64,000 bases of DNA. Source: Spirochaetia bacterium (GTDB lineage: Bacteria; Spirochaetota; Spirochaetia; UBA9216). Where the stretch lies: contig OY776510.1 of the NCBI GenBank assembly GCA_963675665.1, positions 4,512,001 through 4,576,000 on the forward strand, read 5' to 3'. Below, one piece after another: positions 1-64,000 of this stretch; positions within the stretch are counted from its first letter, which is position 1, and each line of letters opens with the position of its first letter. Below the pieces are notes generated by a model. It had not been told where the DNA came from. It was given only the letters and a program-made list of their open reading frames with translations, and searched no databases. A program made the translations under genes and the position numbers.

Positions 1-885
1 TTCATTCTTTTGTTCTTCAATAATTTTTCTTCTAATATTTTCCTCTGTTAAATTCGGTAGTTCTTCAATCCATTTCCTTATATCTTTAATTTCTTCATCA
101 TCTTTAATTATTTTCAAAATATATTCATACTCATTATCATGAATTGCTGTTGGTATTATATTCATTTCATCACCATATCCAGCACCAAAAATTGGGATCT
201 TTTTAATTGTTCCAAATTTTTTTATTAAGTAATCACTACCGTATCTGATTGTCAAAGTTGGATATCTTAATAGATGTAGAATTTCAATAAATCTGATGAT
301 CCTTTTAAATATATCTATCCATCTTTTAAATTCAATTTCTTCTAAATTATCAACTAAGACTTTTCTATGAGAAATAAGATTAGAATATGACTTGCCTTTT
401 GTATGTACATAATCAGATAGATCAATGTTTTTAATGTCATTAATTAGATCAAATTTTTCATTAAACTCTTTAATATATTCATTTTGTAATATTATCTTCC
501 AAAAATCTTTCCCTTTAAATGGTGTATTCTTCTTTGATTTTAACCATTCTTTAAAATCATTATTCTCAAATCCTTTATTAGTCCAATATATTGACATTAA
601 TCCAATATCTAATGATGTTCGTAAACTTATCATAGATTGTTTATAGAACCCTAATTTCATCAATTCATATGATACTTCCAATTCTTCATAACATTCATTT
701 AGAGAAAAATCTTCATCAGAAAAAAAGTCTGCAACATCCCTTTTGGGGATATTTTGACTTATTAAAAAAACAGACGACAGATATCCTTCAATCTTATTTT
801 TTAAGTTTTTTTCTTTCTCGATATTTTTAATAATCTCGTAATGTTTCTCATACTGTTCAAAAGTCTTTAATATTACTCTAATCAT
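1..885 (-). CDS. Integron cassette 9 protein, HEPN-like/DUF5677-like hypothetical, truncated by the window edge (>295 aa)
   Basis: ATG at 885 preceded by AAGGA. Read by hand as open to position 1 (MIRVILKTFEQYEKHY...SLRTSLDIG...DLSDYVHTKG...). Absent from the ORF track because no stop lies in the window. Helical, with an LSDYVH motif reminiscent of HEPN-like proteins. Confidence 0.7.
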   Translation of the reverse strand, partial: MIRVILKTFEQYEKHYEIIKNIEKEKNLKNKIEGYLSSVFLISQNIPKRDVADFFSDEDFSLNECYEELEVSYELMKLGFYKQSMISLRTSLDIGLMSIYWTNKGFENNDFKEWLKSKKNTPFKGKDFWKIILQNEYIKEFNEKFDLINDIKNIDLSDYVHTKGKSYSNLISHRKVLVDNLEEIEFKRWIDIFKRIIRFIEILHLLRYPTLTIRYGSDYLIKKFGTIKKIPIFGAGYGDEMNIIPTAIHDNEYEYILKIIKDDEEIKDIRKWIEELPNLTEENIRRKIIEEQKNE

Positions 886-935
886 ACAAATTCCTTAACA
901 ATATTTCATCACTACTGCTTTTAATCTATGCATAC

Positions 936-1078
936 ACATAACGACAATTTTAGCTGCCTGGCGGCGCGAGTCTTTCGAGCGCATTGGCGCGGTTTTAGAG
1001 CGCAGGCACGATCAGTGCCGTAGCGTCTCCGCTAAAACCGTGACAATAGCCAGGACTGCTACAAATTTCATGTTTTGT
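936..1078 (-). repeat. attC site, subtype A (belongs to the ORF-less cassette at position 8)
   Basis: On +, ACATAAC...GTTTTGT core boxes; paired arms aattt-tagctg-cctggc / gccagg-a-ctgcta-c-aaatt; 143 bp. Confidence 0.9.
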
Positions 1079-1560
1079 GTAACGACCCCATACCCACTAC
1101 TTTCTTTTATCTTAACAGTATCCTTTTTCTTACTTTGCCCATTCTTTACCCAGCGTTCTCGCTGGGTTCATCCCAATTAATCATACAACGATTTAACCTT
1201 TGCAGGTATTTTTATTTTTACACTATAACTTCTTCTCTGTTTCTTAGCATTTTACTTCTTCATTTCCGTCATATTCATTTTAAACATTTGGCCGCTAAAA
1301 TTTTATGCAGGTTAGCTGTGATTTTTTTGAGAAGCTTAAAATAGAACATAGATATAAATACGTTTCACGTCGGAGGTTATGGGAAACTATCGAAAACAGG
1401 ATGATTAACTCCATAAACTTCTTTATTTAACCTGCAAATTATTATTTTATCAAAGAACTGAATCAAATATTTTCTTTTTAATATATTTTTCACTTATGTG
1501 TCATTCTAAACGGGAACCGTATAAAATCTTTATTTTAGCCCAATTCTCGTTTACACAAAA
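942..1560 (-). mobile_element. ORF-less integron cassette A, copy at position 8
   Basis: Cassette start (G)TTTTGTGT is complementary to its own R'' ACACAAAAC. Near-identical to 1561-2180 and 12205-12823. Confidence 0.88.
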
Positions 1561-1697
1561 CGACAATTTTAGCTGCCTGGCGGCGCGAGTCTTTCGAGCG
1601 TATTGGCGCGGGTTTAGAGCGTAGGCACGATCAGTGCCGTAGCGTCTCCGCTAAAACCGTGACAATAGCCAGGACTGCTACAAATTTCATGTTTTGT
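1555..1697 (-). repeat. attC site, subtype A
   Basis: ACAAAAC...GTTTTGT; nearly identical to 936-1078. Confidence 0.9.
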
Positions 1698-2180
1698 GTA
1701 ACGACCCCATATCCAATACTTTCTTTTATCTTTATATTATTCCTTATCTTTTTTTCACTCTTCTTTACCCAGCGTTCTCGCTGGGTTCATCCCAATTAAT
1801 CATACAACGATTTCATCTTTGCAGGTATTTTTATTTCTTACACCATAACTACTGTTCTGTTTCTTAGCATTTTACTTTTTCATTTCCGTCATTTTCATTT
1901 TCAACATTTGGCCGCTAAAATTTTACGCAGGTTAGCTGTGATTTTTTTGAGAAGCTTAAAATAGAACATAGATACGAATACGTTTCACGTCGGAGGTTAT
2001 GGGAAACTATCGAAAACAGGATGATTGACTCCATAAACTTCTTTATTCAACCTGCAAATTATTATTTTATCAAAGAACTGAATCAAATATTTTCTTTTTA
2101 ATATGTTTTTCATTTATGTGTCATTCTAAACGGGAACCGTATAAAATCTTTATTTTAGCCCAATTCTCGTTTACACAAAA
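1561..2180 (-). mobile_element. ORF-less integron cassette A, copy at position 7
   Basis: Tandem, slightly diverged copy of 942-1560. Confidence 0.88.
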
Positions 2181-2310
2181 CGACGATTTGAGTAGCAAAA
2201 TTGTTCGGCGTCTTCGCCGAATTGGCGCGATTCTGGAACGAGCGATCAGCGAGTGTCTTTAGCCAGAATCGTGACAATAAATTTTGACTACTCCAAATCT
2301 CTTGTTATGT
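2175..2310 (-). repeat. attC site, subtype B
   Basis: ACAAAAC...GTTATGT; arms gattt-gagtag-caaaatt / aattttg-a-ctactc-c-aaatc; lies 4 bp beyond the stop of the YaaC-like gene. Confidence 0.9.
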
Positions 2311-2314
2311 ATAA

Positions 2315-3340
2315 TTATTTCCATCTATTTATTCCTGGTGGTAACACGGAATAATAATCATCAGTTAATGAATTTAATAAATAATTAGGGAATGAGCGGC
2401 TACCATAAGACAATGATTTTTTAAGTATAGCAGAATAATCTTCTTCATTTATCAAATTCATCCATTCTTTTGGGTAATATCTAACCATATTGCTTGTAGC
2501 ATAATAAATCAGATATTTAATCTCGTATTGTAAAAATTGATATCTTATGTTTTCTATTAATAGGGGAGAAGTAATAAATGATTCGTTTTTATACGATTTT
2601 TCATAAATAAAATCTGGTATATCTTTATATTCATCAAAAATAGCTTCTACGGTATATCCTTTTTCAAAAACATATTGTTTTTCACATAGTTTAAATTCAC
2701 TTAGACCTAAATTCTTATATCTTTGTTTATCTTTTTCAAAATTCTCTTTAACACCAGCCAATTGCAATTTTACTACATATTTATCATTTTCTTTTTTATA
2801 TCTAAAATCGTGTAAAGGATATGATTTATCATAAAACTGACATTGATCAAATACGTCTATATCCATTATCAATAAGTCATCCAAATCTATTACTTTCCCA
2901 ATTATATTTTCTATTGGTGTTTGTCTATTTTTACAAGATAATAATTCTATAAATGTACCTTTATTTTGTATCTTTATTAGCATTTTCATATCTTTAACGC
3001 TGCGAGTATTTTCAAGAGAGAATTTTAAACCATGACTTTTTAATAAGGTATTTGTCTTCTTTCCTAATTTCTTCATAATTAATATTTTTGAGAGTAGAGA
3101 AAATGAATAAAAATGCAATAATGGAGATGTTAAATATGAAGCATCCATTCCAGATCTAAAAAATTCATTACTTTGCTTATAAAATGTTTGTATTTTATTC
3201 ACATCATTTTTTGAATACTGTATTTTGCTCCCATTATTAAAGTATCGCTCAGTTACATTCAATCGCAGCAAATCCCAGATCTCATCTGATGGATTCTCAC
3301 TGACAATTAGATTTTTTCTTATTGAATTTTGTTTCAGCAC
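2315..3340 (-). CDS. YaaC-like protein (cassette 6)
   Basis: 341 aa; motifs PLLHFY, SHGL, GTF and SNMVRYYPKEW typical of the YaaC family; GTG start after GGAGAG. Confidence 0.7.
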   Translation of the reverse strand: MLKQNSIRKNLIVSENPSDEIWDLLRLNVTERYFNNGSKIQYSKNDVNKIQTFYKQSNEFFRSGMDASYLTSPLLHFYSFSLLSKILIMKKLGKKTNTLLKSHGLKFSLENTRSVKDMKMLIKIQNKGTFIELLSCKNRQTPIENIIGKVIDLDDLLIMDIDVFDQCQFYDKSYPLHDFRYKKENDKYVVKLQLAGVKENFEKDKQRYKNLGLSEFKLCEKQYVFEKGYTVEAIFDEYKDIPDFIYEKSYKNESFITSPLLIENIRYQFLQYEIKYLIYYATSNMVRYYPKEWMNLINEEDYSAILKKSLSYGSRSFPNYLLNSLTDDYYSVLPPGINRWK

Positions 3341-3487
3341 TTAAATCTCTCTCCATTCTTTTTACAATAATATCTTAATAATTCCTCTTGTATAATCCGA
3401 GCTGTTCATACTGATCATTGTGTACAATTTTTTAATAGCCACATATACAGAATTTCGTAACCGTAAAAACAACCGCACCCTGAAAAA

Positions 3488-4999
3488 TCAGTTAAGATAA
3501 ATATTCCAGGGAAGAAGCTCCTGCCAATCTTCACTGGACTTCATCAACGGAGCTTCGGTAAATACTTTTCTCAGATAAACATAAGGGTTGAGATCGTTTT
3601 GCTTTGCTGTTTCAACAAGTGAATAAATCCCGCAAGAACTCTCAGCACCTTTTGGGCTGCCGGCAAACAACCAGTTTTTCCTGCCCAACACAAACGGCCT
3701 GATAGCATTTTCACAGGCATTATTATCCGGAGTCAAATAAGGTGATTCAAGATAATTTACAAGTTTGCTCCATTGCCCAATTGTATATGATATCGCTTTT
3801 CCGAGTTCAGTCGAAGGAACAACATTATGCTGCCTTTTCTCAAGCCAGGAACTGAACTTGGCCAATAGCGGTTCTGCCTTCTTTTTTCTTTCTGCAAGAA
3901 ACTCGGGTTCACTTAAGTTTTTAGCTCTGAGTTCATTCTCTATCAAATACAGTTTCTGAATATATTTCAGCCCTTCAGCAGCACTGCCAGGTTTCTTGGA
4001 TACTCTTGATGCATCAAAGAATTTCCGTCTTGCATGAGCAAAACAACCGGCATGAATTATATCTGGATAATCTTTCAACGCTGTAACATATGCTTCATAA
4101 CCGTCAGTCTGAAGATAGCCGCTGAATCCGTCCAGAAAACTGCGAATATTCTTAGAACCCCTCGTTTCATGATATTCATATAGAATTGCAACTTGCCCCG
4201 GAGGCCCCCCTCGGGCAAGCCACATATAGGAGTTTCGAGTAGCAGGCCTATCCGGTTCATTGTGAACCTGTATTCTCGTTTCATCCATCTGCATAACCGA
4301 ACCGGTTTTCAGATGTTCTTTCATCAGTTCAAGCAGGATTATAAGAGCTTCATATGCCTGTCTTTGCCAGTTGCTCATATCCTGTCGGCTTATGCTGATC
4401 CCTATTCGCTCAAATCTCTTTTCCTGCCGGTAGAAAGGCAAATGATCTACATATTTATTTACAAGCAAAAATGCAAGGAGCTCGGGTGTTACTATGCTTT
4501 TGGGAAAGATTGTGGGAGCAGTCGGGGCTATCCGCACCGCAGGTTTATCTTCATCTCCGCTGCCTTCACAAGTCTTACAGGCATATTTGGGTCTGATGGT
4601 TCTTTCTACCCACATCTGTTCCGGTACAACTTTTATTCGTTCGGATATTTCTTCGCCTATTCTAACCAGTTCTGCTCCGCAAGCGCATTTCTTCTCTTCT
4701 TCGGGTATATCAATAAGGATTTCTTCACGGGGAAGATTCTCGTTTATCTTCTTTCGACCAGGTTTCTTTTTGGTATAGGATTCTACCTTCTGAGTTTCAG
4801 ATTCTTCTTCGGGAGCAATATCCGGTTCACTATCAAAAAGTAATATCTGAGCGGCTGTGTCTTTCTCGCTGGAACGATTATATTTCTTGAACAATTCAAG
4901 CTTGAAACGCTCTTCCAGCGCCTGGTATTTCGTTGCCCATTTTCGTTCAATATCTTTGATGTATTGCTGTACTTCTTCAGGAAGCTTTTCAACATCCAT
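3488..4999 (-). CDS. tnpC: IS66 transposase TnpC
   Basis: Zn finger CACG..CKTC; HLPFYRQ, MDET, QTDGY, CFAHARRKF and DNNACENAIR..GRKNWLF motifs. Confidence 0.96.
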   Translation of the reverse strand: MDVEKLPEEVQQYIKDIERKWATKYQALEERFKLELFKKYNRSSEKDTAAQILLFDSEPDIAPEEESETQKVESYTKKKPGRKKINENLPREEILIDIPEEEKKCACGAELVRIGEEISERIKVVPEQMWVERTIRPKYACKTCEGSGDEDKPAVRIAPTAPTIFPKSIVTPELLAFLLVNKYVDHLPFYRQEKRFERIGISISRQDMSNWQRQAYEALIILLELMKEHLKTGSVMQMDETRIQVHNEPDRPATRNSYMWLARGGPPGQVAILYEYHETRGSKNIRSFLDGFSGYLQTDGYEAYVTALKDYPDIIHAGCFAHARRKFFDASRVSKKPGSAAEGLKYIQKLYLIENELRAKNLSEPEFLAERKKKAEPLLAKFSSWLEKRQHNVVPSTELGKAISYTIGQWSKLVNYLESPYLTPDNNACENAIRPFVLGRKNWLFAGSPKGAESSCGIYSLVETAKQNDLNPYVYLRKVFTEAPLMKSSEDWQELLPWNIYLN

Positions 5000-5043
5000 A
5001 TCTTAAGTCTAGCATTTTTTGATCCGAGGGTAAATTCCTTATA

Positions 5044-5391
5044 CTATGTTATTTCAGAATATTTTAATTCTGTATGAGCATTCCAGAAATCTATACCCTT
5101 TAGAAGCATGTCAAGCTCAGTCTGCTTCAGCTCTATTGCATCCTGATTATTTTTCGGCCATGGAAAGCGATGTTTTTCAAGTTTCTTCTGCCATAAACAA
5201 AACCCGTTTTTATCCCAATAGAGAGCTTTCAAATTCCGTCTCTCTTTATTGCAAAATAAAAATAGATTGCCTGATAGTGGATCTGATTCAAGCTCATCAG
5301 CTACTATCATAGATAAGCCATTTATTGCTTTTCTCATATCGGTACTGCCTGGTTTTATGAATATCTTTATCTTGGAGAAATCAGGAAACAC
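5044..5391 (-). CDS. tnpB: IS66 accessory protein TnpB
   Basis: TDMRKAINGL, LFLFCN, LYWDKNGF and KKLE motifs; GTG start at 5391 is likelier than 5427. Confidence 0.93.
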   Translation of the reverse strand: MFPDFSKIKIFIKPGSTDMRKAINGLSMIVADELESDPLSGNLFLFCNKERRNLKALYWDKNGFCLWQKKLEKHRFPWPKNNQDAIELKQTELDMLLKGIDFWNAHTELKYSEIT

Positions 5392-5695
5392 TTTTCGTTT
5401 CCACCAGGTCCATCGCTGCCATTGCATCTTCTCTGCTGAATCCAGGCTGCAGGATTATTTTCCAACCACCGTGTTCGAGGATTATATTTTTCTTCACAGC
5501 AGGTATTTCAAGCATTGGCAATTTTACGAAACCCGGTTTTTGTGTTCTCTGTTTCTGCCGTTCTTGTTTGGTCCAGTTATAAAACGTGGTTGGCCGTATA
5601 TCATTCTCACGGCAGAACTGACCTCCGGACATCCCGGACTCACGCCATTCTGTGAGATAGTCTGCTCGCTCTTTAGCGGTATATTGCTTGTTCAT
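5381..5695 (-). CDS. tnpA: IS66 accessory protein TnpA
   Basis: WRESGMSGGQFCREN..TFYNW HTH motif; first ORF of the IS, with a GGAGG RBS. Confidence 0.9.
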   Translation of the reverse strand: MNKQYTAKERADYLTEWRESGMSGGQFCRENDIRPTTFYNWTKQERQKQRTQKPGFVKLPMLEIPAVKKNIILEHGGWKIILQPGFSREDAMAAMDLVETKSVS

Positions 5696-6004
5696 TATTT
5701 CCTCCAGCTTCCCGGAGTTTAATAGATTTCAGAGTTCAACATAAGGTGCGGTTGTTTTGACGGTTACAGAATTTCTCGTATTTCTATCATTTTAAGACTG
5801 TTTTCGGCCCTTGGGAACTATATTTTATAAATAATTCTATCATGCTCAACTTGATATAGACAATTGTTTCGTAATTCCTATAATTCTTTTAGGAGTATCA
5901 TCTTAATCTGGATATCATCTTTTCTCTTTTTCTTAATAAATCACAGCTGTACACTATTCTATTAGAAATTTGTTGATCAAGTTACAAGCTGTTACTCTAT
6001 TTAT

Positions 6005-6140
6005 ACATAACGACGATTTGAGTAGCAAAATTGTTCGGCGTCTTCGCCGAATTGGCGCGATTCTGGAGTGAGCGATCAGCGAATGTCTTTAGCCAGAATC
6101 GTGACAATAAATTTTGACTACTCCAAATCTCTTGTTAAAT
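6005..6140 (-). repeat. attC site, subtype B
   Basis: ACATAAC...GTTAAAT; almost identical to 2175-2310. Confidence 0.9.
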
Positions 6141-6211
6141 GCCGTTTCTTACCAGACCGAACGACGGAGTCGAGGTCTGGTATTAATATAAATTACAATA
6201 TAATCTAATAT

Positions 6212-8452
6212 TCATGATCTGCTAAAAAGATCATGTATATCAGAAATATAGTTCACTCCTTTATAGTCACCATCATCGTCAGGTCTATAATTATCTAAGA
6301 AACTATCAACCATCCCATCGATGTCTATTTCCGATTCAATTAACTCTTTTAAATCTATATCAATTTCTCCTATTTCGGTATTTGATACTAGAAATAACGA
6401 TTCATCTAATTTCTCTTCAAAATAATTTACTATCCCAGTGTAATCAACATTTAAATCTTCACGAAAATCGATATAATTTCCTATCTCAATTTCATTTTCT
6501 AAATCACTTATTTCATATGATAAGTATTCACCAATAATTTCTTTCCTAAAATCAATAAAATCTTGATCATATTGATCTAATTTTAAATAGATTTCTGTGA
6601 TAAGATTTATTTCCTTATATGAAATGCTTTCACCACTACTAATAATCTCAATTAATTTATTTGTTGTGAGATTGTTTAAATTTATAAAAATCTCATTAAT
6701 AAGAAAAAGAAGCTTTGATATTTCAGAGATACCAGCACAATCAGCTAAAACTGCATCTATCATATTTGACACAGCTTCCGTATCATTATTTATTTCATAA
6801 TAAATAAAACATAAATATATTGTATAATTACTTTCAAAATCAGTATTATAATTCCCAAATACATTTTCTATGATTGTGCAATATTGTTCATATTTAATAA
6901 GTTCACTTTTGTAAATTGAGTATATTTGTTCTAATGATTTTATAGTATTTAATGATTGCATAATTAATATAATTTCATCAATTTCACCTACATAATTTCT
7001 AAGAATATAATCTGATATAGATGGATTAAACACTGTATAATCAATTATTCCAGCACTCATATTTTTAACAATCATAGATTTTGTAGACAATTTTATTATC
7101 GTATCAAATCTATAATCTATTGTTTTTGATTCTTCGATCTTTTTTAGACTACAATATTCTTTATATGCTTTTTTTAAATCTTCTTCTCCAATTTTACCAC
7201 CATTAAATACTACCAAGAATACAACACTTCTTATATAAATATTGCTTTGCACATCAAGATATTTCTCCCAAATATCTGCAGGATTATTCAATCTATCAAT
7301 AATTGAAATCCAATAATTTACAAGATCAGTATCGATCCTATCAATATCAGTAATAAACTCAATTAACCTAGGATTATAATTCCTATGTAAAATTACTTTC
7401 ATATAATTCGAATCTTTATAAAATTCATCAATGTAATCATCACCTAAATTACTAAACCAAATATGATTATATAAAATTCGGGCTTTATCCATTATAGATA
7501 AATCATTCATAGTCATTAAGAATTCATTCTTGTTTAATTTTTTGTCATTAAATACTGGACTAACATGTAAACCTTTATTTATTATGTTTGTTCTTGAAGT
7601 TAAAATAAAGATTTTATTCTTGGCCCTATTAATTCTTTCAATAAAATTCATTATATGCGTATCTTTTCTATTTTCTATTGCTTCAAAATAATTACTACCT
7701 AGAAAATCATCGAAATAAAATATTTGTTTGGAATCTTTATCAAATAAATCCTCCCCTTCTTTAACACCTTCTTCAATTGCTATAAACTCGTAATCATGTG
7801 CTAAATAATGCAAGCATAAATTATTTGCTAAGGTTGTCTTACCAATTCCTGGTTCTCCAGAAATTATTATCACCTTATTTCTTTTTAAATGTTCTAATGC
7901 ACGATAATGATTTTCAGTATAAACATATTTATTAGAATTTAACTTAATATTTTCAATAATAAACTCGCTACGACCTTTAATTGCATTTTTAAGAATTCTT
8001 GATAATACTGTTGAGCTATTAATCCATAATTTATAGTGCTTTTCTTCGATTTGTTTATATTCACTTAAGAAATCATTAAGATCCTCACAACCCCAAATAT
8101 CTGATTCAATTTTTATATAAGGAGCAAAAATTGACTTTATTTTAGTTTTATTCGCTCTTGATAAGGGTACAGATGTTACAAATATATATTTAGCTGGTTT
8201 TAGTTTCTTAACTTTTAAAGCCTCTTTGTGTTCTAAATCATATAATAATTTTTTTAATCCGGATTGATAATAGTGTTTACATTGTAAGATTTCTTCTTTC
8301 CTATCAATGTTAAAATATCGTCCATCAACCCCTGCATCTTTGCCTGGTTTAAAACGTTCTATTCGCTTGTTTGTAACTTTAGTAACTAAATCACAAACAA
8401 GATATTCAAATTCTTTATCGTTTAAACTGCTAAAGGTATAATCCATATCCAA
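6212..8452 (-). CDS. Restriction-endonuclease (Mrr-like) fused to nSTAND3 P-loop NTPase, probable anti-phage protein (cassette 5)
   Basis: N-terminal FE..V.DL..GKDAGVDG..QCKHY (PD-D/ExK-like); Walker A GEPGIGKT; Walker B FYFDDFLG; ILTSR and YNPRLIEF; acidic C-terminus. Confidence 0.82.
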   Translation of the reverse strand: MDMDYTFSSLNDKEFEYLVCDLVTKVTNKRIERFKPGKDAGVDGRYFNIDRKEEILQCKHYYQSGLKKLLYDLEHKEALKVKKLKPAKYIFVTSVPLSRANKTKIKSIFAPYIKIESDIWGCEDLNDFLSEYKQIEEKHYKLWINSSTVLSRILKNAIKGRSEFIIENIKLNSNKYVYTENHYRALEHLKRNKVIIISGEPGIGKTTLANNLCLHYLAHDYEFIAIEEGVKEGEDLFDKDSKQIFYFDDFLGSNYFEAIENRKDTHIMNFIERINRAKNKIFILTSRTNIINKGLHVSPVFNDKKLNKNEFLMTMNDLSIMDKARILYNHIWFSNLGDDYIDEFYKDSNYMKVILHRNYNPRLIEFITDIDRIDTDLVNYWISIIDRLNNPADIWEKYLDVQSNIYIRSVVFLVVFNGGKIGEEDLKKAYKEYCSLKKIEESKTIDYRFDTIIKLSTKSMIVKNMSAGIIDYTVFNPSISDYILRNYVGEIDEIILIMQSLNTIKSLEQIYSIYKSELIKYEQYCTIIENVFGNYNTDFESNYTIYLCFIYYEINNDTEAVSNMIDAVLADCAGISEISKLLFLINEIFINLNNLTTNKLIEIISSGESISYKEINLITEIYLKLDQYDQDFIDFRKEIIGEYLSYEISDLENEIEIGNYIDFREDLNVDYTGIVNYFEEKLDESLFLVSNTEIGEIDIDLKELIESEIDIDGMVDSFLDNYRPDDDGDYKGVNYISDIHDLFSRS

Positions 8453-8575
8453 TTAAATTCCTATTTATAATAATACATTCTTAGCCCGTCGGCCGGAGGT
8501 CCGGGCTATTTCTTACTAATTTTACACCCAGCAACAGAAATATCCTAACATTTTTATTATTCTCCCATTTCGTGC

Positions 8576-8714
8576 ATTTAACGACGATTTGAGTAGCGAA
8601 ACCGGCCGAGTCTTCGAGGATTGGCGCAGTTCTGGAACGCAGCGCGATCAGCGCGGAGTGTCTTTAGCCAGAACTGTGACAAAGGTTTTGACTACTCCAA
8701 ATCTCTTGTTATAC
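8576..8714 (-). repeat. attC site, subtype B
   Basis: ATTTAAC...GTTATAC with the same arm architecture. Confidence 0.9.
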
Positions 8715-8721
8715 GGATTTT

Positions 8722-9012
8722 CTATACTTTTTCTAATAATTTCCCAGATACATATTTATGCAATATCATTGATACTAGGGTTTGGTATGGTAAACCTTCC
8801 TCCATTGCTTTTATCTTTAAATTCTTTAAATCTCTTTCTGATATTCTTATATTCATTCTTTTATCTTTTTTCATTGTAGCTTCAGCATATTTTTTTGCCT
8901 GGAGCTTGTATTCTTCATTTTCTTCTATCTCTTCCCATTCACCATTTTCAAGTGAAATTATTAAATCGCGTTCTTCTTCATCTATCGGAGTAAATATTTT
9001 TTTCTCTTTCAT
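8722..9012 (-). CDS. CopG/RHH-type antitoxin (BrnA-like), cassette 4
   Basis: KDKRMNIRIS..DL..LK..A.EEGLPYQTL motif; overlaps the toxin stop (ATGA). Confidence 0.85.
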   Translation of the reverse strand: MKEKKIFTPIDEEERDLIISLENGEWEEIEENEEYKLQAKKYAEATMKKDKRMNIRISERDLKNLKIKAMEEGLPYQTLVSMILHKYVSGKLLEKV

Positions 9013-9296
9013 TCCTTTCCTCCATTCTTCAATAATTTCTTAGTATATTCCCTACTCGGGTATATTGTTTTTAGAAATATCTCTTTATCTTCTTTATTTT
9101 CAACAAAAGGCACCACATAAATATAATCATTATAGTTAATTAGATAAATTTTTTGATTTCCATATTTTTCTTCATTTGGATTTTTTAATACCTTTACAAC
9201 CCTTCCTTCAGAAATACACAATATAATTTCTTCAAATGATATATTGCGTTGTTCCTTCAGAATTTCATTCTTTTCATCATTCCAATTATAGGTCAT
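9009..9296 (-). CDS. BrnT-like toxin, cassette 4
   Basis: YNWNDEKNEILKEQRNISFEEI...FLKTIYPSR; ATG at 9296 preferred over TTG at 9332. Confidence 0.85.
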   Translation of the reverse strand: MTYNWNDEKNEILKEQRNISFEEIILCISEGRVVKVLKNPNEEKYGNQKIYLINYNDYIYVVPFVENKEDKEIFLKTIYPSREYTKKLLKNGGKE

Positions 9297-9302
9297 GATA
9301 TA

Positions 9303-9332
9303 AAGATAATCCCCCAGTGTGCCTTTTGTCAA
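9303..9332 (-). promoter_or_regulatory. Sigma70-like promoter of the TA cassette (probably leaderless)
   Basis: TTGACA-N18-TATCTT, then 6 nt to the ATG; no SD. Confidence 0.6.
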
Positions 9333-9433
9333 TACACTATATTTCTTAAATTTTTACGAAGTCTCGATTTAACCACGATTGAACCCCAAAACCGTGAATC
9401 CTATCAATATTATTTTATCTAATTCTTAATTCC

Positions 9434-9567
9434 GTATAACGACGAAATCAGTAGCGAAACCGGCCGAGGTCTTCCGAGGATTGGCGCGGTTCTGGAATGA
9501 GCGATCAGCGAATGTCTCCGCCAGAACCGTGTCAAAGGTTTTGACTACTGCATTTCTTTTGTTATGT
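9434..9567 (-). repeat. attC site, subtype B
   Basis: GTATAAC...GTTATGT; covarying arms gaaat-cagtag / ctactg-c-atttc. Confidence 0.9.
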
Positions 9568-9575
9568 AGAGACTT

Positions 9576-10295
9576 CTAATTTTTTATATAATTTTCAATT
9601 ATTTCTTTCATTAAATCGAAGATAGAAACATCCTTTTCAGAAGCGATTTTAATCAAACTTGAATAGTTTTCAATTTCATCGCCTTGCCAGACCAAAGACA
9701 AACGCCTTTCATTTATTAGTGCAATATGCTCATATTCTTTAGGATCTGCCCAATAACACTTTTTACATATTTCTTCATCCTTTTCATTATTCCAATTATG
9801 ACAATGCTCACAAGACCATGATTTCGCTCTATTACATGAAGCACACAATAAAAGGAAATCATTAATATTTTCTACTTCATAATCATCACCAGAAACTTCA
9901 AAAGGCACTTTATGATCGATTTGAAAGTATCTTATTTCAAGATGAGTGTTACAAACAGCACAAGTTCCTTCATATTTTGCAAATAAATCATTTTTTAATT
10001 TTTTAGAAAAGTTCCTTCTACCTTTCTTATTCTTATTATCAATTTTAGATAAATCACCAAATTTATAAGCTGCTATATTCCTGCCATCAGATGATTTTAC
10101 CTTATATGTTTCTAACGGAATTCCTAATTCTCTAACATCTCGTGCAGCGCGCGGGGGATGATTATAACCATATTTTTTTTCTAATTGTTCAGTTGTAATA
10201 AAACCATTTTCAATAATATGGTCAAGAACCACTCTTGCTCTCTTATTTCTAACATTTCTTATAATTTCTTTTAATTCATCAGGAAAATCTTTCAT
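9576..10295 (-). CDS. HNH type II restriction endonuclease, SphI-like (cassette 3)
   Basis: GYNHPPRAARD; CAVC..QIDHKVP..LCASCNRAKSWSCEHC..C..CYWA. Resembles R.SphI as recalled from memory, not searched. Confidence 0.78.
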   Translation of the reverse strand: MKDFPDELKEIIRNVRNKRARVVLDHIIENGFITTEQLEKKYGYNHPPRAARDVRELGIPLETYKVKSSDGRNIAAYKFGDLSKIDNKNKKGRRNFSKKLKNDLFAKYEGTCAVCNTHLEIRYFQIDHKVPFEVSGDDYEVENINDFLLLCASCNRAKSWSCEHCHNWNNEKDEEICKKCYWADPKEYEHIALINERRLSLVWQGDEIENYSSLIKIASEKDVSIFDLMKEIIENYIKN

Positions 10296-10298
10296 ATC

Positions 10299-11237
10299 TC
10301 ATCCAAATAGCGTCATTTGCTTATTTTCTTTATAAATACTTTTAAAAATAGTATCTTCAATTTCTAATTTATCTATATTAGAGAAAATGTTTTCAGATAA
10401 ATAAATTGATTCATAGGTCATATCAGTGTTATTATTTAGTGTAGCTTGAGATGAACGCCCCACCTCTAATTCTATTCTTTTTAGTTTCAAATGTTCAGGT
10501 AATAATTCTCCATATTTTTTATTACCTAATCTTCCATCATAACTAATAATGTATTTAATATTTTTATCATTTAATATCTCTAAAGATTCTATAAATTCGT
10601 TTCGACCTAATCCATTCATATATCTATTATCTCTTTTATTAGAAACGCCTTCATATGGAGGGTCCATATAAACAAGATCCTTTTCATTTGCTTTAAAAAT
10701 AATATCTCTATAATCGGTACTAAAAATTTCAGTTTTTCCATTCAAAATCGAAGAAGCATTCAATATTTCATTTGCCATTCTCTTTGGATGTTTTCCTTTT
10801 CTTCGATTATCAGGGCTTTGGTTAAATTCGCCTTTTGTATTATATCGTACAGCAGCTTTAACACATCTAGCTAATAAATATAGAAGATATCCAGACTCCT
10901 TTGTCTCATTAAATTTATCTCGAATTAAATTATAATAATTTTTTTCATCACCTAATTGTTCATTCCAGTAATATGAATATTTTTCGATTATATCATTTGG
11001 ATTATTTATTATAGCGCCCCATAAATCCATCAACGGTTTGTTAATATCATTGATTATTACTTTATCAACTTTATTATAATAAAGCGATGCAATACTTATT
11101 GCAGCTGATCCAGCAAATGGCTCTATCAATGAATGTATGTTGTTTGGGTAGTAATCTATTATAGTTTGTGCTAACGCTCTTTTACTACCCTGATATGGTA
11201 TAGGTTGTGGCATCTTCATAATCTTATTATATCCCAT
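10299..11237 (-). CDS. DNA adenine methyltransferase (Dam/D12 class), partner of the HNH REase
   Basis: PIPYQGSKR, EPFAGS, INDIN and YMDPPY motifs; real start may be the ATG at 11219. Confidence 0.92.
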   Translation of the reverse strand: MGYNKIMKMPQPIPYQGSKRALAQTIIDYYPNNIHSLIEPFAGSAAISIASLYYNKVDKVIINDINKPLMDLWGAIINNPNDIIEKYSYYWNEQLGDEKNYYNLIRDKFNETKESGYLLYLLARCVKAAVRYNTKGEFNQSPDNRRKGKHPKRMANEILNASSILNGKTEIFSTDYRDIIFKANEKDLVYMDPPYEGVSNKRDNRYMNGLGRNEFIESLEILNDKNIKYIISYDGRLGNKKYGELLPEHLKLKRIELEVGRSSQATLNNNTDMTYESIYLSENIFSNIDKLEIEDTIFKSIYKENKQMTLFG

Positions 11238-11294
11238 ATTTTACTATTTTGCACTACACAAATGTTAACCTAATACATTTTCTCCAAGTATTCT

Positions 11295-11433
11295 ACATAA
11301 CGACGAAATAAGTAGCGAAATCGTTCCGCGTCTTCGCGGAATTGGCGCGATTCTGGAGAGAGGGCCATTGCCCGAACGTCTTTAGCCAGAATCGTGACAA
11401 TAGATTTTGACTACTTCATTTCTCTTGTTATCA
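11295..11433 (-). repeat. attC site, subtype B
   Basis: ACATAAC...GTTATCA; arms gaaat-aagtag / ctactt-c-atttc. Confidence 0.9.
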
Positions 11434-11567
11434 AGAGCTTTTTTCTTAATATTCTTTTCTTCTTTCTTTATCTCTTCTATTTCTTATTTCCCACTTTTTC
11501 GCTTCCACTGGGGTTATTATACTCCTTGTTTCACTTCCATTGGGATTTAAAATTTCTTATTTCTTTC

Positions 11568-12020
11568 TTAATATCTAGAATTCTCTTTTTTCCATTCCAT
11601 TATATATTCTTGTTCTCCAGTATCATTATCAATTGATTCTGATATTATTCTAAAATCTTTTTTCTTATAAAATTCTATGCTTTTTACATTCTTTTTATAT
11701 ACTTTTAATTGTATTCTCTTTCGAATTTCTTTCACATGATTTATTAATTCACTACCAATTCCTAAACCTTGCATATTTGTCCTTATAAAGATTGCCGCAA
11801 GATATTCATCCATCATGGATACAAATCCCAAAAGTGTATTATTATTTTTAGCGATGTAAGTTTCAGACATTGGAATATATTTTTCTTTCATCTGCGATTT
11901 ATTTTCATTCCAATATTCATCCGGAATAAAATCATGTGCTTTTATTGATGACTCATACCAAATTTCAATTATTTCATCTAAATCCTTATCACTTAATTTT
12001 TGCATTCTTATATCTTTCAA
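11568..12020 (-). CDS. GNAT N-acetyltransferase (YiaC/YjaB-like), cassette 2
   Basis: AHDFIPDEYW, MQGLGIGSELI and LKVYKKN..SIEFY motifs. Confidence 0.88.
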   Translation of the reverse strand: MKDIRMQKLSDKDLDEIIEIWYESSIKAHDFIPDEYWNENKSQMKEKYIPMSETYIAKNNNTLLGFVSMMDEYLAAIFIRTNMQGLGIGSELINHVKEIRKRIQLKVYKKNVKSIEFYKKKDFRIISESIDNDTGEQEYIMEWKKENSRY

Positions 12021-12198
12021 ATAATTTCCTCATGAAATCTTTTTTATTTACGAAGTCTCTATTCCCCGCCCTAATGCTCGCTCCCACTGGTGTTTTCCTT
12101 TCAGTTTAACTTCCACTAGATTCTTCCGATTCGTTCCCCAAACGTTACTCATTTCCATTACTTTTATTCAATCATTTTTCAACTACAATTCTGGTTCT

Positions 12199-12340
12199 TG
12201 ATAACGACAATTTTAGCTGCCTGGCGGCGCGAGTCTTTCGAGCACATTGGCGTGATTCTGGAGTGGAGCGCGATCAGCGCGAAACGTCTTTAGCCAGAAT
12301 CATGACAATAGCCAGGACTGCTACAAATTTCATGTTTTGT
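12199..12340 (-). repeat. attC site, subtype A
   Basis: TGATAAC...GTTTTGT; outer arms identical to 936-1078, inner stem closer to subtype B. Confidence 0.9.
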
Positions 12341-12823
12341 GTAACGGCCCCATACTCACTACTTTCATCTACATTCATAATTATCCTTTTTCTTACTTTG
12401 CCCCTTCTTTACCCAGCGTTCTCGCTGGGTTCATCCCAATTAATCATACAACGATTTCCTCTTTGTAGGTATTTTTATTTTTAAACAATAACTACTGTTC
12501 TGTTTCTTAACATTTTACTTCTTCATTTCCGTAATATTCATTTTAAACATTTGGCCGCTAAAATTTTACGCAGGTTAGCTGTGATTTTTTTGAGAAGCTT
12601 AAAATAGGACATAGATACGAATACGTTTCACGTCGGAGGTTATGGGAAACTATCGAAAACAGGATGATTAACTCCATAAACTTCTTTATTCAACCTGCAA
12701 ATTATTGTTCTATCAAAGAACTAAATCAAATATTTTCTTTTTAATATGTTTTTCACTTATGTGTCATTTTAAACGGGAACCGTATAAAATCTTTATTTTA
12801 GCCTAATTCTCTTTTACACAAAA
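12205..12823 (-). mobile_element. ORF-less integron cassette A, first position in the array
   Basis: Third copy of the cassette; abuts attI. Confidence 0.88.
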
Positions 12824-12860
12824 CATATTATATTAAGTTGTTTTACCTATAAAAACTACC
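12818..12860 (-). other. attI site (crossover G/TT at 12824/12823)
   Basis: Cassette homology ends at ...AATATAATATG/TTTTGTG with no attC beyond it; lies between the array and the intI start. Its outer extent is a guess. Confidence 0.7.
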
Positions 12861-13040
12861 AGCTTATCCTATCATTCCAGTATATAACACCGATATTTCC
12901 CTTGATAAACGGCTGAGGTAATAAAACTTTACATACTTTTCTATATAACTCAGTATAACTTATCTTATAAGTAGTTTAATCCAGTTTCTTGAGAATTTGA
13001 AATTCTTTTATCTAATCGATAAATTTTTAAATCAGAAAAT

Positions 13041-14318
13041 ATGAACTCAGGTATTAAATATATGATGAAGAATAGAATTGATGATACTGTGATTTTGGAC
13101 CGGTTCAAGACTCATTTAATTAACAACACAGGTATGGAACAAAGATATATTGAACATTATCTTAAATGGATTGCGCTGTATCTGAATGAACAGGTAAAGT
13201 CCACTAAACAGTTAAGTGCAATAGCATTCAGTAATGATTTGGCGCTGAGTAATAAATATGCTGACTAGCAGATAAAACAAGCAAAAACAGCAGTTAATTT
13301 GTTCATTCAGTTCCGAAGTTCAAATTATTCCATTCCCAAACCGATAATAAAAGCCGATGTTTGCTGGGAACAATTAAAAGAACAAAATCGGAGACAACTT
13401 CGATTGATGCACAAGTCACTTCAAACGGAAAAAACATATCAGCGCTGGCTTGTTGATTTTATTACATATACAGAGACGTCTGCTGATTTGATATCAGCAG
13501 ACGATCTAAAGCGTTACCTTACCTATCTCGCGGTTAAAAGAAAGGTTGCGCAAGCTACTCAAAAGCAGGCATTCAATGCTCTTCTTTTCTTTTACCGACA
13601 TATACTTCACATACGTATTGAAAATCTTGATGGAACAATTATGTCAAAACAATCTTCAAGGCTTCCTCTGGTTTTAACCAGGAATGAAGTAAAACGAGTT
13701 CTATACCAGTTGAAGGATCCATATTTACTAATGGCTGAGCTGATATATGGAAGCGGGATACGATTGAATGAATGCCTGAATTTAAGAATTAAAGATCTTG
13801 ATTTTGAACGGGGAAGCTTGTTGATACTATCCGGTAAAGGAAATAAAGACAGACTGACTCTTATGCCGGAAAAAATAAAGACTAGAATTTCAAAACATCT
13901 CAATTGTGTCAAATCTTTGTATGAAGCTGATCGTCAGAATAATATCTCGGGCGTTATGCTTCCTGATGCCCTGTGTAGAAAATATCCGAATGCATCAACA
14001 ACCTGGTCTTGGTTCTGGGTATTTCCTTCTCACAAACTTTCTATAGATCCCTATTCAAATACGGTTCGAAGATTTCATATATATCCGAGTACTTTGCAAA
14101 AGGCTTTTAAGACAGCAGTTTCCTCCTCCGGCATCACCAAAAATGCAAGCATTCATACTTTGCGGCATAGTTTTGCCACCAGCCTGATTGAAGCAGGATA
14201 TGACATAAGGACTATTCAGGAGCTCCTCGGGCATTCGGATCTTAGTACCACAATGATCTATACTCATGTAGCGAATAAAAACAAACTTGGCGTGAAGAGC
14301 CCGTTTGACAGTCTCTGA
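13041..14318 (+). pseudogene. intI: Integron integrase IntI with N-terminal extension, interrupted by an in-frame TAG at 13266-13268; the downstream 339-aa portion is intact
   Basis: ORFs 13041-13268 and 13299-14318 share a frame (KYAD*QIKQA). Tyrosine-recombinase residues GIRLNE, GKGNK, HTLRHSFAT, LGH and TMIYTH are present, as is the IntI-specific insert LPDALCRKYPNA..W.WFWVFPS. Confidence 0.9.
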
Positions 14319-14322
14319 TTCT

Positions 14323-14353
14323 TAAAATCCCCTTAACGTATAAGGGGATTTTA
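14323..14353. terminator. Bidirectional intrinsic terminator
   Basis: TAAAATCCCCTTA-acgta-TAAGGGGATTTTA between convergent genes. Confidence 0.8.
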
Positions 14354-14371
14354 GATTTTTTTTAAGATTAA

Positions 14372-15736
14372 CTATAACTGCTTTATAATCTGTTCAGAAG
14401 CCAGGACAAGACCATTTGCTGCAGGAAAGAATGACTGATAGGGCTGTGAAGAATAACTCAATGCGCTCAAATCTTCAATTGTTGAATCCTTTTGTATTGC
14501 AAATGTGATTAAATCAATCACCGATGTTACCGGTTCGCCGCTGACAATCTGACCGCCTATTATTTTCCCTGTCCGTTTATCAACAATAATTTTTAAATTC
14601 ATCTTTTTGGCTTCAGGCATAATGGGAAACTGGGTAGTTACTTCACTGTATCCTGAAATAACATCATAACCGGCTTTTAATGCAGCAGCCTCACTCAACC
14701 CGGTTCCTCCGACAAAATACCTGCCAACTTTAGTCGCCGCCCCGTTATAGAATCCGGGATATCTTCTGGTTCCTCCAAGAAGATTAAAACCGAGCACTTT
14801 TGCCATCGGTACAGCATTGGTTGCCAGCTTTCCGGGATGTACTCCGCAGGTTATACCGCTTTTAAATTGAGTGCAATCTCCAACTGCATATACATCAGCC
14901 ATTGATGTTTCCATTCTGTCATTTACAATAATGCCGCCGCGGCCCAGTTCAATATCGCTCTTTTCAACCAGTTCAACCTGGGGTTTCATTCCGGCAGCAA
15001 AAATTACTATTCCGTCATGAGTAAAATTTTCAGCGATTGTGCATTCGTCTTTTGCATCAAAATGAATAGTTTTCCCATTATCCAGATTAACATGTTCAAC
15101 CCATTCCTTGCCATCAAGAGAAATAACTTTTGCATTCAGATGCAGTTTAACTCCTTTCTGAATTATTTCCGCTTCTATATCATCGGTCATCTCTTTATCA
15201 ACAAGATTGGGCAGAACCGAGCTTCCCATATCTACCAGATGAACTTCAAGACCTGCATCGGTTAAGGCTTGCGCAAGCTCAATTCCTATTGCTCCGGCAC
15301 CAACTACAACCGCTTTTTTTAAACCTTCGGAAATCATCGTTTTGATTGCTTTAAGATCCGTTTCGGTTTTAAACCCGCTCACACCTTTTAACTCATTTCC
15401 GGGAACCGGCGGGATTACCGGCGTTGCTCCTGTAGCAAGAACAAGTTTTTTATAAGTAAGTTCAGTATTGGTACTGAGCTTTACCGTTTTATTATTAAAA
15501 TCTATTTCAACAACTTCAGCTCTAATCAACTCTGCTCCGCTGCCTGTCACAAGGGTATCTTTTTTAAGGGTTTTTTCAGTATCAATTAACCCTTCAATCA
15601 CATACGGCATTGCACAATAGATCATAGAATAATCTTCCGGTCTTATAACTGCCATCTTCAATTTTCCGCCAAGCATTTTGGCAAGTGTTATACCTGCCGG
15701 ACCGCCGCCGATTACGATTAATTCAAAGTAACTCAT
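14372..15736 (-). CDS. FAD-dependent pyridine nucleotide-disulfide oxidoreductase (NADH oxidase/CoA-disulfide reductase family)
   Basis: GGGPAG, YCAMPY (redox Cys), LATGA, GAGAIG and YAVGDC. Confidence 0.88.
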   Translation of the reverse strand: MSYFELIVIGGGPAGITLAKMLGGKLKMAVIRPEDYSMIYCAMPYVIEGLIDTEKTLKKDTLVTGSGAELIRAEVVEIDFNNKTVKLSTNTELTYKKLVLATGATPVIPPVPGNELKGVSGFKTETDLKAIKTMISEGLKKAVVVGAGAIGIELAQALTDAGLEVHLVDMGSSVLPNLVDKEMTDDIEAEIIQKGVKLHLNAKVISLDGKEWVEHVNLDNGKTIHFDAKDECTIAENFTHDGIVIFAAGMKPQVELVEKSDIELGRGGIIVNDRMETSMADVYAVGDCTQFKSGITCGVHPGKLATNAVPMAKVLGFNLLGGTRRYPGFYNGAATKVGRYFVGGTGLSEAAALKAGYDVISGYSEVTTQFPIMPEAKKMNLKIIVDKRTGKIIGGQIVSGEPVTSVIDLITFAIQKDSTIEDLSALSYSSQPYQSFFPAANGLVLASEQIIKQL

Positions 15737-15911
15737 TTAATCTCTCCTTGATATTTTTTCCTGTCACTAATTTATTAAGGGATTTTATGTAAATAAAGGT
15801 AATGCACATATGCTCATAAGTCAAGCTCTATATATAATTATTTTTATATAAAATATTTGACACATTTTGAATAATAACGTATATTAATTTTTATTATATA
15901 GGAGTTTATTT

Positions 15912-16310
15912 ATGTTGGTAGTTGGAATTATTGCTGGTGTTATCATTCTTTTTTTCGGGTTTCAATACCTGACAATACTCAGAATGAAATTAAAAAAGGG
16001 AAAGCCCGCCCCAAACCTTTCCGGCGTGTACGGAAAAGCCGTAAATAACAAAAAAACATCAGTCTTTTATTTTTACAGCCCCCATTGCGGCGCCTGCAAG
16101 GTTATGACTCCGGTTGTCGAACGTTATACTAAAAACAACCCGCGGTGCTTTAAAATTGATATCTCGAAAGACAGTTCTACAGCTTCCGCTTTCGGGATAA
16201 TGGCAACACCGTCTACTGCGGTTATAGAAAACGGAGTGATCAAGGATTTCATCGTCGGCGCAAAACCTCAATCGGACCTGGTTCAGCTTCTGGAGCAGAC
16301 AAGGCTCTGA
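15912..16310 (+). CDS. Membrane-anchored thioredoxin-family protein
   Basis: N-terminal TM helix, CGAC motif, cis-Pro ATP motif. Confidence 0.85.
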   Translation: MLVVGIIAGVIILFFGFQYLTILRMKLKKGKPAPNLSGVYGKAVNNKKTSVFYFYSPHCGACKVMTPVVERYTKNNPRCFKIDISKDSSTASAFGIMATPSTAVIENGVIKDFIVGAKPQSDLVQLLEQTRL

Positions 16311-16343
16311 TTATGCAAGGCCTTCAGCTGTAGCCTGCAGATA

Positions 16344-16859
16344 CTATTCTACGAGGAATCCACGTTTACGTAAAAGTTCGATCGCACGATTCAGTTTTCC
16401 ATTGTCCCGTGCGGTAATAGTGTGAAGATGGATTCCTCCGGTCATCTCCGAGAGCAGCACTGCATTACTGCTTTTTACCTGCTCAAGAAAACTGTTTACA
16501 TCGTCCCTGCAGGCAAGATGCAGGTATCCCCGTATTTCTCCGTAAATATCATGTTCAACAATTACATCAAGAACTTCTGCTCCCGAATCAACTATTGTAT
16601 AAAGTTCTTCTTCGGTTTCTTCAGGTTTATGGCAGAGTGCAATTACCGCTTTCGGGCTGTCGGATTCTGTTATATGAAGTCTGTAACCCCTCGGGCCAGC
16701 TTGAATATCTGCTCCCGAAGCTCTTAATACCGCCATATCCTGAACAATAACCTGACGGCTGACATTGTTTTCTGTAGCCAGATCTGATCCTGTTACAGGT
16801 TCTGCACTTTCAATGAGTCTTCTTTTTATCCTGTTTCTTCGTTCCTCTGAACTTACCAT
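16344..16859 (-). CDS. niaR: Niacin-responsive repressor NiaR (HTH + 3H domain)
   Basis: VSRQVIVQD, HKPE, VEHDIYGEI and GIHLHT motifs; last gene of the nad operon. Confidence 0.92.
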   Translation of the reverse strand: MVSSEERRNRIKRRLIESAEPVTGSDLATENNVSRQVIVQDMAVLRASGADIQAGPRGYRLHITESDSPKAVIALCHKPEETEEELYTIVDSGAEVLDVIVEHDIYGEIRGYLHLACRDDVNSFLEQVKSSNAVLLSEMTGGIHLHTITARDNGKLNRAIELLRKRGFLVE

Positions 16860-16872
16860 TACGCCTCCCCGT

Positions 16873-18396
16873 CTATGGTACTATAAAATGACAGCCTCGG
16901 CTAACCTTATTTTTTGATGCCGCTTCCGCAATAAGAACAGCTGCTGAACTCATGTTTCTCAGACCGGCGGTTTCAGCTGACGGCCCGGTTCGGCGGTATA
17001 TCTCTTCAGCGGAAACCTGAAGCGCCCTTAATTCGGAGACTGCTTCATTCAGCTTTGGAGACTCCCTGATAATGCCGACCTTTTCCCACATTACAGTCCT
17101 TATTCTACTTTCTATTTTCTGAATCTGCGGAAACATTTCCTTGACTTTATTATTAATTTTATGGATAAACGGAACAGGATCTGACGTGGCTTGTTTTCGA
17201 TCCTGCATGTTTTCAGCAATGTGTTCCGCTGCCCTTTCCGCCCATACTATACCTTCCAGCAGAGAAGTGCTTGCCAGTCGGTTTGCACCGTGCAGCCCGG
17301 TGCAACTGCATTCGCCAAGGGCATACAGCCCCTTTACAGTGGTTTCAGCACAGTTGTCGACATGAACTCCTCCGCAGGAAAAATGAGCCGCCGGGGCAAC
17401 TGGGAGAAGTTCCCTTGTTATATCAATACCGTACTGCATACAGCGTTTGTATATTGTGGGAAAGCCGTAGATGATTTGTCGGGACGAAATATAGTCAAAG
17501 AAATTAAGATATACATTTGATGTGCGATTATTTTCCATTTCCGCACCGACGGCACGGGTGACGACATCCCGCGGCGCCAAATCCTGCCAGAGAGGATCAT
17601 ATTTACGCATAAACGGAACGTTATCAGCAGTCACCAGTCTGGCTCCGGCCCCCCGTGCGGCTTCCGAGATTAAAAAAGACTCAACGCCGGGCAAAGCCAG
17701 AGCTGTCGGGTGAAACTGGATATATTCCAGATCCCTGAGCAGGGCTCCGGCCCTGTGAGCCATAGCAATACCGGTTCCATTTGTGCCGCAGGGATTACTC
17801 GTACGTGAGTACAGGGTCCCGGAGCCGCCCGTTGCGAGTATTGTAGAGTCGGAGTGTATTGCCCCGGGGTTCCCGCTGCTGTCTATTATTTCGGCGCCGG
17901 AACATGCTCCGCCTGAAACGTATAAATCAACAACCGTGCAGCCGGTCAGCGGGTTAATCAGCGGGTGTTTTATAATCTCCGCCTGCATAGCCTTCATAAT
18001 TACGCTGCCGGTTGCATCACGGCTGTGAATAATCCGGGCGCAGCTATGCGCAGCTTCTTTCGTAAAAGAGAGATTTCCGTCGGATGTTCGATCAAAACAA
18101 ACTTTAAGCCTTTGAAGAAGCAGCCTTTCAACAACATCCGGACCGGTTCGGGCAAGCATGTTGATAATTTCGCGATCTCCGCATTGCGCACCCGCCTGCC
18201 AGATATCGCCGGCAAGGATCTGAGGATTGTCGGCCTTTCCCCTGTATACTATTCCGCCCTGCGCCTGATAACTTGATGTCTCTTCGGGCGATTGGGAAGA
18301 ACTGACAATCGTAACGGGAATACCGCGATCAGCAAGCCCCAGCGCAGCCGCACATCCTGCTATCCCGCTTCCGATTATTAAAACGCGGGCTTTCAA
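16873..18396 (-). CDS. nadB: L-aspartate oxidase
   Basis: AQGGI, EAAHS..RI.H, QFHPT, LISEA.RG, LAPRDVV and GLHGANRLASTSLLE. Confidence 0.95.
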   Translation of the reverse strand: MKARVLIIGSGIAGCAAALGLADRGIPVTIVSSSQSPEETSSYQAQGGIVYRGKADNPQILAGDIWQAGAQCGDREIINMLARTGPDVVERLLLQRLKVCFDRTSDGNLSFTKEAAHSCARIIHSRDATGSVIMKAMQAEIIKHPLINPLTGCTVVDLYVSGGACSGAEIIDSSGNPGAIHSDSTILATGGSGTLYSRTSNPCGTNGTGIAMAHRAGALLRDLEYIQFHPTALALPGVESFLISEAARGAGARLVTADNVPFMRKYDPLWQDLAPRDVVTRAVGAEMENNRTSNVYLNFFDYISSRQIIYGFPTIYKRCMQYGIDITRELLPVAPAAHFSCGGVHVDNCAETTVKGLYALGECSCTGLHGANRLASTSLLEGIVWAERAAEHIAENMQDRKQATSDPVPFIHKINNKVKEMFPQIQKIESRIRTVMWEKVGIIRESPKLNEAVSELRALQVSAEEIYRRTGPSAETAGLRNMSSAAVLIAEAASKNKVSRGCHFIVP

Positions 18397-18398
18397 AT

Positions 18399-19415
18399 TC
18401 AGCCTCCGGAAACCTGCAGCATACGTTTTACCGATTCTGAGGCTGATTCCCGAAGATCTTCAGGAATCTCAACCTCATACTGCTCTTCACGCAGCGCCAG
18501 CAGGATGTTTTCAAGCGTAAGCTTCTCCATATGAGGACAACGAAACTGCGGAGCCGGTATAAATTTTTTACGGGAATCATTAAGGATAATGTTCTTTTCC
18601 ATTGCCGCTTCCGAAAAAAGACAGAACTCTTCAGCGCTGCTGCTCTGCATATGTTTTATCATAGCGGAAGTACTCCCGACATAGTCTGCTGCATCTGCAA
18701 CATCAGGCGGACATTCCGGGTGTGCAAGTATTACTGCTCCGGGATAATCTGAGCGGATTTTATCAATATCGCTCAACGAAAACCTTTCATGCACTTCGCA
18801 CCGGCCTTTCCATCCGATAATCTCTCGGCGGGTTCCATTGTTGGAACCTGCATTATTTTTATTTAAAGTCCGTGAGATATTGGCCATTAGATATTCATCC
18901 GGAAGAAAGAGTATCTGATCCTTGTCCAGTATCTCCAGAACATTCTCTGCATTGCCGGAAGTACAGCAGATATCTATCTCCGCCTTTACCTCCGCATATG
19001 TATTTATATATGCTGCAACAGCTGCATCAGGATATTTCCTTTTAAGTGCGCGAACATCTTCAGCCGTGATACTTTCTGCAAGTGAACAGCCTGCGTCAGT
19101 AACCGGGATGAGAACTTTTTTATCAGGATTCAGCAGCTTGGCGGTTTCAGCCATAAATGAAACCCCGCAGACAATCAGCATATCATTTTCGGCGCTTACT
19201 GCCCTGCGGCTGAGTTCCAGGGAATCACCGGTTATATCGGCGACGCTGTGAAAAATCAACGGGTCGATATAATTATGCACAAGAAGCAGCGCGTTCTTTT
19301 CCCGTTTAACACGCAGAATTTCTTCAGCTATTTCAGCTTTCTCCCGAAGCAGGCCGGCAGGGAGCTCCTCTCCCAATATTGTTTTCAGCCTGCCATGGAT
19401 TGCTGCTGCTATCAT
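18399..19415 (-). CDS. nadA: Quinolinate synthase
   Basis: HNY, GDSL, CGV.FMAE, AGCSLA, YINT, HPEC, GST and CPHM. Confidence 0.95.
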   Translation of the reverse strand: MIAAAIHGRLKTILGEELPAGLLREKAEIAEEILRVKREKNALLLVHNYIDPLIFHSVADITGDSLELSRRAVSAENDMLIVCGVSFMAETAKLLNPDKKVLIPVTDAGCSLAESITAEDVRALKRKYPDAAVAAYINTYAEVKAEIDICCTSGNAENVLEILDKDQILFLPDEYLMANISRTLNKNNAGSNNGTRREIIGWKGRCEVHERFSLSDIDKIRSDYPGAVILAHPECPPDVADAADYVGSTSAMIKHMQSSSAEEFCLFSEAAMEKNIILNDSRKKFIPAPQFRCPHMEKLTLENILLALREEQYEVEIPEDLRESASESVKRMLQVSGG

Positions 19416-19417
19416 GT

Positions 19418-20281
19418 TTATACCCCCGGTTGTTCCATTAACAGAGATATATCAAGGGCCTTAACTGAATGAGTAAGACTTCCGACAGAGATATAATCAA
19501 CGCCTGTGCCGGCAATTTGCCTGACCCGTTCCAGGGTTACATTCCCCGACGCTTCAAGAGGTACCAGTCCGCCGGCAATCTGCACAGCTTTTTCCATTTC
19601 CTTATCCGGCATATTATCAAGAAGAATTCGGTCGACATTGAGATCAAGCGCCTCACGAAGTTCGTCGATATTTTTCACTTCCACTTCAATTTGCATATCA
19701 TCGGAAACGCAACGCCGTATTCGATTAACAGCTTCGGAGATACTCCCGGCTGAGCTTATATGGTTTTCCTTGATAAGCACCATATCAAACAGCCCGAACC
19801 GGTGATTCTGCCCTCCGCCGATTTTAACGGCTAATTTATCGAGGAATCTCAATCCCGGCGTTGTTTTTCTGGTATCGAGAATCACTGCTGACGTTCCGGC
19901 AACAGCCTTTACAAATTCCCCTGTTGCAGTTGCTATTCCGGACATTCTCTGAAGGATATTAAGGACAGTGCGCTCAGCTGAAAGAATTACACGGGAGGGC
20001 CCGCACACCCTGGCAATATCCTGACCTGCGGTTACCCTTTCTCCGTCTTTTACCGAGGGTGAAAAAACTACCAGGTCGCCTGCGGCTGCGAAAGTTTCTT
20101 TTACGATATCCATTCCTGCAATAATGCCGTCCTCTTTCGCCAAAAGCCGCGCCGTCTGAAACTGGTGTTCGGGAACTATACAGAGGGTTGTTACATCTCC
20201 GGTGCCTATATCTTCACTTAAAGCCTGCTCAATTACGGCCCGGATTCTGCTCTGAGTTGTTTTATCACATGCTACGTTCAC
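19418..20281 (-). CDS. nadC: Nicotinate-nucleotide pyrophosphorylase (carboxylating)
   Basis: DTRKTTPG, NHR, LIKENH, LLDN, EASG and VDYISVG. Confidence 0.96.
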   Translation of the reverse strand: MNVACDKTTQSRIRAVIEQALSEDIGTGDVTTLCIVPEHQFQTARLLAKEDGIIAGMDIVKETFAAAGDLVVFSPSVKDGERVTAGQDIARVCGPSRVILSAERTVLNILQRMSGIATATGEFVKAVAGTSAVILDTRKTTPGLRFLDKLAVKIGGGQNHRFGLFDMVLIKENHISSAGSISEAVNRIRRCVSDDMQIEVEVKNIDELREALDLNVDRILLDNMPDKEMEKAVQIAGGLVPLEASGNVTLERVRQIAGTGVDYISVGSLTHSVKALDISLLMEQPGV

Positions 20282-20319
20282 TCTGTCTCCTCATTATCAG
20301 TGATAGCTTGACTGCAGCG

Positions 20320-20364
20320 ATTGTAGGACAAGTTAACTGAAAAGTCAATTGTCTTGTCACTTGT
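20320..20364 (-). promoter_or_regulatory. nad operon promoter with putative NiaR operator
   Basis: TTGACT-N17-TACAAT (20348-20320); an imperfect palindrome CAATTGTCTTGTCACTTG overlaps the -35 and resembles the TGTCTTGACA core of NiaR boxes. Confidence 0.65.
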
Positions 20365-20422
20365 CTTTTCAGTTAACCTGAATAGATACTGTAAATCTGA
20401 AAACAGCCATTGCCCTGCTTCC

Positions 20423-20475
20423 AAAAAAAAGCCCGAAACGGGAACCGGACAATACCGGGCTTCCGCTTCGGACCT
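20423..20475 (-). terminator. Long-stem intrinsic terminator after the lipoprotein gene
   Basis: GGTCCGAAGCGGAAGCCCGG-tattgt-CCGGTTCCCGTTTCGGGCT followed by a T run on -. Confidence 0.75.
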
Positions 20476-22125
20476 GATATGATGTCCTGATCTTCCGTAA
20501 GCTCTAATCTTTCATCAGCAATCCCGAGCTATTGTACTTCCATACAATCATATCGGTGGTTCCGGCAGTATAACTTTCGCCGCAGACATATATATTTCCT
20601 GCTGAATCCAGCGCTATTCCCAGCCCCATATCGTCATTGTTCGCTCCGCCGCTTGCAGCCCCATTGTGGGACACAATACCGTCTTCATCAAAGCTGGTCA
20701 CAGGATTTCCGCTGCTGTCATACTTCCAGATTGTCATATCAAGAGTTGCCGTTGTTTCATCGTTATAACTGCTGCCGCAGATGTATAAGTTTCCATCATT
20801 GTCAATCACAATAGCCCTGCCGTAATCATCTCCGTCCACAGCTCCCGCGGCACCGTTTGATATCAGAACCCCGCCTGAACCGAATGAAGAAACAGGGCTT
20901 CCGCTGTTGTTATATTTCCAGACTGCCATATCAATATCGTTGCCGTTATCAATTGTCCCAGCAATATAGATGTTTCCGTCCGGAGCAATAACCAAATCAT
21001 TGGCAGATGCGGTGTTAATACCGTTATCATAGGTTACATAGCCGTCGTCATCAAAACTCAGATCAAGGCTCCCGCCTGAATCATATTTCCAGAGGATCAT
21101 ATCGTAATTACTTGCACCGTCGCCGGTATTCCCGGCAATAAATATACTCCCGTCATCGTCTACAGCAATAGCATATCCGCAATCAAAGCTGCTTGTTTCA
21201 TCCGAACCGCTGACGTTCTGCTTAACCCACCCGGAAGTATCGAAATTATCAGCATCAATATTTCCTGCAGGAGAATATTTTACCAAAAACATATCATCGC
21301 GATTTTGATCAGGTCCTGAAGCATTTTGATAACGTCCGGTTACATAGATATTTCCATCGATCCCGATTGCCAGATCTTCAGCCCATGCATGAGATCCGCC
21401 CGGATTACCGACCGTTGAGACTTCTATACCGTCGCCGCTGAAACCGTTGTCAAGATCGCCCGCTGCGGTATGCTTCCATGTACAGCTGTAGACAAGCCCA
21501 AGGAAACTGTTTCCTGCTGCGTAGACACCTCCGGCTGAATCAAGCGCTATTGCCTTAGCCGAATCGCCGTTGGGATATGCAGTATCATAGCCACCGTCCC
21601 TGAATACAATTCCACCGTTGCCGAAATCCGTATCAAGCGTGCCCGATCGATCAAATTTCCAGATTGCCATATCATTTTCAGTTAATGCGTTCACACCTTC
21701 TACGCTGTAACCGGCAACAAAGACATTGCCTTCGGAATCGACAACTATATCATAACCCTTATCATAATCATCAGCCGTTTCATTATTCCAGACATAAAAA
21801 CCGTCGCCGTCGAACGAATCAGAAAAGAGATCCGTCCATCCTGCATAAAGTGTCATATCAGACTGGACCCTGTCTGCAGCAAAATCCCACTTTTTCGACA
21901 AGATTGAATCACTGAACCATCCCCCTATACTGTAGCCGGCTAACAACGGAGAGGCAGGTTCGGTTATTAAACCGCCGGCGACCACTACCTGGTCGGCTAC
22001 AGCAGAACCTCCATTGGACTCGAAAACAACAGTATAAGTGACAGGATTATTTGTATCCGGTGAATCGACACAGGATATCAGAAAAAATAAAATTATCAAC
22101 ACCAGAAATGCCGGAAATACTTTTT

Positions 22126-23331
22126 TGGCCGGAGAAGAAACATGGTTCCCCCCTGTTGCCCAAAGTCAACGAAATCAGGCAGCATAGGGTTCCACAAAAA
22201 ACCAACCCAAGGAAGGAACCATGTATACATACTACCAACTTATCAAAAACAGTAAAGACCCTGTGCCGCATAGAGCAGAATTAGTAAAATATGCCATCAA
22301 GCATGGAAACAAGCCTGCAGCACGAAAGTTCCAAACCAGCGTAAAGACAGTTAGAAAATGGCGTAGACGATATGAAGAAGGTAAACGCCCTGCGTTACGA
22401 GATAGCTCAAGACGTCCTCACCATTCGCCAAATGAAATCATGCCATTCTGGCGATTCAAGATACTTGATATTTGTGAAACAGCAAAGAAACGAAGAAAGC
22501 GAATAAACGCAGTTCTTATCAAACGCAAATACAATATCCCTTATTCAACAAAAACCATATTGAAAATAATGCATGAATCAGGCTTCCTCCCCCAGAAACA
22601 GCGGAAATATCAACGGAAACGCGACCTCAGAGAACTAAAAAAGATGCTGAAACCGTTTGAGAAGATTCAGGTCGATATCAAGTATCTTGATGATATTCCT
22701 GAGTTCTATACCGCATATAGGGTTTTCAGACTTCCAAAATACCAGATTACAGCCCGATGTGTTCGTACAGGGGCCTTATTCTATGCGTATGCTGAACAAA
22801 AAACATCAACAGCCACTACGATGTTTCTGTTGAGGCTTGGAGAGCATCTTCAGGAACATGGGGTTGATTTGAAAACAGTAACAATACAGACCGATAACGG
22901 TACAGAATTTGCCTCAACCTGGAACAGTCTTAATAAGTGTGTATTTACAAAGGCAATTGAACAGATTTGGAAGTCTGAGCATAGAACCATACCTCCTGGG
23001 GCTAAAACGTGGCAGAGTGATGTTGAAACTTCTCACAGGTTGATTGAGGACGAGTTTTATGCATTTGAAGAGTTTCCAACACGCTTCCAATTCTTCCGAA
23101 AGGCGGCTAAATATCAGCGCTGGTATAATTGCGAACGAAACAATTCATACAAGAATGGAACACCTCTTCAAATTATGCGGCAGGCACAGGTCAAATATGA
23201 TTCAAGTATAATGATTTTGAAACCTATACGAATTGACACTATGTATAAAAAATACAAAGATACATTCAAAATCCTTGCTGCCTGATTTCATCATTGCAAC
23301 AGGGGGGGGAACCATCACTTTTCAGATCCCA
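22126..23331 (+). mobile_element. IS481/IS1202-related insertion sequence with long target duplication
   Basis: Ends TGG-N5-GAA-N5-ATGGTTCCCCCC(CC)TGTTGC in inverted orientation; direct repeat CCGGAAATACTTTTT(T) at 22111-22125 and 23332-23346. Confidence 0.88.
22221..23285 (+). CDS. DDE (rve) transposase, IS481-like
   Basis: N-terminal HTH (TVRKWRRRY..L.D.SRRPH.SP); QVDIKY, QTDNGTEF and VETSHR. Confidence 0.9.
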   Translation: MYTYYQLIKNSKDPVPHRAELVKYAIKHGNKPAARKFQTSVKTVRKWRRRYEEGKRPALRDSSRRPHHSPNEIMPFWRFKILDICETAKKRRKRINAVLIKRKYNIPYSTKTILKIMHESGFLPQKQRKYQRKRDLRELKKMLKPFEKIQVDIKYLDDIPEFYTAYRVFRLPKYQITARCVRTGALFYAYAEQKTSTATTMFLLRLGEHLQEHGVDLKTVTIQTDNGTEFASTWNSLNKCVFTKAIEQIWKSEHRTIPPGAKTWQSDVETSHRLIEDEFYAFEEFPTRFQFFRKAAKYQRWYNCERNNSYKNGTPLQIMRQAQVKYDSSIMILKPIRIDTMYKKYKDTFKILAA

Positions 23332-23406
23332 CCGGAAATACTTTTTTCATTTTACAACTCCATTAATAAATAATATAATTGTAACACCCATATAGAAATA
23401 TGAAAA

Positions 23407-23459
23407 ACAAAAAAAGCCCTGGGCGGAAAACCGGTAATACCGGCCCTCCGCATCGGGCT
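23407..23459 (-). terminator. Long-stem intrinsic terminator downstream of tyrS
   Basis: AGCCCGATGCGGAGGGCCGG-tatta-CCGGTTTTCCGCCCAGGGCT followed by a T run on -. Confidence 0.72.
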
Positions 23460-23665
23460 AAATTCAATATCTCCGTCCCGGCGAATAAAACCCTGCAAGG
23501 CAATTCTCCGGAAGTCTTTATTTTTTCTCTTTGCCGGAGCGCTATAAACACTCCCGGGCGGTTGCAGACTTATCCGCACATAACGTCTTAATCGCCCCGC
23601 AACCATCCATCCGGCAGCGGCTTGGGTTCGGCGGTTGTTTAACCTGCAGCTGCAATCAGAATTAT

Positions 23666-24919
23666 TTACTTCACCACTACTCGAAAGTATCTTTTTTTGC
23701 CTGCCTTGAGCATTATCTCGCCGTCGACAATGCTGTCGCTGCCGATAACCGCATCGATATTGGTTATCTGCTCTTCGTTCACGCGCGCGCCGCCCTGCTG
23801 GACAAGACGCCTCGCCTCGCCTCGCGAACTGCACAGATCGGTCCGGGCAAAAAGGTCCATAATGCCTATGCCCGCATCAAGCTCGGCGGCAGGGATCTCT
23901 ACAGATGGAATGGCATCCCTGTCTGCAGCTCCGCCTGTTCCACCTCCGGAGCTGAACGCGGCGCGGGCCGCCTCAAGCGCCTTCTGCGCCTCCTGCTCGC
24001 CGTGGATAATCTTAGTCTGCTCGAATGCAAGCCGTTCCTTGGCGCGGTTAATCTCGGCGCCGGGCAAAGCTTCAAGCTCGGCTATCTCTTCCATTTCAAG
24101 GAAGGTGAAAAACTTCAGGAACTTGCCCACGTCGGCGTCGGCGACGTTTCTCCAGTACTGGAAAAACTCATAGGGGCTGAACATATCCGGGTCAAGGAAT
24201 ACGGCCCCTTTTTCGGTCTTTCCCATCTTCTTGCCGTCGGAACGTGTGACAAGCGGGAAAGTCAGCCCGATTGCCTCCGCTTCCGGCCCCTCGATACGGC
24301 GTATAAGCTCCATGCCGGCGACAATATTCCCCCACTGGTCGTCGCCGCCCATCTGCATCTTACAGCCGTAGTCCTGGTGCAGTTTTAAAAAGTCGTAGGA
24401 CTGCAGCAGTTGATAGTTGAACTCGATAAAATTAAGGCCCTTCTCAAGCCGCTGCTTGTACGACTCAAAACTCAGCATCCGGTTGACCGAAAAGTGAATT
24501 CCTATATCGCGCAGAAACTCGAGGTAGTTCAGAGGGCCCAGCCAGTCGTAGTTATTGACCATCAGCGCCTTTCCCTCGCCGAAGTCGATTATCTTTCCAA
24601 GCTGGTCCTTAATAGACTTTGAGTTTTCCTGAATCTGCTCTATTGTGAGCATCTTCCGCATGTCGGATTTCCCCGAAGGGTCTCCGATCATCGAGGTGCC
24701 GCCGCCGACAAGGGCAATAGGCCTGTGCCCTGCTTTCTGAAGGTGGTGCATCGCGAAAAACGGCACCATATGCCCGATATGCAGGCTCTTCCCCGTCGGA
24801 TCAACCCCTACGTAGAAGGTAACCTGTTCAGTCTCAAGAAGCCTTTCAAGCGCTTCCAGATCCGTACACTGCTGTACGAATCCTCTTTCCTGTAATATTT
24901 CAAGGCCCGATTTAGCCAT
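23666..24919 (-). CDS. tyrS: Tyrosine--tRNA ligase
   Basis: YVGVDPT, HIGH, GGDDQWGNI, KMGKT and a C-terminal S4 domain. Confidence 0.98.
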   Translation of the reverse strand: MAKSGLEILQERGFVQQCTDLEALERLLETEQVTFYVGVDPTGKSLHIGHMVPFFAMHHLQKAGHRPIALVGGGTSMIGDPSGKSDMRKMLTIEQIQENSKSIKDQLGKIIDFGEGKALMVNNYDWLGPLNYLEFLRDIGIHFSVNRMLSFESYKQRLEKGLNFIEFNYQLLQSYDFLKLHQDYGCKMQMGGDDQWGNIVAGMELIRRIEGPEAEAIGLTFPLVTRSDGKKMGKTEKGAVFLDPDMFSPYEFFQYWRNVADADVGKFLKFFTFLEMEEIAELEALPGAEINRAKERLAFEQTKIIHGEQEAQKALEAARAAFSSGGGTGGAADRDAIPSVEIPAAELDAGIGIMDLFARTDLCSSRGEARRLVQQGGARVNEEQITNIDAVIGSDSIVDGEIMLKAGKKRYFRVVVK

Positions 24920-24997
24920 ATATTTATCCTCTAACCGTTTGATTTGCGTGAAGTATTCACGGCACGTGAATACTTCAAATTAAAGATTACGGACGCG

Positions 24998-26350
24998 TTA
25001 TACGCGTTTGTAATCTTTAATAGCTTTTTTGATAGTCGGAACAAGCTCGTCTATTCCGACCCTGACCTGCTCCATCGAATCGCGCATTCGAAGCGTTACG
25101 GTTTTATCTTCCTTGCTGTCATAGTCGACAGTAACGCAGAATGGTGTTCCGATTTCGTCCTGGCGCCGGTAGCGTCTACCGATAGCGCCGGACTGGTCAT
25201 AAAACGTAGTGAAGTCGTCGCGCAGGTCTTCTTCGATCCCGCGGGCCAACTCCGCAAGCCCGTCCTTTTTTACGAGCGGAAAAACCGCCACGGTAATGGG
25301 AGCAATATTCGGATGAAACCGCATTACGGTCCTTGAATCCGGGTTGCCCTTTGAGTCGACCCCAAGGTCTTCCTCTTCATACGCGTCCGAAAGAATCATC
25401 AGCACGCTTCGGGTAAGCCCGGCCGATGTTTCGATAACGTACGGTATATATCGTTCCTTTGTTTCTTCTTCAAGGTAATTGATTTCCTTGCCGCAGTACT
25501 CGCTGTGGCGGCCCAGGTCAAAATCAGTTCGGTTGTGAACGCCCTCAAGCTCGGAAAATCCGAACGGAAAATCAAACTCGATATCGTAGGCGTCTTTTGC
25601 ATAATGGGCAAGCTCGCCCTCGCCGTGCTGGTGCCAGCGGATGCTGTCCGGATTTATTCCGAGCTTGTTCACATAGTAGTTCCAGCGCTGTTCCCGCCAG
25701 TAATCAAACCACTTCTCGTCCTCGCCCGGTTTTACGAAAAACTGCATCTCCATCTGCTCAAACTCGCAGGTACGGAAAATGAAGTTCTTGGTAGTAATCT
25801 CGTTACGAAAGGCCTTTCCCACCTGGGCTATTCCGAACGGAATCTTCACCCGGCTCGACTGCATTACGTTCTTGAAGTTGACAAAAATTCCCTGCGCTGT
25901 CTCGGGCCTGAGGTAAACTACCGAGCCGTCGTCGGCAACGGGCCCCATGTGGGTCTGAAACATCAGGTTGAACTGGCGCGGTTCGGTCAGCTCGCCGCCG
26001 CATTCCGGACACTTCTTCGATTCAAGCGCTTCCGGCTTAAGATGGTCGGCGCGGAAACGGGTTTTGCACTGCTTGCAGTCAACCAGCGGGTCCGAAAAGT
26101 TTTCGACATGACCGGAAGCCTCCCACACGCGCGGGTGCATCAGGATAGCCGCGTCAAGACCGACGATATTATCGTGCAGCTGCGTCATCTCCTTCCACCA
26201 GACATTCTGAATGTTCTTTTTAAGTTCCACTCCCAGCGGGCCGTAGTCCCAGGCGGAAGAAAGCCCTCCGTAGATCTCGCTCGACTGATATACAAAACCC
26301 CTGCGTTTGCACAGAGATACTAATTGGTCCATAGTTACGTTGTTCGCCAT
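24998..26350 (-). CDS. glyQS: Glycine--tRNA ligase (alpha2 type)
   Basis: [34 protein letters not shown] and [14 protein letters not shown]; ATG at 26350 has an AGGTG RBS. Confidence 0.97.
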
Positions 26351-26457
26351 ATTTATCACCTTTGTAAGGAATTAAAACACCACCGGAGTCCCGAAGGTAC
26401 ATCTAAAATATAACAAATCGAGCATAGTTTCAAGCGTAAGATTATTATGGAAGAGTT

Positions 26458-26560
26458 GGGCGTGCCCCCCGCCCCGGCTGCGCCATTGCGGGGGTCGGGC
26501 TGCTGTAGGCTCCGCTCCCGCTCCGGCCGCTATGCGGCTGCCCTTGCGCATCCCTCACGC
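26458..26560 (+). ncRNA. Flavo-1-like RNA motif / repeat element
   Basis: GC-rich island with GGGCGT...GGTCGGGCT...ATCCCTCACGC hallmarks, matching the Flavo-1 consensus as recalled. Confidence 0.6.
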
Positions 26561-26631
26561 GGGGACTTTCTCCTTGAAATTTCATACCTGTTATATGATT
26601 TTTCAAGCATATATGATATACTTGAAGAGGT

Positions 26632-27774
26632 ATGAAATACATAAAAAGAAAGAAAGATCTTTATGAAGTAAACTCTTTGATTGATCAATTCCCGGTTACA
26701 GCCATCCTGGGGCCTCGCCAGTGCGGAAAAACAACACTTGCTAAAGATATAAAATCAACTGTTTATTTTGATTTGGAGAATCCCCGCGATCTGGTAAAGT
26801 TTGATAATCCCCAGCTATTGTTAGAGGATATAAAGGGTCTAATAGTAATAGATGAAATTCAGCGAAAACCCGAATTATTTCCTCTATTGCGTTACCTGGT
26901 AGATAACAACAAGAAACAAAAATACCTTATACTCGGAAGCGCTTCAAAAGATTTAATAAGACAAAGTTCCGAATCTCTTGCAGGACGGATTGCTTATCAT
27001 GAACTATCAGGCTTTACCCTCGGCGACGTCGGGGCTGAGCAGATAAAAAAAATATGGGAGTACGGCAGTTTTCCCGAATCTTTTCTGGCAGTAAACAGCG
27101 AAAAAAGTTATCTGTGGCGGGAAAACTATATTACAAATTTTCTGGAAAGAGACATCCCTCAGCTAGGTATACAGATTCCAGCCGGCGCCCTGAGGCGTTT
27201 CTGGATGATGCTGTCGGATTATCACGGAAATATAATCAATTACTCCGAATTAGCCCGTTCTTTTGGAATATCAGATATGACGGTCAGAAAATATATTGAG
27301 ATTCTACAGGGCACATTCATGGTAAGGGTTTTACAGCCGTGGTTTGAAAACATAAATAAAAGGCTGGTAAAGAACCCCAAAATCTACTTAAGAGACAACG
27401 GCATCTACCATACGCTGCTCACTATTGAAAGCTATGAAGATCTATTGAATTCTTCAAAACTCGGCGCATCGTGGGAAGGCTTCGCCCTTGAGGAGGTCTC
27501 AAAGGTACTTGATAAAAGAAGCGAAGAGCTGTTCTTCTGGCGTACTCATGCTGGGGCGGAGCTTGATCTCTACTGGAAACAGCATGGAAACAGTTACGGC
27601 ATTGAATTCAAATACAACGAAGCCCCCAAAACCACAAAATCAATGAAAATTGTTATTGAAGACCTGAAGCTTTCTCATCTGTGGATTGTATACCCGGGTA
27701 ACGATCTTTATAAACTTGATAAAGATATCACTGTATTACCGCTGAAGCAGATAAATATCCTGTCTGAAATTTAA
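26632..27774 (+). CDS. AAA+ ATPase with DUF4143 domain
   Basis: GPRQCGKT, IDEIQ, LGS, SESLAGR, PKIYLRD.G, FWRT..GAELDL and IEFK. Confidence 0.92.
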   Translation: MKYIKRKKDLYEVNSLIDQFPVTAILGPRQCGKTTLAKDIKSTVYFDLENPRDLVKFDNPQLLLEDIKGLIVIDEIQRKPELFPLLRYLVDNNKKQKYLILGSASKDLIRQSSESLAGRIAYHELSGFTLGDVGAEQIKKIWEYGSFPESFLAVNSEKSYLWRENYITNFLERDIPQLGIQIPAGALRRFWMMLSDYHGNIINYSELARSFGISDMTVRKYIEILQGTFMVRVLQPWFENINKRLVKNPKIYLRDNGIYHTLLTIESYEDLLNSSKLGASWEGFALEEVSKVLDKRSEELFFWRTHAGAELDLYWKQHGNSYGIEFKYNEAPKTTKSMKIVIEDLKLSHLWIVYPGNDLYKLDKDITVLPLKQINILSEI

Positions 27775-27810
27775 CAATCAGCATCCGGAAGCAATATGTT
27801 TCACTCCCTG

Positions 27811-27861
27811 CTCCGCCTTTTCAGTTGCTACGAAGCAGCCTCGGTTGAGCTGAAGGCGGAG
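27811..27861. repeat. Long inverted repeat between convergent genes (terminator or cruciform)
   Basis: CTCCGCCTTTTCAGTT...AGCTGAAGGCGGAG. Confidence 0.6.
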
Positions 27862-27890
27862 GGCAGAAACCCCGGAGCATATTCTTTCAC

Positions 27891-29631
27891 CTACCGGGAG
27901 CGAGCAGGACGTAAGCCAAAGCGACTATCCCCATCTCCTGGGCCATAAGCTCCCCGACTGTATACCCGGCAACGATCCTCAGTATTGAGCCAGCAGCCAC
28001 CTCGTAAAATCCGGGAGGAACCAGAGGATGGGCCTGTCGGATTAGTCACTGGTGTATAATTGTAGTCGCCGGACCAGTCCCAACACCATTCCCAGACATT
28101 CCCACTCATATCGTACAGACCAAGCTCGTTAGCTGCTTTAGTGCCAACCGTTTTTGTATCACTGTCGCTGTTCTCAGTATACCAAGCTACACCATTTATA
28201 CTATTACTGCCTGAGTATGTATAACCACTGCTGTTGTTTCCCCCTCTTGCGGCAAACTGCCACTCTGCCTCGGTCGGCAGACGGTAGCCATTCTCGTTCC
28301 AGTCGCATCCCGCGTTATCGCAGGTTGTTGCATTTGAATCCTTTATAACTACGCTGCTGTAGGTATATACAGGTGTTAGTCCTTCATACTCGCTTGCGGC
28401 ATTGCACCAAACCATCGCATCGCGCCAATTGATACTTGTCACCGGCTCGTCGAAAGTATCGGACGGCGTTCCATCATCCCCAGCTTGCCCGGCATTGTCG
28501 AAGCTGTAGCCGTGGCTTAAAGCCCAGGCGTAAACCTCCTCCCATTCGGCAAATGTTACTTCATATTTTCCTATTGTAAAATCAGACAGTGTCACCTCGC
28601 TTCCAAGGATAAATGTACCGCCGTCAACAGAGACCATTTCTACGATTATTATAAGAAAATCAGAAACAGCAGACCAGGCGCCGTACTGATCGTCGCCGTC
28701 CTTCGTCCGCACCTGCCAGAAGAGTGTATCTCCGACGTTCAGGCTTGAAGGGTATTGATATTCCGTTGTCGGAGCTGTAACTGTATGTACAGTGACTGAA
28801 GCTATATCGCTGCCTCCGGCAGTTGTTGTATAACGCAGCTCATAGCCTGCAGCACCGTCAACTGAATCCCAGCTCAACGTCGGGGTTGTGTCGGTTGTTG
28901 AGCCGTCATCGGTGGGGCTTATACCGCTGATTGTGCCCCAACTTACCTGCAGACTGTATACACTGCTCCACGCTGCATGTTGCCCATTTGTATTTACAGC
29001 TCGTACTCTCCAGTAATGGATCTGATTGTTCGTCATCGCTGCCGTAGGGGTGTAGCTGTTTGCTTCGGCAGTTTCGATTGCTGCCGATGTAACGCCTGTT
29101 TCAGTGTAAGCTATCTGTACCTCATAGCTTACGGCGCCGTCTACAGCGTCCCAGCTCAGCGTCGGGGTTGTGTCAGTTGTTAAACCACCGTTTGTCGGGT
29201 TGATTCCGCTTATTGCATCGGAAGGGGTGAGGGGTGATACTTCTGACCCCCCCCCAGTCACCGTCCTTATAAGCGGAAACACGCCAGTAATAGGTAACTT
29301 CTGCAGTCAGGTTAGCATCGATACTTAAAATATGGCTGCTGAAATCATCTGCGGAATAGATTATATCCGTAAAACCTGAATCCGTTGCTATCTCTATCTT
29401 ATAAGCCTCAGCGCCGACTACCTCGCTTACGGTCAGGCTTATGAAGTACTCAACCTCATCATCAACCACCGGTTTTATATCATCCGGGTTGCTGATTGTT
29501 TCAAAACCCTGGTAGTAGTCTGTCGACAGCGGGTCGGTTACGTTGTTGAACTCATGAGAACAGGAAACGGTAATAAAAATCAGTGCAACCAAGCCGACTG
29601 ACAATACTGCTGCGATAAACCTTTCTTTCAT
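27891..29631 (-). pseudogene. Lipoprotein with FN3-like repeats and C-terminal FGE-sulfatase (CLec-fold) domain, frameshifted at a G9 tract
   Basis: Lipobox ITVSC in ORF 29173-29631; ORF 27891-29282 continues in another frame across C9 at 29247-29255; YRLPTEAEW, NELGLYDMSGNVWEWCWD and RGG.W motifs. Confidence 0.85.
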
Positions 29632-31370
29632 TATTCCATTCCCCCTTCAAGTTTTGCCAGCTCAGCTGAAACGCGGGCTATGCCTTCATCATAGTCTCCC
29701 GGAGATTCGCCGATAAATCCGAATATTAATCCTGCAGCTGATGCAACTCCACCCGCTATTCCTGCAGCAAGACTAACGGTGTCCCATAATTCAACCTGCG
29801 AACGGTATTCCGATGTCTCGGGGGTAATAGTCGAGGTTTGATAATCGGCATACGCCAGGTTAGCCAAAATTATTCCCATACCCATAACGGCCAAAGCAGC
29901 ACCTCCTGTGCTTAAAGCTGCAATACTGATAATTTTTTTCGTCTTTTTTGACGATTCAGCTTTTTCCTTCGACGCGTGAAGTTCATCTAGTTCATTTTTC
30001 AGGGATTCTATTCTGTATTGCCGGTATTCTTCTTCCGTATTGTTTTTAAGATTAACGACCGAGGTTAGAATATTTTCATCTTTATATTGAGAATTGTCAA
30101 TTTCACCTGTAAGAATTTCCAGATCAGTTATAAACGATTTTACTGCAGCCTTATCATCAAATGAAGTCTTTACTGATTCCGCTTCCGTCTGAAGCTCATT
30201 AAACCGTTTAGTCCAGATTTCCCGCTGCTCATTTTCCTTATAGGCTTCTGTATGTTCAAGCTGAGGAGACAACGAAGCTGTTCTGCCCTTTACAATCCGC
30301 ACGGAACCTTCAGAAGTTTTATAATCCCTGCCGCTTAAAGAATAACTGTATTCACCGGTCTGTAAATTAACAATTCTGCCGTTTCTGCTGAATCTATGTA
30401 AAGCACCGCCGGAGCCCTTCAGGGTACCGGATACGCCCGAAGGTAAAATATATTCAAAAATTCCTACCGCATACGGATATGCATCAACCTTTGTAGTATC
30501 ACCCTCAGTGATATTGACCTCTTCGCTGTAATAGAATCCCCCTCCTGAAAGTTCGAGCTTCGCAGTGCCTACAGACAAATCCTTAAAAAGACCCGAACCG
30601 AGAGAGCCGAGGTCTCTACCGTTTAGAGAAACATTAACACCGCTCTCCGAAGACTTGATAAACAGGTTACCCTGCTTTATTTTCAAGCTTAATTCCAGCT
30701 CCTGCATTCCTTCTACGATATTTACTTCCCGTGATGCATACATATTCCCTGAACGCGCCTCAACCATAACTTTGCCGACCGGAATACGGCTGAATACATC
30801 GGGGCTTTTCCCCTTCTGCACGCCGTTTATATAGATATCGCAACCGGAAGGCTCTGTCGAAATAAACACTTCTCCAAAGGCGTCCGCGATCTGCACCGAA
30901 CCTCCTGAAGTATATGTTAAACCGGCAATGGCATAAGCAAGTGTCTTTGACTTTTCCGGCATCTCCGACAAGCTCATCGCTTGAATATCCGCCGCTTGCA
31001 GGTTTTTTCCAAGCTTTACATCAATCAGTTTTGCTGTAAGCACGTAGGTTCCGCCAATCTGCGACATCGAACCCAGCACGATCTGCTCGGCGGACAGGAG
31101 TTCTCCTATCTCGATGGCACAGGCGTCGTCGGTACATCCCGAAAGGCTGAATGCCTGTGCATCAAGTATCTCTTCAATCTTGTTCTGCTCTATTACATTA
31201 AAAGCGCCTGTATTGACGAGACCGGTTTCAAATAAGGCTGATACAGCCCGAGCATCAGTTTCGGATACGCCAATAGGTTCAAAAGGAATAATCGCCACTC
31301 GCGGCTGGTTTTGCGCCGATAAAAAAAGTGGAGTAAGCAAAACCAGGCAAATAACCAGTATTTTTTTCAT
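29631..31370 (-). CDS. Exported PEGA-domain protein with N-terminal CsgG/TolB-N-like domain and C-terminal membrane hairpin
   Basis: Signal peptide; GCTDDACAIEIG; STEPSGCDIYING..G.SP; coupled (TAATG) to the downstream lipoprotein. Confidence 0.8.
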   Translation of the reverse strand: MKKILVICLVLLTPLFLSAQNQPRVAIIPFEPIGVSETDARAVSALFETGLVNTGAFNVIEQNKIEEILDAQAFSLSGCTDDACAIEIGELLSAEQIVLGSMSQIGGTYVLTAKLIDVKLGKNLQAADIQAMSLSEMPEKSKTLAYAIAGLTYTSGGSVQIADAFGEVFISTEPSGCDIYINGVQKGKSPDVFSRIPVGKVMVEARSGNMYASREVNIVEGMQELELSLKIKQGNLFIKSSESGVNVSLNGRDLGSLGSGLFKDLSVGTAKLELSGGGFYYSEEVNITEGDTTKVDAYPYAVGIFEYILPSGVSGTLKGSGGALHRFSRNGRIVNLQTGEYSYSLSGRDYKTSEGSVRIVKGRTASLSPQLEHTEAYKENEQREIWTKRFNELQTEAESVKTSFDDKAAVKSFITDLEILTGEIDNSQYKDENILTSVVNLKNNTEEEYRQYRIESLKNELDELHASKEKAESSKKTKKIISIAALSTGGAALAVMGMGIILANLAYADYQTSTITPETSEYRSQVELWDTVSLAAGIAGGVASAAGLIFGFIGESPGDYDEGIARVSAELAKLEGGME

Positions 31371-31471
31371 ATCATTTCCTTAATTTACATTGTATAAACA
31401 CTTTAAAACATTATTTACTAAACAACATTTTATACCATGGATCTTTCCTATACAATTAAAAAATATCGCAT

Positions 31472-31500
31472 TTGACAGCCCTGTCAGGCGGTCATATAAT
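31472..31500 (+). promoter_or_regulatory. Consensus sigma70 promoter of ppk2 with an overlapping palindrome
   Basis: TTGACA-N17-TATAAT, then 6 nt to the ATG; TGACAG-cc-CTGTCA over the -35. Confidence 0.75.
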
Positions 31501-31506
31501 TTATTT

Positions 31507-32322
31507 ATGAGTGAAACAGACAGCAGACTATCCGTAAAAATCGGGAAGAAAGAATACGAAGCCGAACTCAGGCGGCTGCAGATAGAACTTGTCAAACTTC
31601 AGGAGTGGCTCAAGGATGAAGGAATCAAGGTTGTGGCAATTTTCGAGGGGCGCGACGCGGCGGGCAAAGGCGGCGCAATCAAACGGATAACCGAAAGCCT
31701 TAACCCGCGCTACTGCAGGGTGGCGGCCCTGGGGACCCCGTCGGACCGTGAGAAATCACAGTGGTATTTTCAGCGTTATGTACAACACCTGCCGGCGGCC
31801 GGCGAGATTGTTCTGTTCGACCGATCGTGGTATAACCGCGCCGGGGTTGAACATGTTATGGGTTTCTGCACCGACTCGCAGTACCGTGAATTTCTGCGCA
31901 GCTGTCCGGAATTTGAGAGGATGCTTGTCCGTTCCGGAATTAAACTGCTTAAATACTGGTTCTCCGTCAGCGATGAAGAACAGGAGAAGCGGTTTCAGGC
32001 GAGGATAGATAATCCGACCAAGCGCTGGAAGCTCAGTCCTATGGACCTTGAATCACGCTCAAAATGGGTTGAATATTCCAGGGCAAAAGACGCCATGTTT
32101 CTGCATACCGATATTGAACAGGCCCCCTGGTGGGTTGTTAATGCCGATATTAAACGCAATGCGCGGCTGAACTGCATAAGGCACTTTCTGTCGCAGTTCG
32201 ATTATAAGGACCTGACCCCGCAGCCGATTGAGCTGCCGCCGCGCCAGGCTGCGGAAAACTACACGCGTCCGCCGATTGATTCGCAAAGGTGGATTCCGGA
32301 ATATTACCCGGAAAACAGCTGA
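31507..32322 (+). CDS. ppk2: Polyphosphate kinase 2
   Basis: FEGRDAAGKGG, QWYFQRY, FDRSWYNRAGVE and WKLSPMD; ATG at 31507. Confidence 0.96.
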   Translation: MSETDSRLSVKIGKKEYEAELRRLQIELVKLQEWLKDEGIKVVAIFEGRDAAGKGGAIKRITESLNPRYCRVAALGTPSDREKSQWYFQRYVQHLPAAGEIVLFDRSWYNRAGVEHVMGFCTDSQYREFLRSCPEFERMLVRSGIKLLKYWFSVSDEEQEKRFQARIDNPTKRWKLSPMDLESRSKWVEYSRAKDAMFLHTDIEQAPWWVVNADIKRNARLNCIRHFLSQFDYKDLTPQPIELPPRQAAENYTRPPIDSQRWIPEYYPENS

Positions 32323-32334
32323 AGTTTTTCCAAA

Positions 32335-34056
32335 TCAGCCGAGTTCGTCCGCCCTTCGGCTTAACTCGGCCATCTTCCTTGTAAAAAACAGCTGAATGCC
32401 CCGTTCATCGATAATTCCGGCAAATTCACCTTCCGGGTTTTTCGCTGTGACATTCCTGAAAACCGGAAGATACTCAACGCCTTTGAGCTTAAGCCTGTTT
32501 CTTGCGTCTTCAGCGCTCTCTTCTATTCTGCAGGAAGCCTCGGGAACCTGCATAATATCGTGCGCCAGCAGAAAATCAGACAACTCGGCGGCCATAAAAG
32601 TGTTTTTCAGATTTTCAATGCTGAGGATTCCGGCCAGGCGGCCGTCAGGATACACAACGGGATAACAGAGCGAATCGTGTTCGCTGAAGATTCCCAGTAT
32701 CCGGCTTACCGGAGCGTTAACAGGAATTTTCGGCACATCGGAATACATAATGTCGGCAGCCTTGCTCTGTCTTACAATATCCTCTTCGGTTATATTAAGG
32801 CCGACCTCGCCGGCGCGATCAACGGCGAATTTTACCGAGACCGGTCCGAGAATCTGCACTACAAAGGTTGTGGCGGTTACAACGGTAACAACCAGGTTGC
32901 CGAATTCTCCGGTAAAAACCTGTCCGGCGACAATTGAAAGCCCGATGGCTACGCCGGCCTGGCTTAAAAGACAGAACGGCAGGTATTTAAAAACGGTCTT
33001 CGGGGCTTTTGAAATAAACGCCCCGGCCCGGGCGCCGATCAATTTTCCGAATGTTCTTCCGAAAAGAAAGACACCCGCTATTGCTGCGACAAAACCAGTT
33101 ATGTTCCATATGTTCAGCTTGGCGCCGACGAGGACAAAAAACAGGACGTAGATCGGCGGTGAAAATTTCTGGACCAGTGCAAATGTTTCGCGGCTCTTGC
33201 GCGGTGCGAAATTCGAGATAAAAAATCCCATCGACATCGCCGCGAGTATCATATCTATATCAAGAGCTACTGAAAGCCCGCTGAGCAGCATAATTGCCCC
33301 GATGGAAAACGCGAGTATACGGTCCTCGTTAAGAAAACCCTTTATCAGCTTGCTGAGAATAAGGGCAATAACAGCTCCCGCGGCTATCGCGCCTCCAATC
33401 TCCCAGGCAAGCCCGAGCAACTGCGACGAAAGTGCGGGCGCGGCAACGCCTGTTTCAGCGCCCCCCATCAGGCTGCCCGCGATGCTTACCGAAAAAGCGA
33501 ACAACAGCAGGGCCACAGCATCGTCCATCGCAACTATTCCGAGCACTGTCGAGGTCAGCGGCCCCCTGGTCCGGTTCTCCCAGAGAACGTCGGTGGTGGC
33601 GGCGGGCGCTGTCGCCGAAGAGATGGAACCGAGAACAAGCCCCATTGCCAGCGCCATTGCGAAATTGCCCGTAAGCAGATATACCAGCCCGAAAACAAGG
33701 GCCCCTACCACTACGAATGCCGTCAGGGCTTCAAGCAGCAGAATTGCTGTAAACTGTTTTCCCCGCTTCTTTAATTCGGCAATCTTCAGTTCGCCGCCGA
33801 TTGAAAAACCAATCAGCGAAAGGGCTACAGTGCTGACCGGGGCCAGCTTGCTGATCATGTCAAGCCCGATAAACTTCAGTCCCGACTGCCCCAGAACGGT
33901 TCCAATCACAATATAGCCTACTACCTGGGGTATCTTTATGCGCTGAAAAAGACGTCCGCCTATGGCGCCGCCGAACAGGATAATGCCTAAAAACAGGATG
34001 ATATTTATATTAAACAGCGACGCTTTTCCCGCGATATCGGCGATCAGTTCACTCAT
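32335..34056 (-). CDS. Cation:proton antiporter (CPA2) with C-terminal CBS pair
   Basis: Multiple TM helices; ATAPAAT, MDDA, LFFVLVGA and SQAGVAIGL. Confidence 0.88.
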   Translation of the reverse strand: MSELIADIAGKASLFNINIILFLGIILFGGAIGGRLFQRIKIPQVVGYIVIGTVLGQSGLKFIGLDMISKLAPVSTVALSLIGFSIGGELKIAELKKRGKQFTAILLLEALTAFVVVGALVFGLVYLLTGNFAMALAMGLVLGSISSATAPAATTDVLWENRTRGPLTSTVLGIVAMDDAVALLLFAFSVSIAGSLMGGAETGVAAPALSSQLLGLAWEIGGAIAAGAVIALILSKLIKGFLNEDRILAFSIGAIMLLSGLSVALDIDMILAAMSMGFFISNFAPRKSRETFALVQKFSPPIYVLFFVLVGAKLNIWNITGFVAAIAGVFLFGRTFGKLIGARAGAFISKAPKTVFKYLPFCLLSQAGVAIGLSIVAGQVFTGEFGNLVVTVVTATTFVVQILGPVSVKFAVDRAGEVGLNITEEDIVRQSKAADIMYSDVPKIPVNAPVSRILGIFSEHDSLCYPVVYPDGRLAGILSIENLKNTFMAAELSDFLLAHDIMQVPEASCRIEESAEDARNRLKLKGVEYLPVFRNVTAKNPEGEFAGIIDERGIQLFFTRKMAELSRRADELG

Positions 34057-34565
34057 TCGGTCGCCTCCGGTTCGGCGGCATCATCAGAACCTGAATCTTC
34101 CCTGCCCGAGAGAAGGCTGTATATCTCGTTTCCGTCGGCTGCGGCAATCAGCTTCTCACGCATCTCGGCCTCTTTAAGCCTAGTCGAAATCATTGAGAGT
34201 AGACGGATATGTTCTTTATGCTGGTTCTCACCGACAATGATCATCACGATAATCCTGACTTCAGAACCGTCGAGGGTATCATAATCGGCTATCCCTTCAG
34301 GCTGCACGCCGGCTATCACAAGCGGTGATTTTACCCCGCTGAAGCGAACGTGCGGAACCGCAATTCCCATACTTAGCCCGGTGCTCATAAGCTGTTCACG
34401 GTAAAAAAGCTCCTTTTTAAGCTCTTCGATATCAATTGAACCTTTTTTGGCCTGAGGTCCGTTGAAATCTTCCAGGCCTGAAACAAGCTCTATTATAGCT
34501 TCCGTTTTTGTCTTTTCCTTAAGAACCCGGCAACGCTCTCTGTTGATAATATTTCCAAGATCCAT
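34053..34565 (-). CDS. PTS sugar transporter subunit IIA (Ntr/fructose-like)
   Basis: REQLMSTGL..GIAVPH motif. Confidence 0.88.
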   Translation of the reverse strand: MDLGNIINRERCRVLKEKTKTEAIIELVSGLEDFNGPQAKKGSIDIEELKKELFYREQLMSTGLSMGIAVPHVRFSGVKSPLVIAGVQPEGIADYDTLDGSEVRIIVMIIVGENQHKEHIRLLSMISTRLKEAEMREKLIAAADGNEIYSLLSGREDSGSDDAAEPEATE

Positions 34566-34689
34566 TAAAGGCCTCCTCAGGAGGTCCGGCCTCCTTCATA
34601 CAAGATAAACGGCAGGATATGGATTGTCAAGTATTCTTGGGCTTTATTGTCCTTTATTGTCCATTTCAGGGCGGAGAAATTCAATTTTT

Positions 34690-34719
34690 TAAAAAAAGAG
34701 CAGCCGTTACGACTGCTCT
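34690..34719 (-). terminator. Intrinsic terminator after the ABC operon
   Basis: AGAGCAGTCG-taa-CGGCTGCTCT followed by a T run. Confidence 0.75.
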
Positions 34720-34729
34720 GCTGTTTTTT

Positions 34730-36604
34730 TCAGAATGAAGAACTCTCAAACTGGCTGTTGTAAAGATCGGCATAAAAACCTCCGCTGTCGAGAAGCTGTT
34801 TATGGGTTCCCTGCTCAATGATATCGCCTTCATTCATTACAAGTATTAAATCGGCATTCCTTATAGTCGACAGACGATGCGCTATGACAAAACTTGTTCT
34901 GCCGGCCATCAGGTTGTCCATTGCCTTCTGAATCAGCTCTTCCGTCCTTGTATCTACCGAGCTTGTCGCTTCGTCAAGAATAAGGATCTTCGGATCGGCA
35001 AGTATTGCCCTTGCGATGGTCAGAAGCTGTCGTTGTCCCTGAGATATATTGGTGGTCTCTTCATTAAGCATCATATCGTAACCGTCGGGAAGAGTTCGGA
35101 TAAAATGGTCGGCATGAGCGGCTTCCGTGGCCCGGACTATGTCCTCCTCGGATGCTTCAAGATTGCCGTACCGGATATTTTCCCTTATTGTCCCGTTGTA
35201 GAGCCAGGTATCCTGCAGGACCATTCCAAAATTGCGCCTGAGATCCTCCCGCCGGAATTCCTTCAAATCATGCCCGTCGACAAGGATCTCCCCGGACTGG
35301 ATGTCGTAGAAACGCATCAGAAGCTTAACCATTGTGGTTTTACCGGCGCCCGTCGGGCCTACGATCGCTATCTTTCTGCCCGGTTCCGCTTTGGCGGAGA
35401 AGTTTTTGATAACAGGGTTTTCGGGATCATAGCCGAAATGAACGTTTTTGAATTCTACAAGCCCCTCAACGGTGTCAAGCGTAACAGGGTCCCTTGTTTC
35501 GGCTATCTCCTGCTCTTCATCAAGAAACTCAAATACCCTTTCGGCCGCTGCCGCAGTCCTCTGAAGCACGTTGCTTATATTGGCTATCTGGTTTATCGGC
35601 TGGGTAAAATTATTAACATACTGGATAAACGCCTGCACATCTCCCAGGGTTATGGCGCGTTGAATAACAAGCCAGCCGCCGAAGATCGTTACCGCCACGT
35701 AACCGAGATTTCCGACAAAACGCATCAGCGGCATCATCATCCCTGAAAGAAACTGCGATTTCCAGGCCGATGAAAAGAGGGTCGTATTGTTTTCCTCAAA
35801 TATCCGAATGCTTTCTTCTTCGCCGTTGAAAGCCTTCATGACCATATGCCCCGAGAACATCTCCTCGACATGTCCGTTTATATGCCCGAGATAATCCTGC
35901 TGCTGTTTGAAAAATCTCTGTGAGTTTTTGACAATCAGGCTGACAAGAACCATTGATACCGGCAACATCCCTATGGCGATAAGGGTCATCCGCCAGTCGA
36001 TTGAAAACATCATAACAAGAACGCCGACAAGGGTTACCACCGAGGTAATAATCTGCGTCAGGCTCTGACTGAGCGTCTGGTTAATCGTATCTATGTCGTT
36101 GGTTATCCTCGAAAGAGTTTCTCCATGAGTTGTATTATCATAATAATTAAACGGGATTTTGTTGATCTTGAGCGACACGTCCCGTCTGAAACGATAGGTA
36201 ATATCCGCTGAAACACCGGACATCAGCCATCCCATAACGAAGGAAAACAATGATGATCCAAGGTAGATTGCAATAACAAAGATTATAATTTTCCCGATAT
36301 AGATAAAATCCACCGATCCTGTTCCGGCAATTTGGGCCATAACGCCCTCGAAAAGCGCAGTAGTGGCCTTCCCGAGAATCCTGGGTCCGATTATAAGGAA
36401 TACTGTCGAGGCCACCGAACAGATAAATACCAGCACCAGAGTCGGCTTGTATTTTTTCAAATATCCCGACAGGCGTATTATAGTGGCCTTAAAGTTTTTT
36501 GCCTTTTCGTTACTCATCATTGCAGCGCGATGTCCGCCGCCCATCGGGCCTCTTCCCGGAGGGCCTGCCGCAGGTCTGAAATTATTGGTCCTTTTGTCGC
36601 TCAT
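34730..36604 (-). CDS. Heterodimeric ABC exporter subunit (permease + ATPase)
   Basis: GPTGAGKT, ISQGQ, ILDEATS and IAHRLST. Confidence 0.94.
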   Translation of the reverse strand: MSDKRTNNFRPAAGPPGRGPMGGGHRAAMMSNEKAKNFKATIIRLSGYLKKYKPTLVLVFICSVASTVFLIIGPRILGKATTALFEGVMAQIAGTGSVDFIYIGKIIIFVIAIYLGSSLFSFVMGWLMSGVSADITYRFRRDVSLKINKIPFNYYDNTTHGETLSRITNDIDTINQTLSQSLTQIITSVVTLVGVLVMMFSIDWRMTLIAIGMLPVSMVLVSLIVKNSQRFFKQQQDYLGHINGHVEEMFSGHMVMKAFNGEEESIRIFEENNTTLFSSAWKSQFLSGMMMPLMRFVGNLGYVAVTIFGGWLVIQRAITLGDVQAFIQYVNNFTQPINQIANISNVLQRTAAAAERVFEFLDEEQEIAETRDPVTLDTVEGLVEFKNVHFGYDPENPVIKNFSAKAEPGRKIAIVGPTGAGKTTMVKLLMRFYDIQSGEILVDGHDLKEFRREDLRRNFGMVLQDTWLYNGTIRENIRYGNLEASEEDIVRATEAAHADHFIRTLPDGYDMMLNEETTNISQGQRQLLTIARAILADPKILILDEATSSVDTRTEELIQKAMDNLMAGRTSFVIAHRLSTIRNADLILVMNEGDIIEQGTHKQLLDSGGFYADLYNSQFESSSF

Positions 36605-38784
36605 GCCAGTTCCTCCATATCAAGTTGTGAATAGACAATCTCGCGGTACTCCTCACAGTCCTTCATAAGCTCGTCATGGGTTCCCTTGCCTACTATCCGT
36701 CCTTCATCCAGGACAATGATCTGTTCGGCCCGCATGATGGTCGATACCCGCTGCGCAACAATAATAAGAGTGCTCTCGCCGGTGTTTTTCTTCATCGCCC
36801 TGCGCAGCGCCGCATCGGTTTTAAAATCAAGGGCTGAAAAACTGTCGTCAAATATATAGATCGGGGCCTTTTTTACAAGGGCCCTTGCTATCGAGATCCT
36901 CTGTTTCTGACCGCCGGAGATGTTTGCGCCGCCCTGGGCAATCGGAGTTTCCATACCTTCAGGTTTTACATTTATAAACTCTGCAGCCTGCGATGTCTCC
37001 GCCGCAATTGCAAGCGTACTTTCATCAGCTTCCGAATCGCCGTACTGCAGGTTGCTTTTTATTGTGCCCGAGAACAGGGTGACTTTCTGTGGAACATAGC
37101 CTATCCGGGCCCTGAGGTCCTTCTGCCTGAGCGATTTTACATTTATCCCGTCCACCAGAACCTCTCCGTGCTCAACATCGTAGAACCTCGGAATTAAATT
37201 CACAACGGTGCTTTTCCCGGAACCGGTCGAACCGATTATTGCTGTGGTTTGGCCCGGTTCGGCAGTGAAACTGATGTTTTCAACGGCGCACGCCTCGCCT
37301 CCCGGATACCTGAAACATACATCCCTGAATTCAATCAGTCCACGGGACTTCCCCTCAAACTCAACCGGATTTTCCGGATCCCTGATTGTCGGCTCCGTTT
37401 CAAGCACTTCAGCAATTCTGACGCCGGAAACAGAAGCCCTGGGCAGAAATATAAAGATCATTGAAAGCATCAGAAACGACATCACTATCTGCATTGCATA
37501 CTGAAGAAAGGCCATCATATCGCCCACCTGCATTGCCGACTCGGCAACCTTGTGCGCCCCTACCCAGATTATCGCTACCGTAAGAGCATTCATCACAAGC
37601 ATCATAAACGGCATCATCGTGACCATTATCCTCGTTACAAAAAGGTTAACGCCGGTCAGTTCCTTATTTGCCGCGTCAAACCGTTTTTCTTCAAATTTCT
37701 GCCGGTTGAAAGCCCTCACTACCATCAGTCCGGAGAGCTGCTCTCTTGTTACCAGGTTAAGCCGATCAATCAGCTTTTGTATCATCTTGAATTTCGGCGC
37801 GGCAATCGAAAAGACAACCGCGATCATTCCGATAATAACCATCACGGCAAGACCTATCAACCATGCCATCGAGGGGGCCTTTCCAACAGCCCGGATAACG
37901 CCGCCGACTCCCATAAGCGGGGCAAATATAACCATCCGCAGCATCATGAACACAACCATCTGAATCTGTGTAATATCGTTTGTAGTCCTCGTGATAAGAG
38001 AGGCGGTTGAAAACCTGTCGAATTCCTCTCCATTGAATTGCTCTACCCGTCTGAAAATATCGCTTCTGACCTTTTGGGCCATGCCTGCTGCGGTACGCGC
38101 AGCAATCAGACCGGCAATGATATTAGCCGTAATGGATATCAGCGTTATGATAATCATCTGAAAGCCGGTCTTCTTAATATAGCCCAGCTGCATCCCTGCG
38201 ATATCCAGGTCTATGGCCTCATACTCGGCCTTAACCGCCCTCAGGGCGCCCTGTCTGCCGACAACCGGGTCAAGATCCGAAGTCTTTTGCTTAATCATCG
38301 CGATAACCCCGTCCCGCTGCTGCCGGGGCATCATTTCGAGCATTGTGAAAAAATCAGTTCCGGCAGGGACCGAATCCGGCAGAGCAATCCCCCGGGAGGA
38401 AGGGTCATTCATCATCCGGTCAATTCCGGAAACCGTCAAGAAGGCTTCCGAAAAAATCGGCTCAATATCGGCTGTTTCAGCATCGTCCCTGAGTACATAA
38501 ACTTCTTCCTTATAAACACCCGAACCGCCGGCCATGAACTCGTAACGGGCTGTAATATCCTCCCCGGCCTTGTCGTCAATAAATAAAAGCAGCCTGTCCA
38601 TTGTACTCTTTCTGATTACATCCGGCACCGGCGATTCGATGCCGCTCTGCTGTATCCCGGTGTTTACAATTTTCGACATGTAATCAGGAAGGGCAAGATC
38701 CAGGTTAACCTGCAGAAAAATCAGCAATGCGCAAAATATTATGCCGATGGTATAAGGTTTTAAATATCTTAAAAGTTTAATCAT
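36601..38784 (-). CDS. Heterodimeric ABC exporter subunit (degenerate site)
   Basis: GSTGSGKS, ISGGQ, IFDDSFSALD and VAQR. Confidence 0.94.
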   Translation of the reverse strand: MIKLLRYLKPYTIGIIFCALLIFLQVNLDLALPDYMSKIVNTGIQQSGIESPVPDVIRKSTMDRLLLFIDDKAGEDITARYEFMAGGSGVYKEEVYVLRDDAETADIEPIFSEAFLTVSGIDRMMNDPSSRGIALPDSVPAGTDFFTMLEMMPRQQRDGVIAMIKQKTSDLDPVVGRQGALRAVKAEYEAIDLDIAGMQLGYIKKTGFQMIIITLISITANIIAGLIAARTAAGMAQKVRSDIFRRVEQFNGEEFDRFSTASLITRTTNDITQIQMVVFMMLRMVIFAPLMGVGGVIRAVGKAPSMAWLIGLAVMVIIGMIAVVFSIAAPKFKMIQKLIDRLNLVTREQLSGLMVVRAFNRQKFEEKRFDAANKELTGVNLFVTRIMVTMMPFMMLVMNALTVAIIWVGAHKVAESAMQVGDMMAFLQYAMQIVMSFLMLSMIFIFLPRASVSGVRIAEVLETEPTIRDPENPVEFEGKSRGLIEFRDVCFRYPGGEACAVENISFTAEPGQTTAIIGSTGSGKSTVVNLIPRFYDVEHGEVLVDGINVKSLRQKDLRARIGYVPQKVTLFSGTIKSNLQYGDSEADESTLAIAAETSQAAEFINVKPEGMETPIAQGGANISGGQKQRISIARALVKKAPIYIFDDSFSALDFKTDAALRRAMKKNTGESTLIIVAQRVSTIMRAEQIIVLDEGRIVGKGTHDELMKDCEEYREIVYSQLDMEELA

Positions 38785-39281
38785 AAATATTCTCCATGTC
38801 CGTGTTTATGACATCTGCATTTCTCAGATTCGCCGCCGAAAAGCCTGATTTTGGCATTCAGGACTTCCAGGGCATCAGTTGTGGTCCGGAGTTCTTCTTC
38901 CGATAATTTGTCCGCGAGCAACCGGAACCAGTCCTTTTTTACGGCACGGCTTTCTTTCATCATCCTGAGACCTTCTTCCGAAAGTCTGTGCAGGCGAATT
39001 CTCCTGTCGCTGCTGCTGCCGAACCTTTCAATTATACCCTGTGTTACAAGCTGATCAAGCAGCTGGCTTGCAGCCGGATTACTTACCGACAGCATCCTGC
39101 TTACATTACCAACCGTACACTCACTGCGGTGATAAAGCATATGAAGCGTTGAAATCTGTGAATGGGAAAGGCCTTTTTTCCTGAAATAACTGAAATACCC
39201 CCTGAACGAGATATACATCGACATTTCCGTCAGTTCGGTCAGGGCTTTACTGCATCTTTCTATATAATCTTTATGTTTCAT
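38781..39281 (-). CDS. MarR-family regulator
   Basis: Winged helix with SDRR motif; first gene of the ABC operon. Confidence 0.88.
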   Translation of the reverse strand: MKHKDYIERCSKALTELTEMSMYISFRGYFSYFRKKGLSHSQISTLHMLYHRSECTVGNVSRMLSVSNPAASQLLDQLVTQGIIERFGSSSDRRIRLHRLSEEGLRMMKESRAVKKDWFRLLADKLSEEELRTTTDALEVLNAKIRLFGGESEKCRCHKHGHGEYL

Positions 39282-39401
39282 ACCAATTTATTTAAGTAAA
39301 ATTAAATAATAACCCTACTTAAGGTATTATCATAATAAAGTATAGTCAAGAAAAACCGGCGCAGAACACGCCGGATTTATCAAAATTTTCCCGGTAATGC
39401 G

Positions 39402-40868
39402 TCAGCCAAGCAGTGCAGCAGCCGCATCTATTCTCTGAAGAGCCTTTTCCAATCCAAGAAGTCTGATTGATGCAAACAGCGGCGGTGATATTCTGCTGCC
39501 GGTCACGGCAAGCCGAAGAGGCGCAAGAAGATCCCCGAGTTTGTATCCGCTTTTCTCTGAAAGGGCCTTGAAGTCTTCTTCAAGCGCCTCGTCATCTGTT
39601 TCAGCCATTGTTTCAACCAAAGCCCTGCCCAATTTTAAAATTTCAAGGGTTGCAGCGGCATCCTGTTTCTTCGGAATCAGGTCTTCAGCCGGGTAACCCG
39701 AGATATCGGAAAACAGAAAGGCTGTCATGGGTACAATATCCGAAAGGACTTTAAGCCTCTCCTTTACAATGGGAATCATTCCGTCAAGCATATCGTTCTG
39801 GGCGGCAGTCGGCGGAACATCAAGGTTGCCGGACTTCTGCAGATAAGGCACTATCTTTTCCTTCAGGGCATTATCATCAAGCATACGGATATACTGCCCG
39901 TTAAACCAGTCGAGTTTTTTATAGTCGAAAACCCCCGGGGCCTTGTTCAGTTTTTCAAGAACAAAAAGCTTCTCAAGGTCGGACTTGTCGAAAAACTCGC
40001 GGCTGTCGTCGTAAGACCAGCCTATCAGCGATATATAGTTTATAAGCGCCTCAGGCAGATACCCGGCGGCAATAAAATCTCGAAGGCTTGTAGAACCGTG
40101 TCTCTTTGAAAGTTTCTGGCCGTCCTTGCCCATAACCATCGGAAGGTGACAGTACACCGGCGGCTCCCATTCGAATGCCTGGTACAGCAAAATATGCAGA
40201 GGTCCGGACGGAAGCCATTCCTGGGCGCGCATAATATGCGATATTTCCATGTGGTGGTCGTCAATGATGTTGGCAAGGTGATACGTCGGGAAACCGTCAG
40301 ACTTGAGCAGTACCGGATCGGGGTTGATGTCGCTGTTCTTTCTTTTCACATCGCCGAGCAGGACATCATGAAAAACGGTAATGCCGTCAAGCGGTATCTT
40401 AAAGCGGACAACGGGCCTGATGCCCTGCGCCTCGTATTCGGCCTGCTGTTCCGGGGTCAGGTCGCGGCAGCGCCTGTCGTAGCCCTGCTGCGATTTCTTG
40501 TTTTTCTGCTGCTCCGCGCGGAGGGCCTCAAGACGCTCGGGCGTGCAGTAGCATTTATACGCCTTTCCCTCGTCTATAAGCTGCTGCGCGTACCTGCTGT
40601 ACATTTCAAAACGTTCCGATTGCACATACGGGCCGTAATCACCGCCCTTGTCGGGGCCCTCGTCCCATTCAATACCGAGCCAGCGGAATGTATCATACAG
40701 ATCCTGCAGCGATTCGTCGCTGTAACGCTCACGATCAGTATCCTCGATCCTGAGGATAAACCGTCCTCCCTGACTTTTTGCAAAGAAATAGTTGAAAAGA
40801 GCGGTCCTTACGCCGCCTATATGCTGTAGCCCCGTCGGCGACGGAGCATATCTTACTCTTACGCTCAT
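39402..40868 (-). CDS. gltX: Glutamate--tRNA ligase
   Basis: RYAPSPTG, HIGG, LRIEDTD and KLSKR; true start MSVRVRY at 40868. Confidence 0.97.
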   Translation of the reverse strand: MSVRVRYAPSPTGLQHIGGVRTALFNYFFAKSQGGRFILRIEDTDRERYSDESLQDLYDTFRWLGIEWDEGPDKGGDYGPYVQSERFEMYSRYAQQLIDEGKAYKCYCTPERLEALRAEQQKNKKSQQGYDRRCRDLTPEQQAEYEAQGIRPVVRFKIPLDGITVFHDVLLGDVKRKNSDINPDPVLLKSDGFPTYHLANIIDDHHMEISHIMRAQEWLPSGPLHILLYQAFEWEPPVYCHLPMVMGKDGQKLSKRHGSTSLRDFIAAGYLPEALINYISLIGWSYDDSREFFDKSDLEKLFVLEKLNKAPGVFDYKKLDWFNGQYIRMLDDNALKEKIVPYLQKSGNLDVPPTAAQNDMLDGMIPIVKERLKVLSDIVPMTAFLFSDISGYPAEDLIPKKQDAAATLEILKLGRALVETMAETDDEALEEDFKALSEKSGYKLGDLLAPLRLAVTGSRISPPLFASIRLLGLEKALQRIDAAAALLG

Positions 40869-40878
40869 TTTACCGTCC

Positions 40879-42105
40879 TTATTGAATAATTGTCTGTCTG
40901 TAGCTGCCAAGAAAATCCTTAAGACCCGCAGCGGCACGTTCAAGCTCGTCCACAACAGGCAGAAATACCAGTCTGAAATGATCGGGTTTCTTCCAGTTGA
41001 AGCCGGTCCCCTGCACAAGCAGTATATGTTTCTCCCGCAGAAAATCAAGAACAAACTGCACATCGTCGGTTATATTAAAAAGATCAGTGTCCAGCTTCGG
41101 AAAACAGTAAAGGGCCCCGGCAGGCTTTACGCAGCTGACTCCCGGAATATCGTTGAGAAGTTTCCAGGCAAGTTCCCGCTGCTCAAACAGCCTTCCGCCG
41201 GGCCTGATCAGCTCGCCGATGCTCTGAAACCCGCCGAGGCTTGTCTGTATCGCGTACTGCGCGGGAACATTACTGCACAGACGCATATTTGAAAGAATGT
41301 TCAGCCCTTCAATATAGTCGGCAGCGTTCTTTTTCTTCCCGCTGAGAATCATCCATCCGGCCCGAAACCCGGGGGCCCTGTAAACCTTGGACAGCCCTCC
41401 GAAAGTGATGAAAAACACCTCGTCGCTCAGCGACGCCGGAGATATGTAGGTTTCCTGATCATAAATAATCTTGTCGTAGATCTCATCTGAAAATATAATC
41501 AATTCGTGCTTTTCAGCCAGCCCGATTATCTGATTCAGAATTTCCTGGGTGTATACTGCGCCGGTAGGGTTGTTCGGGCTTATTATTACTATGGCCTTGG
41601 TCCGTGGCGTTATTTTAGATTCCATATCGTCAATGTCGGGCATCCATCCGGCGCTTTCGTCGCAGAGGTAATGCACCGGCATCCCGCCGGAAAGCGTTAC
41701 CGAAGCGGTCCAGAGCGGGTAATCCGGCGCCGGAATAAGGACTTCGTCGCCGTTATCAAGCAGTCCGTTCATGGACATTGAAATCAGTTCCGAAACGCCG
41801 TTTCCGATATATATGTCGTCGACATCAACCCCATGGATGTTTTTCTGCTGACAGTTATGCATTACCGCCTTGCGGGCTGCAAAAATCCCCTTCGAATCGC
41901 AGTAGCCTTCGGCATCGCGCATATTCATAATCATATCGTGAACAACTTCATCAGGCGTATACAATCCGAAAGGCGCCGTGTTGCCTATATTAAGCTTCAG
42001 GATATTCGCTCCCTCAGCCTGAAGCCTGTCGGCTTCTTTCATTACAGGGCCGCGAATATCATAGCAGACATTATCAAGTTTCTTTGACTTCTTAAAATTC
42101 CTCAT
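40879..42105 (-). CDS. alaA: Alanine transaminase (class I/II PLP aminotransferase)
   Basis: YDIRGPV, LKLNIGN, PDYPLWTA, PNNPTG, DEIYD and GLSK..R..GFR.GW. Confidence 0.88.
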   Translation of the reverse strand: MRNFKKSKKLDNVCYDIRGPVMKEADRLQAEGANILKLNIGNTAPFGLYTPDEVVHDMIMNMRDAEGYCDSKGIFAARKAVMHNCQQKNIHGVDVDDIYIGNGVSELISMSMNGLLDNGDEVLIPAPDYPLWTASVTLSGGMPVHYLCDESAGWMPDIDDMESKITPRTKAIVIISPNNPTGAVYTQEILNQIIGLAEKHELIIFSDEIYDKIIYDQETYISPASLSDEVFFITFGGLSKVYRAPGFRAGWMILSGKKKNAADYIEGLNILSNMRLCSNVPAQYAIQTSLGGFQSIGELIRPGGRLFEQRELAWKLLNDIPGVSCVKPAGALYCFPKLDTDLFNITDDVQFVLDFLREKHILLVQGTGFNWKKPDHFRLVFLPVVDELERAAAGLKDFLGSYRQTIIQ

Positions 42106-42112
42106 GTTGTTC

Positions 42113-42919
42113 TTATTCCTGTTCCTCTGAGTAGAGCCAGTCCAGCGCATCATTTATTATATTGGACAAAAACAGCATCTGCACATTATCCTGCTGCTTT
42201 TCGCTCCACTTCATGAATGATTCCCTGGACATTTTATTCTTCAGTTCGTTGCGTCCGGGTTCAAGCACAGCATTAACCTGTTCCTCGCTGCCGAACGGCG
42301 AAAGCATATAAAGTGAAGTCAGCTGCAGGATCGGATCTTTTTTCAACCTGCTCAGCTCCGTCAGTATTCGGACCGGTTCATCAGTCTCTTTCAGAAGCAG
42401 CATTGCAAAACAGTAATTCCATCTAATCCAGCCCTCATCCGGCGTTCCCGCCGACAGGAATTCGCCGAAATACTTTTTCATCTTAACCGGATCACCTTCA
42501 AGCAGAACCGGGAGTCCAAGCTGCAGAGCCCATTCCCGGCGCATCCGCGGATTTTCACCGGACAGAAGTTCATCCACCTTACGGATCCCGTTTATATTCG
42601 AGGTTGCTATACAGGTGCTGATATAAAGACGCACATACATCTTCCTGAGTTTCTTTTTCTCAAAAAGATAATTCCCGAGAAGCTTTTTCAGTTCGGGCCA
42701 GTTTTCGGTTTCAAGATAACCTAAAATGCGTCGGTTCATGAAATACAGAGCATTTATAAAAATCAGCACGATAATAAATATAACGGCGATATACCAGCTG
42801 TCCAGCCAGAACTGCAGCCCGTATTCGTTCCCGAGCATGAAAACCGGCATCAAAAAGATCATCAAGAACGAAAAAACAATAAGAATGTTAAACGAAAGAA
42901 AAATTAACTTAAATTTCAA
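42113..42919 (-). CDS. Hypothetical membrane protein
   Basis: Two N-terminal TM helices; GGAG RBS; in an operon with alaA-gltX. Confidence 0.75.
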   Translation of the reverse strand: MKFKLIFLSFNILIVFSFLMIFLMPVFMLGNEYGLQFWLDSWYIAVIFIIVLIFINALYFMNRRILGYLETENWPELKKLLGNYLFEKKKLRKMYVRLYISTCIATSNINGIRKVDELLSGENPRMRREWALQLGLPVLLEGDPVKMKKYFGEFLSAGTPDEGWIRWNYCFAMLLLKETDEPVRILTELSRLKKDPILQLTSLYMLSPFGSEEQVNAVLEPGRNELKNKMSRESFMKWSEKQQDNVQMLFLSNIINDALDWLYSEEQE

Positions 42920-43021
42920 CTAAAAAACTCCAATAATATATAATGAAGAGGTATATTATATCCTGAGACCATTACCTTTTTGATATTACTTTAATATTAT
43001 AATGGGGTCAACGAGGAAGTC

Positions 43022-44179
43022 ATGAACGAATTGTCAATCGAAAATCTGCCGGACCAGGCCTTCAGCTCAGAGAACATATATCTGGATGATGAATACATCC
43101 TGCTGAGTCCTGATACTCCCATGCTCCCGGCGTTGAAACGCCGGCTTGCAGAATGGAATTTCAAATCGGTCATGGCAGAGGGTCACCCCGAATTTACCGA
43201 GATTATAAGCAGCGGCGCTGCGGTGGGCATGCTTCTTAAAAAGGGAACAGGCGAGTCCAAACAGGAGATAGAAGCCTCGGAGTTTTATAATTCGCTATGC
43301 GACTTTGTGGACAAGACGTTTCAACTCTTCCGGGAAGGCACCGAACCCAAGGTAAACCCGATATCGGATCAGGTTAAAAAATTGATCCAGATGACAAAAA
43401 CGCATAAAATCTACCTGCTGAACCTGGCCGAATATGAATCGGATGATATAGATTACAGCGTATCACAATCGGTTAAAACCGCGATACTCGCCATAGCAAT
43501 GAGCGATACGCTCAGGCTTCCGGCGCACAAACAGATAGAACTCGGGCTTGCGGCAATTCTCCACCGGATAGGCGCAATGCAGATACCGCAGGGGCTTTTT
43601 TATTCCGACCGTCCGCTGACCCCGGAAGAGAAGAAAAGCGTGACCCTTTTCCCTGTTCTCGGTTTCAAATCGCTTAAAGCGGCCAACTTCCCGTCATCCG
43701 TTGCGCTTGCCGTGCTTGAACACCGCGAAAATGTGGACGGCTCGGGTTATCCGCGGGGCTTCACAGGCGATAAAATAAGTCTTTACGGCAAACTTGTTTC
43801 AGTGGCCAGCGCATACTGCGCTACCGTATCCAAACGGCCGTTCAGGGACAACGTGGACGGGCATTCCGGTATGCTGGAGCTTATCAAGGAAAAAGGCCGC
43901 AAATACGATGAAAAGGTTTTAAGGGTGCTGCTTCTGACCCTCACGGTATACCCTATAGGCACCTATGTTAAGATGACCGACGGTTCAATCGGTATAGTTA
44001 ATGAAACAAACTCGGCAGAACCCAAATTCCCGGTTCTAAAGATGATTTTTGACTCCAGGCAGACGTTCTATGCCGACGCGCCCCTGTTTCATACAGCCGA
44101 AGATGACGATATACAGATAGCCCGCGCGCTGTCCAGATCTGAAGTAGAGGAACTCAGGGCAAAACTGCCTAACAACTGA
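43022..44179 (+). CDS. HD-GYP domain protein (degenerate)
   Basis: HRENVDGSGYP is present, but the HD motif is altered to LHRIG. Confidence 0.82.
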   Translation: MNELSIENLPDQAFSSENIYLDDEYILLSPDTPMLPALKRRLAEWNFKSVMAEGHPEFTEIISSGAAVGMLLKKGTGESKQEIEASEFYNSLCDFVDKTFQLFREGTEPKVNPISDQVKKLIQMTKTHKIYLLNLAEYESDDIDYSVSQSVKTAILAIAMSDTLRLPAHKQIELGLAAILHRIGAMQIPQGLFYSDRPLTPEEKKSVTLFPVLGFKSLKAANFPSSVALAVLEHRENVDGSGYPRGFTGDKISLYGKLVSVASAYCATVSKRPFRDNVDGHSGMLELIKEKGRKYDEKVLRVLLLTLTVYPIGTYVKMTDGSIGIVNETNSAEPKFPVLKMIFDSRQTFYADAPLFHTAEDDDIQIARALSRSEVEELRAKLPNN

Positions 44180-44254
44180 AAAAAACCGTTGACAGATTCA
44201 CGGCTTTTAATTAGCCTGTATCTTCCTGAAAACAATACCGAAGAGGTTTCATAA

Positions 44255-45205
44255 TTGTACGCAACCAGTTCTACATTTCCATCTACGGTTATCAGTGACG
44301 CCTTTGAAGCCGCAACCAACGGGATGCACAACCCCGAAGCGTTTGCCCGGCTTGAAAGTCTTGAAGCCGATCAAAACTGGAAAAACATCATTTACGCTAT
44401 TCGGGCCTTTTATAACCAGGATTTCGGACTGATGAACAACCTTCTGATCAGTGTTGACCCCGGCAGCGATGCGGGCCGGCTTGTCAGGGTGCTCCGTCAC
44501 ATGGCCGGAACGGAAGATTATTCCGGAAAATTGACAAAGAGCGAGGAAAGACTGGCCCTCCGTGTTACCGAGAACACCAGGTTTCTGAACAGTGCCGTCA
44601 GGCAGCTTAAGGAAAGTATCGATTACGGAGAAGAACTTTTCACTGAAACCGCATCTCTTTTAATCAAGGAAGTAAAACAGAAAACACCGGTTGCCGCAGG
44701 ACGCCTGGCGTTATGGAGTTTCAGGATCTGCATAGAGAAGGGATTCGATGATGAAGCGCTGGCTGATAACATACTGATGCTGTTCGGACAGGCGGAGGGT
44801 TTGAGGCTGATCGCCCTGTCGCTTATGGAAACGGAACCGGAATCGGCGCTTATATGTTTTACACGTTCGCTGATCAGGCGCATTATGGATAAGACAATAA
44901 ATAAAACCGACGCCGCGGCTTATATGGAAGTTATAGAAGCCCTTTTGACGGCCTGCGCCGAAAATGATCCGGTAATAATAGATATCAGCGAACTTCTGTC
45001 GATGCTCGAATCGGAACTGAACCTGTATTTCGGGTTCCCGTCAATCAGCATGGACACTTCTCCGGCGGCAAAAATCTCGGCAATGATAAAACATCTGACC
45101 ATTTCTTCAGACCCGGTCTACACTGAAGAACTTCAGGAACCGGAACCGGCCGAAGTGAAACTTGCCAGAGTTTCAAAAAATGCCGTACAGCTTGAATTAT
45201 TTTAA
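44255..45205 (+). CDS. Hypothetical protein
   Basis: 316-aa ORF ending in QLELF (beta-clamp-binding-like); start uncertain. Confidence 0.65.
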   Translation: MYATSSTFPSTVISDAFEAATNGMHNPEAFARLESLEADQNWKNIIYAIRAFYNQDFGLMNNLLISVDPGSDAGRLVRVLRHMAGTEDYSGKLTKSEERLALRVTENTRFLNSAVRQLKESIDYGEELFTETASLLIKEVKQKTPVAAGRLALWSFRICIEKGFDDEALADNILMLFGQAEGLRLIALSLMETEPESALICFTRSLIRRIMDKTINKTDAAAYMEVIEALLTACAENDPVIIDISELLSMLESELNLYFGFPSISMDTSPAAKISAMIKHLTISSDPVYTEELQEPEPAEVKLARVSKNAVQLELF

Positions 45206-45220
45206 AAATACGCGGGGGAA

Positions 45221-45410
45221 TATGACCTATAACAAACTTCTTGATTTATACAAAAACGGCAATTCAACATCAGATGAAGCAATATTAAAAATTCTTCAGC
45301 CCAAACCGCTTAAGGATGCCGGTGAACTTGAACAAATTGTATCTTCCAGGTTCAGATATACCGGACCCGGAAAATGGACCAGGATTATCAGGGAAAAAAC
45401 GGACAATTAA
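45221..45410 (+). CDS. Small hypothetical protein
   Basis: ATG after a GGGGGA RBS; about 62 aa. Confidence 0.4.
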
Positions 45411-45555
45411 ATAACGGGAATCTTTAAAAACTGCAGTTTTTAGAGATTCCATAATACTCATGTCAAAATCAGTATTTTTTACATGAGCATTAAATTATTT
45501 AAAAAGCTATTGAAACCTGAGGTTCTCTAAGCAATAATTAATACCGGAGGCTGCA

Positions 45556-47217
45556 ATGAAAGATCTTAAAGTTCGCCTGGAAAACGGTGCAGAAATCCCC
45601 GTAAAATACGGCACGGATATCCTTACAATTCTCCGTGAAAACGGCCTGACTGATTCAAGCCGATACCCGGCGACAGCCGCTCTTGTTAACAACGAACTTG
45701 TCAGCTTAAGTTCCAGACTAAAAATCAATGCCGAACTCAAGCCTGTGTTTCTGAATTCGGCAACAGGCGCGCGCGTTTACCGTAAAACCCTCTCAATACT
45801 TTTATCGAAAACCTGCAGGGAACTTTACCCCGACAGAAGACTGATAATTGGACACTCGCTGAGCACCGGTTATTTCTGCTATTTCGACGGAATGCTGAAT
45901 GTAGAAGACCGGGAACTCGAAGAGATCCGAAACCATATGTCTGCGCTGATCAAACAGAACCTGAAAATAAATTACGAGAACATGTCCTACGCCGAAGCCT
46001 GTTCGCAACTGGATTCAAATACTTCGAAGAGCCTTATCCTGAAATACCGGAACGATCCGATCATTCCTATCTACCGCATCGGAGACGACTGGATCGATAT
46101 TGCATACGAACCGCTTTTGCCGGAAACCGGAATGCTCAGTAAATTTGAAATACTTGATTATGATCCGGGGTTTATGCTGCGTTTTCCGCATGCTGCAGCG
46201 CCTGAAAAAATTGTCAGGTTTGAAGACAACCACCTGCTGAAATCAATCTTCAATGAATATAAGGCCTGGGGTAAAATTCTGAATGTAGACTGTGCGGGAA
46301 AACTCAACAATATAGCAAACGGAACAGAAATAAAAGGTTTTATCAGGGTGGCTGAAGCGCTTCATGAGAAGAAACTGTCCAATATTGCCGATCTGATTGC
46401 AGAAAAACGCGAAAAGCTCAGGGTAATCCTGATTGCCGGACCGTCATCTTCCGGGAAAACAACCTTTACAAAAAAACTCGCTATTCATCTAAGGGTCCTC
46501 GGGTTTAATCCCCAGCTGATATCGCTTGACGATTATTACGTTGATCGCGAACTGACGCCTAAAGACGAATTCGGGGAATATAATTTTGAGGCGCTTGAAG
46601 CAATAGACATTGCCCAGCTCAATAACGATTTGCTGAAACTGTTTAACGGCGAAGAGGTTGAAATACCTTCGTTCAATTTTAAAACCGGGCTTCGTGAATA
46701 CCGCGGACATAAAATCAGAATGCGCAGCCGCAATATCCTTCTGATTGAGGGAATCCACGGATTGAACGACCGGCTGACCGCCCGAATCCCTTCAGAGCAG
46801 AAATTCAAGATATACATCTCGGCGCTTACCCAGCTTAACCTTGACGATAACAACCGCATAGCGACCACCGACAACAGGCTGATACGCCGGATAGTCCGTG
46901 ATTACCAGTTCAGGGGTTACGACGCGCTGAAAACACTCGGCATGTGGGAATCGGTAAAACGCGGCGAGAAAAAAAACATTTTCCCGTTCCAGAACAATGC
47001 CGATGCGGTATTCAATTCAGCGCTTGATTACGAACTCGCCGTACTGAAAAACCTGGCCATGCCGGTGTTGAAATCGGTCAAACCCTGGCATGAAGAATAC
47101 GCGGAAGCTGCAAGACTGATGTCGTTTCTGAATAATTTCATCAGTATTCAGACGAAATATGTTCCAATGAACTCTATTCTGCGTGAATTCATAGGCGATT
47201 CGGATTTCAAGTATTAA
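45556..47217 (+). CDS. Nucleoside (uridine) kinase-like protein with ThrRS-like N-terminal domain
   Basis: IAGPSSSGKTT, SLDDYY, IEGIHGLN and DNRLIRRIVRD. Confidence 0.88.
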   Translation: MKDLKVRLENGAEIPVKYGTDILTILRENGLTDSSRYPATAALVNNELVSLSSRLKINAELKPVFLNSATGARVYRKTLSILLSKTCRELYPDRRLIIGHSLSTGYFCYFDGMLNVEDRELEEIRNHMSALIKQNLKINYENMSYAEACSQLDSNTSKSLILKYRNDPIIPIYRIGDDWIDIAYEPLLPETGMLSKFEILDYDPGFMLRFPHAAAPEKIVRFEDNHLLKSIFNEYKAWGKILNVDCAGKLNNIANGTEIKGFIRVAEALHEKKLSNIADLIAEKREKLRVILIAGPSSSGKTTFTKKLAIHLRVLGFNPQLISLDDYYVDRELTPKDEFGEYNFEALEAIDIAQLNNDLLKLFNGEEVEIPSFNFKTGLREYRGHKIRMRSRNILLIEGIHGLNDRLTARIPSEQKFKIYISALTQLNLDDNNRIATTDNRLIRRIVRDYQFRGYDALKTLGMWESVKRGEKKNIFPFQNNADAVFNSALDYELAVLKNLAMPVLKSVKPWHEEYAEAARLMSFLNNFISIQTKYVPMNSILREFIGDSDFKY

Positions 47218-47321
47218 GGGATCAGACGGCACTGAGCAGGAAAGTCGCACAGCTATAGTGCAGAAGGCGAATACAACCGACAGTTTCGGACTCCGTTATA
47301 AGTTGTTCAGAATCAGAGCAT

Positions 47322-47537
47322 TTATTGATTCAGCAATTTCTGTGCTATTTCTATCTGCGACGGATAGAGATTAGCCGGCACTGCCTCTTTGCCGAGCTTC
47401 TGAAAAATAATATGCCTGGCACAGCTGTTAAAATCTCCAAGGCAATAATTTTTTTTCATCAGGTTTGCAGTTGCCGGTTTTTCATTCATCCTGTCGTTAA
47501 AAAACGGACAACCCTGAAGACATTCACATTCCGCCAT
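47322..47537 (-). CDS. Small Cys-rich hypothetical protein
   Basis: MAECECLQGCPFF..YC....CAR..VP.NLYP; AGGAGG RBS. Confidence 0.65.
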   Translation of the reverse strand: MAECECLQGCPFFNDRMNEKPATANLMKKNYCLGDFNSCARHIIFQKLGKEAVPANLYPSQIEIAQKLLNQ

Positions 47538-47634
47538 AAAAATCCTCCTGGAAAACATTAATAATATCCAAAACAGCTTTTAATCCGCTGTATATACAGA
47601 TCACCGTTTTGCCGTTATAAACCGTCCGTCGAAA

Positions 47635-48471
47635 TCAAGATTTTAGATATTCATCAAGAAACGTCCAGATGACATCATTCAGCAGAGGTTTTTTATGGAT
47701 CCATTCCGGAATAATAATAAGCCGGTTCGGCACGCCAAATTTATCAAGTTTTTCTTCAAGCATGAAGCCATGAACAGGCGGAACTACCTTATCGGCCTCA
47801 CCGTAAATCATCAACACCGGAGGGGTTCCCTCCGAGATATAATTTATCGGACTTGCAGTTTTATACATTTCGGGGAATTCTCCGGGGGGACCTCCAATAA
47901 AATCTGTTAAAACCTTCGGATCACTTTTTTTATTATAATGAAGCACAAGGTCAACAGGGGCTTCCATATCTACAACTGCCTGTATTGAAGGATTGTCGTT
48001 ATCCGAAAAAGCATGCATCATGGCAAGATGACCGCCGGTACACCACCCTATTATGCCGAAGCGCTTTGTATCAATTTTATACTTTCTTCGATTTTCGACA
48101 AGCCAGTCGGAAGCGTGCTGAATATCTTCCAACTGTGACGGGAACTGATAGACGGATTTACCATTTTCTTTAATACTTGTTTTTCGATGGTCGATTGTTA
48201 CAGCAGTATATCCATGACAGGCGGCTTGTTTAATACTATCAAAAAATTGGATTCTATTAGAATCCATATACCCCCATCCTGAACCCAGAATAAATATCAG
48301 AGCAGGATGTTTGCCGCCGCCGACAGGATAGGCAATGTCAAGGAATAATTCATAACCTTCACCGGCATAGAACATAACATTATTTTCAACTTTTATCTGT
48401 TCCGAATCGGTAGTTATGCATGACAGGAGCAGAACAAACTGAAAAAATGCCGTCATCAACATTTTCTTCAT
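47635..48471 (-). CDS. Alpha/beta hydrolase lipoprotein
   Basis: LLSC lipobox; GWCTGG nucleophile elbow (Ser replaced); GEADKVV...H. Confidence 0.8.
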   Translation of the reverse strand: MKKMLMTAFFQFVLLLSCITTDSEQIKVENNVMFYAGEGYELFLDIAYPVGGGKHPALIFILGSGWGYMDSNRIQFFDSIKQAACHGYTAVTIDHRKTSIKENGKSVYQFPSQLEDIQHASDWLVENRRKYKIDTKRFGIIGWCTGGHLAMMHAFSDNDNPSIQAVVDMEAPVDLVLHYNKKSDPKVLTDFIGGPPGEFPEMYKTASPINYISEGTPPVLMIYGEADKVVPPVHGFMLEEKLDKFGVPNRLIIIPEWIHKKPLLNDVIWTFLDEYLKS

Positions 48472-48668
48472 TTCTTTCTCCGCTGAAGGAAAAGAACACC
48501 CGCTGTATTATTAAATAGTTTTATTCAATTCCAAATTCATTATTAATTTAAAATTATAAAATAATTATACATCCGCTGCCGGATAATTTCAAATTAGTCT
48601 TTTACTCATATTGAACAGAAAAAGACACGGGCCCTTCCTCTGCCCGCCGAAATGCCTGTAAAAACATT

Positions 48669-50834
48669 TTAACCCGGTATCCAGTATTTTACCCCTTCAA
48701 GAACACCGTCCCCGTAAGGTTTTTCAGCAAAATAAACTGTTTTCTGTCTTTTCATTGACTCAAGTTCTTTTTCAAAATTGGAAACAACTATTCCCCGGAC
48801 CCTGCCCGCCAGCATGTCCCTGTCATTTCCTGAATTACCCGCAGTAATGATATGCGCACGATCGATCTGCCACTTGCCTGAAAGATAAGAAACAGCCTTG
48901 CCCTTTGACGCCCTTGCCGGAAGGATGTCAATATACGCCTCATGTGAATGTATCAGCGTGTAGGCAAGTTTGTTCTGCGATAACGCGTTATGTATAAGAG
49001 GGATCATTTCATCAGCATTATCATGTTCATCAAGTATATAGCTGATCTTGAAGTCTCTTTGGGCCCTGTCGGTCCGCTGCAGAGAAAGAAATGGAAGCGA
49101 ACCAAGGGTTTCCCTGATCTGTTCGGGTTTCCACCTTCTGCTGATATGGGATTGCCAACCCCTGTCCTGACGGAGATCTGAACCGTAATAAATTTCAGTG
49201 CCGACGGAAGTTATATAAACATCTACATCGCTGAAACCCCGTGCATTCAGGACCTCTCTCGCGGAGACAACATCGCGGCCTGTTGCGACTCCGAAGCCCA
49301 GGCTTTCCCGGTTGTCTTCGATGTATCCGCGGACCCGCTCAGCCGCTTCGTCATCACCCAGCAGGGTATCGTCAATATCGACGATAAGAAGGTTGTCCAT
49401 GCGGCTGATTCGTTTTCCGACATTCTCAAGACTGCTTTTCCAGTTTGCCCCGGGAATGGAAATTCCGTACGGCATAGTCTCAAGTTCATTAAGATAGGTA
49501 TTGCAATGCTGTTCCCAGGTATAAACCTGTCTGGTTTTGTTGGCCCCGTTTTCCGACAACCTGTTCCACAGCGAATGATCAGTAATAATCTTCTTTATAG
49601 CTTCTGCAATGGATTCCGGATTGTCAATATCCACAAGGAGCCCGCTCTGACAATTCCGCTCGATATCAACGGGACCTCCTTTTTTTGTGGCTACAAAAGG
49701 CAGCCCCGATGCCGAAGCTTCAATAAATGTTAGCCCGAAGGTTTCCAGATAAGAAGCGCTGACAAACACTCCTCTTTTTAATGCAGTGATACGGTAAAGT
49801 TCAGGAACATCGCTGTTTGCATCATGATATTTGGGAATTGCCATCTTTCCGTAAAGATCATATTTATCCATCGCCAAAAGGATATCGGTAAGGACCTGCT
49901 GTTCCCCCTCTTCCATCTCGGTAATGTCATCGCGTATTCCGGCAAATATGGCCAGATTGGCCATGGCCTGCAGCTCTTTATCCTTCCCATATACATCTAT
50001 CAGAACATCAATATTCTTGCGGGCATCAGGTCTGCAGAGAGTAAGAATAAGAGGTTTATCCGTCTCAAAATGAAAACGCCTTAATTCATTCTGGATTCTG
50101 ATGTGGGCCTGTTTGGTCTGCTCGCTTATAATGCTCCCCGGGACCTCATAATGGTAGTAGGGAAAAAATGTATCGAGCATAATTCCAGGCGGGATTATCT
50201 TAAAAACGGGCTTTGATTTATTTTCATAATATCCGTATAGATCTTCTTTTTCATAATTCGTACTGGCAATAACAAGATCGGCCCGTTTCAGTATTTCTTC
50301 CTCAACATCTATCCGCGTTCCGATATTGAAGACGGAATCGGCTTTTTCTTCACTCCACCCGGTTGAGGTCAGGAATGCCAGTTTGTTACGCCCGAGAGAA
50401 TGCGCGGTAAAAACAAAAGGTATACCGAAGGTTTCGGCAATCTGCATGGCCACATAACCGCCGTCCGCGTAATGACCATGGACCGCGTCCGGGATTCTGT
50501 TCTGTGCCCTTATAAAAGCTATCAGGTTATCTGTAAATTCTTCAAGATTTCCCCAGAGCTTTTCTTTACGAAGATACTTGTTTCCGCCGCAGGGAAGCCT
50601 GACTATTCGCGCTTTTTCATTAATAGCCTCAATTCTTTGTCCGTAAATACTGCTTACAATTTTGTCCTTTATCTGTCTTGTTACCAGATCGATTTTGCTG
50701 ACTGCCGCCATTTTCGACAGGTTCAGGGTAAGATCCACAATATACCGGGTTTGCCCTCCCGTGTCCGCATCCCGGCCGAATTCTACATTATTCGCCCTCA
50801 CTAATCCGTGAATGTTAATCATCATTATATACAT
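48669..50834 (-). CDS. Sucrose-phosphate synthase (GT4) fused to HAD-IIB phosphatase
   Basis: HGL..GRDADTGGQ, HGHYAD, FTAHSLG, RPDARKN and ETFGLT.IEA; C-terminal DIDDTL...SKG.A...GNSGND. Confidence 0.88.
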   Translation of the reverse strand: MYIMMINIHGLVRANNVEFGRDADTGGQTRYIVDLTLNLSKMAAVSKIDLVTRQIKDKIVSSIYGQRIEAINEKARIVRLPCGGNKYLRKEKLWGNLEEFTDNLIAFIRAQNRIPDAVHGHYADGGYVAMQIAETFGIPFVFTAHSLGRNKLAFLTSTGWSEEKADSVFNIGTRIDVEEEILKRADLVIASTNYEKEDLYGYYENKSKPVFKIIPPGIMLDTFFPYYHYEVPGSIISEQTKQAHIRIQNELRRFHFETDKPLILTLCRPDARKNIDVLIDVYGKDKELQAMANLAIFAGIRDDITEMEEGEQQVLTDILLAMDKYDLYGKMAIPKYHDANSDVPELYRITALKRGVFVSASYLETFGLTFIEASASGLPFVATKKGGPVDIERNCQSGLLVDIDNPESIAEAIKKIITDHSLWNRLSENGANKTRQVYTWEQHCNTYLNELETMPYGISIPGANWKSSLENVGKRISRMDNLLIVDIDDTLLGDDEAAERVRGYIEDNRESLGFGVATGRDVVSAREVLNARGFSDVDVYITSVGTEIYYGSDLRQDRGWQSHISRRWKPEQIRETLGSLPFLSLQRTDRAQRDFKISYILDEHDNADEMIPLIHNALSQNKLAYTLIHSHEAYIDILPARASKGKAVSYLSGKWQIDRAHIITAGNSGNDRDMLAGRVRGIVVSNFEKELESMKRQKTVYFAEKPYGDGVLEGVKYWIPG

Positions 50835-50985
50835 ATTCTTTAGTCTACTAAATATTTCAATTTACCGCAAACCGTTCCGGACTCTCATATCAGGCAGTTT
50901 TTCCTGATATTATGGTTTTTTTCGCAAATTTTGATTGAATCAGCAAAAAAGATCATCTAACATATATTTAGAACACTAATATTTC

Positions 50986-51001
50986 GGGGGGGGGGGGGGG
51001 G
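50986..51001 (+). repeat. G16 homopolymer at the RBS position of the GH32-like gene
   Basis: 16 consecutive G ending 6 nt before the ATG at 51008. Confidence 0.9.
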
Positions 51002-51007
51002 CATTGT

Positions 51008-52477
51008 ATGTATACAGGAAGAGGTTTTGAGCGGTCGGAACTCGGTGATATAGATATAATTAAACACAACGGAATGCTGCATCTTTTTCATCTGGTTCTG
51101 CCCAACCATGATTATATTGCCCACGCGGTAAGCAGAGACGGGTTTCTATGGAAAAGAGTCAAGAACCCGCTTTTCATAGGCGAACCCGGAGACTGGGACG
51201 ACGACATGCTGTGGACCATGCATATAAGCCCCGATCCCGACGGGCCGGCCGCATTCAGAATGTTCTATACGGGTCTGTCAAGAAAAGAAGACGGTAAAAT
51301 CCAGAGAATAGGCCTGGCAAGGTCGAATGATCTGTACCATTGGGAAAAAGTATCTTCAGCCAACTACCCCCTTTCAATCAGCGGCCCTTATTATGAAGAG
51401 CATATTAACGAAGGGCGGAGCTGGGTGAGCTGCCGGGATCCCTTCTTTTTTCACGAAAAGAACAGGAGGCTGCTGCTTGTAAACGCCAGGGTCCCTGACG
51501 GGCCTGTTGCGAGGAGGGGCTGCATAGGTCTTGCCGAGGAAACGGAGCCGGACGTGTTTCAGTGGAGAAAACCTCTTTTTTTCCCAAGGATGTACGATGA
51601 TGTGGAAGTTCCCAGCCTGAATAAGATCGGTAAAAGATACTACCTGCTCGGCAATATCAAGGAAGACGTGAAAGTACATTACTGGTATTCAAACTCGCTT
51701 GATGAGGATTTCGAGGCCTTCACTTCCAATGTACTGCTGCCGAAAGGAAATTATGCCGCACGGATACTGCCTTCCGAAAGCGGCTATCTTGTTTGGAACT
51801 TTTTTAACAGTAATTCGGCGCCCGTTAAGATACTGCCGCCGCCGACGGAACTTGTAGTTAACAGCAACGGACAGCTTTCACTGAAAAGCTATCGGCGATT
51901 CAGCGAAAAGGTCCGCGGAAGCATCAGCGAAAAAGATCTGTTTCCGGTTAAAAAACTTTTAAAAAACCCGACGGCAAAAATTACTAACACAAGCAGCGGA
52001 ATAAATATGGAGACCGTAAGCGGTTATGAACTGTTCATACTCAATGAGAAAGCAAAAGATTTCAGGCTGAAATACCACATATCTTTCAGCGGCCCGGGAA
52101 AGACAGGCCTTGTGTTCCGGTCCGACAGTGAAGCAAACGGACACTATATCAGCCTGGATCTGATTGCAGGGCTTGCCCAGGCCAGGATCTGGGGCGTCAG
52201 GGAAGGCGGAGGAATAGAAAATACGTTTCGTTATGATATTATTCAAAGCAATCATTTTTTCTCCAATACCGAGAAATCCTATGAAGTGGAGCTGGTAACG
52301 TTCGGCGGTTATATAGAGTTATCAATAAACGGAATAATCATACTTCGCTATGTAGAAACCATGTATATTGAACAGGAACTACTGGGATTTTATGTTGAGA
52401 GCGCGGGAATACATGTTAAAAACCTGAAAATGGAAATTCTGGACGGACCGCAGGAAGAAGATCATCAGCTGTTTTAA
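51008..52477 (+). CDS. Glycoside hydrolase, GH32-like five-bladed beta-propeller + beta-sandwich
   Basis: GD...HLFHL, HAVSRD..W, WT, CRDP and VEVP motifs. Confidence 0.8.
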   Translation: MYTGRGFERSELGDIDIIKHNGMLHLFHLVLPNHDYIAHAVSRDGFLWKRVKNPLFIGEPGDWDDDMLWTMHISPDPDGPAAFRMFYTGLSRKEDGKIQRIGLARSNDLYHWEKVSSANYPLSISGPYYEEHINEGRSWVSCRDPFFFHEKNRRLLLVNARVPDGPVARRGCIGLAEETEPDVFQWRKPLFFPRMYDDVEVPSLNKIGKRYYLLGNIKEDVKVHYWYSNSLDEDFEAFTSNVLLPKGNYAARILPSESGYLVWNFFNSNSAPVKILPPPTELVVNSNGQLSLKSYRRFSEKVRGSISEKDLFPVKKLLKNPTAKITNTSSGINMETVSGYELFILNEKAKDFRLKYHISFSGPGKTGLVFRSDSEANGHYISLDLIAGLAQARIWGVREGGGIENTFRYDIIQSNHFFSNTEKSYEVELVTFGGYIELSINGIIILRYVETMYIEQELLGFYVESAGIHVKNLKMEILDGPQEEDHQLF

Positions 52478-52479
52478 AA

Positions 52480-55400
52480 TCAGTTATCCAGCAAATCTAT
52501 TACCCTCAGACCGTTGTTTGTATCGCCCACCGAATCGGTTACATACGCCCAGGTGCCCCTGACCGCGATGTTCATTGCATTTACCGGGGAGGTTATATAT
52601 GAAGGGGTACCGGGACTTGACGCGTTTGAAACGTCAATAACTGCAATGCCTTCCGAAGAATCCGCCACGTATGCATAGGAACCGACTACTGTAATGCCGT
52701 AAGCATATCCGTCGGTATCGACAGTAGCTCTCGTAACCGGGCTTTCCGGATCTGAAATGTCGATAATCGTTATGCCGTCCGAACCGCGGCAGACATAGGC
52801 ATGGGAACCGGCAACGTCCACCGCACAGACGTAAGAAAATGATACATATACCGGAGTACCCGGGCTGTCCAGGTCGGATATGTCGATAATCGCCAGCCCC
52901 TGGTTGCCGTCCGCTACGTACAGGCAGTCTTTATACATTGACACGTCAACGGCGTTTCCGTTTGTATCGATATATTGGGTCACTACCGGATTCGAGGGGT
53001 CGGCTACATCGATGACGGCGACGCCTTCACCCGAGGCGGCGACAAATGCATAAGGCCCGGCAACGGTTATTCCCTGCGCTGTTCCGTCGGTGGCAACGCT
53101 TCCTTCCGGCACGGGTGCGGTCGGGTTTTCTATATCATAGATCTCAAGGCCGGTGTTGCTGGAAACATATAAAAAATGGTCCTGTATCACAAGATTATTT
53201 GAATAATTTACTGCCGAAAAAAGCTGGGCGGAACCCGGCGATGCCGGACTGCCAATATCTATAATTCCGATATTGTAACCCGCCGCGACATAGGCATATG
53301 AATCTGATAACGCAACGTCGGTGGCATCTGTGGTATTTCTGTAGGAACTTGCCCCTCCGGTCCCTGGACGGGAGATGTCAAGGACAGCTACTCCCCCGTC
53401 ATTGTCCCCTACAACGACGAAGGAACCCGAGGCATCGATGCCCATGGCATAAACAGGTGTATCATGATAATAAGGAGTTCCGGGGCTTGTCGGGGTAGAA
53501 ACGTCTATAACCGCTATTCCGTCGACGGTATTCGTCACATAGGCCGTATCGTCATAAACAACAACATCATGTACCTGGCGGGCCGTGTTAACCTGCAAAG
53601 CAGTTCCCGGGTTTGCGGGGTTGACTACATAAAGGATTGACAGGTACCCGTAATCATCCGCCACGTAGGCGTAATCTTCATATACAAACACATCCAGGGC
53701 CGAGTCGTACGTAGGCTCGTAGTAAGGCCCCTGAAGGTCTGCCGGATTTGAAATATTCACCGTGGCCAGGCCGTCATCATCACAGGCCAGGTAGGCGTAC
53801 GATCCGCTTACCATTATTCCGAGAGCATCATCCGTAGTCTCCAATTGATTATAAAACTCCGGGTCCGCCGGGTTTAAAACATCCATAACAACCAGCCCGT
53901 AGTCCGTAGCCAGGTAGGCGTAGCGGCCTTCTACCCAGACATCGTTGGCCCCTAAATAACCGGCATCGAGGGCTTCGTGGACCGGCTCTCCGGGATTTGC
54001 AGGGTTGGACACATTCACGACGCACAACCCTTCGGGGTCGGTGCCCCCGCCGGTGTAGGCTATATAAACATAGTCATCCTTTACAAAAAGCCCCCCGGCA
54101 AAACGGTCGTAGGCCGGCCCTTCACCGATATCGATGTACACCGGTTCGCCCGGATTTGCCGGATCGGATATGTCGATAATCGCCACACCATCCGACCATA
54201 CGCAAACATAGGCGTAATCATCATGGATGACGAGTTTTTTGGCCTGGCCGGTAGTAGGTGTAATTGAATTAATATATTCGTTTGCTCCGGGGAAAAACCC
54301 GGGCGCGGCAAAACAGTATTCACTTGCTATTTCGCTAAAGGCGGAAGGATACACGCGATAGTAGTATTCATTGTCGCGGCTTACACTGGTATCGGAAAAA
54401 TCGGTGTAGATGGTGTGCCTTCGCACTTCCCAGGGACCGCCTGGAGAAAGGGCGCGTTCCACAGTGTATTTTGAGACAAGGGGATTATCCCGCCACTGAA
54501 TTGAAATTGTATTGTACCCGGCGTCCATGATCATTGGAGCAAGATCACGGGGACTGAGGGGCATCTTTTCCACTTCTTGTGAAACAGCGTCGGACCCGTA
54601 GCCGATCTGCATGTGGGCGGTAAGCTGGAAGGCGTAGGTCTCCCCGTTTTCAAGACCGTCCCACGTATAAGGGCTTGTCAGGTCGTCTCGCGACTCCCCG
54701 TAATAATTGGATTCGAAAACGGAATAGGACTCGGCAAAGGGAACCGGGTCCCAGGAAATAACAACCTGGCCGTTTCCGGGAACAACAGTGTATCCGGAGA
54801 TGTCGCCTCCCCCTTCCGGTTTTACAATTGTAATAACCGCAGTTGTCGTGTTGCCGTTTAAATCCGACGCGGTAATCTCGATGGTCCTGCTTCCGTCCAG
54901 GGCGGATACGTCTATAGTCGAATAAAATTCCCCGGTGCCGGAGTCAAGGGGCAGAGTCCCGAAAATATTGGTGCCCGGCATTGCATAGGATATTTCGGGA
55001 TCGACCTCGGAGGTGGAAGTATCGCCGGCCGAGTTGGTTACCTGACCCGCAAGTTCGATAACCGTTGCGTATTCGCTGTAATCGCCGGGCGATGTAACCA
55101 CGACACACGGTCCGTCCGTATCCGGCACAATTGTAATCGAGATTTCGGCTGTGTTGCCGTTAACGTCCGTAGCATAAATGACGACGGTTATCTGATTATC
55201 GTAGGCCGCTGTGGCTATGTTAAAAGCGAAGGCGCCGTTTTCATCCAGCGTAATCGATGTTATCTCCGGGTTTTCATCCATGATATCGTAACCGACGTAA
55301 TCGATAAACTCGGCCGCAGCGCCTGCTCTCGCCTCCCCGGTATTGTCACGGTCGCGGATAGTCCCCGCCAGGATAACCGTCGATTCGAATTTAGAACCGG

Positions 55401-55569
55401 GAAGAGGAGTGTTTATGGTTATCTCCGGGGGTTCGAGGTCTTTTAAAACTGATAATTTATCGAGATCAAAGGGCGCCGGACAGGATGTCAGAAGGAGGCA
55501 AAAGAGACATGTCGAAAGGAAACGAACAATATACTTCATGGATAAGCTCACATATATAAATTTTTTCAT
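52480..55569 (-). CDS. LVIVD-repeat lipoprotein with Ig-like/FN3 domains
   Basis: LLTSC lipobox; many YAYVA...GLAIIDISDP repeats. Confidence 0.88.
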   Translation of the reverse strand: MKKFIYVSLSMKYIVRFLSTCLFCLLLTSCPAPFDLDKLSVLKDLEPPEITINTPLPGSKFESTVILAGTIRDRDNTGEARAGAAAEFIDYVGYDIMDENPEITSITLDENGAFAFNIATAAYDNQITVVIYATDVNGNTAEISITIVPDTDGPCVVVTSPGDYSEYATVIELAGQVTNSAGDTSTSEVDPEISYAMPGTNIFGTLPLDSGTGEFYSTIDVSALDGSRTIEITASDLNGNTTTAVITIVKPEGGGDISGYTVVPGNGQVVISWDPVPFAESYSVFESNYYGESRDDLTSPYTWDGLENGETYAFQLTAHMQIGYGSDAVSQEVEKMPLSPRDLAPMIMDAGYNTISIQWRDNPLVSKYTVERALSPGGPWEVRRHTIYTDFSDTSVSRDNEYYYRVYPSAFSEIASEYCFAAPGFFPGANEYINSITPTTGQAKKLVIHDDYAYVCVWSDGVAIIDISDPANPGEPVYIDIGEGPAYDRFAGGLFVKDDYVYIAYTGGGTDPEGLCVVNVSNPANPGEPVHEALDAGYLGANDVWVEGRYAYLATDYGLVVMDVLNPADPEFYNQLETTDDALGIMVSGSYAYLACDDDGLATVNISNPADLQGPYYEPTYDSALDVFVYEDYAYVADDYGYLSILYVVNPANPGTALQVNTARQVHDVVVYDDTAYVTNTVDGIAVIDVSTPTSPGTPYYHDTPVYAMGIDASGSFVVVGDNDGGVAVLDISRPGTGGASSYRNTTDATDVALSDSYAYVAAGYNIGIIDIGSPASPGSAQLFSAVNYSNNLVIQDHFLYVSSNTGLEIYDIENPTAPVPEGSVATDGTAQGITVAGPYAFVAASGEGVAVIDVADPSNPVVTQYIDTNGNAVDVSMYKDCLYVADGNQGLAIIDISDLDSPGTPVYVSFSYVCAVDVAGSHAYVCRGSDGITIIDISDPESPVTRATVDTDGYAYGITVVGSYAYVADSSEGIAVIDVSNASSPGTPSYITSPVNAMNIAVRGTWAYVTDSVGDTNNGLRVIDLLDN

Positions 55570-55648
55570 ATGATGCCGTTCCAGGATGTGCTAATAACTA
55601 TTATAGCCCGATTGACAGGATTTTCAATAAAACATTATCCGGCGGTCA

Positions 55649-56806
55649 TTATCTGAATGTATTTCCCAGCCAGCGGATAAAATCCGGAACACTGGGCTCA
55701 ATAGCATCCCAGTTATGGCGCCCGCCTGAAATAATGTTTTCCTCGGGTTCAACAATTCCTCCTGACTGCCGAATCATTGGAAGAACTACTTTCTGATGAT
55801 CATCAAAGTTGAAATCGTCTTTTGAGCCGGTCAGAATAAAAAAACGGGAACCCGCAAGATCCGGATTAACCGTCCGCAGAATATCCGCAGGATTAACTTC
55901 TTTCATCCTCCGCCATACCGGAAGGTCTTCTTTCCAGACTTCTCCGGGAACAGAATCACTGTCAAATACAGGGTAGTAGCACCATTTCTCCGTCAATCCG
56001 AGAACGCCGGCGCCCGCAGCCTTGTTCACAATGCGAAGGGAGTTGTCGCCTGCAACAGCTTTATATTTTTCAGCCCGGTAGGGCTTAAGACGGTTTCTTC
56101 CGATTGCGTAGCGGAGATCCAGCGCAGGATAAAACATCGCTGCGTTCCTGAAACGCTCCGGGTATTTCAGGGCGTAATACGCAGCGCCGAACCCGCCCAT
56201 GGAGGATCCCCCAATGACAGTATTTTGGGGATCATCGCTGATTCGGGCTATAGTCCGTACAAAAGCAGGCAGATCCTCCATCATGAAGTCTTGATATCCA
56301 GTTCTATTACTGTTTATATACCAGCATCCGCCACGCTCGTCTGTCGGTGTGTCCGGATCATCCGTACCGTTGCCGCTAAGAGTACCGTCAGGCATCACTA
56401 CTACCAGAGGATGCAACTCTCCGCTGATTACGGCCTTCTCTATTGCGGGAATAAGATTTTCAACCCAGAAGATCGGGCGGGCGGCAAATCCGTGCAGGAG
56501 ATACAATACAGGATAGACTGTATTATAATTAAACCCCGGAGGCGTATAAATCAGAACAGTGCGTCCCCTGCCGGAAACCGCTTCGACGGGAGCTTTCAGT
56601 ATTGTCGTATTTTCACCGCTGACAGGGATATCTCCGTCTGCTGCGCATACATACAGCATGCCCTTGCCGTTATAGGATATCTGAACAGGATCATGAAAGG
56701 CTTTTTTATTTGAGAATGAAACCGGCAGCGGGAAAGGGAGCATTATAATTATCAGGATAATAGCCGGCAGAACGGCAGCAATGGTAATAAACAGTTTCCG
56801 ATTCAT
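55649..56806 (-). CDS. Esterase (alpha/beta hydrolase, CE1-like)
   Basis: YTPPG..YPVLYLLHG, GSSMGG and GRHNW. Confidence 0.85.
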   Translation of the reverse strand: MNRKLFITIAAVLPAIILIIIMLPFPLPVSFSNKKAFHDPVQISYNGKGMLYVCAADGDIPVSGENTTILKAPVEAVSGRGRTVLIYTPPGFNYNTVYPVLYLLHGFAARPIFWVENLIPAIEKAVISGELHPLVVVMPDGTLSGNGTDDPDTPTDERGGCWYINSNRTGYQDFMMEDLPAFVRTIARISDDPQNTVIGGSSMGGFGAAYYALKYPERFRNAAMFYPALDLRYAIGRNRLKPYRAEKYKAVAGDNSLRIVNKAAGAGVLGLTEKWCYYPVFDSDSVPGEVWKEDLPVWRRMKEVNPADILRTVNPDLAGSRFFILTGSKDDFNFDDHQKVVLPMIRQSGGIVEPEENIISGGRHNWDAIEPSVPDFIRWLGNTFR

Positions 56807-56934
56807 GACGGATATTATATACCATAATAAAAGTTATTTTAGTATAAAATCATCCATTGCTTTGGTTTATCCGGCCACTTACAAACCTGACTATCCTTTT
56901 TTTTAAAATGCTTATCTGCAGAAAAGGTTTTCCA

Positions 56935-59900
56935 CTAACTGTCCAGAAGATCCAGAATTGCCAATCCGCCTGAGCCACAGGAAATATAGGCGTATCTTCC
57001 TGATACAAAAATATCCGTAACTTGAGAATTTGTATTTAAATATACTGGCGTACCCGGGTTTAAAGGATCTGATACATCAACTACTGCAAGTCCGGCTGTT
57101 TTCAGTCCGATATACGCATAACCGCTTGAGACCTCGATAACCAGAGGATTTCCGGTAAGTGCAACCGGAGTATGAGAAACCGGAGTCAATGGGTCCGATA
57201 CATCAATTACAATCAGGCCGTTGGAATAATCACCTGCATAAATATAATTACCTGCAACATCCACACATCCGGCAGAGGATGGAGTATCTACATAAAAAGG
57301 CGTTCCAGGATTTTCAGGGTCTGAAATATCAATAATTGCAATACCGCTGTCGCAGTCGGCTATATAAGCATAACCTTCGGAGGTGACAATATCTGAAGCC
57401 CAATATTGTGTGTCGATGAAATACGGTGCGGATGGAGAAGCGGGCTCTGAAATATCTATGATCGACATTCCGTATTCATCCTCAGCGCCGAAGACATAAC
57501 CTCCGCAAACATTAAGATCTGTCGGATAATAGGTGCCGACAGAACCGATTTGAAGCGGTTCTGTCGTTTTTGAAATATCAACTATAACCAAACCGTGCGT
57601 ATTTGAGGTACGCGCAATATATGCATTATCTCCGGAAATGGCGATACTATGCAAATCAGTACTCCAACTGCCGTATAAATCAATACTGCCTTTTATTGCA
57701 GGAAAAAAAGGGTCTGAAGCTGCATATATATACAGCATTGAGTCGTATATCACATAATAGTGGTCATTATTATAAGCCAGGCTTCCGGAACAGGGTATTT
57801 CAGCAGGATAATAAGGTGTATTATCAAGTCTTGGCAGCGAGATAGTATAAACTTCAAGACCTGCATGACTGGATGCGGTATAAATATAATCACCGTAAAC
57901 ATAAATATCTTCGACCCATTCTTCAGCAGTCAGCTGCCGGACTACAACCGGAGAGGACGGATCGTTAACATCAATTATTTCCAAACCTTCAGAAGTTTCA
58001 GCTACTATAGCATAACCCTGACTTAAACCTACGCTTACAGGCGCGGCGGATGTTGATATTAGTTTCGGGGTGCCCGGTGATAAAGGATTAGAAATGTCTA
58101 CTATGGCCAATCCGGAAGAAAAAGTAGAGATATACGCATAATCGTCTGAAATAGTAATATCCGTTCCCCCCGGAGCCTCGTCGATATAAACCGGTTCTCC
58201 CGGGTTTGCCGGGTTCTGAACATCAACTATCGCAGTACCGCTGGAATCTACCACAAATGCATACCCATTATAAACCTCAACATCCCGCACATTACCGTCC
58301 GTTACTACCTGGTCCGGAACACCCGGGCTTTCCGGATTTGTAATATCAATAATTGCCAGACCGTAATTATAGCAGGCAGCATATACATGTGTACCGTCAA
58401 CAGCGAGATCCCATACTGATCCTATATCTTGAATATAAGACGGAGTTCCGGGCTTCTCCGGATCAGAGACATTAATTATCGCCAAACTGTATTGATCTGC
58501 TATAAAAGCATAATTTTGTGAAACTCTGACATTCCATGCAACCCCATCTGTATCGACAGAGACTGGATTGCCCGGGTTTAGCGGATCTGAAATATCGATA
58601 ATAGATAAACCGTTCAGATTATCCGCAATATAAGCATAATCGTCAACGATACAGAGACCTCTGGCATAGTCGGATGTTTCCCTGCCGATTATAAACTTGC
58701 AGGCGAATCTTCCAGCTGCTCCTTCAGCAAAGGTACTTGGAATATCCGTATAATTCGAAGGAGTAATACGATAGTAATATTTTGTATCAAGCGCTACCCT
58801 GTCGTCGGTAAAAATATTGTCGACAAGATTTCTTCTTATTGTCCAGGGCCCGTCAGAATTCAAACTTCGTTCTACGATGTAAGAAGAAATATTTGGGTTC
58901 TTTTGCCATTCTATAGTAATCGATTTATAATCCGTTTTTATTATCCAGGGGGCCAGACTTTGCTCGCTTAACGGCATCTTTGATATCTGGGCCGATACAG
59001 GATCCTGCCCCATCCCGTCCGGTAGATGCGCTGTTAATTGAAAGCGATATACTTCCCCGTTTTCCAATCCTTTCCAGACAAAAGGGCTTTGAACATTGCT
59101 TTCTGTTAATCCGTAGGATGCTTCAAAAAGTGTATAAGATTCAGCATACGGTACATCTGTCCAGCTTATAATCGCCTGTTTATTTCCAGGTGTGACTGTA
59201 AAATCAGAAATATCGCCGCCTATCACGGGTTTGATGATATTGATTATAATAAGTGTTTCATTTCCATTCAGATCCGTTGCGCTTACTTCCAGTATGTGAT
59301 TACCTGCAAGACTGGATACATCAATAAGAGCGGAAAAATAACCGCTCGGCTGATCTATCCCGACAGTACCAAAAAGACTTGTGCCGGGTATCTGATAATT
59401 TATTACACTACTTGTCTCCGAAATGGATTCGTCTTCAGCAGAATTCTGTACAAATCCGGAAAGTTGAACAACCGTTGCATATTCGCTGTAATTGGCAGGA
59501 GAAGTTACAGCTAAAAAAGGTCCGTCCGTGTCGGGTAAAAGAACAATTTCTTTGACAGTTTCATTAGCATTTAAATCAAATGCTGATAAAATAATTGTTA
59601 TCTGCTCGGTATATTCTGCAGTTGGGATAGTGAAATTGAAACTGCCGTCTTCGGCAACATCAATTTTTTCGGGTTCTTCCTGTTTATCTTTGATGATAAA
59701 CGAAAAATCAGTTAAATGGTCAGCGGCAGGTTTATCCCTCTTATTTCCCTGACTGTCCACATCATATACTTCACCGGAGAATGTAATACTGGACTCGAAT
59801 TTCAGATTGCTTTTCGGACTGAAAAGTATTATTGAAGGAGGATTCAAATCCTGTAGAACGGACAACGTGTCCGATGTCAGCGGATTGGGGCATCCCTGCA

Positions 59901-59952
59901 AAATAATTATTCCGCAGAATAAAACAGAAAAAGGTGTAATTATTTTCTTCAT
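56935..59952 (-). CDS. LVIVD-repeat lipoprotein, paralog of 52480-55569
   Basis: ILQGC lipobox; same domain order with shared segments (PDTDGP..VTSP..YSEYATV; GGDIS.FTV.PGN). Confidence 0.88.
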   Translation of the reverse strand: MKKIITPFSVLFCGIIILQGCPNPLTSDTLSVLQDLNPPSIILFSPKSNLKFESSITFSGEVYDVDSQGNKRDKPAADHLTDFSFIIKDKQEEPEKIDVAEDGSFNFTIPTAEYTEQITIILSAFDLNANETVKEIVLLPDTDGPFLAVTSPANYSEYATVVQLSGFVQNSAEDESISETSSVINYQIPGTSLFGTVGIDQPSGYFSALIDVSSLAGNHILEVSATDLNGNETLIIINIIKPVIGGDISDFTVTPGNKQAIISWTDVPYAESYTLFEASYGLTESNVQSPFVWKGLENGEVYRFQLTAHLPDGMGQDPVSAQISKMPLSEQSLAPWIIKTDYKSITIEWQKNPNISSYIVERSLNSDGPWTIRRNLVDNIFTDDRVALDTKYYYRITPSNYTDIPSTFAEGAAGRFACKFIIGRETSDYARGLCIVDDYAYIADNLNGLSIIDISDPLNPGNPVSVDTDGVAWNVRVSQNYAFIADQYSLAIINVSDPEKPGTPSYIQDIGSVWDLAVDGTHVYAACYNYGLAIIDITNPESPGVPDQVVTDGNVRDVEVYNGYAFVVDSSGTAIVDVQNPANPGEPVYIDEAPGGTDITISDDYAYISTFSSGLAIVDISNPLSPGTPKLISTSAAPVSVGLSQGYAIVAETSEGLEIIDVNDPSSPVVVRQLTAEEWVEDIYVYGDYIYTASSHAGLEVYTISLPRLDNTPYYPAEIPCSGSLAYNNDHYYVIYDSMLYIYAASDPFFPAIKGSIDLYGSWSTDLHSIAISGDNAYIARTSNTHGLVIVDISKTTEPLQIGSVGTYYPTDLNVCGGYVFGAEDEYGMSIIDISEPASPSAPYFIDTQYWASDIVTSEGYAYIADCDSGIAIIDISDPENPGTPFYVDTPSSAGCVDVAGNYIYAGDYSNGLIVIDVSDPLTPVSHTPVALTGNPLVIEVSSGYAYIGLKTAGLAVVDVSDPLNPGTPVYLNTNSQVTDIFVSGRYAYISCGSGGLAILDLLDS

Positions 59953-60221
59953 AGGCTTACTGTCTCTTAAATCATTATTATTTATAATAAATTCAGGAAA
60001 AAGTAATCAGTGTATATTATTCATTATACCTTGTATCATTTAACTTGTCAGAAAAATATTAAAATCAATTATACGGCCAGACAGGATTCAGATGAAGAAA
60101 TAAACGAAATTATGTAAACTGAGCCCTCTTTCCCCTGCAAACAAGCAATAGTAACTTTTTTTATACGCAGCGGTGTTATAATTAAGTATAGGGAAACTCC
60201 AAATATATTTTAGGAAAGCTT

Positions 60222-61775
60222 ATGGAAAAATCTATCATAATTATCGGCGGCGGTCTGACGGGACTGGCTGCGGGCTGCTATGGCAGAATGAACGGCTACC
60301 GGACAAAGATCTTTGAGATGCATGAAATCGCCGGCGGGGTATGCACCGGCTGGAAACGTAAGGGCTATACAATAGACGGCGCCATGAACTGGCTGATAGG
60401 AACAAAACCCGGCACCGATTATAACAGGATATGGCAGGAACTTGGAGCTGCTCAGAAATGGAAGGTTTATAATCATAATTATTATATAAACCTCGACGGC
60501 GCCGACGGCAACCTTATTACGGTTCCTGTTGATCCTGACCTGCTGCAGCAGAAGCTGATTGAAATTGCTCCTGAAGATGAAGTCGAAATTCGAAAATTCT
60601 GCAGAGCAGCAAAAAAGGCAGGCCGGATTGAAATGCCGGTTGATAAACCGCGCGAGCTTTATAACCTTCTTGACGCATTAAAGGCTGTAAAGATGCTTCC
60701 TTTTCTGAATTTCATGCGTAAATGGACCCGGGTTACAGCTTCCGAATACGGCGCCCGGTTTAAGAACCCGGTCCTGCGCTTGCTGTTTAATATGGGTAGT
60801 GAAGATTCTCTTTCAGAGATGCCTGCCGTAACCATGCCCATGCTTTTCGGCTGGCTCGGCAGCGGTGAAGGCGGTTATGTTATCGGCGGAGCGCTTGCGC
60901 TTGCAGGCTATATTGAGCAGCGATACCGGGAACTGGGCGGAGAACTGCATATGAGATCCAGGGTCGGCAAGATCCTGGTTGAAAACGATCGCGCAACAGG
61001 CATACGGCTTGCAGACGGAACGGAACACCGGGCCGACTGGGTTATTTCGGCTGCGGACGGCCATACGACCATATTTAAGATGCTTGACGGGAGGTACATA
61101 GACCAGAAAATCAGCAAATTCTATAAAGAGCAGCCTCTTTTCGAACCTCTTGTGTATGCCGCCTTCGGTGTTAAACGCGAATTTGATGAAATACCTGCCG
61201 CACTGAACGGATTACACCTGAGGTTTGACAAGCCGATTCCAATAGCCGGCAGGGATGAGAAAGCCTGTCAGCTTCTGATTTATAAATATGATCCTACACT
61301 TTCCGAAACAGGCAAAACTGTATTAATTGCCGAACTTTCGACGGACTACGACTACTGGGAAAAACTGTCCGTCGATCGTGAAGCTTATAAGGCTGAAAAA
61401 GAACGTATATCGGATGCGATTGCAGCGGAGCTGGAAAAACGGTTTCCGGGTTTTATTTCAAAGATTGAGATGCGTGATCTTGCAACCCCGGTAACCTGGG
61501 TCCGCTATACCGGCAACTGGCGCGGAAGTTATGAAGGCTGGATGATGACAAAAGAATCGATGATGAAATCCATGCAAAAAACACTGCCCGGTCTTGCCGG
61601 CTTTTATATGGCGGGACAGTGGGTAAATCCCGGCGGCGGGATGCCTACTGCGGTAATGTCGGGCAGACATACCGTTCAGCTGATCTGCAGTAAAGACGGA
61701 AAAAGATTCGAAGCGACCCTGCCGGAACATAAAGCGGCTCCTTTTACAAGAAGCCGCTTTATGTTCCGAGAGTAA
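60222..61775 (+). CDS. Phytoene desaturase-family NAD(P)/FAD oxidoreductase
   Basis: GGGLTG, GG.CT.W.RKGY..D, ATP.T..RYTGN..GS and AGQW..PGGG.P. Confidence 0.85.
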   Translation: MEKSIIIIGGGLTGLAAGCYGRMNGYRTKIFEMHEIAGGVCTGWKRKGYTIDGAMNWLIGTKPGTDYNRIWQELGAAQKWKVYNHNYYINLDGADGNLITVPVDPDLLQQKLIEIAPEDEVEIRKFCRAAKKAGRIEMPVDKPRELYNLLDALKAVKMLPFLNFMRKWTRVTASEYGARFKNPVLRLLFNMGSEDSLSEMPAVTMPMLFGWLGSGEGGYVIGGALALAGYIEQRYRELGGELHMRSRVGKILVENDRATGIRLADGTEHRADWVISAADGHTTIFKMLDGRYIDQKISKFYKEQPLFEPLVYAAFGVKREFDEIPAALNGLHLRFDKPIPIAGRDEKACQLLIYKYDPTLSETGKTVLIAELSTDYDYWEKLSVDREAYKAEKERISDAIAAELEKRFPGFISKIEMRDLATPVTWVRYTGNWRGSYEGWMMTKESMMKSMQKTLPGLAGFYMAGQWVNPGGGMPTAVMSGRHTVQLICSKDGKRFEATLPEHKAAPFTRSRFMFRE

Positions 61776-62525
61776 TCAGTTCTTTTTTGTTATTCCGCCT
61801 ATGCCGTCTTTATCAACATCGAGCCTTGAGACCTCTCCCGAATATTCGAGATTGGAAAGTCCCGCGAGTTTGCCGGTCAGCTCGCCGCCGGTCATGTTCA
61901 GGACGATATTTCCCGCGCCGTCGGTATTGACATCCGCGTTTTTTATTCCGCTTTTAGAGAAATCAATATTTACCGCGCCGTTTGAGACGAGTTTAAGACT
62001 GCCGTAAGTACAGTTCTCACCGATAATCTGGCCTGCCCCGTCAAGACTTAAACTGATCGCTTCTCCGCTAAAATTTTCCACATTCAGATTCACAGCCCCG
62101 TCAACATCAACTGCATCAAGGACCGGCATATATATCGTTGCCGATGCACCGTGGAACTCGCTCAGATTGCCCTTTTTTTTGTAATCCAGACCGAGGTAAA
62201 GAGCTCCTCCGGTATTTTCAACAGCAAGCTGTTCAAAAGCGTTTTCATCCGTTTCAACGGTTATTCTGAATTCATCATCCGCAATAACGAGGATGTCCCA
62301 TCCGCCGACAATCCTGAGCCTGTCGAAATCATCAAGATTATATTCTTTTGATATTTTTTCTCCATATCTGCTGCCGATAGTAAATGAATGAGACGCGTTA
62401 TCACTGTCGCTATTGTTGACTACAATATGGTCGCTTATTATTGAGCGGACCATAACAGTCAAGACAATCAGAAGCACTGCAATTGCTCCCAGTACTATCC
62501 ATACAAATTTTGTCGAGTTCTTCAT
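61776..62525 (-). CDS. GIN/DUF2807 putative adhesin domain protein
   Basis: N-terminal TM helix; repeated DGAG/GAV.I beta motifs. Confidence 0.75.
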   Translation of the reverse strand: MKNSTKFVWIVLGAIAVLLIVLTVMVRSIISDHIVVNNSDSDNASHSFTIGSRYGEKISKEYNLDDFDRLRIVGGWDILVIADDEFRITVETDENAFEQLAVENTGGALYLGLDYKKKGNLSEFHGASATIYMPVLDAVDVDGAVNLNVENFSGEAISLSLDGAGQIIGENCTYGSLKLVSNGAVNIDFSKSGIKNADVNTDGAGNIVLNMTGGELTGKLAGLSNLEYSGEVSRLDVDKDGIGGITKKN

Positions 62526-62896
62526 CAGGCACTCCTTTTGGCTTTGTAATCATCATACATATTTTTCAGGGAATCAAAATCTATCTTCAGCATGTCCAGT
62601 ATTCTGAAGAAATACGGCAGTTCCTTTTTAATAAAATCTTCCTTTTTCAAATTCATTACTTTTTCCATCGAATCCTCTCCTACAAAATAACCGATTCCCC
62701 TTTTATTAAAAATTATTCCTTCATCCTGAAGATATGAATATGCCCGCATAACCGTATTTGGATTCACCTCAATTTCAACTGCAAATTCCCTCACTGATGC
62801 AATACGGTCGCCTTCTTTCCATGTGCCTTTTATAATGTTTTCACTGATGAAATCAGCTATCTGCAAATAGATAGCCTTGCCGTCTTTAAACTCCAT
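62525..62896 (-). CDS. GntR (YtrA-type) regulator
   Basis: IYLQI, SVRE.A, VNPNT..RAY and RGIGYFV. Confidence 0.92.
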   Translation of the reverse strand: MEFKDGKAIYLQIADFISENIIKGTWKEGDRIASVREFAVEIEVNPNTVMRAYSYLQDEGIIFNKRGIGYFVGEDSMEKVMNLKKEDFIKKELPYFFRILDMLKIDFDSLKNMYDDYKAKRSA

Positions 62897-63686
62897 CTCT
62901 GACCTCCACTTCACGCAGCTTCAACCAGGCGCCGACCCAGCAGACTGGTGCGAGCAAGCCGAAATAAACAACCTTCAGCAGAATTATCATGCCTTCACCG
63001 AAATTCTCCAGTTTGCCGATATTGATGCCTTCGCTTAAATCCATATTGATATTGAAATCAGCCCTGACGATAGTCCAGAAGTAATCATTAAAAACAACCC
63101 ATCCGATAAAAGCTGAAATCAGCGACAGTATTATCGAAAATACAGCCAATGCAATTACCGTTTTAATAAAATTGTTATTTCGGAACCATGATGCTCCAAG
63201 CAGAAATACGGATTGCATAATTGCATAATGCCCGGCCATCTGCCATATAACAGGGTTGAACGGGTTAAATCCCGGAAAATACTCATGCAGAAAAACCTGA
63301 ATAACAAGCCTGGCAATAAATGTGAAAACCGTATAGACAGCTATGGATACAACAGGAGTGACAACCGCGTAAAGAACAAGCTTTTCGGAAAACTTTTCAA
63401 GCGTTGAAGCCGGAAGCATCAGCCAGTCATGGTTAAGAAGTTTTTTATGCGCATCCTTAAAAGCCATACTTGTAAAAATAAAACCGAGTATAAACAACAG
63501 GATACCTACAAACGCATAATGAACACTGCTTTCTATTGTTCCGGTTTTGGCATTAATAATAAGCGATACGAGAAAAAAAGCGCAGAATCCTCCGATTGTA
63601 ATCAAATAGTCTTTCCACTGCCGGGTAAAGTCCCTCTTGAACAGGTACCATATTCTTAATGGATTTAAATATCTTGCAACATTCAT
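62886..63686 (-). CDS. ABC transporter permease
   Basis: About six TM helices; MLPASTLEKF motif. Confidence 0.75.
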   Translation of the reverse strand: MNVARYLNPLRIWYLFKRDFTRQWKDYLITIGGFCAFFLVSLIINAKTGTIESSVHYAFVGILLFILGFIFTSMAFKDAHKKLLNHDWLMLPASTLEKFSEKLVLYAVVTPVVSIAVYTVFTFIARLVIQVFLHEYFPGFNPFNPVIWQMAGHYAIMQSVFLLGASWFRNNNFIKTVIALAVFSIILSLISAFIGWVVFNDYFWTIVRADFNINMDLSEGINIGKLENFGEGMIILLKVVYFGLLAPVCWVGAWLKLREVEVRDGV

Positions 63687-64000
63687 CTTGCACCCCCGCT
63701 GATTAATTCGTTGATTGACGGCCCTTTGCTTACGACCATGTTGAACAAAAACTCAAGGTCGATTGCCCTGCCGTCGTCGTCTTTCCGACTGTATGCCGTC
63801 AGGTATCCCCCGAGAACCTTTTCATAATAGACGACGTCTTCCCCGACCGGTTCAGAATCCGCAACACTGAAACTCATATGCTCGGTTATCTCTTCCATGC
63901 TGTGGTTGAAGATAATTTTTCCGTTCTCAAGAATGATAATAGGGTCTATCAGGTTCTCCATATCGCGGACCTGGTGGGTCGAAATCAGGATAATTCTGTC
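63683..64000 (-). CDS. ABC transporter ATP-binding protein, C-terminal part (begins beyond the window)
   Basis: ILISTHQVRD H-loop; DLEFLFN. Confidence 0.85.
   Translation of the reverse strand, partial: DRIILISTHQVRDMENLIDPIIILENGKIIFNHSMEEITEHMSFSVADSEPVGEDVVYYEKVLGGYLTAYSRKDDDGRAIDLEFLFNMVVSKGPSINELISGGAR

Follow-up and report, generated by a model that had tools for sequence, protein, structure and literature searches.

The window analysed here, a stretch of 64,000 nucleotides, contains the integrase-proximal end of a cassette array. The integrase gene was identified with the TIGR02249 profile at 392 bits (cut-off, 265), with profile positions 4-315 of 315 covered; its reading frame runs on upstream to 13041 through an in-frame TAG at 13266-13268. 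A search with an attC profile located 51 attC sites, all in one orientation, in an array of ~107 kb (genome positions 4417887-4524351) that extends beyond the left edge of the window. The array is a large, sedentary chromosomal integron of a spirochaete, with attI and the integrase gene directly adjacent to it. The orientation of intI is the canonical divergent one, whereas that of Treponema denticola is described as inverted (PMC11014356). When folded as DNA, 51 of 51 attC sites adopted the same Y shape, with pairing of R''/R' and L''/L' on the bottom strand. The features needed at this point are the following.

13299 to 14318, + strand: intI, integron integrase gene (TIGR02249 profile)
12824 to 13040, no strand assigned: attI plus the intergenic DNA that separates intI from the first cassette, placed from the cassette junction 12823/12824
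12205 to 12823, - strand: gene-less cassette copy H, array position 1, abutting attI (from the alignment)
1561 to 2180, - strand: gene-less cassette copy G, 620 bp, array position 7, in tandem with copy F (from the alignment)
942 to 1560, - strand: gene-less cassette copy F, 619 bp, array position 8, bounded at G|TT cores; body about 1079-1560, attC about 942-1078
942 to 1078, - strand: attC of copy F (R'' ACAAAAC ... R' G), with a Y-shaped fold on the bottom (+) strand (profile and fold)
about 1561-1697 and 12205-12340, - strand: the equivalent attC sites of copies G and H

The three repeats reported within the window in a preliminary description were recovered at the same positions (942-1560, 1561-2180, and 12205-12823) and in the same array slots (8, 7, and 1), in a 621-column alignment with a mean column identity of 96%. 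The number of copies had been given as three; it is eight, with five more to the left of the window, and the family occupies slots 1, 7, 8, 17, 22, 34, 37, and 45 of 51. All eight copies have exact cassette boundaries and unrelated neighbors, and each is a complete cassette with its own attC, at which the profile finds one site per copy. The boundaries are set by complementary R''/R' cores with the crossover at G|TT: the junctions read ...AAC|G on the + strand, and R'' (ACAAAAC) is complementary to the TTTTGT at the cassette's own 5' end. The atypical GTTTTGT core noted previously was found throughout; because the 5' end of the cassette is always TTTTGTG, R' is G|TTTTGT. With 8 of the 51 slots, this is the most amplified cassette type in the array, compared with two copies for each of three protein-coding types, a ranking from which a separate seven-member single-linkage cluster is excluded. 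The cassettes of that other cluster are unequal in size.

These repeats had also been credited with an attC subtype of their own. This is true within the window, but across the array the CCTGGC/GCCAGG stem of subtype A is present in 14 of 51 attC sites, six of them on ORF-bearing cassettes (k09, k10, k27, k36, k48, and k51), and k51 is 92-93% identical to one haplotype of the family. The folding energies of the family attC sites are not distinct from those elsewhere in the array (mean of -33.2 versus -33.7 kcal/mol, bottom strand; Mann-Whitney p 0.65). Since the family attC sites are no more stable than the others, no mechanism of preferential copying that would account for the amplification is seen.

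A related strain and marine metagenome runs also contain the cassette, at 90-99% identity. Searches of 300 other genomes of the class and of plasmid, phage, genome, and metagenome collections brought up no homologue. The family is confined to this species group. In one run (X7), the contig with the cassette has a depth of 43 and that with intI a depth of 8, where depth does not equal copy number.

The cassettes contain no credible open reading frame, as had been proposed. The longest ORFs with a start codon on the array (-) strand are 38-39 aa (at most 117 bp), which is below both of the published limits for gene-less cassettes, namely no ORF >150 bp together with no BLASTX match (Boucher 2006, PMC1382264) and no ORF >210 bp (Blanco 2024, PMC11014356). 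The + strand, which is pyrimidine-rich and poor in stops, has start-codon ORFs of 57-96 aa across the copies (within the window, 89 aa in F, 57 aa, and 73 aa in H); these begin in or beside attC and vary in length and frame from copy to copy. ORF1 has a TAG in three of eight copies. The cassette had been assigned to no named family, and the Rfam and Pfam searches were both empty for it. The Rfam scan that had been suggested was performed with Rfam 15, including the group II intron and riboswitch models, on window positions 1-16000 at E up to 1, and no family matched the cassettes. The single match listed is a chance snoRNA match at 615-697, outside the cassettes. Nothing exceeded the Pfam cut-offs among 29 stop-free frames (7 of the short form and 22 of copy D and the related cassette k12, described below; E up to 1-10); the listings below threshold were YnaM (E 0.21, 11.7 bits versus 27), Cellulose_synt, and DUF5363 (16.9 bits versus 25.8). 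A word-indexed search of a large protein database with the best frame returned no homologue. No protein-level match was thus obtained in any frame, with one frame compared with the large database.

Copies A and H differ at 1 of 621 alignment columns, A and B at 7, E and F at 9, F and G at 35, and A and F at 59. The concentration of differences beside attC that had been described was confirmed, with 25 variable sites in alignment columns 401-480 of seven copies. The copies are recombination mosaics of one another. Copy C resembles A in its body as far as column 400, with differences at 6 of 400 columns, and again in the attC center, but resembles F in columns 401-482, and in copy D the first 400 nt are diverged while the 3' part differs from F at just 6 of 221 columns. 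Spread of the copies would have been by integrase-mediated copy-and-paste of single cassettes, with excision at attC and reinsertion at attI and with the donor retained. The best example would be the copy at attI (H), which differs at one column from copy A in slot 45, 96 kb from it. Gene conversion would be another way to make A and H nearly identical.

Copy D is a long form, and the seven other copies are short. The array contains a ninth gene-less cassette, k12 (741 bp), which aligns with copy D over its full length at 59.7% identity (745 columns, E 2e-19). A form of ~760 bp probably gave rise to the 619-bp form through the loss of 147 bp, by deletion between short direct repeats. The polarity of this change is indicated by a modest match (local score 16, equalled by 36 of 1000 shuffles). 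The probable deletion junction is at 1350/1351, and the diversity of the short copies grows with distance from it.

Two segments of the cassette body stand out in the comparison with k12.

1148 to 1167, no strand assigned: perfect 8-bp GC-rich hairpin ACCCAGCG-N4-CGCTGGGT (41-nt window, z -7.3); equivalents at 1767-1786 and 12411-12430
1430 to 1460, - strand: island 1, CAGTTCTTTGATARAAYNAWARTTTGCAGGT, the best-conserved stretch between the family and k12; equivalents at 2050-2080 and 12693-12723

The hairpin had been called invariant and perfect. It is present, and perfect in six of eight copies, but it is not invariant; the variants in copies C and D are both G-U on the + strand. The stem is retained in k12 with another loop, ~70 nt before R'' as in the family. 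Island 1 is 31 nt long, and 27 of the 31 nt are kept in k12 at the same offset; the host genome has nine such sites, against none in 300 other genomes from the class. Over 16 nt it shows complete identity and no variation of the wobble type, a pattern that points to nucleotide-level constraint. No body segment other than island 1 and the GC hairpin is clearly conserved between the distant relatives, which makes these two the candidate functional sites. Island 1 holds a -35-like TTGATA box, the -10 partner of which is poor (TTGAAT or TTAAAT, with TCTAAG instead in k12). Sigma-70-like matches are no more common in the cassettes than in shuffles (6 versus 4.1 ± 2.2, and 6 versus 5.2 in a second scan). 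A protein-binding or RNA motif would be an equally good reading of island 1.

The attC boundaries, the absence of a credible ORF, and the eight copies all support the earlier proposal of a non-coding cassette that is mobilized through attC and amplified, and the repeats are very probably a non-coding family spread by the integrase. If they have a role, the likeliest may be a cis-acting, transcriptional one, which we put forward tentatively from the conserved segments and by analogy: the cassette would serve neighboring cassettes as an internal promoter or regulator-binding module, as in the gene-less cassettes of Vibrio and Treponema. To the reading as a whole, a gene-less family spread by the integrase, with a deletion-derived form and a transcriptional role in cis, we assign a probability of about 0.45.

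The main alternative, which we consider less likely, is that the family is a selfish or neutral passenger with no function for the cell, copied by the integrase and accumulating, its conservation due to recent copying, gene conversion, and linkage to the deletion junction. Such a passenger would be cheap because it encodes nothing. The amplification to 8 of 51 slots, the very recent copies (A-H and E-F), the mosaicism, the diversity that increases away from the junction, and the confinement to one species group would all suit it, and selfish elements are among the two options offered for such families by Boucher 2006 (PMC1382264). However, the lineage is still gene-less at 60% identity and has kept island 1 and the hairpin stem at fixed positions, which is hard to explain without constraint there, and the folding energy of its attC is no better than that of other cassettes.

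The preliminary description had left a wide choice between a selected ncRNA, a decoy, a promoter or insulator, and a selfish cassette. The argument it favored concerned a segment of low diversity in the middle of the cassette, an almost invariant, foldable block that would mark a selected structured RNA.

1300 to 1442, + strand: the "central block", a three-way junction from folding; equivalents at about 1920-2062 and 12563-12705

In this account, which we regard as improbable, the + strand, antisense to the array and in the direction of intI, would encode a structured small RNA, with the three-way junction closed by GCAGGTT/AACCTGC, acting in trans or on the integron. The + strand fold of 1300-1442 with the helices named previously was reproduced at -33.7 kcal/mol (z -3.52, 0 of 200 shuffles as good); the - strand of the block is weaker (z -2.23), and the whole cassette body likewise folds better on the + strand (z -1.95) than on the - strand (+0.16). 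Several G-U pairs are possible on the + strand only, the hairpin variants of C and D among the changes that suit this strand, and the closing helix is preceded, 6 nt upstream, by a TAAAAT box and followed by a U-rich tract. The window was hand-picked, however: among 194 array windows of 143 nt, two have z <= -3 and one has z <= -3.5, and the block-aligned window of copy G has z -2.83, so the fold is unusual without being extreme. Seven block sites vary among the seven short copies. Four of them are unpaired on the + strand or compatible with a wobble there; the remaining three touch the pairs 1306-1436, 1314-1428, and 1322-1345, with standard pairs only in E and F or in E, F, and G.

The more diverged sequences do not retain this fold. 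Copy D carries 15 changes in the block; pairing is lost at 8 of them and survives as a wobble at 3. k12 lacks helices P1 and P2, and its orthologous closing-helix (P0) arms pair over ~4 bp only; P3 can be aligned, with 8 pairs unchanged, 3 altered but still paired (by double changes in 2 cases), and 2 broken, in an alignment fitted by hand to few diverged sequences. The equivalent region of k12 folds weakly (z -1.75, 17 of 200 shuffles as good), and a metagenome variant (X5) is altered at paired positions without compensation. Because the block spans the probable deletion junction, the long forms D and k12 have about 275 nt or more between its two arms. With the junction inside the block and the copies mosaic, the low diversity has a neutral explanation and may reflect linkage to the junction instead of selection. 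A conserved structured RNA is not supported, and Rfam offers no match for one.

A narrower version, a mobile gene for a regulatory RNA, is slightly more improbable still. A + strand RNA comprising P3 and the GC hairpin would run in the direction of intI and, from the copy at attI, would read toward intI or act on it; if true, a regulatory-RNA cassette would fine-tune the shuffling of cassettes or keep the array silent from within. There is a precedent for the idea in sRNA-Xcc1 of Xanthomonas campestris, a trans-acting small RNA from an ORF-less integron cassette (cited in PMC6557892), to which the present cassette would be similar as an ORF-less cassette with a possible RNA gene. The present candidate differs in being a fold predicted from sequence and not conserved in diverged relatives, with no sequence or Rfam match. 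The part of PMC6557892 that deals with the action of a first-position ORF-less cassette on intI discusses promoters, not structured RNA.

It is very improbable that the family is a decayed protein-coding cassette, the remnant of a pseudogene as for some Vibrio gene-less cassettes. Truncated genes are reported in a few gene-less cassettes (Blanco 2024, PMC11014356), and the long-form bodies of ~600 nt have room for a protein of ~200 aa, but no stop-free frame of the short form, D, or k12 reaches a Pfam cut-off, the best frame has no homologous protein, and k12 and D differ by indels whose lengths are not multiples of three, with no frame favored (by eye). The least probable of all is a small protein in a type I toxin-antitoxin-like module that stabilizes the array as the Vibrio toxin-antitoxin cassettes do, made up of the 39-aa array-strand ORF (1414 to 1295) and an overlapping antisense RNA: its frame is open in seven of seven short copies, lies in the conserved block, and belongs to copies scattered over slots 1 to 45, but frames of ~40 codons are expected by chance at 35% G+C (an estimated ~3 per cassette), the changes are mainly non-synonymous (L3S, S20L, P24S, and V37I versus 1-2 synonymous), the frame is cut in D, k12 has lost the start codon and keeps no cassette reading frame, the hydrophobic run of the peptide is only nine residues long, and Pfam offers just the sub-threshold YnaM.

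The kind of element favored here, a non-coding cassette acting in cis, is already known from the paralogous non-coding and promoter cassettes of Vibrio; what is new is the spirochaete family. According to Boucher 2006 (PMC1382264), non-coding cassettes are typically paralogous, restricted to a lineage, and without a BLASTX match, with 6 copies of a family in the array of Vibrio sp. DAT722 and 45 and 34 in two strains of V. vulnificus. The present family resembles those described there in being bounded by attC, without an ORF or BLASTX-type match, and present in several to many copies per array, with homologues absent or limited to close relatives and with conservation over the full length and suspected gene conversion. 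It differs in its spirochaete host, in its attC family (~140 nt, Y-shaped), in having no similarity outside the species group, and in its long form and deletion-derived short form. Most of the 29-30 gene-less Vibrio cassettes of 491-666 bp described in PMC11014356 have sense promoter activity, and the 619-bp cassette is like them in size and in being AT-rich, gene-less, and part of a large sedentary array. ORF-less cassettes of oral Treponema are also promoters (Tansirichaiya et al. 2019, PMC6557892), and one of the present copies occupies the first position, as does the Treponema cassette TMB4. In contrast to those measured promoter cassettes (PMC11014356 and PMC6557892), the present one is known from its sequence, in which consensus scans perform no better than in shuffles; in-silico promoter calls are reported to fail to predict measured activity (PMC11014356).

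For scans of this kind, the family is a caution that recent copying, recombination, and a shared deletion can mimic selected RNA structure by combining low diversity with a good fold. In Vibrio, the non-coding cassettes exceed all others in paralogy and in restriction to a lineage, and this pattern is carried here to a spirochaete integron with another attC family. The relative at 60% identity, the long form, the amplified deletion form, and the near-identical copies constitute a natural series for what such cassettes must keep, and across this series only the 31-nt island and one hairpin survive.

In its left 12.8 kb, the window was found to contain the attI-proximal end of an integron, with the first cassette joined at 12823/12824 and the cassettes running leftwards from there on the – strand. 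The attI-proximal cassettes at 6212–11237 look like defence and addiction genes.

Features of the attI-proximal region
13299–14318, + strand: intI (TIGR02249, 392 bits against a cut-off of 265, profile positions 4–315 of 315)
12205–12823: gene-less cassette, copy H (slot 1)
11568–12020: GNAT acetyltransferase
9576–11237: HNH protein with D12-class adenine methyltransferase
8722–9332: BrnT/CopG-antitoxin-like pair
6212–8452: Mrr-like nuclease and nSTAND3 NTPase, 746 aa
2315–6010: cassette k06, a YaaC-like gene cassette (2315–3340) with an inserted IS66-family element
3488–4999: transposase of the IS66-family element
5044–5427: IS66 Orf2-like TnpB of the same element
1561–2180: gene-less cassette, copy G (slot 7)
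942–1560: gene-less cassette, copy F (slot 8)

The array extends to the left beyond the window. A profile derived from the eight attC sites of the window was used to search the whole genome, and 54 sites were obtained. The array accounts for 51 of these, all in a single orientation (genome 4417887–4524351, ~107 kb); the other three are solitary attC-like sites far from the integron (genome 3519119, 3522802, and 3922822). The interval without attC inside the array (genome 4447882–4477451, 29.6 kb) is likely a large insertion. A 385-aa antisense-strand ORF is common to five cassettes to the left of the window (k13, k25, k27, k40, and k46), which fall within a separate single-linkage cluster of seven cassettes of differing sizes; it probably belongs to a further insertion sequence dispersed inside the array. 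Upstream of intI its frame stays open over 75 codons (13041–13268). This segment has no Pfam or NCBIfam match and is split from the integrase part by an in-frame TAG (13266–13268). The integrase profile is complete downstream of this TAG, where a TTG at 13299 may serve as the start, and the upstream frame may represent a small ORF of its own, an N-terminal extension since lost, or read-through. Three FlaA genes (PF04620) over the cut-off were found in the genome, consistent with a spirochaete.

The preliminary description reported three near-identical cassettes that carry no ORF. Each of these begins with TTTTGTG and finishes in an attC of ~137 nt, and the three align over 621 columns with a mean column identity of 96%. 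The coordinates and ends were as described, but the BLAST search extended the family to eight copies, denoted A–H (slots 1, 7, 8, 17, 22, 34, 37, and 45), in an array that runs left of the window. It is the most repeated cassette type in the array, where three coding types are present at two copies each (88.9%, 89.4%, and 99.9% identical). Seven copies are of a short form of 619 bp, and copy D is of a long form of ~760 bp. The sole other cassette without a sizeable sense ORF among the 51 is k12 (741 bp; genome 4508510–4509250, left of the window), which was aligned to copy D over its whole length with 59.7% identity (745 columns, E 2e-19). A TTTT-type 5' end is common to k12 and the family.

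One Y-shaped architecture is common to all 51 attC sites. The CCTGGC/GCCAGG outer stem, previously proposed as an attC subtype of the family's own, is present in 14 of the 51, including six ORF-bearing cassettes outside the window (k09, k10, k27, k36, k48, and k51), and the attC of k51 is 92–93% identical to those of copies A, B, C, and H. The proposal holds inside the window only. The atypical GTTTTGT core is indeed peculiar to the family, the family-specific pair being ACAAAAC / G|TTTTGT; the corresponding pair in k12 is GTAAAAC / TTTTAC. The family attC sites comprise two haplotypes with compensating changes in the stem. The bottom-strand folding energies of the family and of the other cassettes were –33.2 and –33.7 kcal/mol, respectively (p 0.65), and a more efficient attC as the cause of the amplification was rejected as far as folding energy tells. 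The common attC type contains a conserved side hairpin, CGGCGAAGACGCCG followed by CAATTTTG (2204–2221, and at the same place in most attC), with a terminator-like score on the array strand. In the gene-less family attC, this hairpin is degenerate and lacks the T run.

No credible ORF was found in the family, in agreement with the initial claim. On the array strand, the start-codon ORFs of the three in-window repeats do not exceed 39 aa, and those on the + strand (89, 57, and 73 aa) differ between copies and start in or beside attC. ORF1, an array-strand frame of 38 aa, contains a TAG in copies A, H, and D, and D has an additional 2-bp deletion. ORF2, a similar frame of 39 aa, is open in the seven short copies with mostly non-synonymous changes; its start and frame are lost in k12. 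At 35% G+C, chance alone should, by our own estimate, yield frames of ~40 codons. A Pfam search with seven frames of the short form and 22 frames of D and k12 returned no family at the cut-off, only sub-threshold listings (e.g., DUF5363, 16.9 bits against 25.8), and the best + strand frame had no match in the protein database search. The family and k12 have in common a 31-nt island (island 1, 1430–1460 in F) at the same offset (88 against 101 nt). Of its 31 nt, 27 are identical, 16 of them in an unbroken run. The island is identical at every codon position whichever frame is read, which suggests that the nucleotide sequence itself is constrained. Also present in k12 is the stem of the GC hairpin (1148–1167 in F); it lies ~70 nt ahead of R'', encloses another loop, and is followed by GGGGC. 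We rejected the idea that the hairpin might be left over from a degenerate second attC in a fused cassette: an nhmmer search of the cassette bodies with E values up to 100 gave no match.

The numbers of differing alignment columns were 1 for A and H, 7 for A and B, 9 for E and F, 35 for F and G, and 59 for A and F; copy D differs from the other copies at 48–86 columns. The family copies have exact boundaries and lie among unrelated cassettes, which suggests copying cassette by cassette and points to the integrase as the agent. Copy H, at attI, is nearly identical to copy A in slot 45, and by comparison of their sequences this looks like a recent copy-and-paste event. The copies are also mosaics. 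Copy C differs from A at 6 positions in the first 400 columns and has an A-like attC centre, with F-like columns at 401–482; copies D and F show 42 differences over columns 1–400 but only 6 over the remaining 221. A purely selfish passenger spread in this way is a close second among the readings. Passages of Boucher et al. (PMC1382264) describe comparable families (6 copies in Vibrio sp. DAT722, 45 in one V. vulnificus strain, and 34 in another) without BLASTX match and with close homologues in related species only or nowhere, and allow that such cassettes may be selfish or beneficial.

The distribution of the family is narrow. The suggested BLASTN comparison recovered the eight copies in the own genome, but with 60 relatives and the order's 10 other genomes, BLAST-type searches yielded nothing beyond chance matches of 29–37 nt. 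The island 1 pattern, with up to 3 mismatches allowed, was present only in the window's own genome among 301 genomes of the class. In two large collections of genome and metagenome contigs, an exact 22-mer had no match. A 19-mer was found in the same collections at four loci, which we consider chance matches because the similarity stops at 19–23 nt. No match to the family was found in the plasmid and phage collections. In contigs from sequencing runs, the cassette was found at 90–99% identity in one run labelled as another organism (X7) and in two from marine metagenomes (X4 and X5); all three also contain the same intI region at ~98% identity. The depth in X7 was 43 for the cassette contig and 8 for the intI contig, which is compatible with several collapsed copies, depth not being equal to copy number. 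In X4, X5, and X7 the intI/attI contig stops exactly at the junction of attI and the first cassette (12822), and in X3 it enters the cassette by 28 nt; the first cassette may vary within those samples.

Copy D contains 147 nt that are absent from the other seven copies and are flanked by an imperfect 11-nt direct repeat. These 147 nt have no other copy in the genome and match k12 collinearly, with a local score of 16 (shuffled sequences, 12.0 ± 1.7, the score being reached by 36 of 1000). A deletion in the short form is therefore more likely than an insertion in D; a mobile insertion (MITE) was rejected on the same grounds. With moderate confidence, the 619-bp form would be a deletion derivative of the ~760-bp form. 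The changes private to D were uninformative on polarity, 4 matching D in k12, 5 the short form, and 3 neither. The probable deletion junction (1350/1351 in F) lies inside the block (1300–1442) that had been described as almost invariant, and the diversity of the short copies increases with distance from it.

Diversity among the short copies by alignment column
Columns 1–120: about 6%
Columns 121–270 (block): 1.3–3.3%
Columns 271–400: 8.5%
Columns 401–482: 13–23%
attC centre: 38%

The low diversity of the block was borne out, but descent of all short copies from one deletion event would produce such a gradient. The outer parts of the short copies could then exchange with older alleles, whereas any such exchange around the junction would bring the 147 nt back. 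By itself, the low diversity is therefore no proof of selection. The reading of the block as a structured RNA is now an unlikely one, having lost its main argument.

The block does fold on the + strand, antisense to the array, as first noted (–33.7 kcal/mol, z –3.52, with none of 200 shuffles as good); z is –2.23 on the – strand. The + and – strands have z –1.95 and +0.16, respectively, for the whole 482-nt body, and –2.83 and –2.16 for the block-aligned window of copy G. Background windows of 143 nt over positions 1–7441, with attC and the family excluded and 30 shuffles per window, had a mean z of –0.14 (sd 1.04, n = 194); two were at or below –3, and one at or below –3.5. The only low-scoring windows of the family were those with the GC hairpin (z –3.2 to –5.6, both strands) or those aligned exactly on the block. 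The equivalent region of k12 folds weakly (z –1.75, equalled by 17 of 200 shuffles). In a hand-fitted alignment of helix P3 with k12, 8 pairs are unchanged, 3 persist despite changes (double in 2 cases), and 2 are broken. Helices P1 and P2 have no counterpart there. The CTAACCTAT of k12 as counterpart of the closing-helix arm is contradicted by the full-length alignment with D, in which the true orthologue, judged by eye, pairs over ~4 bp. The seven short copies vary at 7 sites of the block. On the + strand, 4 of these sites are unpaired or compatible with a wobble; the remaining 3 affect the pairs 1306–1436, 1314–1428, and 1322–1345, which are standard only in E and F, or in E, F, and G. Of the 15 block changes in copy D, 8 break pairs and 3 retain them as wobbles. 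A metagenome variant (X5) is changed at paired positions with no compensation. An Rfam search over 1–16000 gave a single chance snoRNA match outside the cassettes, and a group IIC-attC intron remnant or any other Rfam family was rejected.

The initial observation is real but partial. Parts of Blanco et al. 2024 (PMC11014356) report sense promoter activity in most of 29–30 gene-less Vibrio cassettes of 491–666 bp, and the failure of in-silico promoter prediction. Sections of Tansirichaiya et al. 2019 (PMC6557892) describe ORF-less Treponema cassettes with promoter activity, discuss an ORF-less cassette in first position acting on intI, and cite the sRNA-Xcc1 cassette of Xanthomonas. The family described here belongs to the already known class of paralogous gene-less integron cassettes and is new as a member of it. 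Its most likely account is a non-coding cassette that would have been amplified by integrase-driven copy-and-paste, with the island and the hairpin as candidate sites that may act in cis on transcription.
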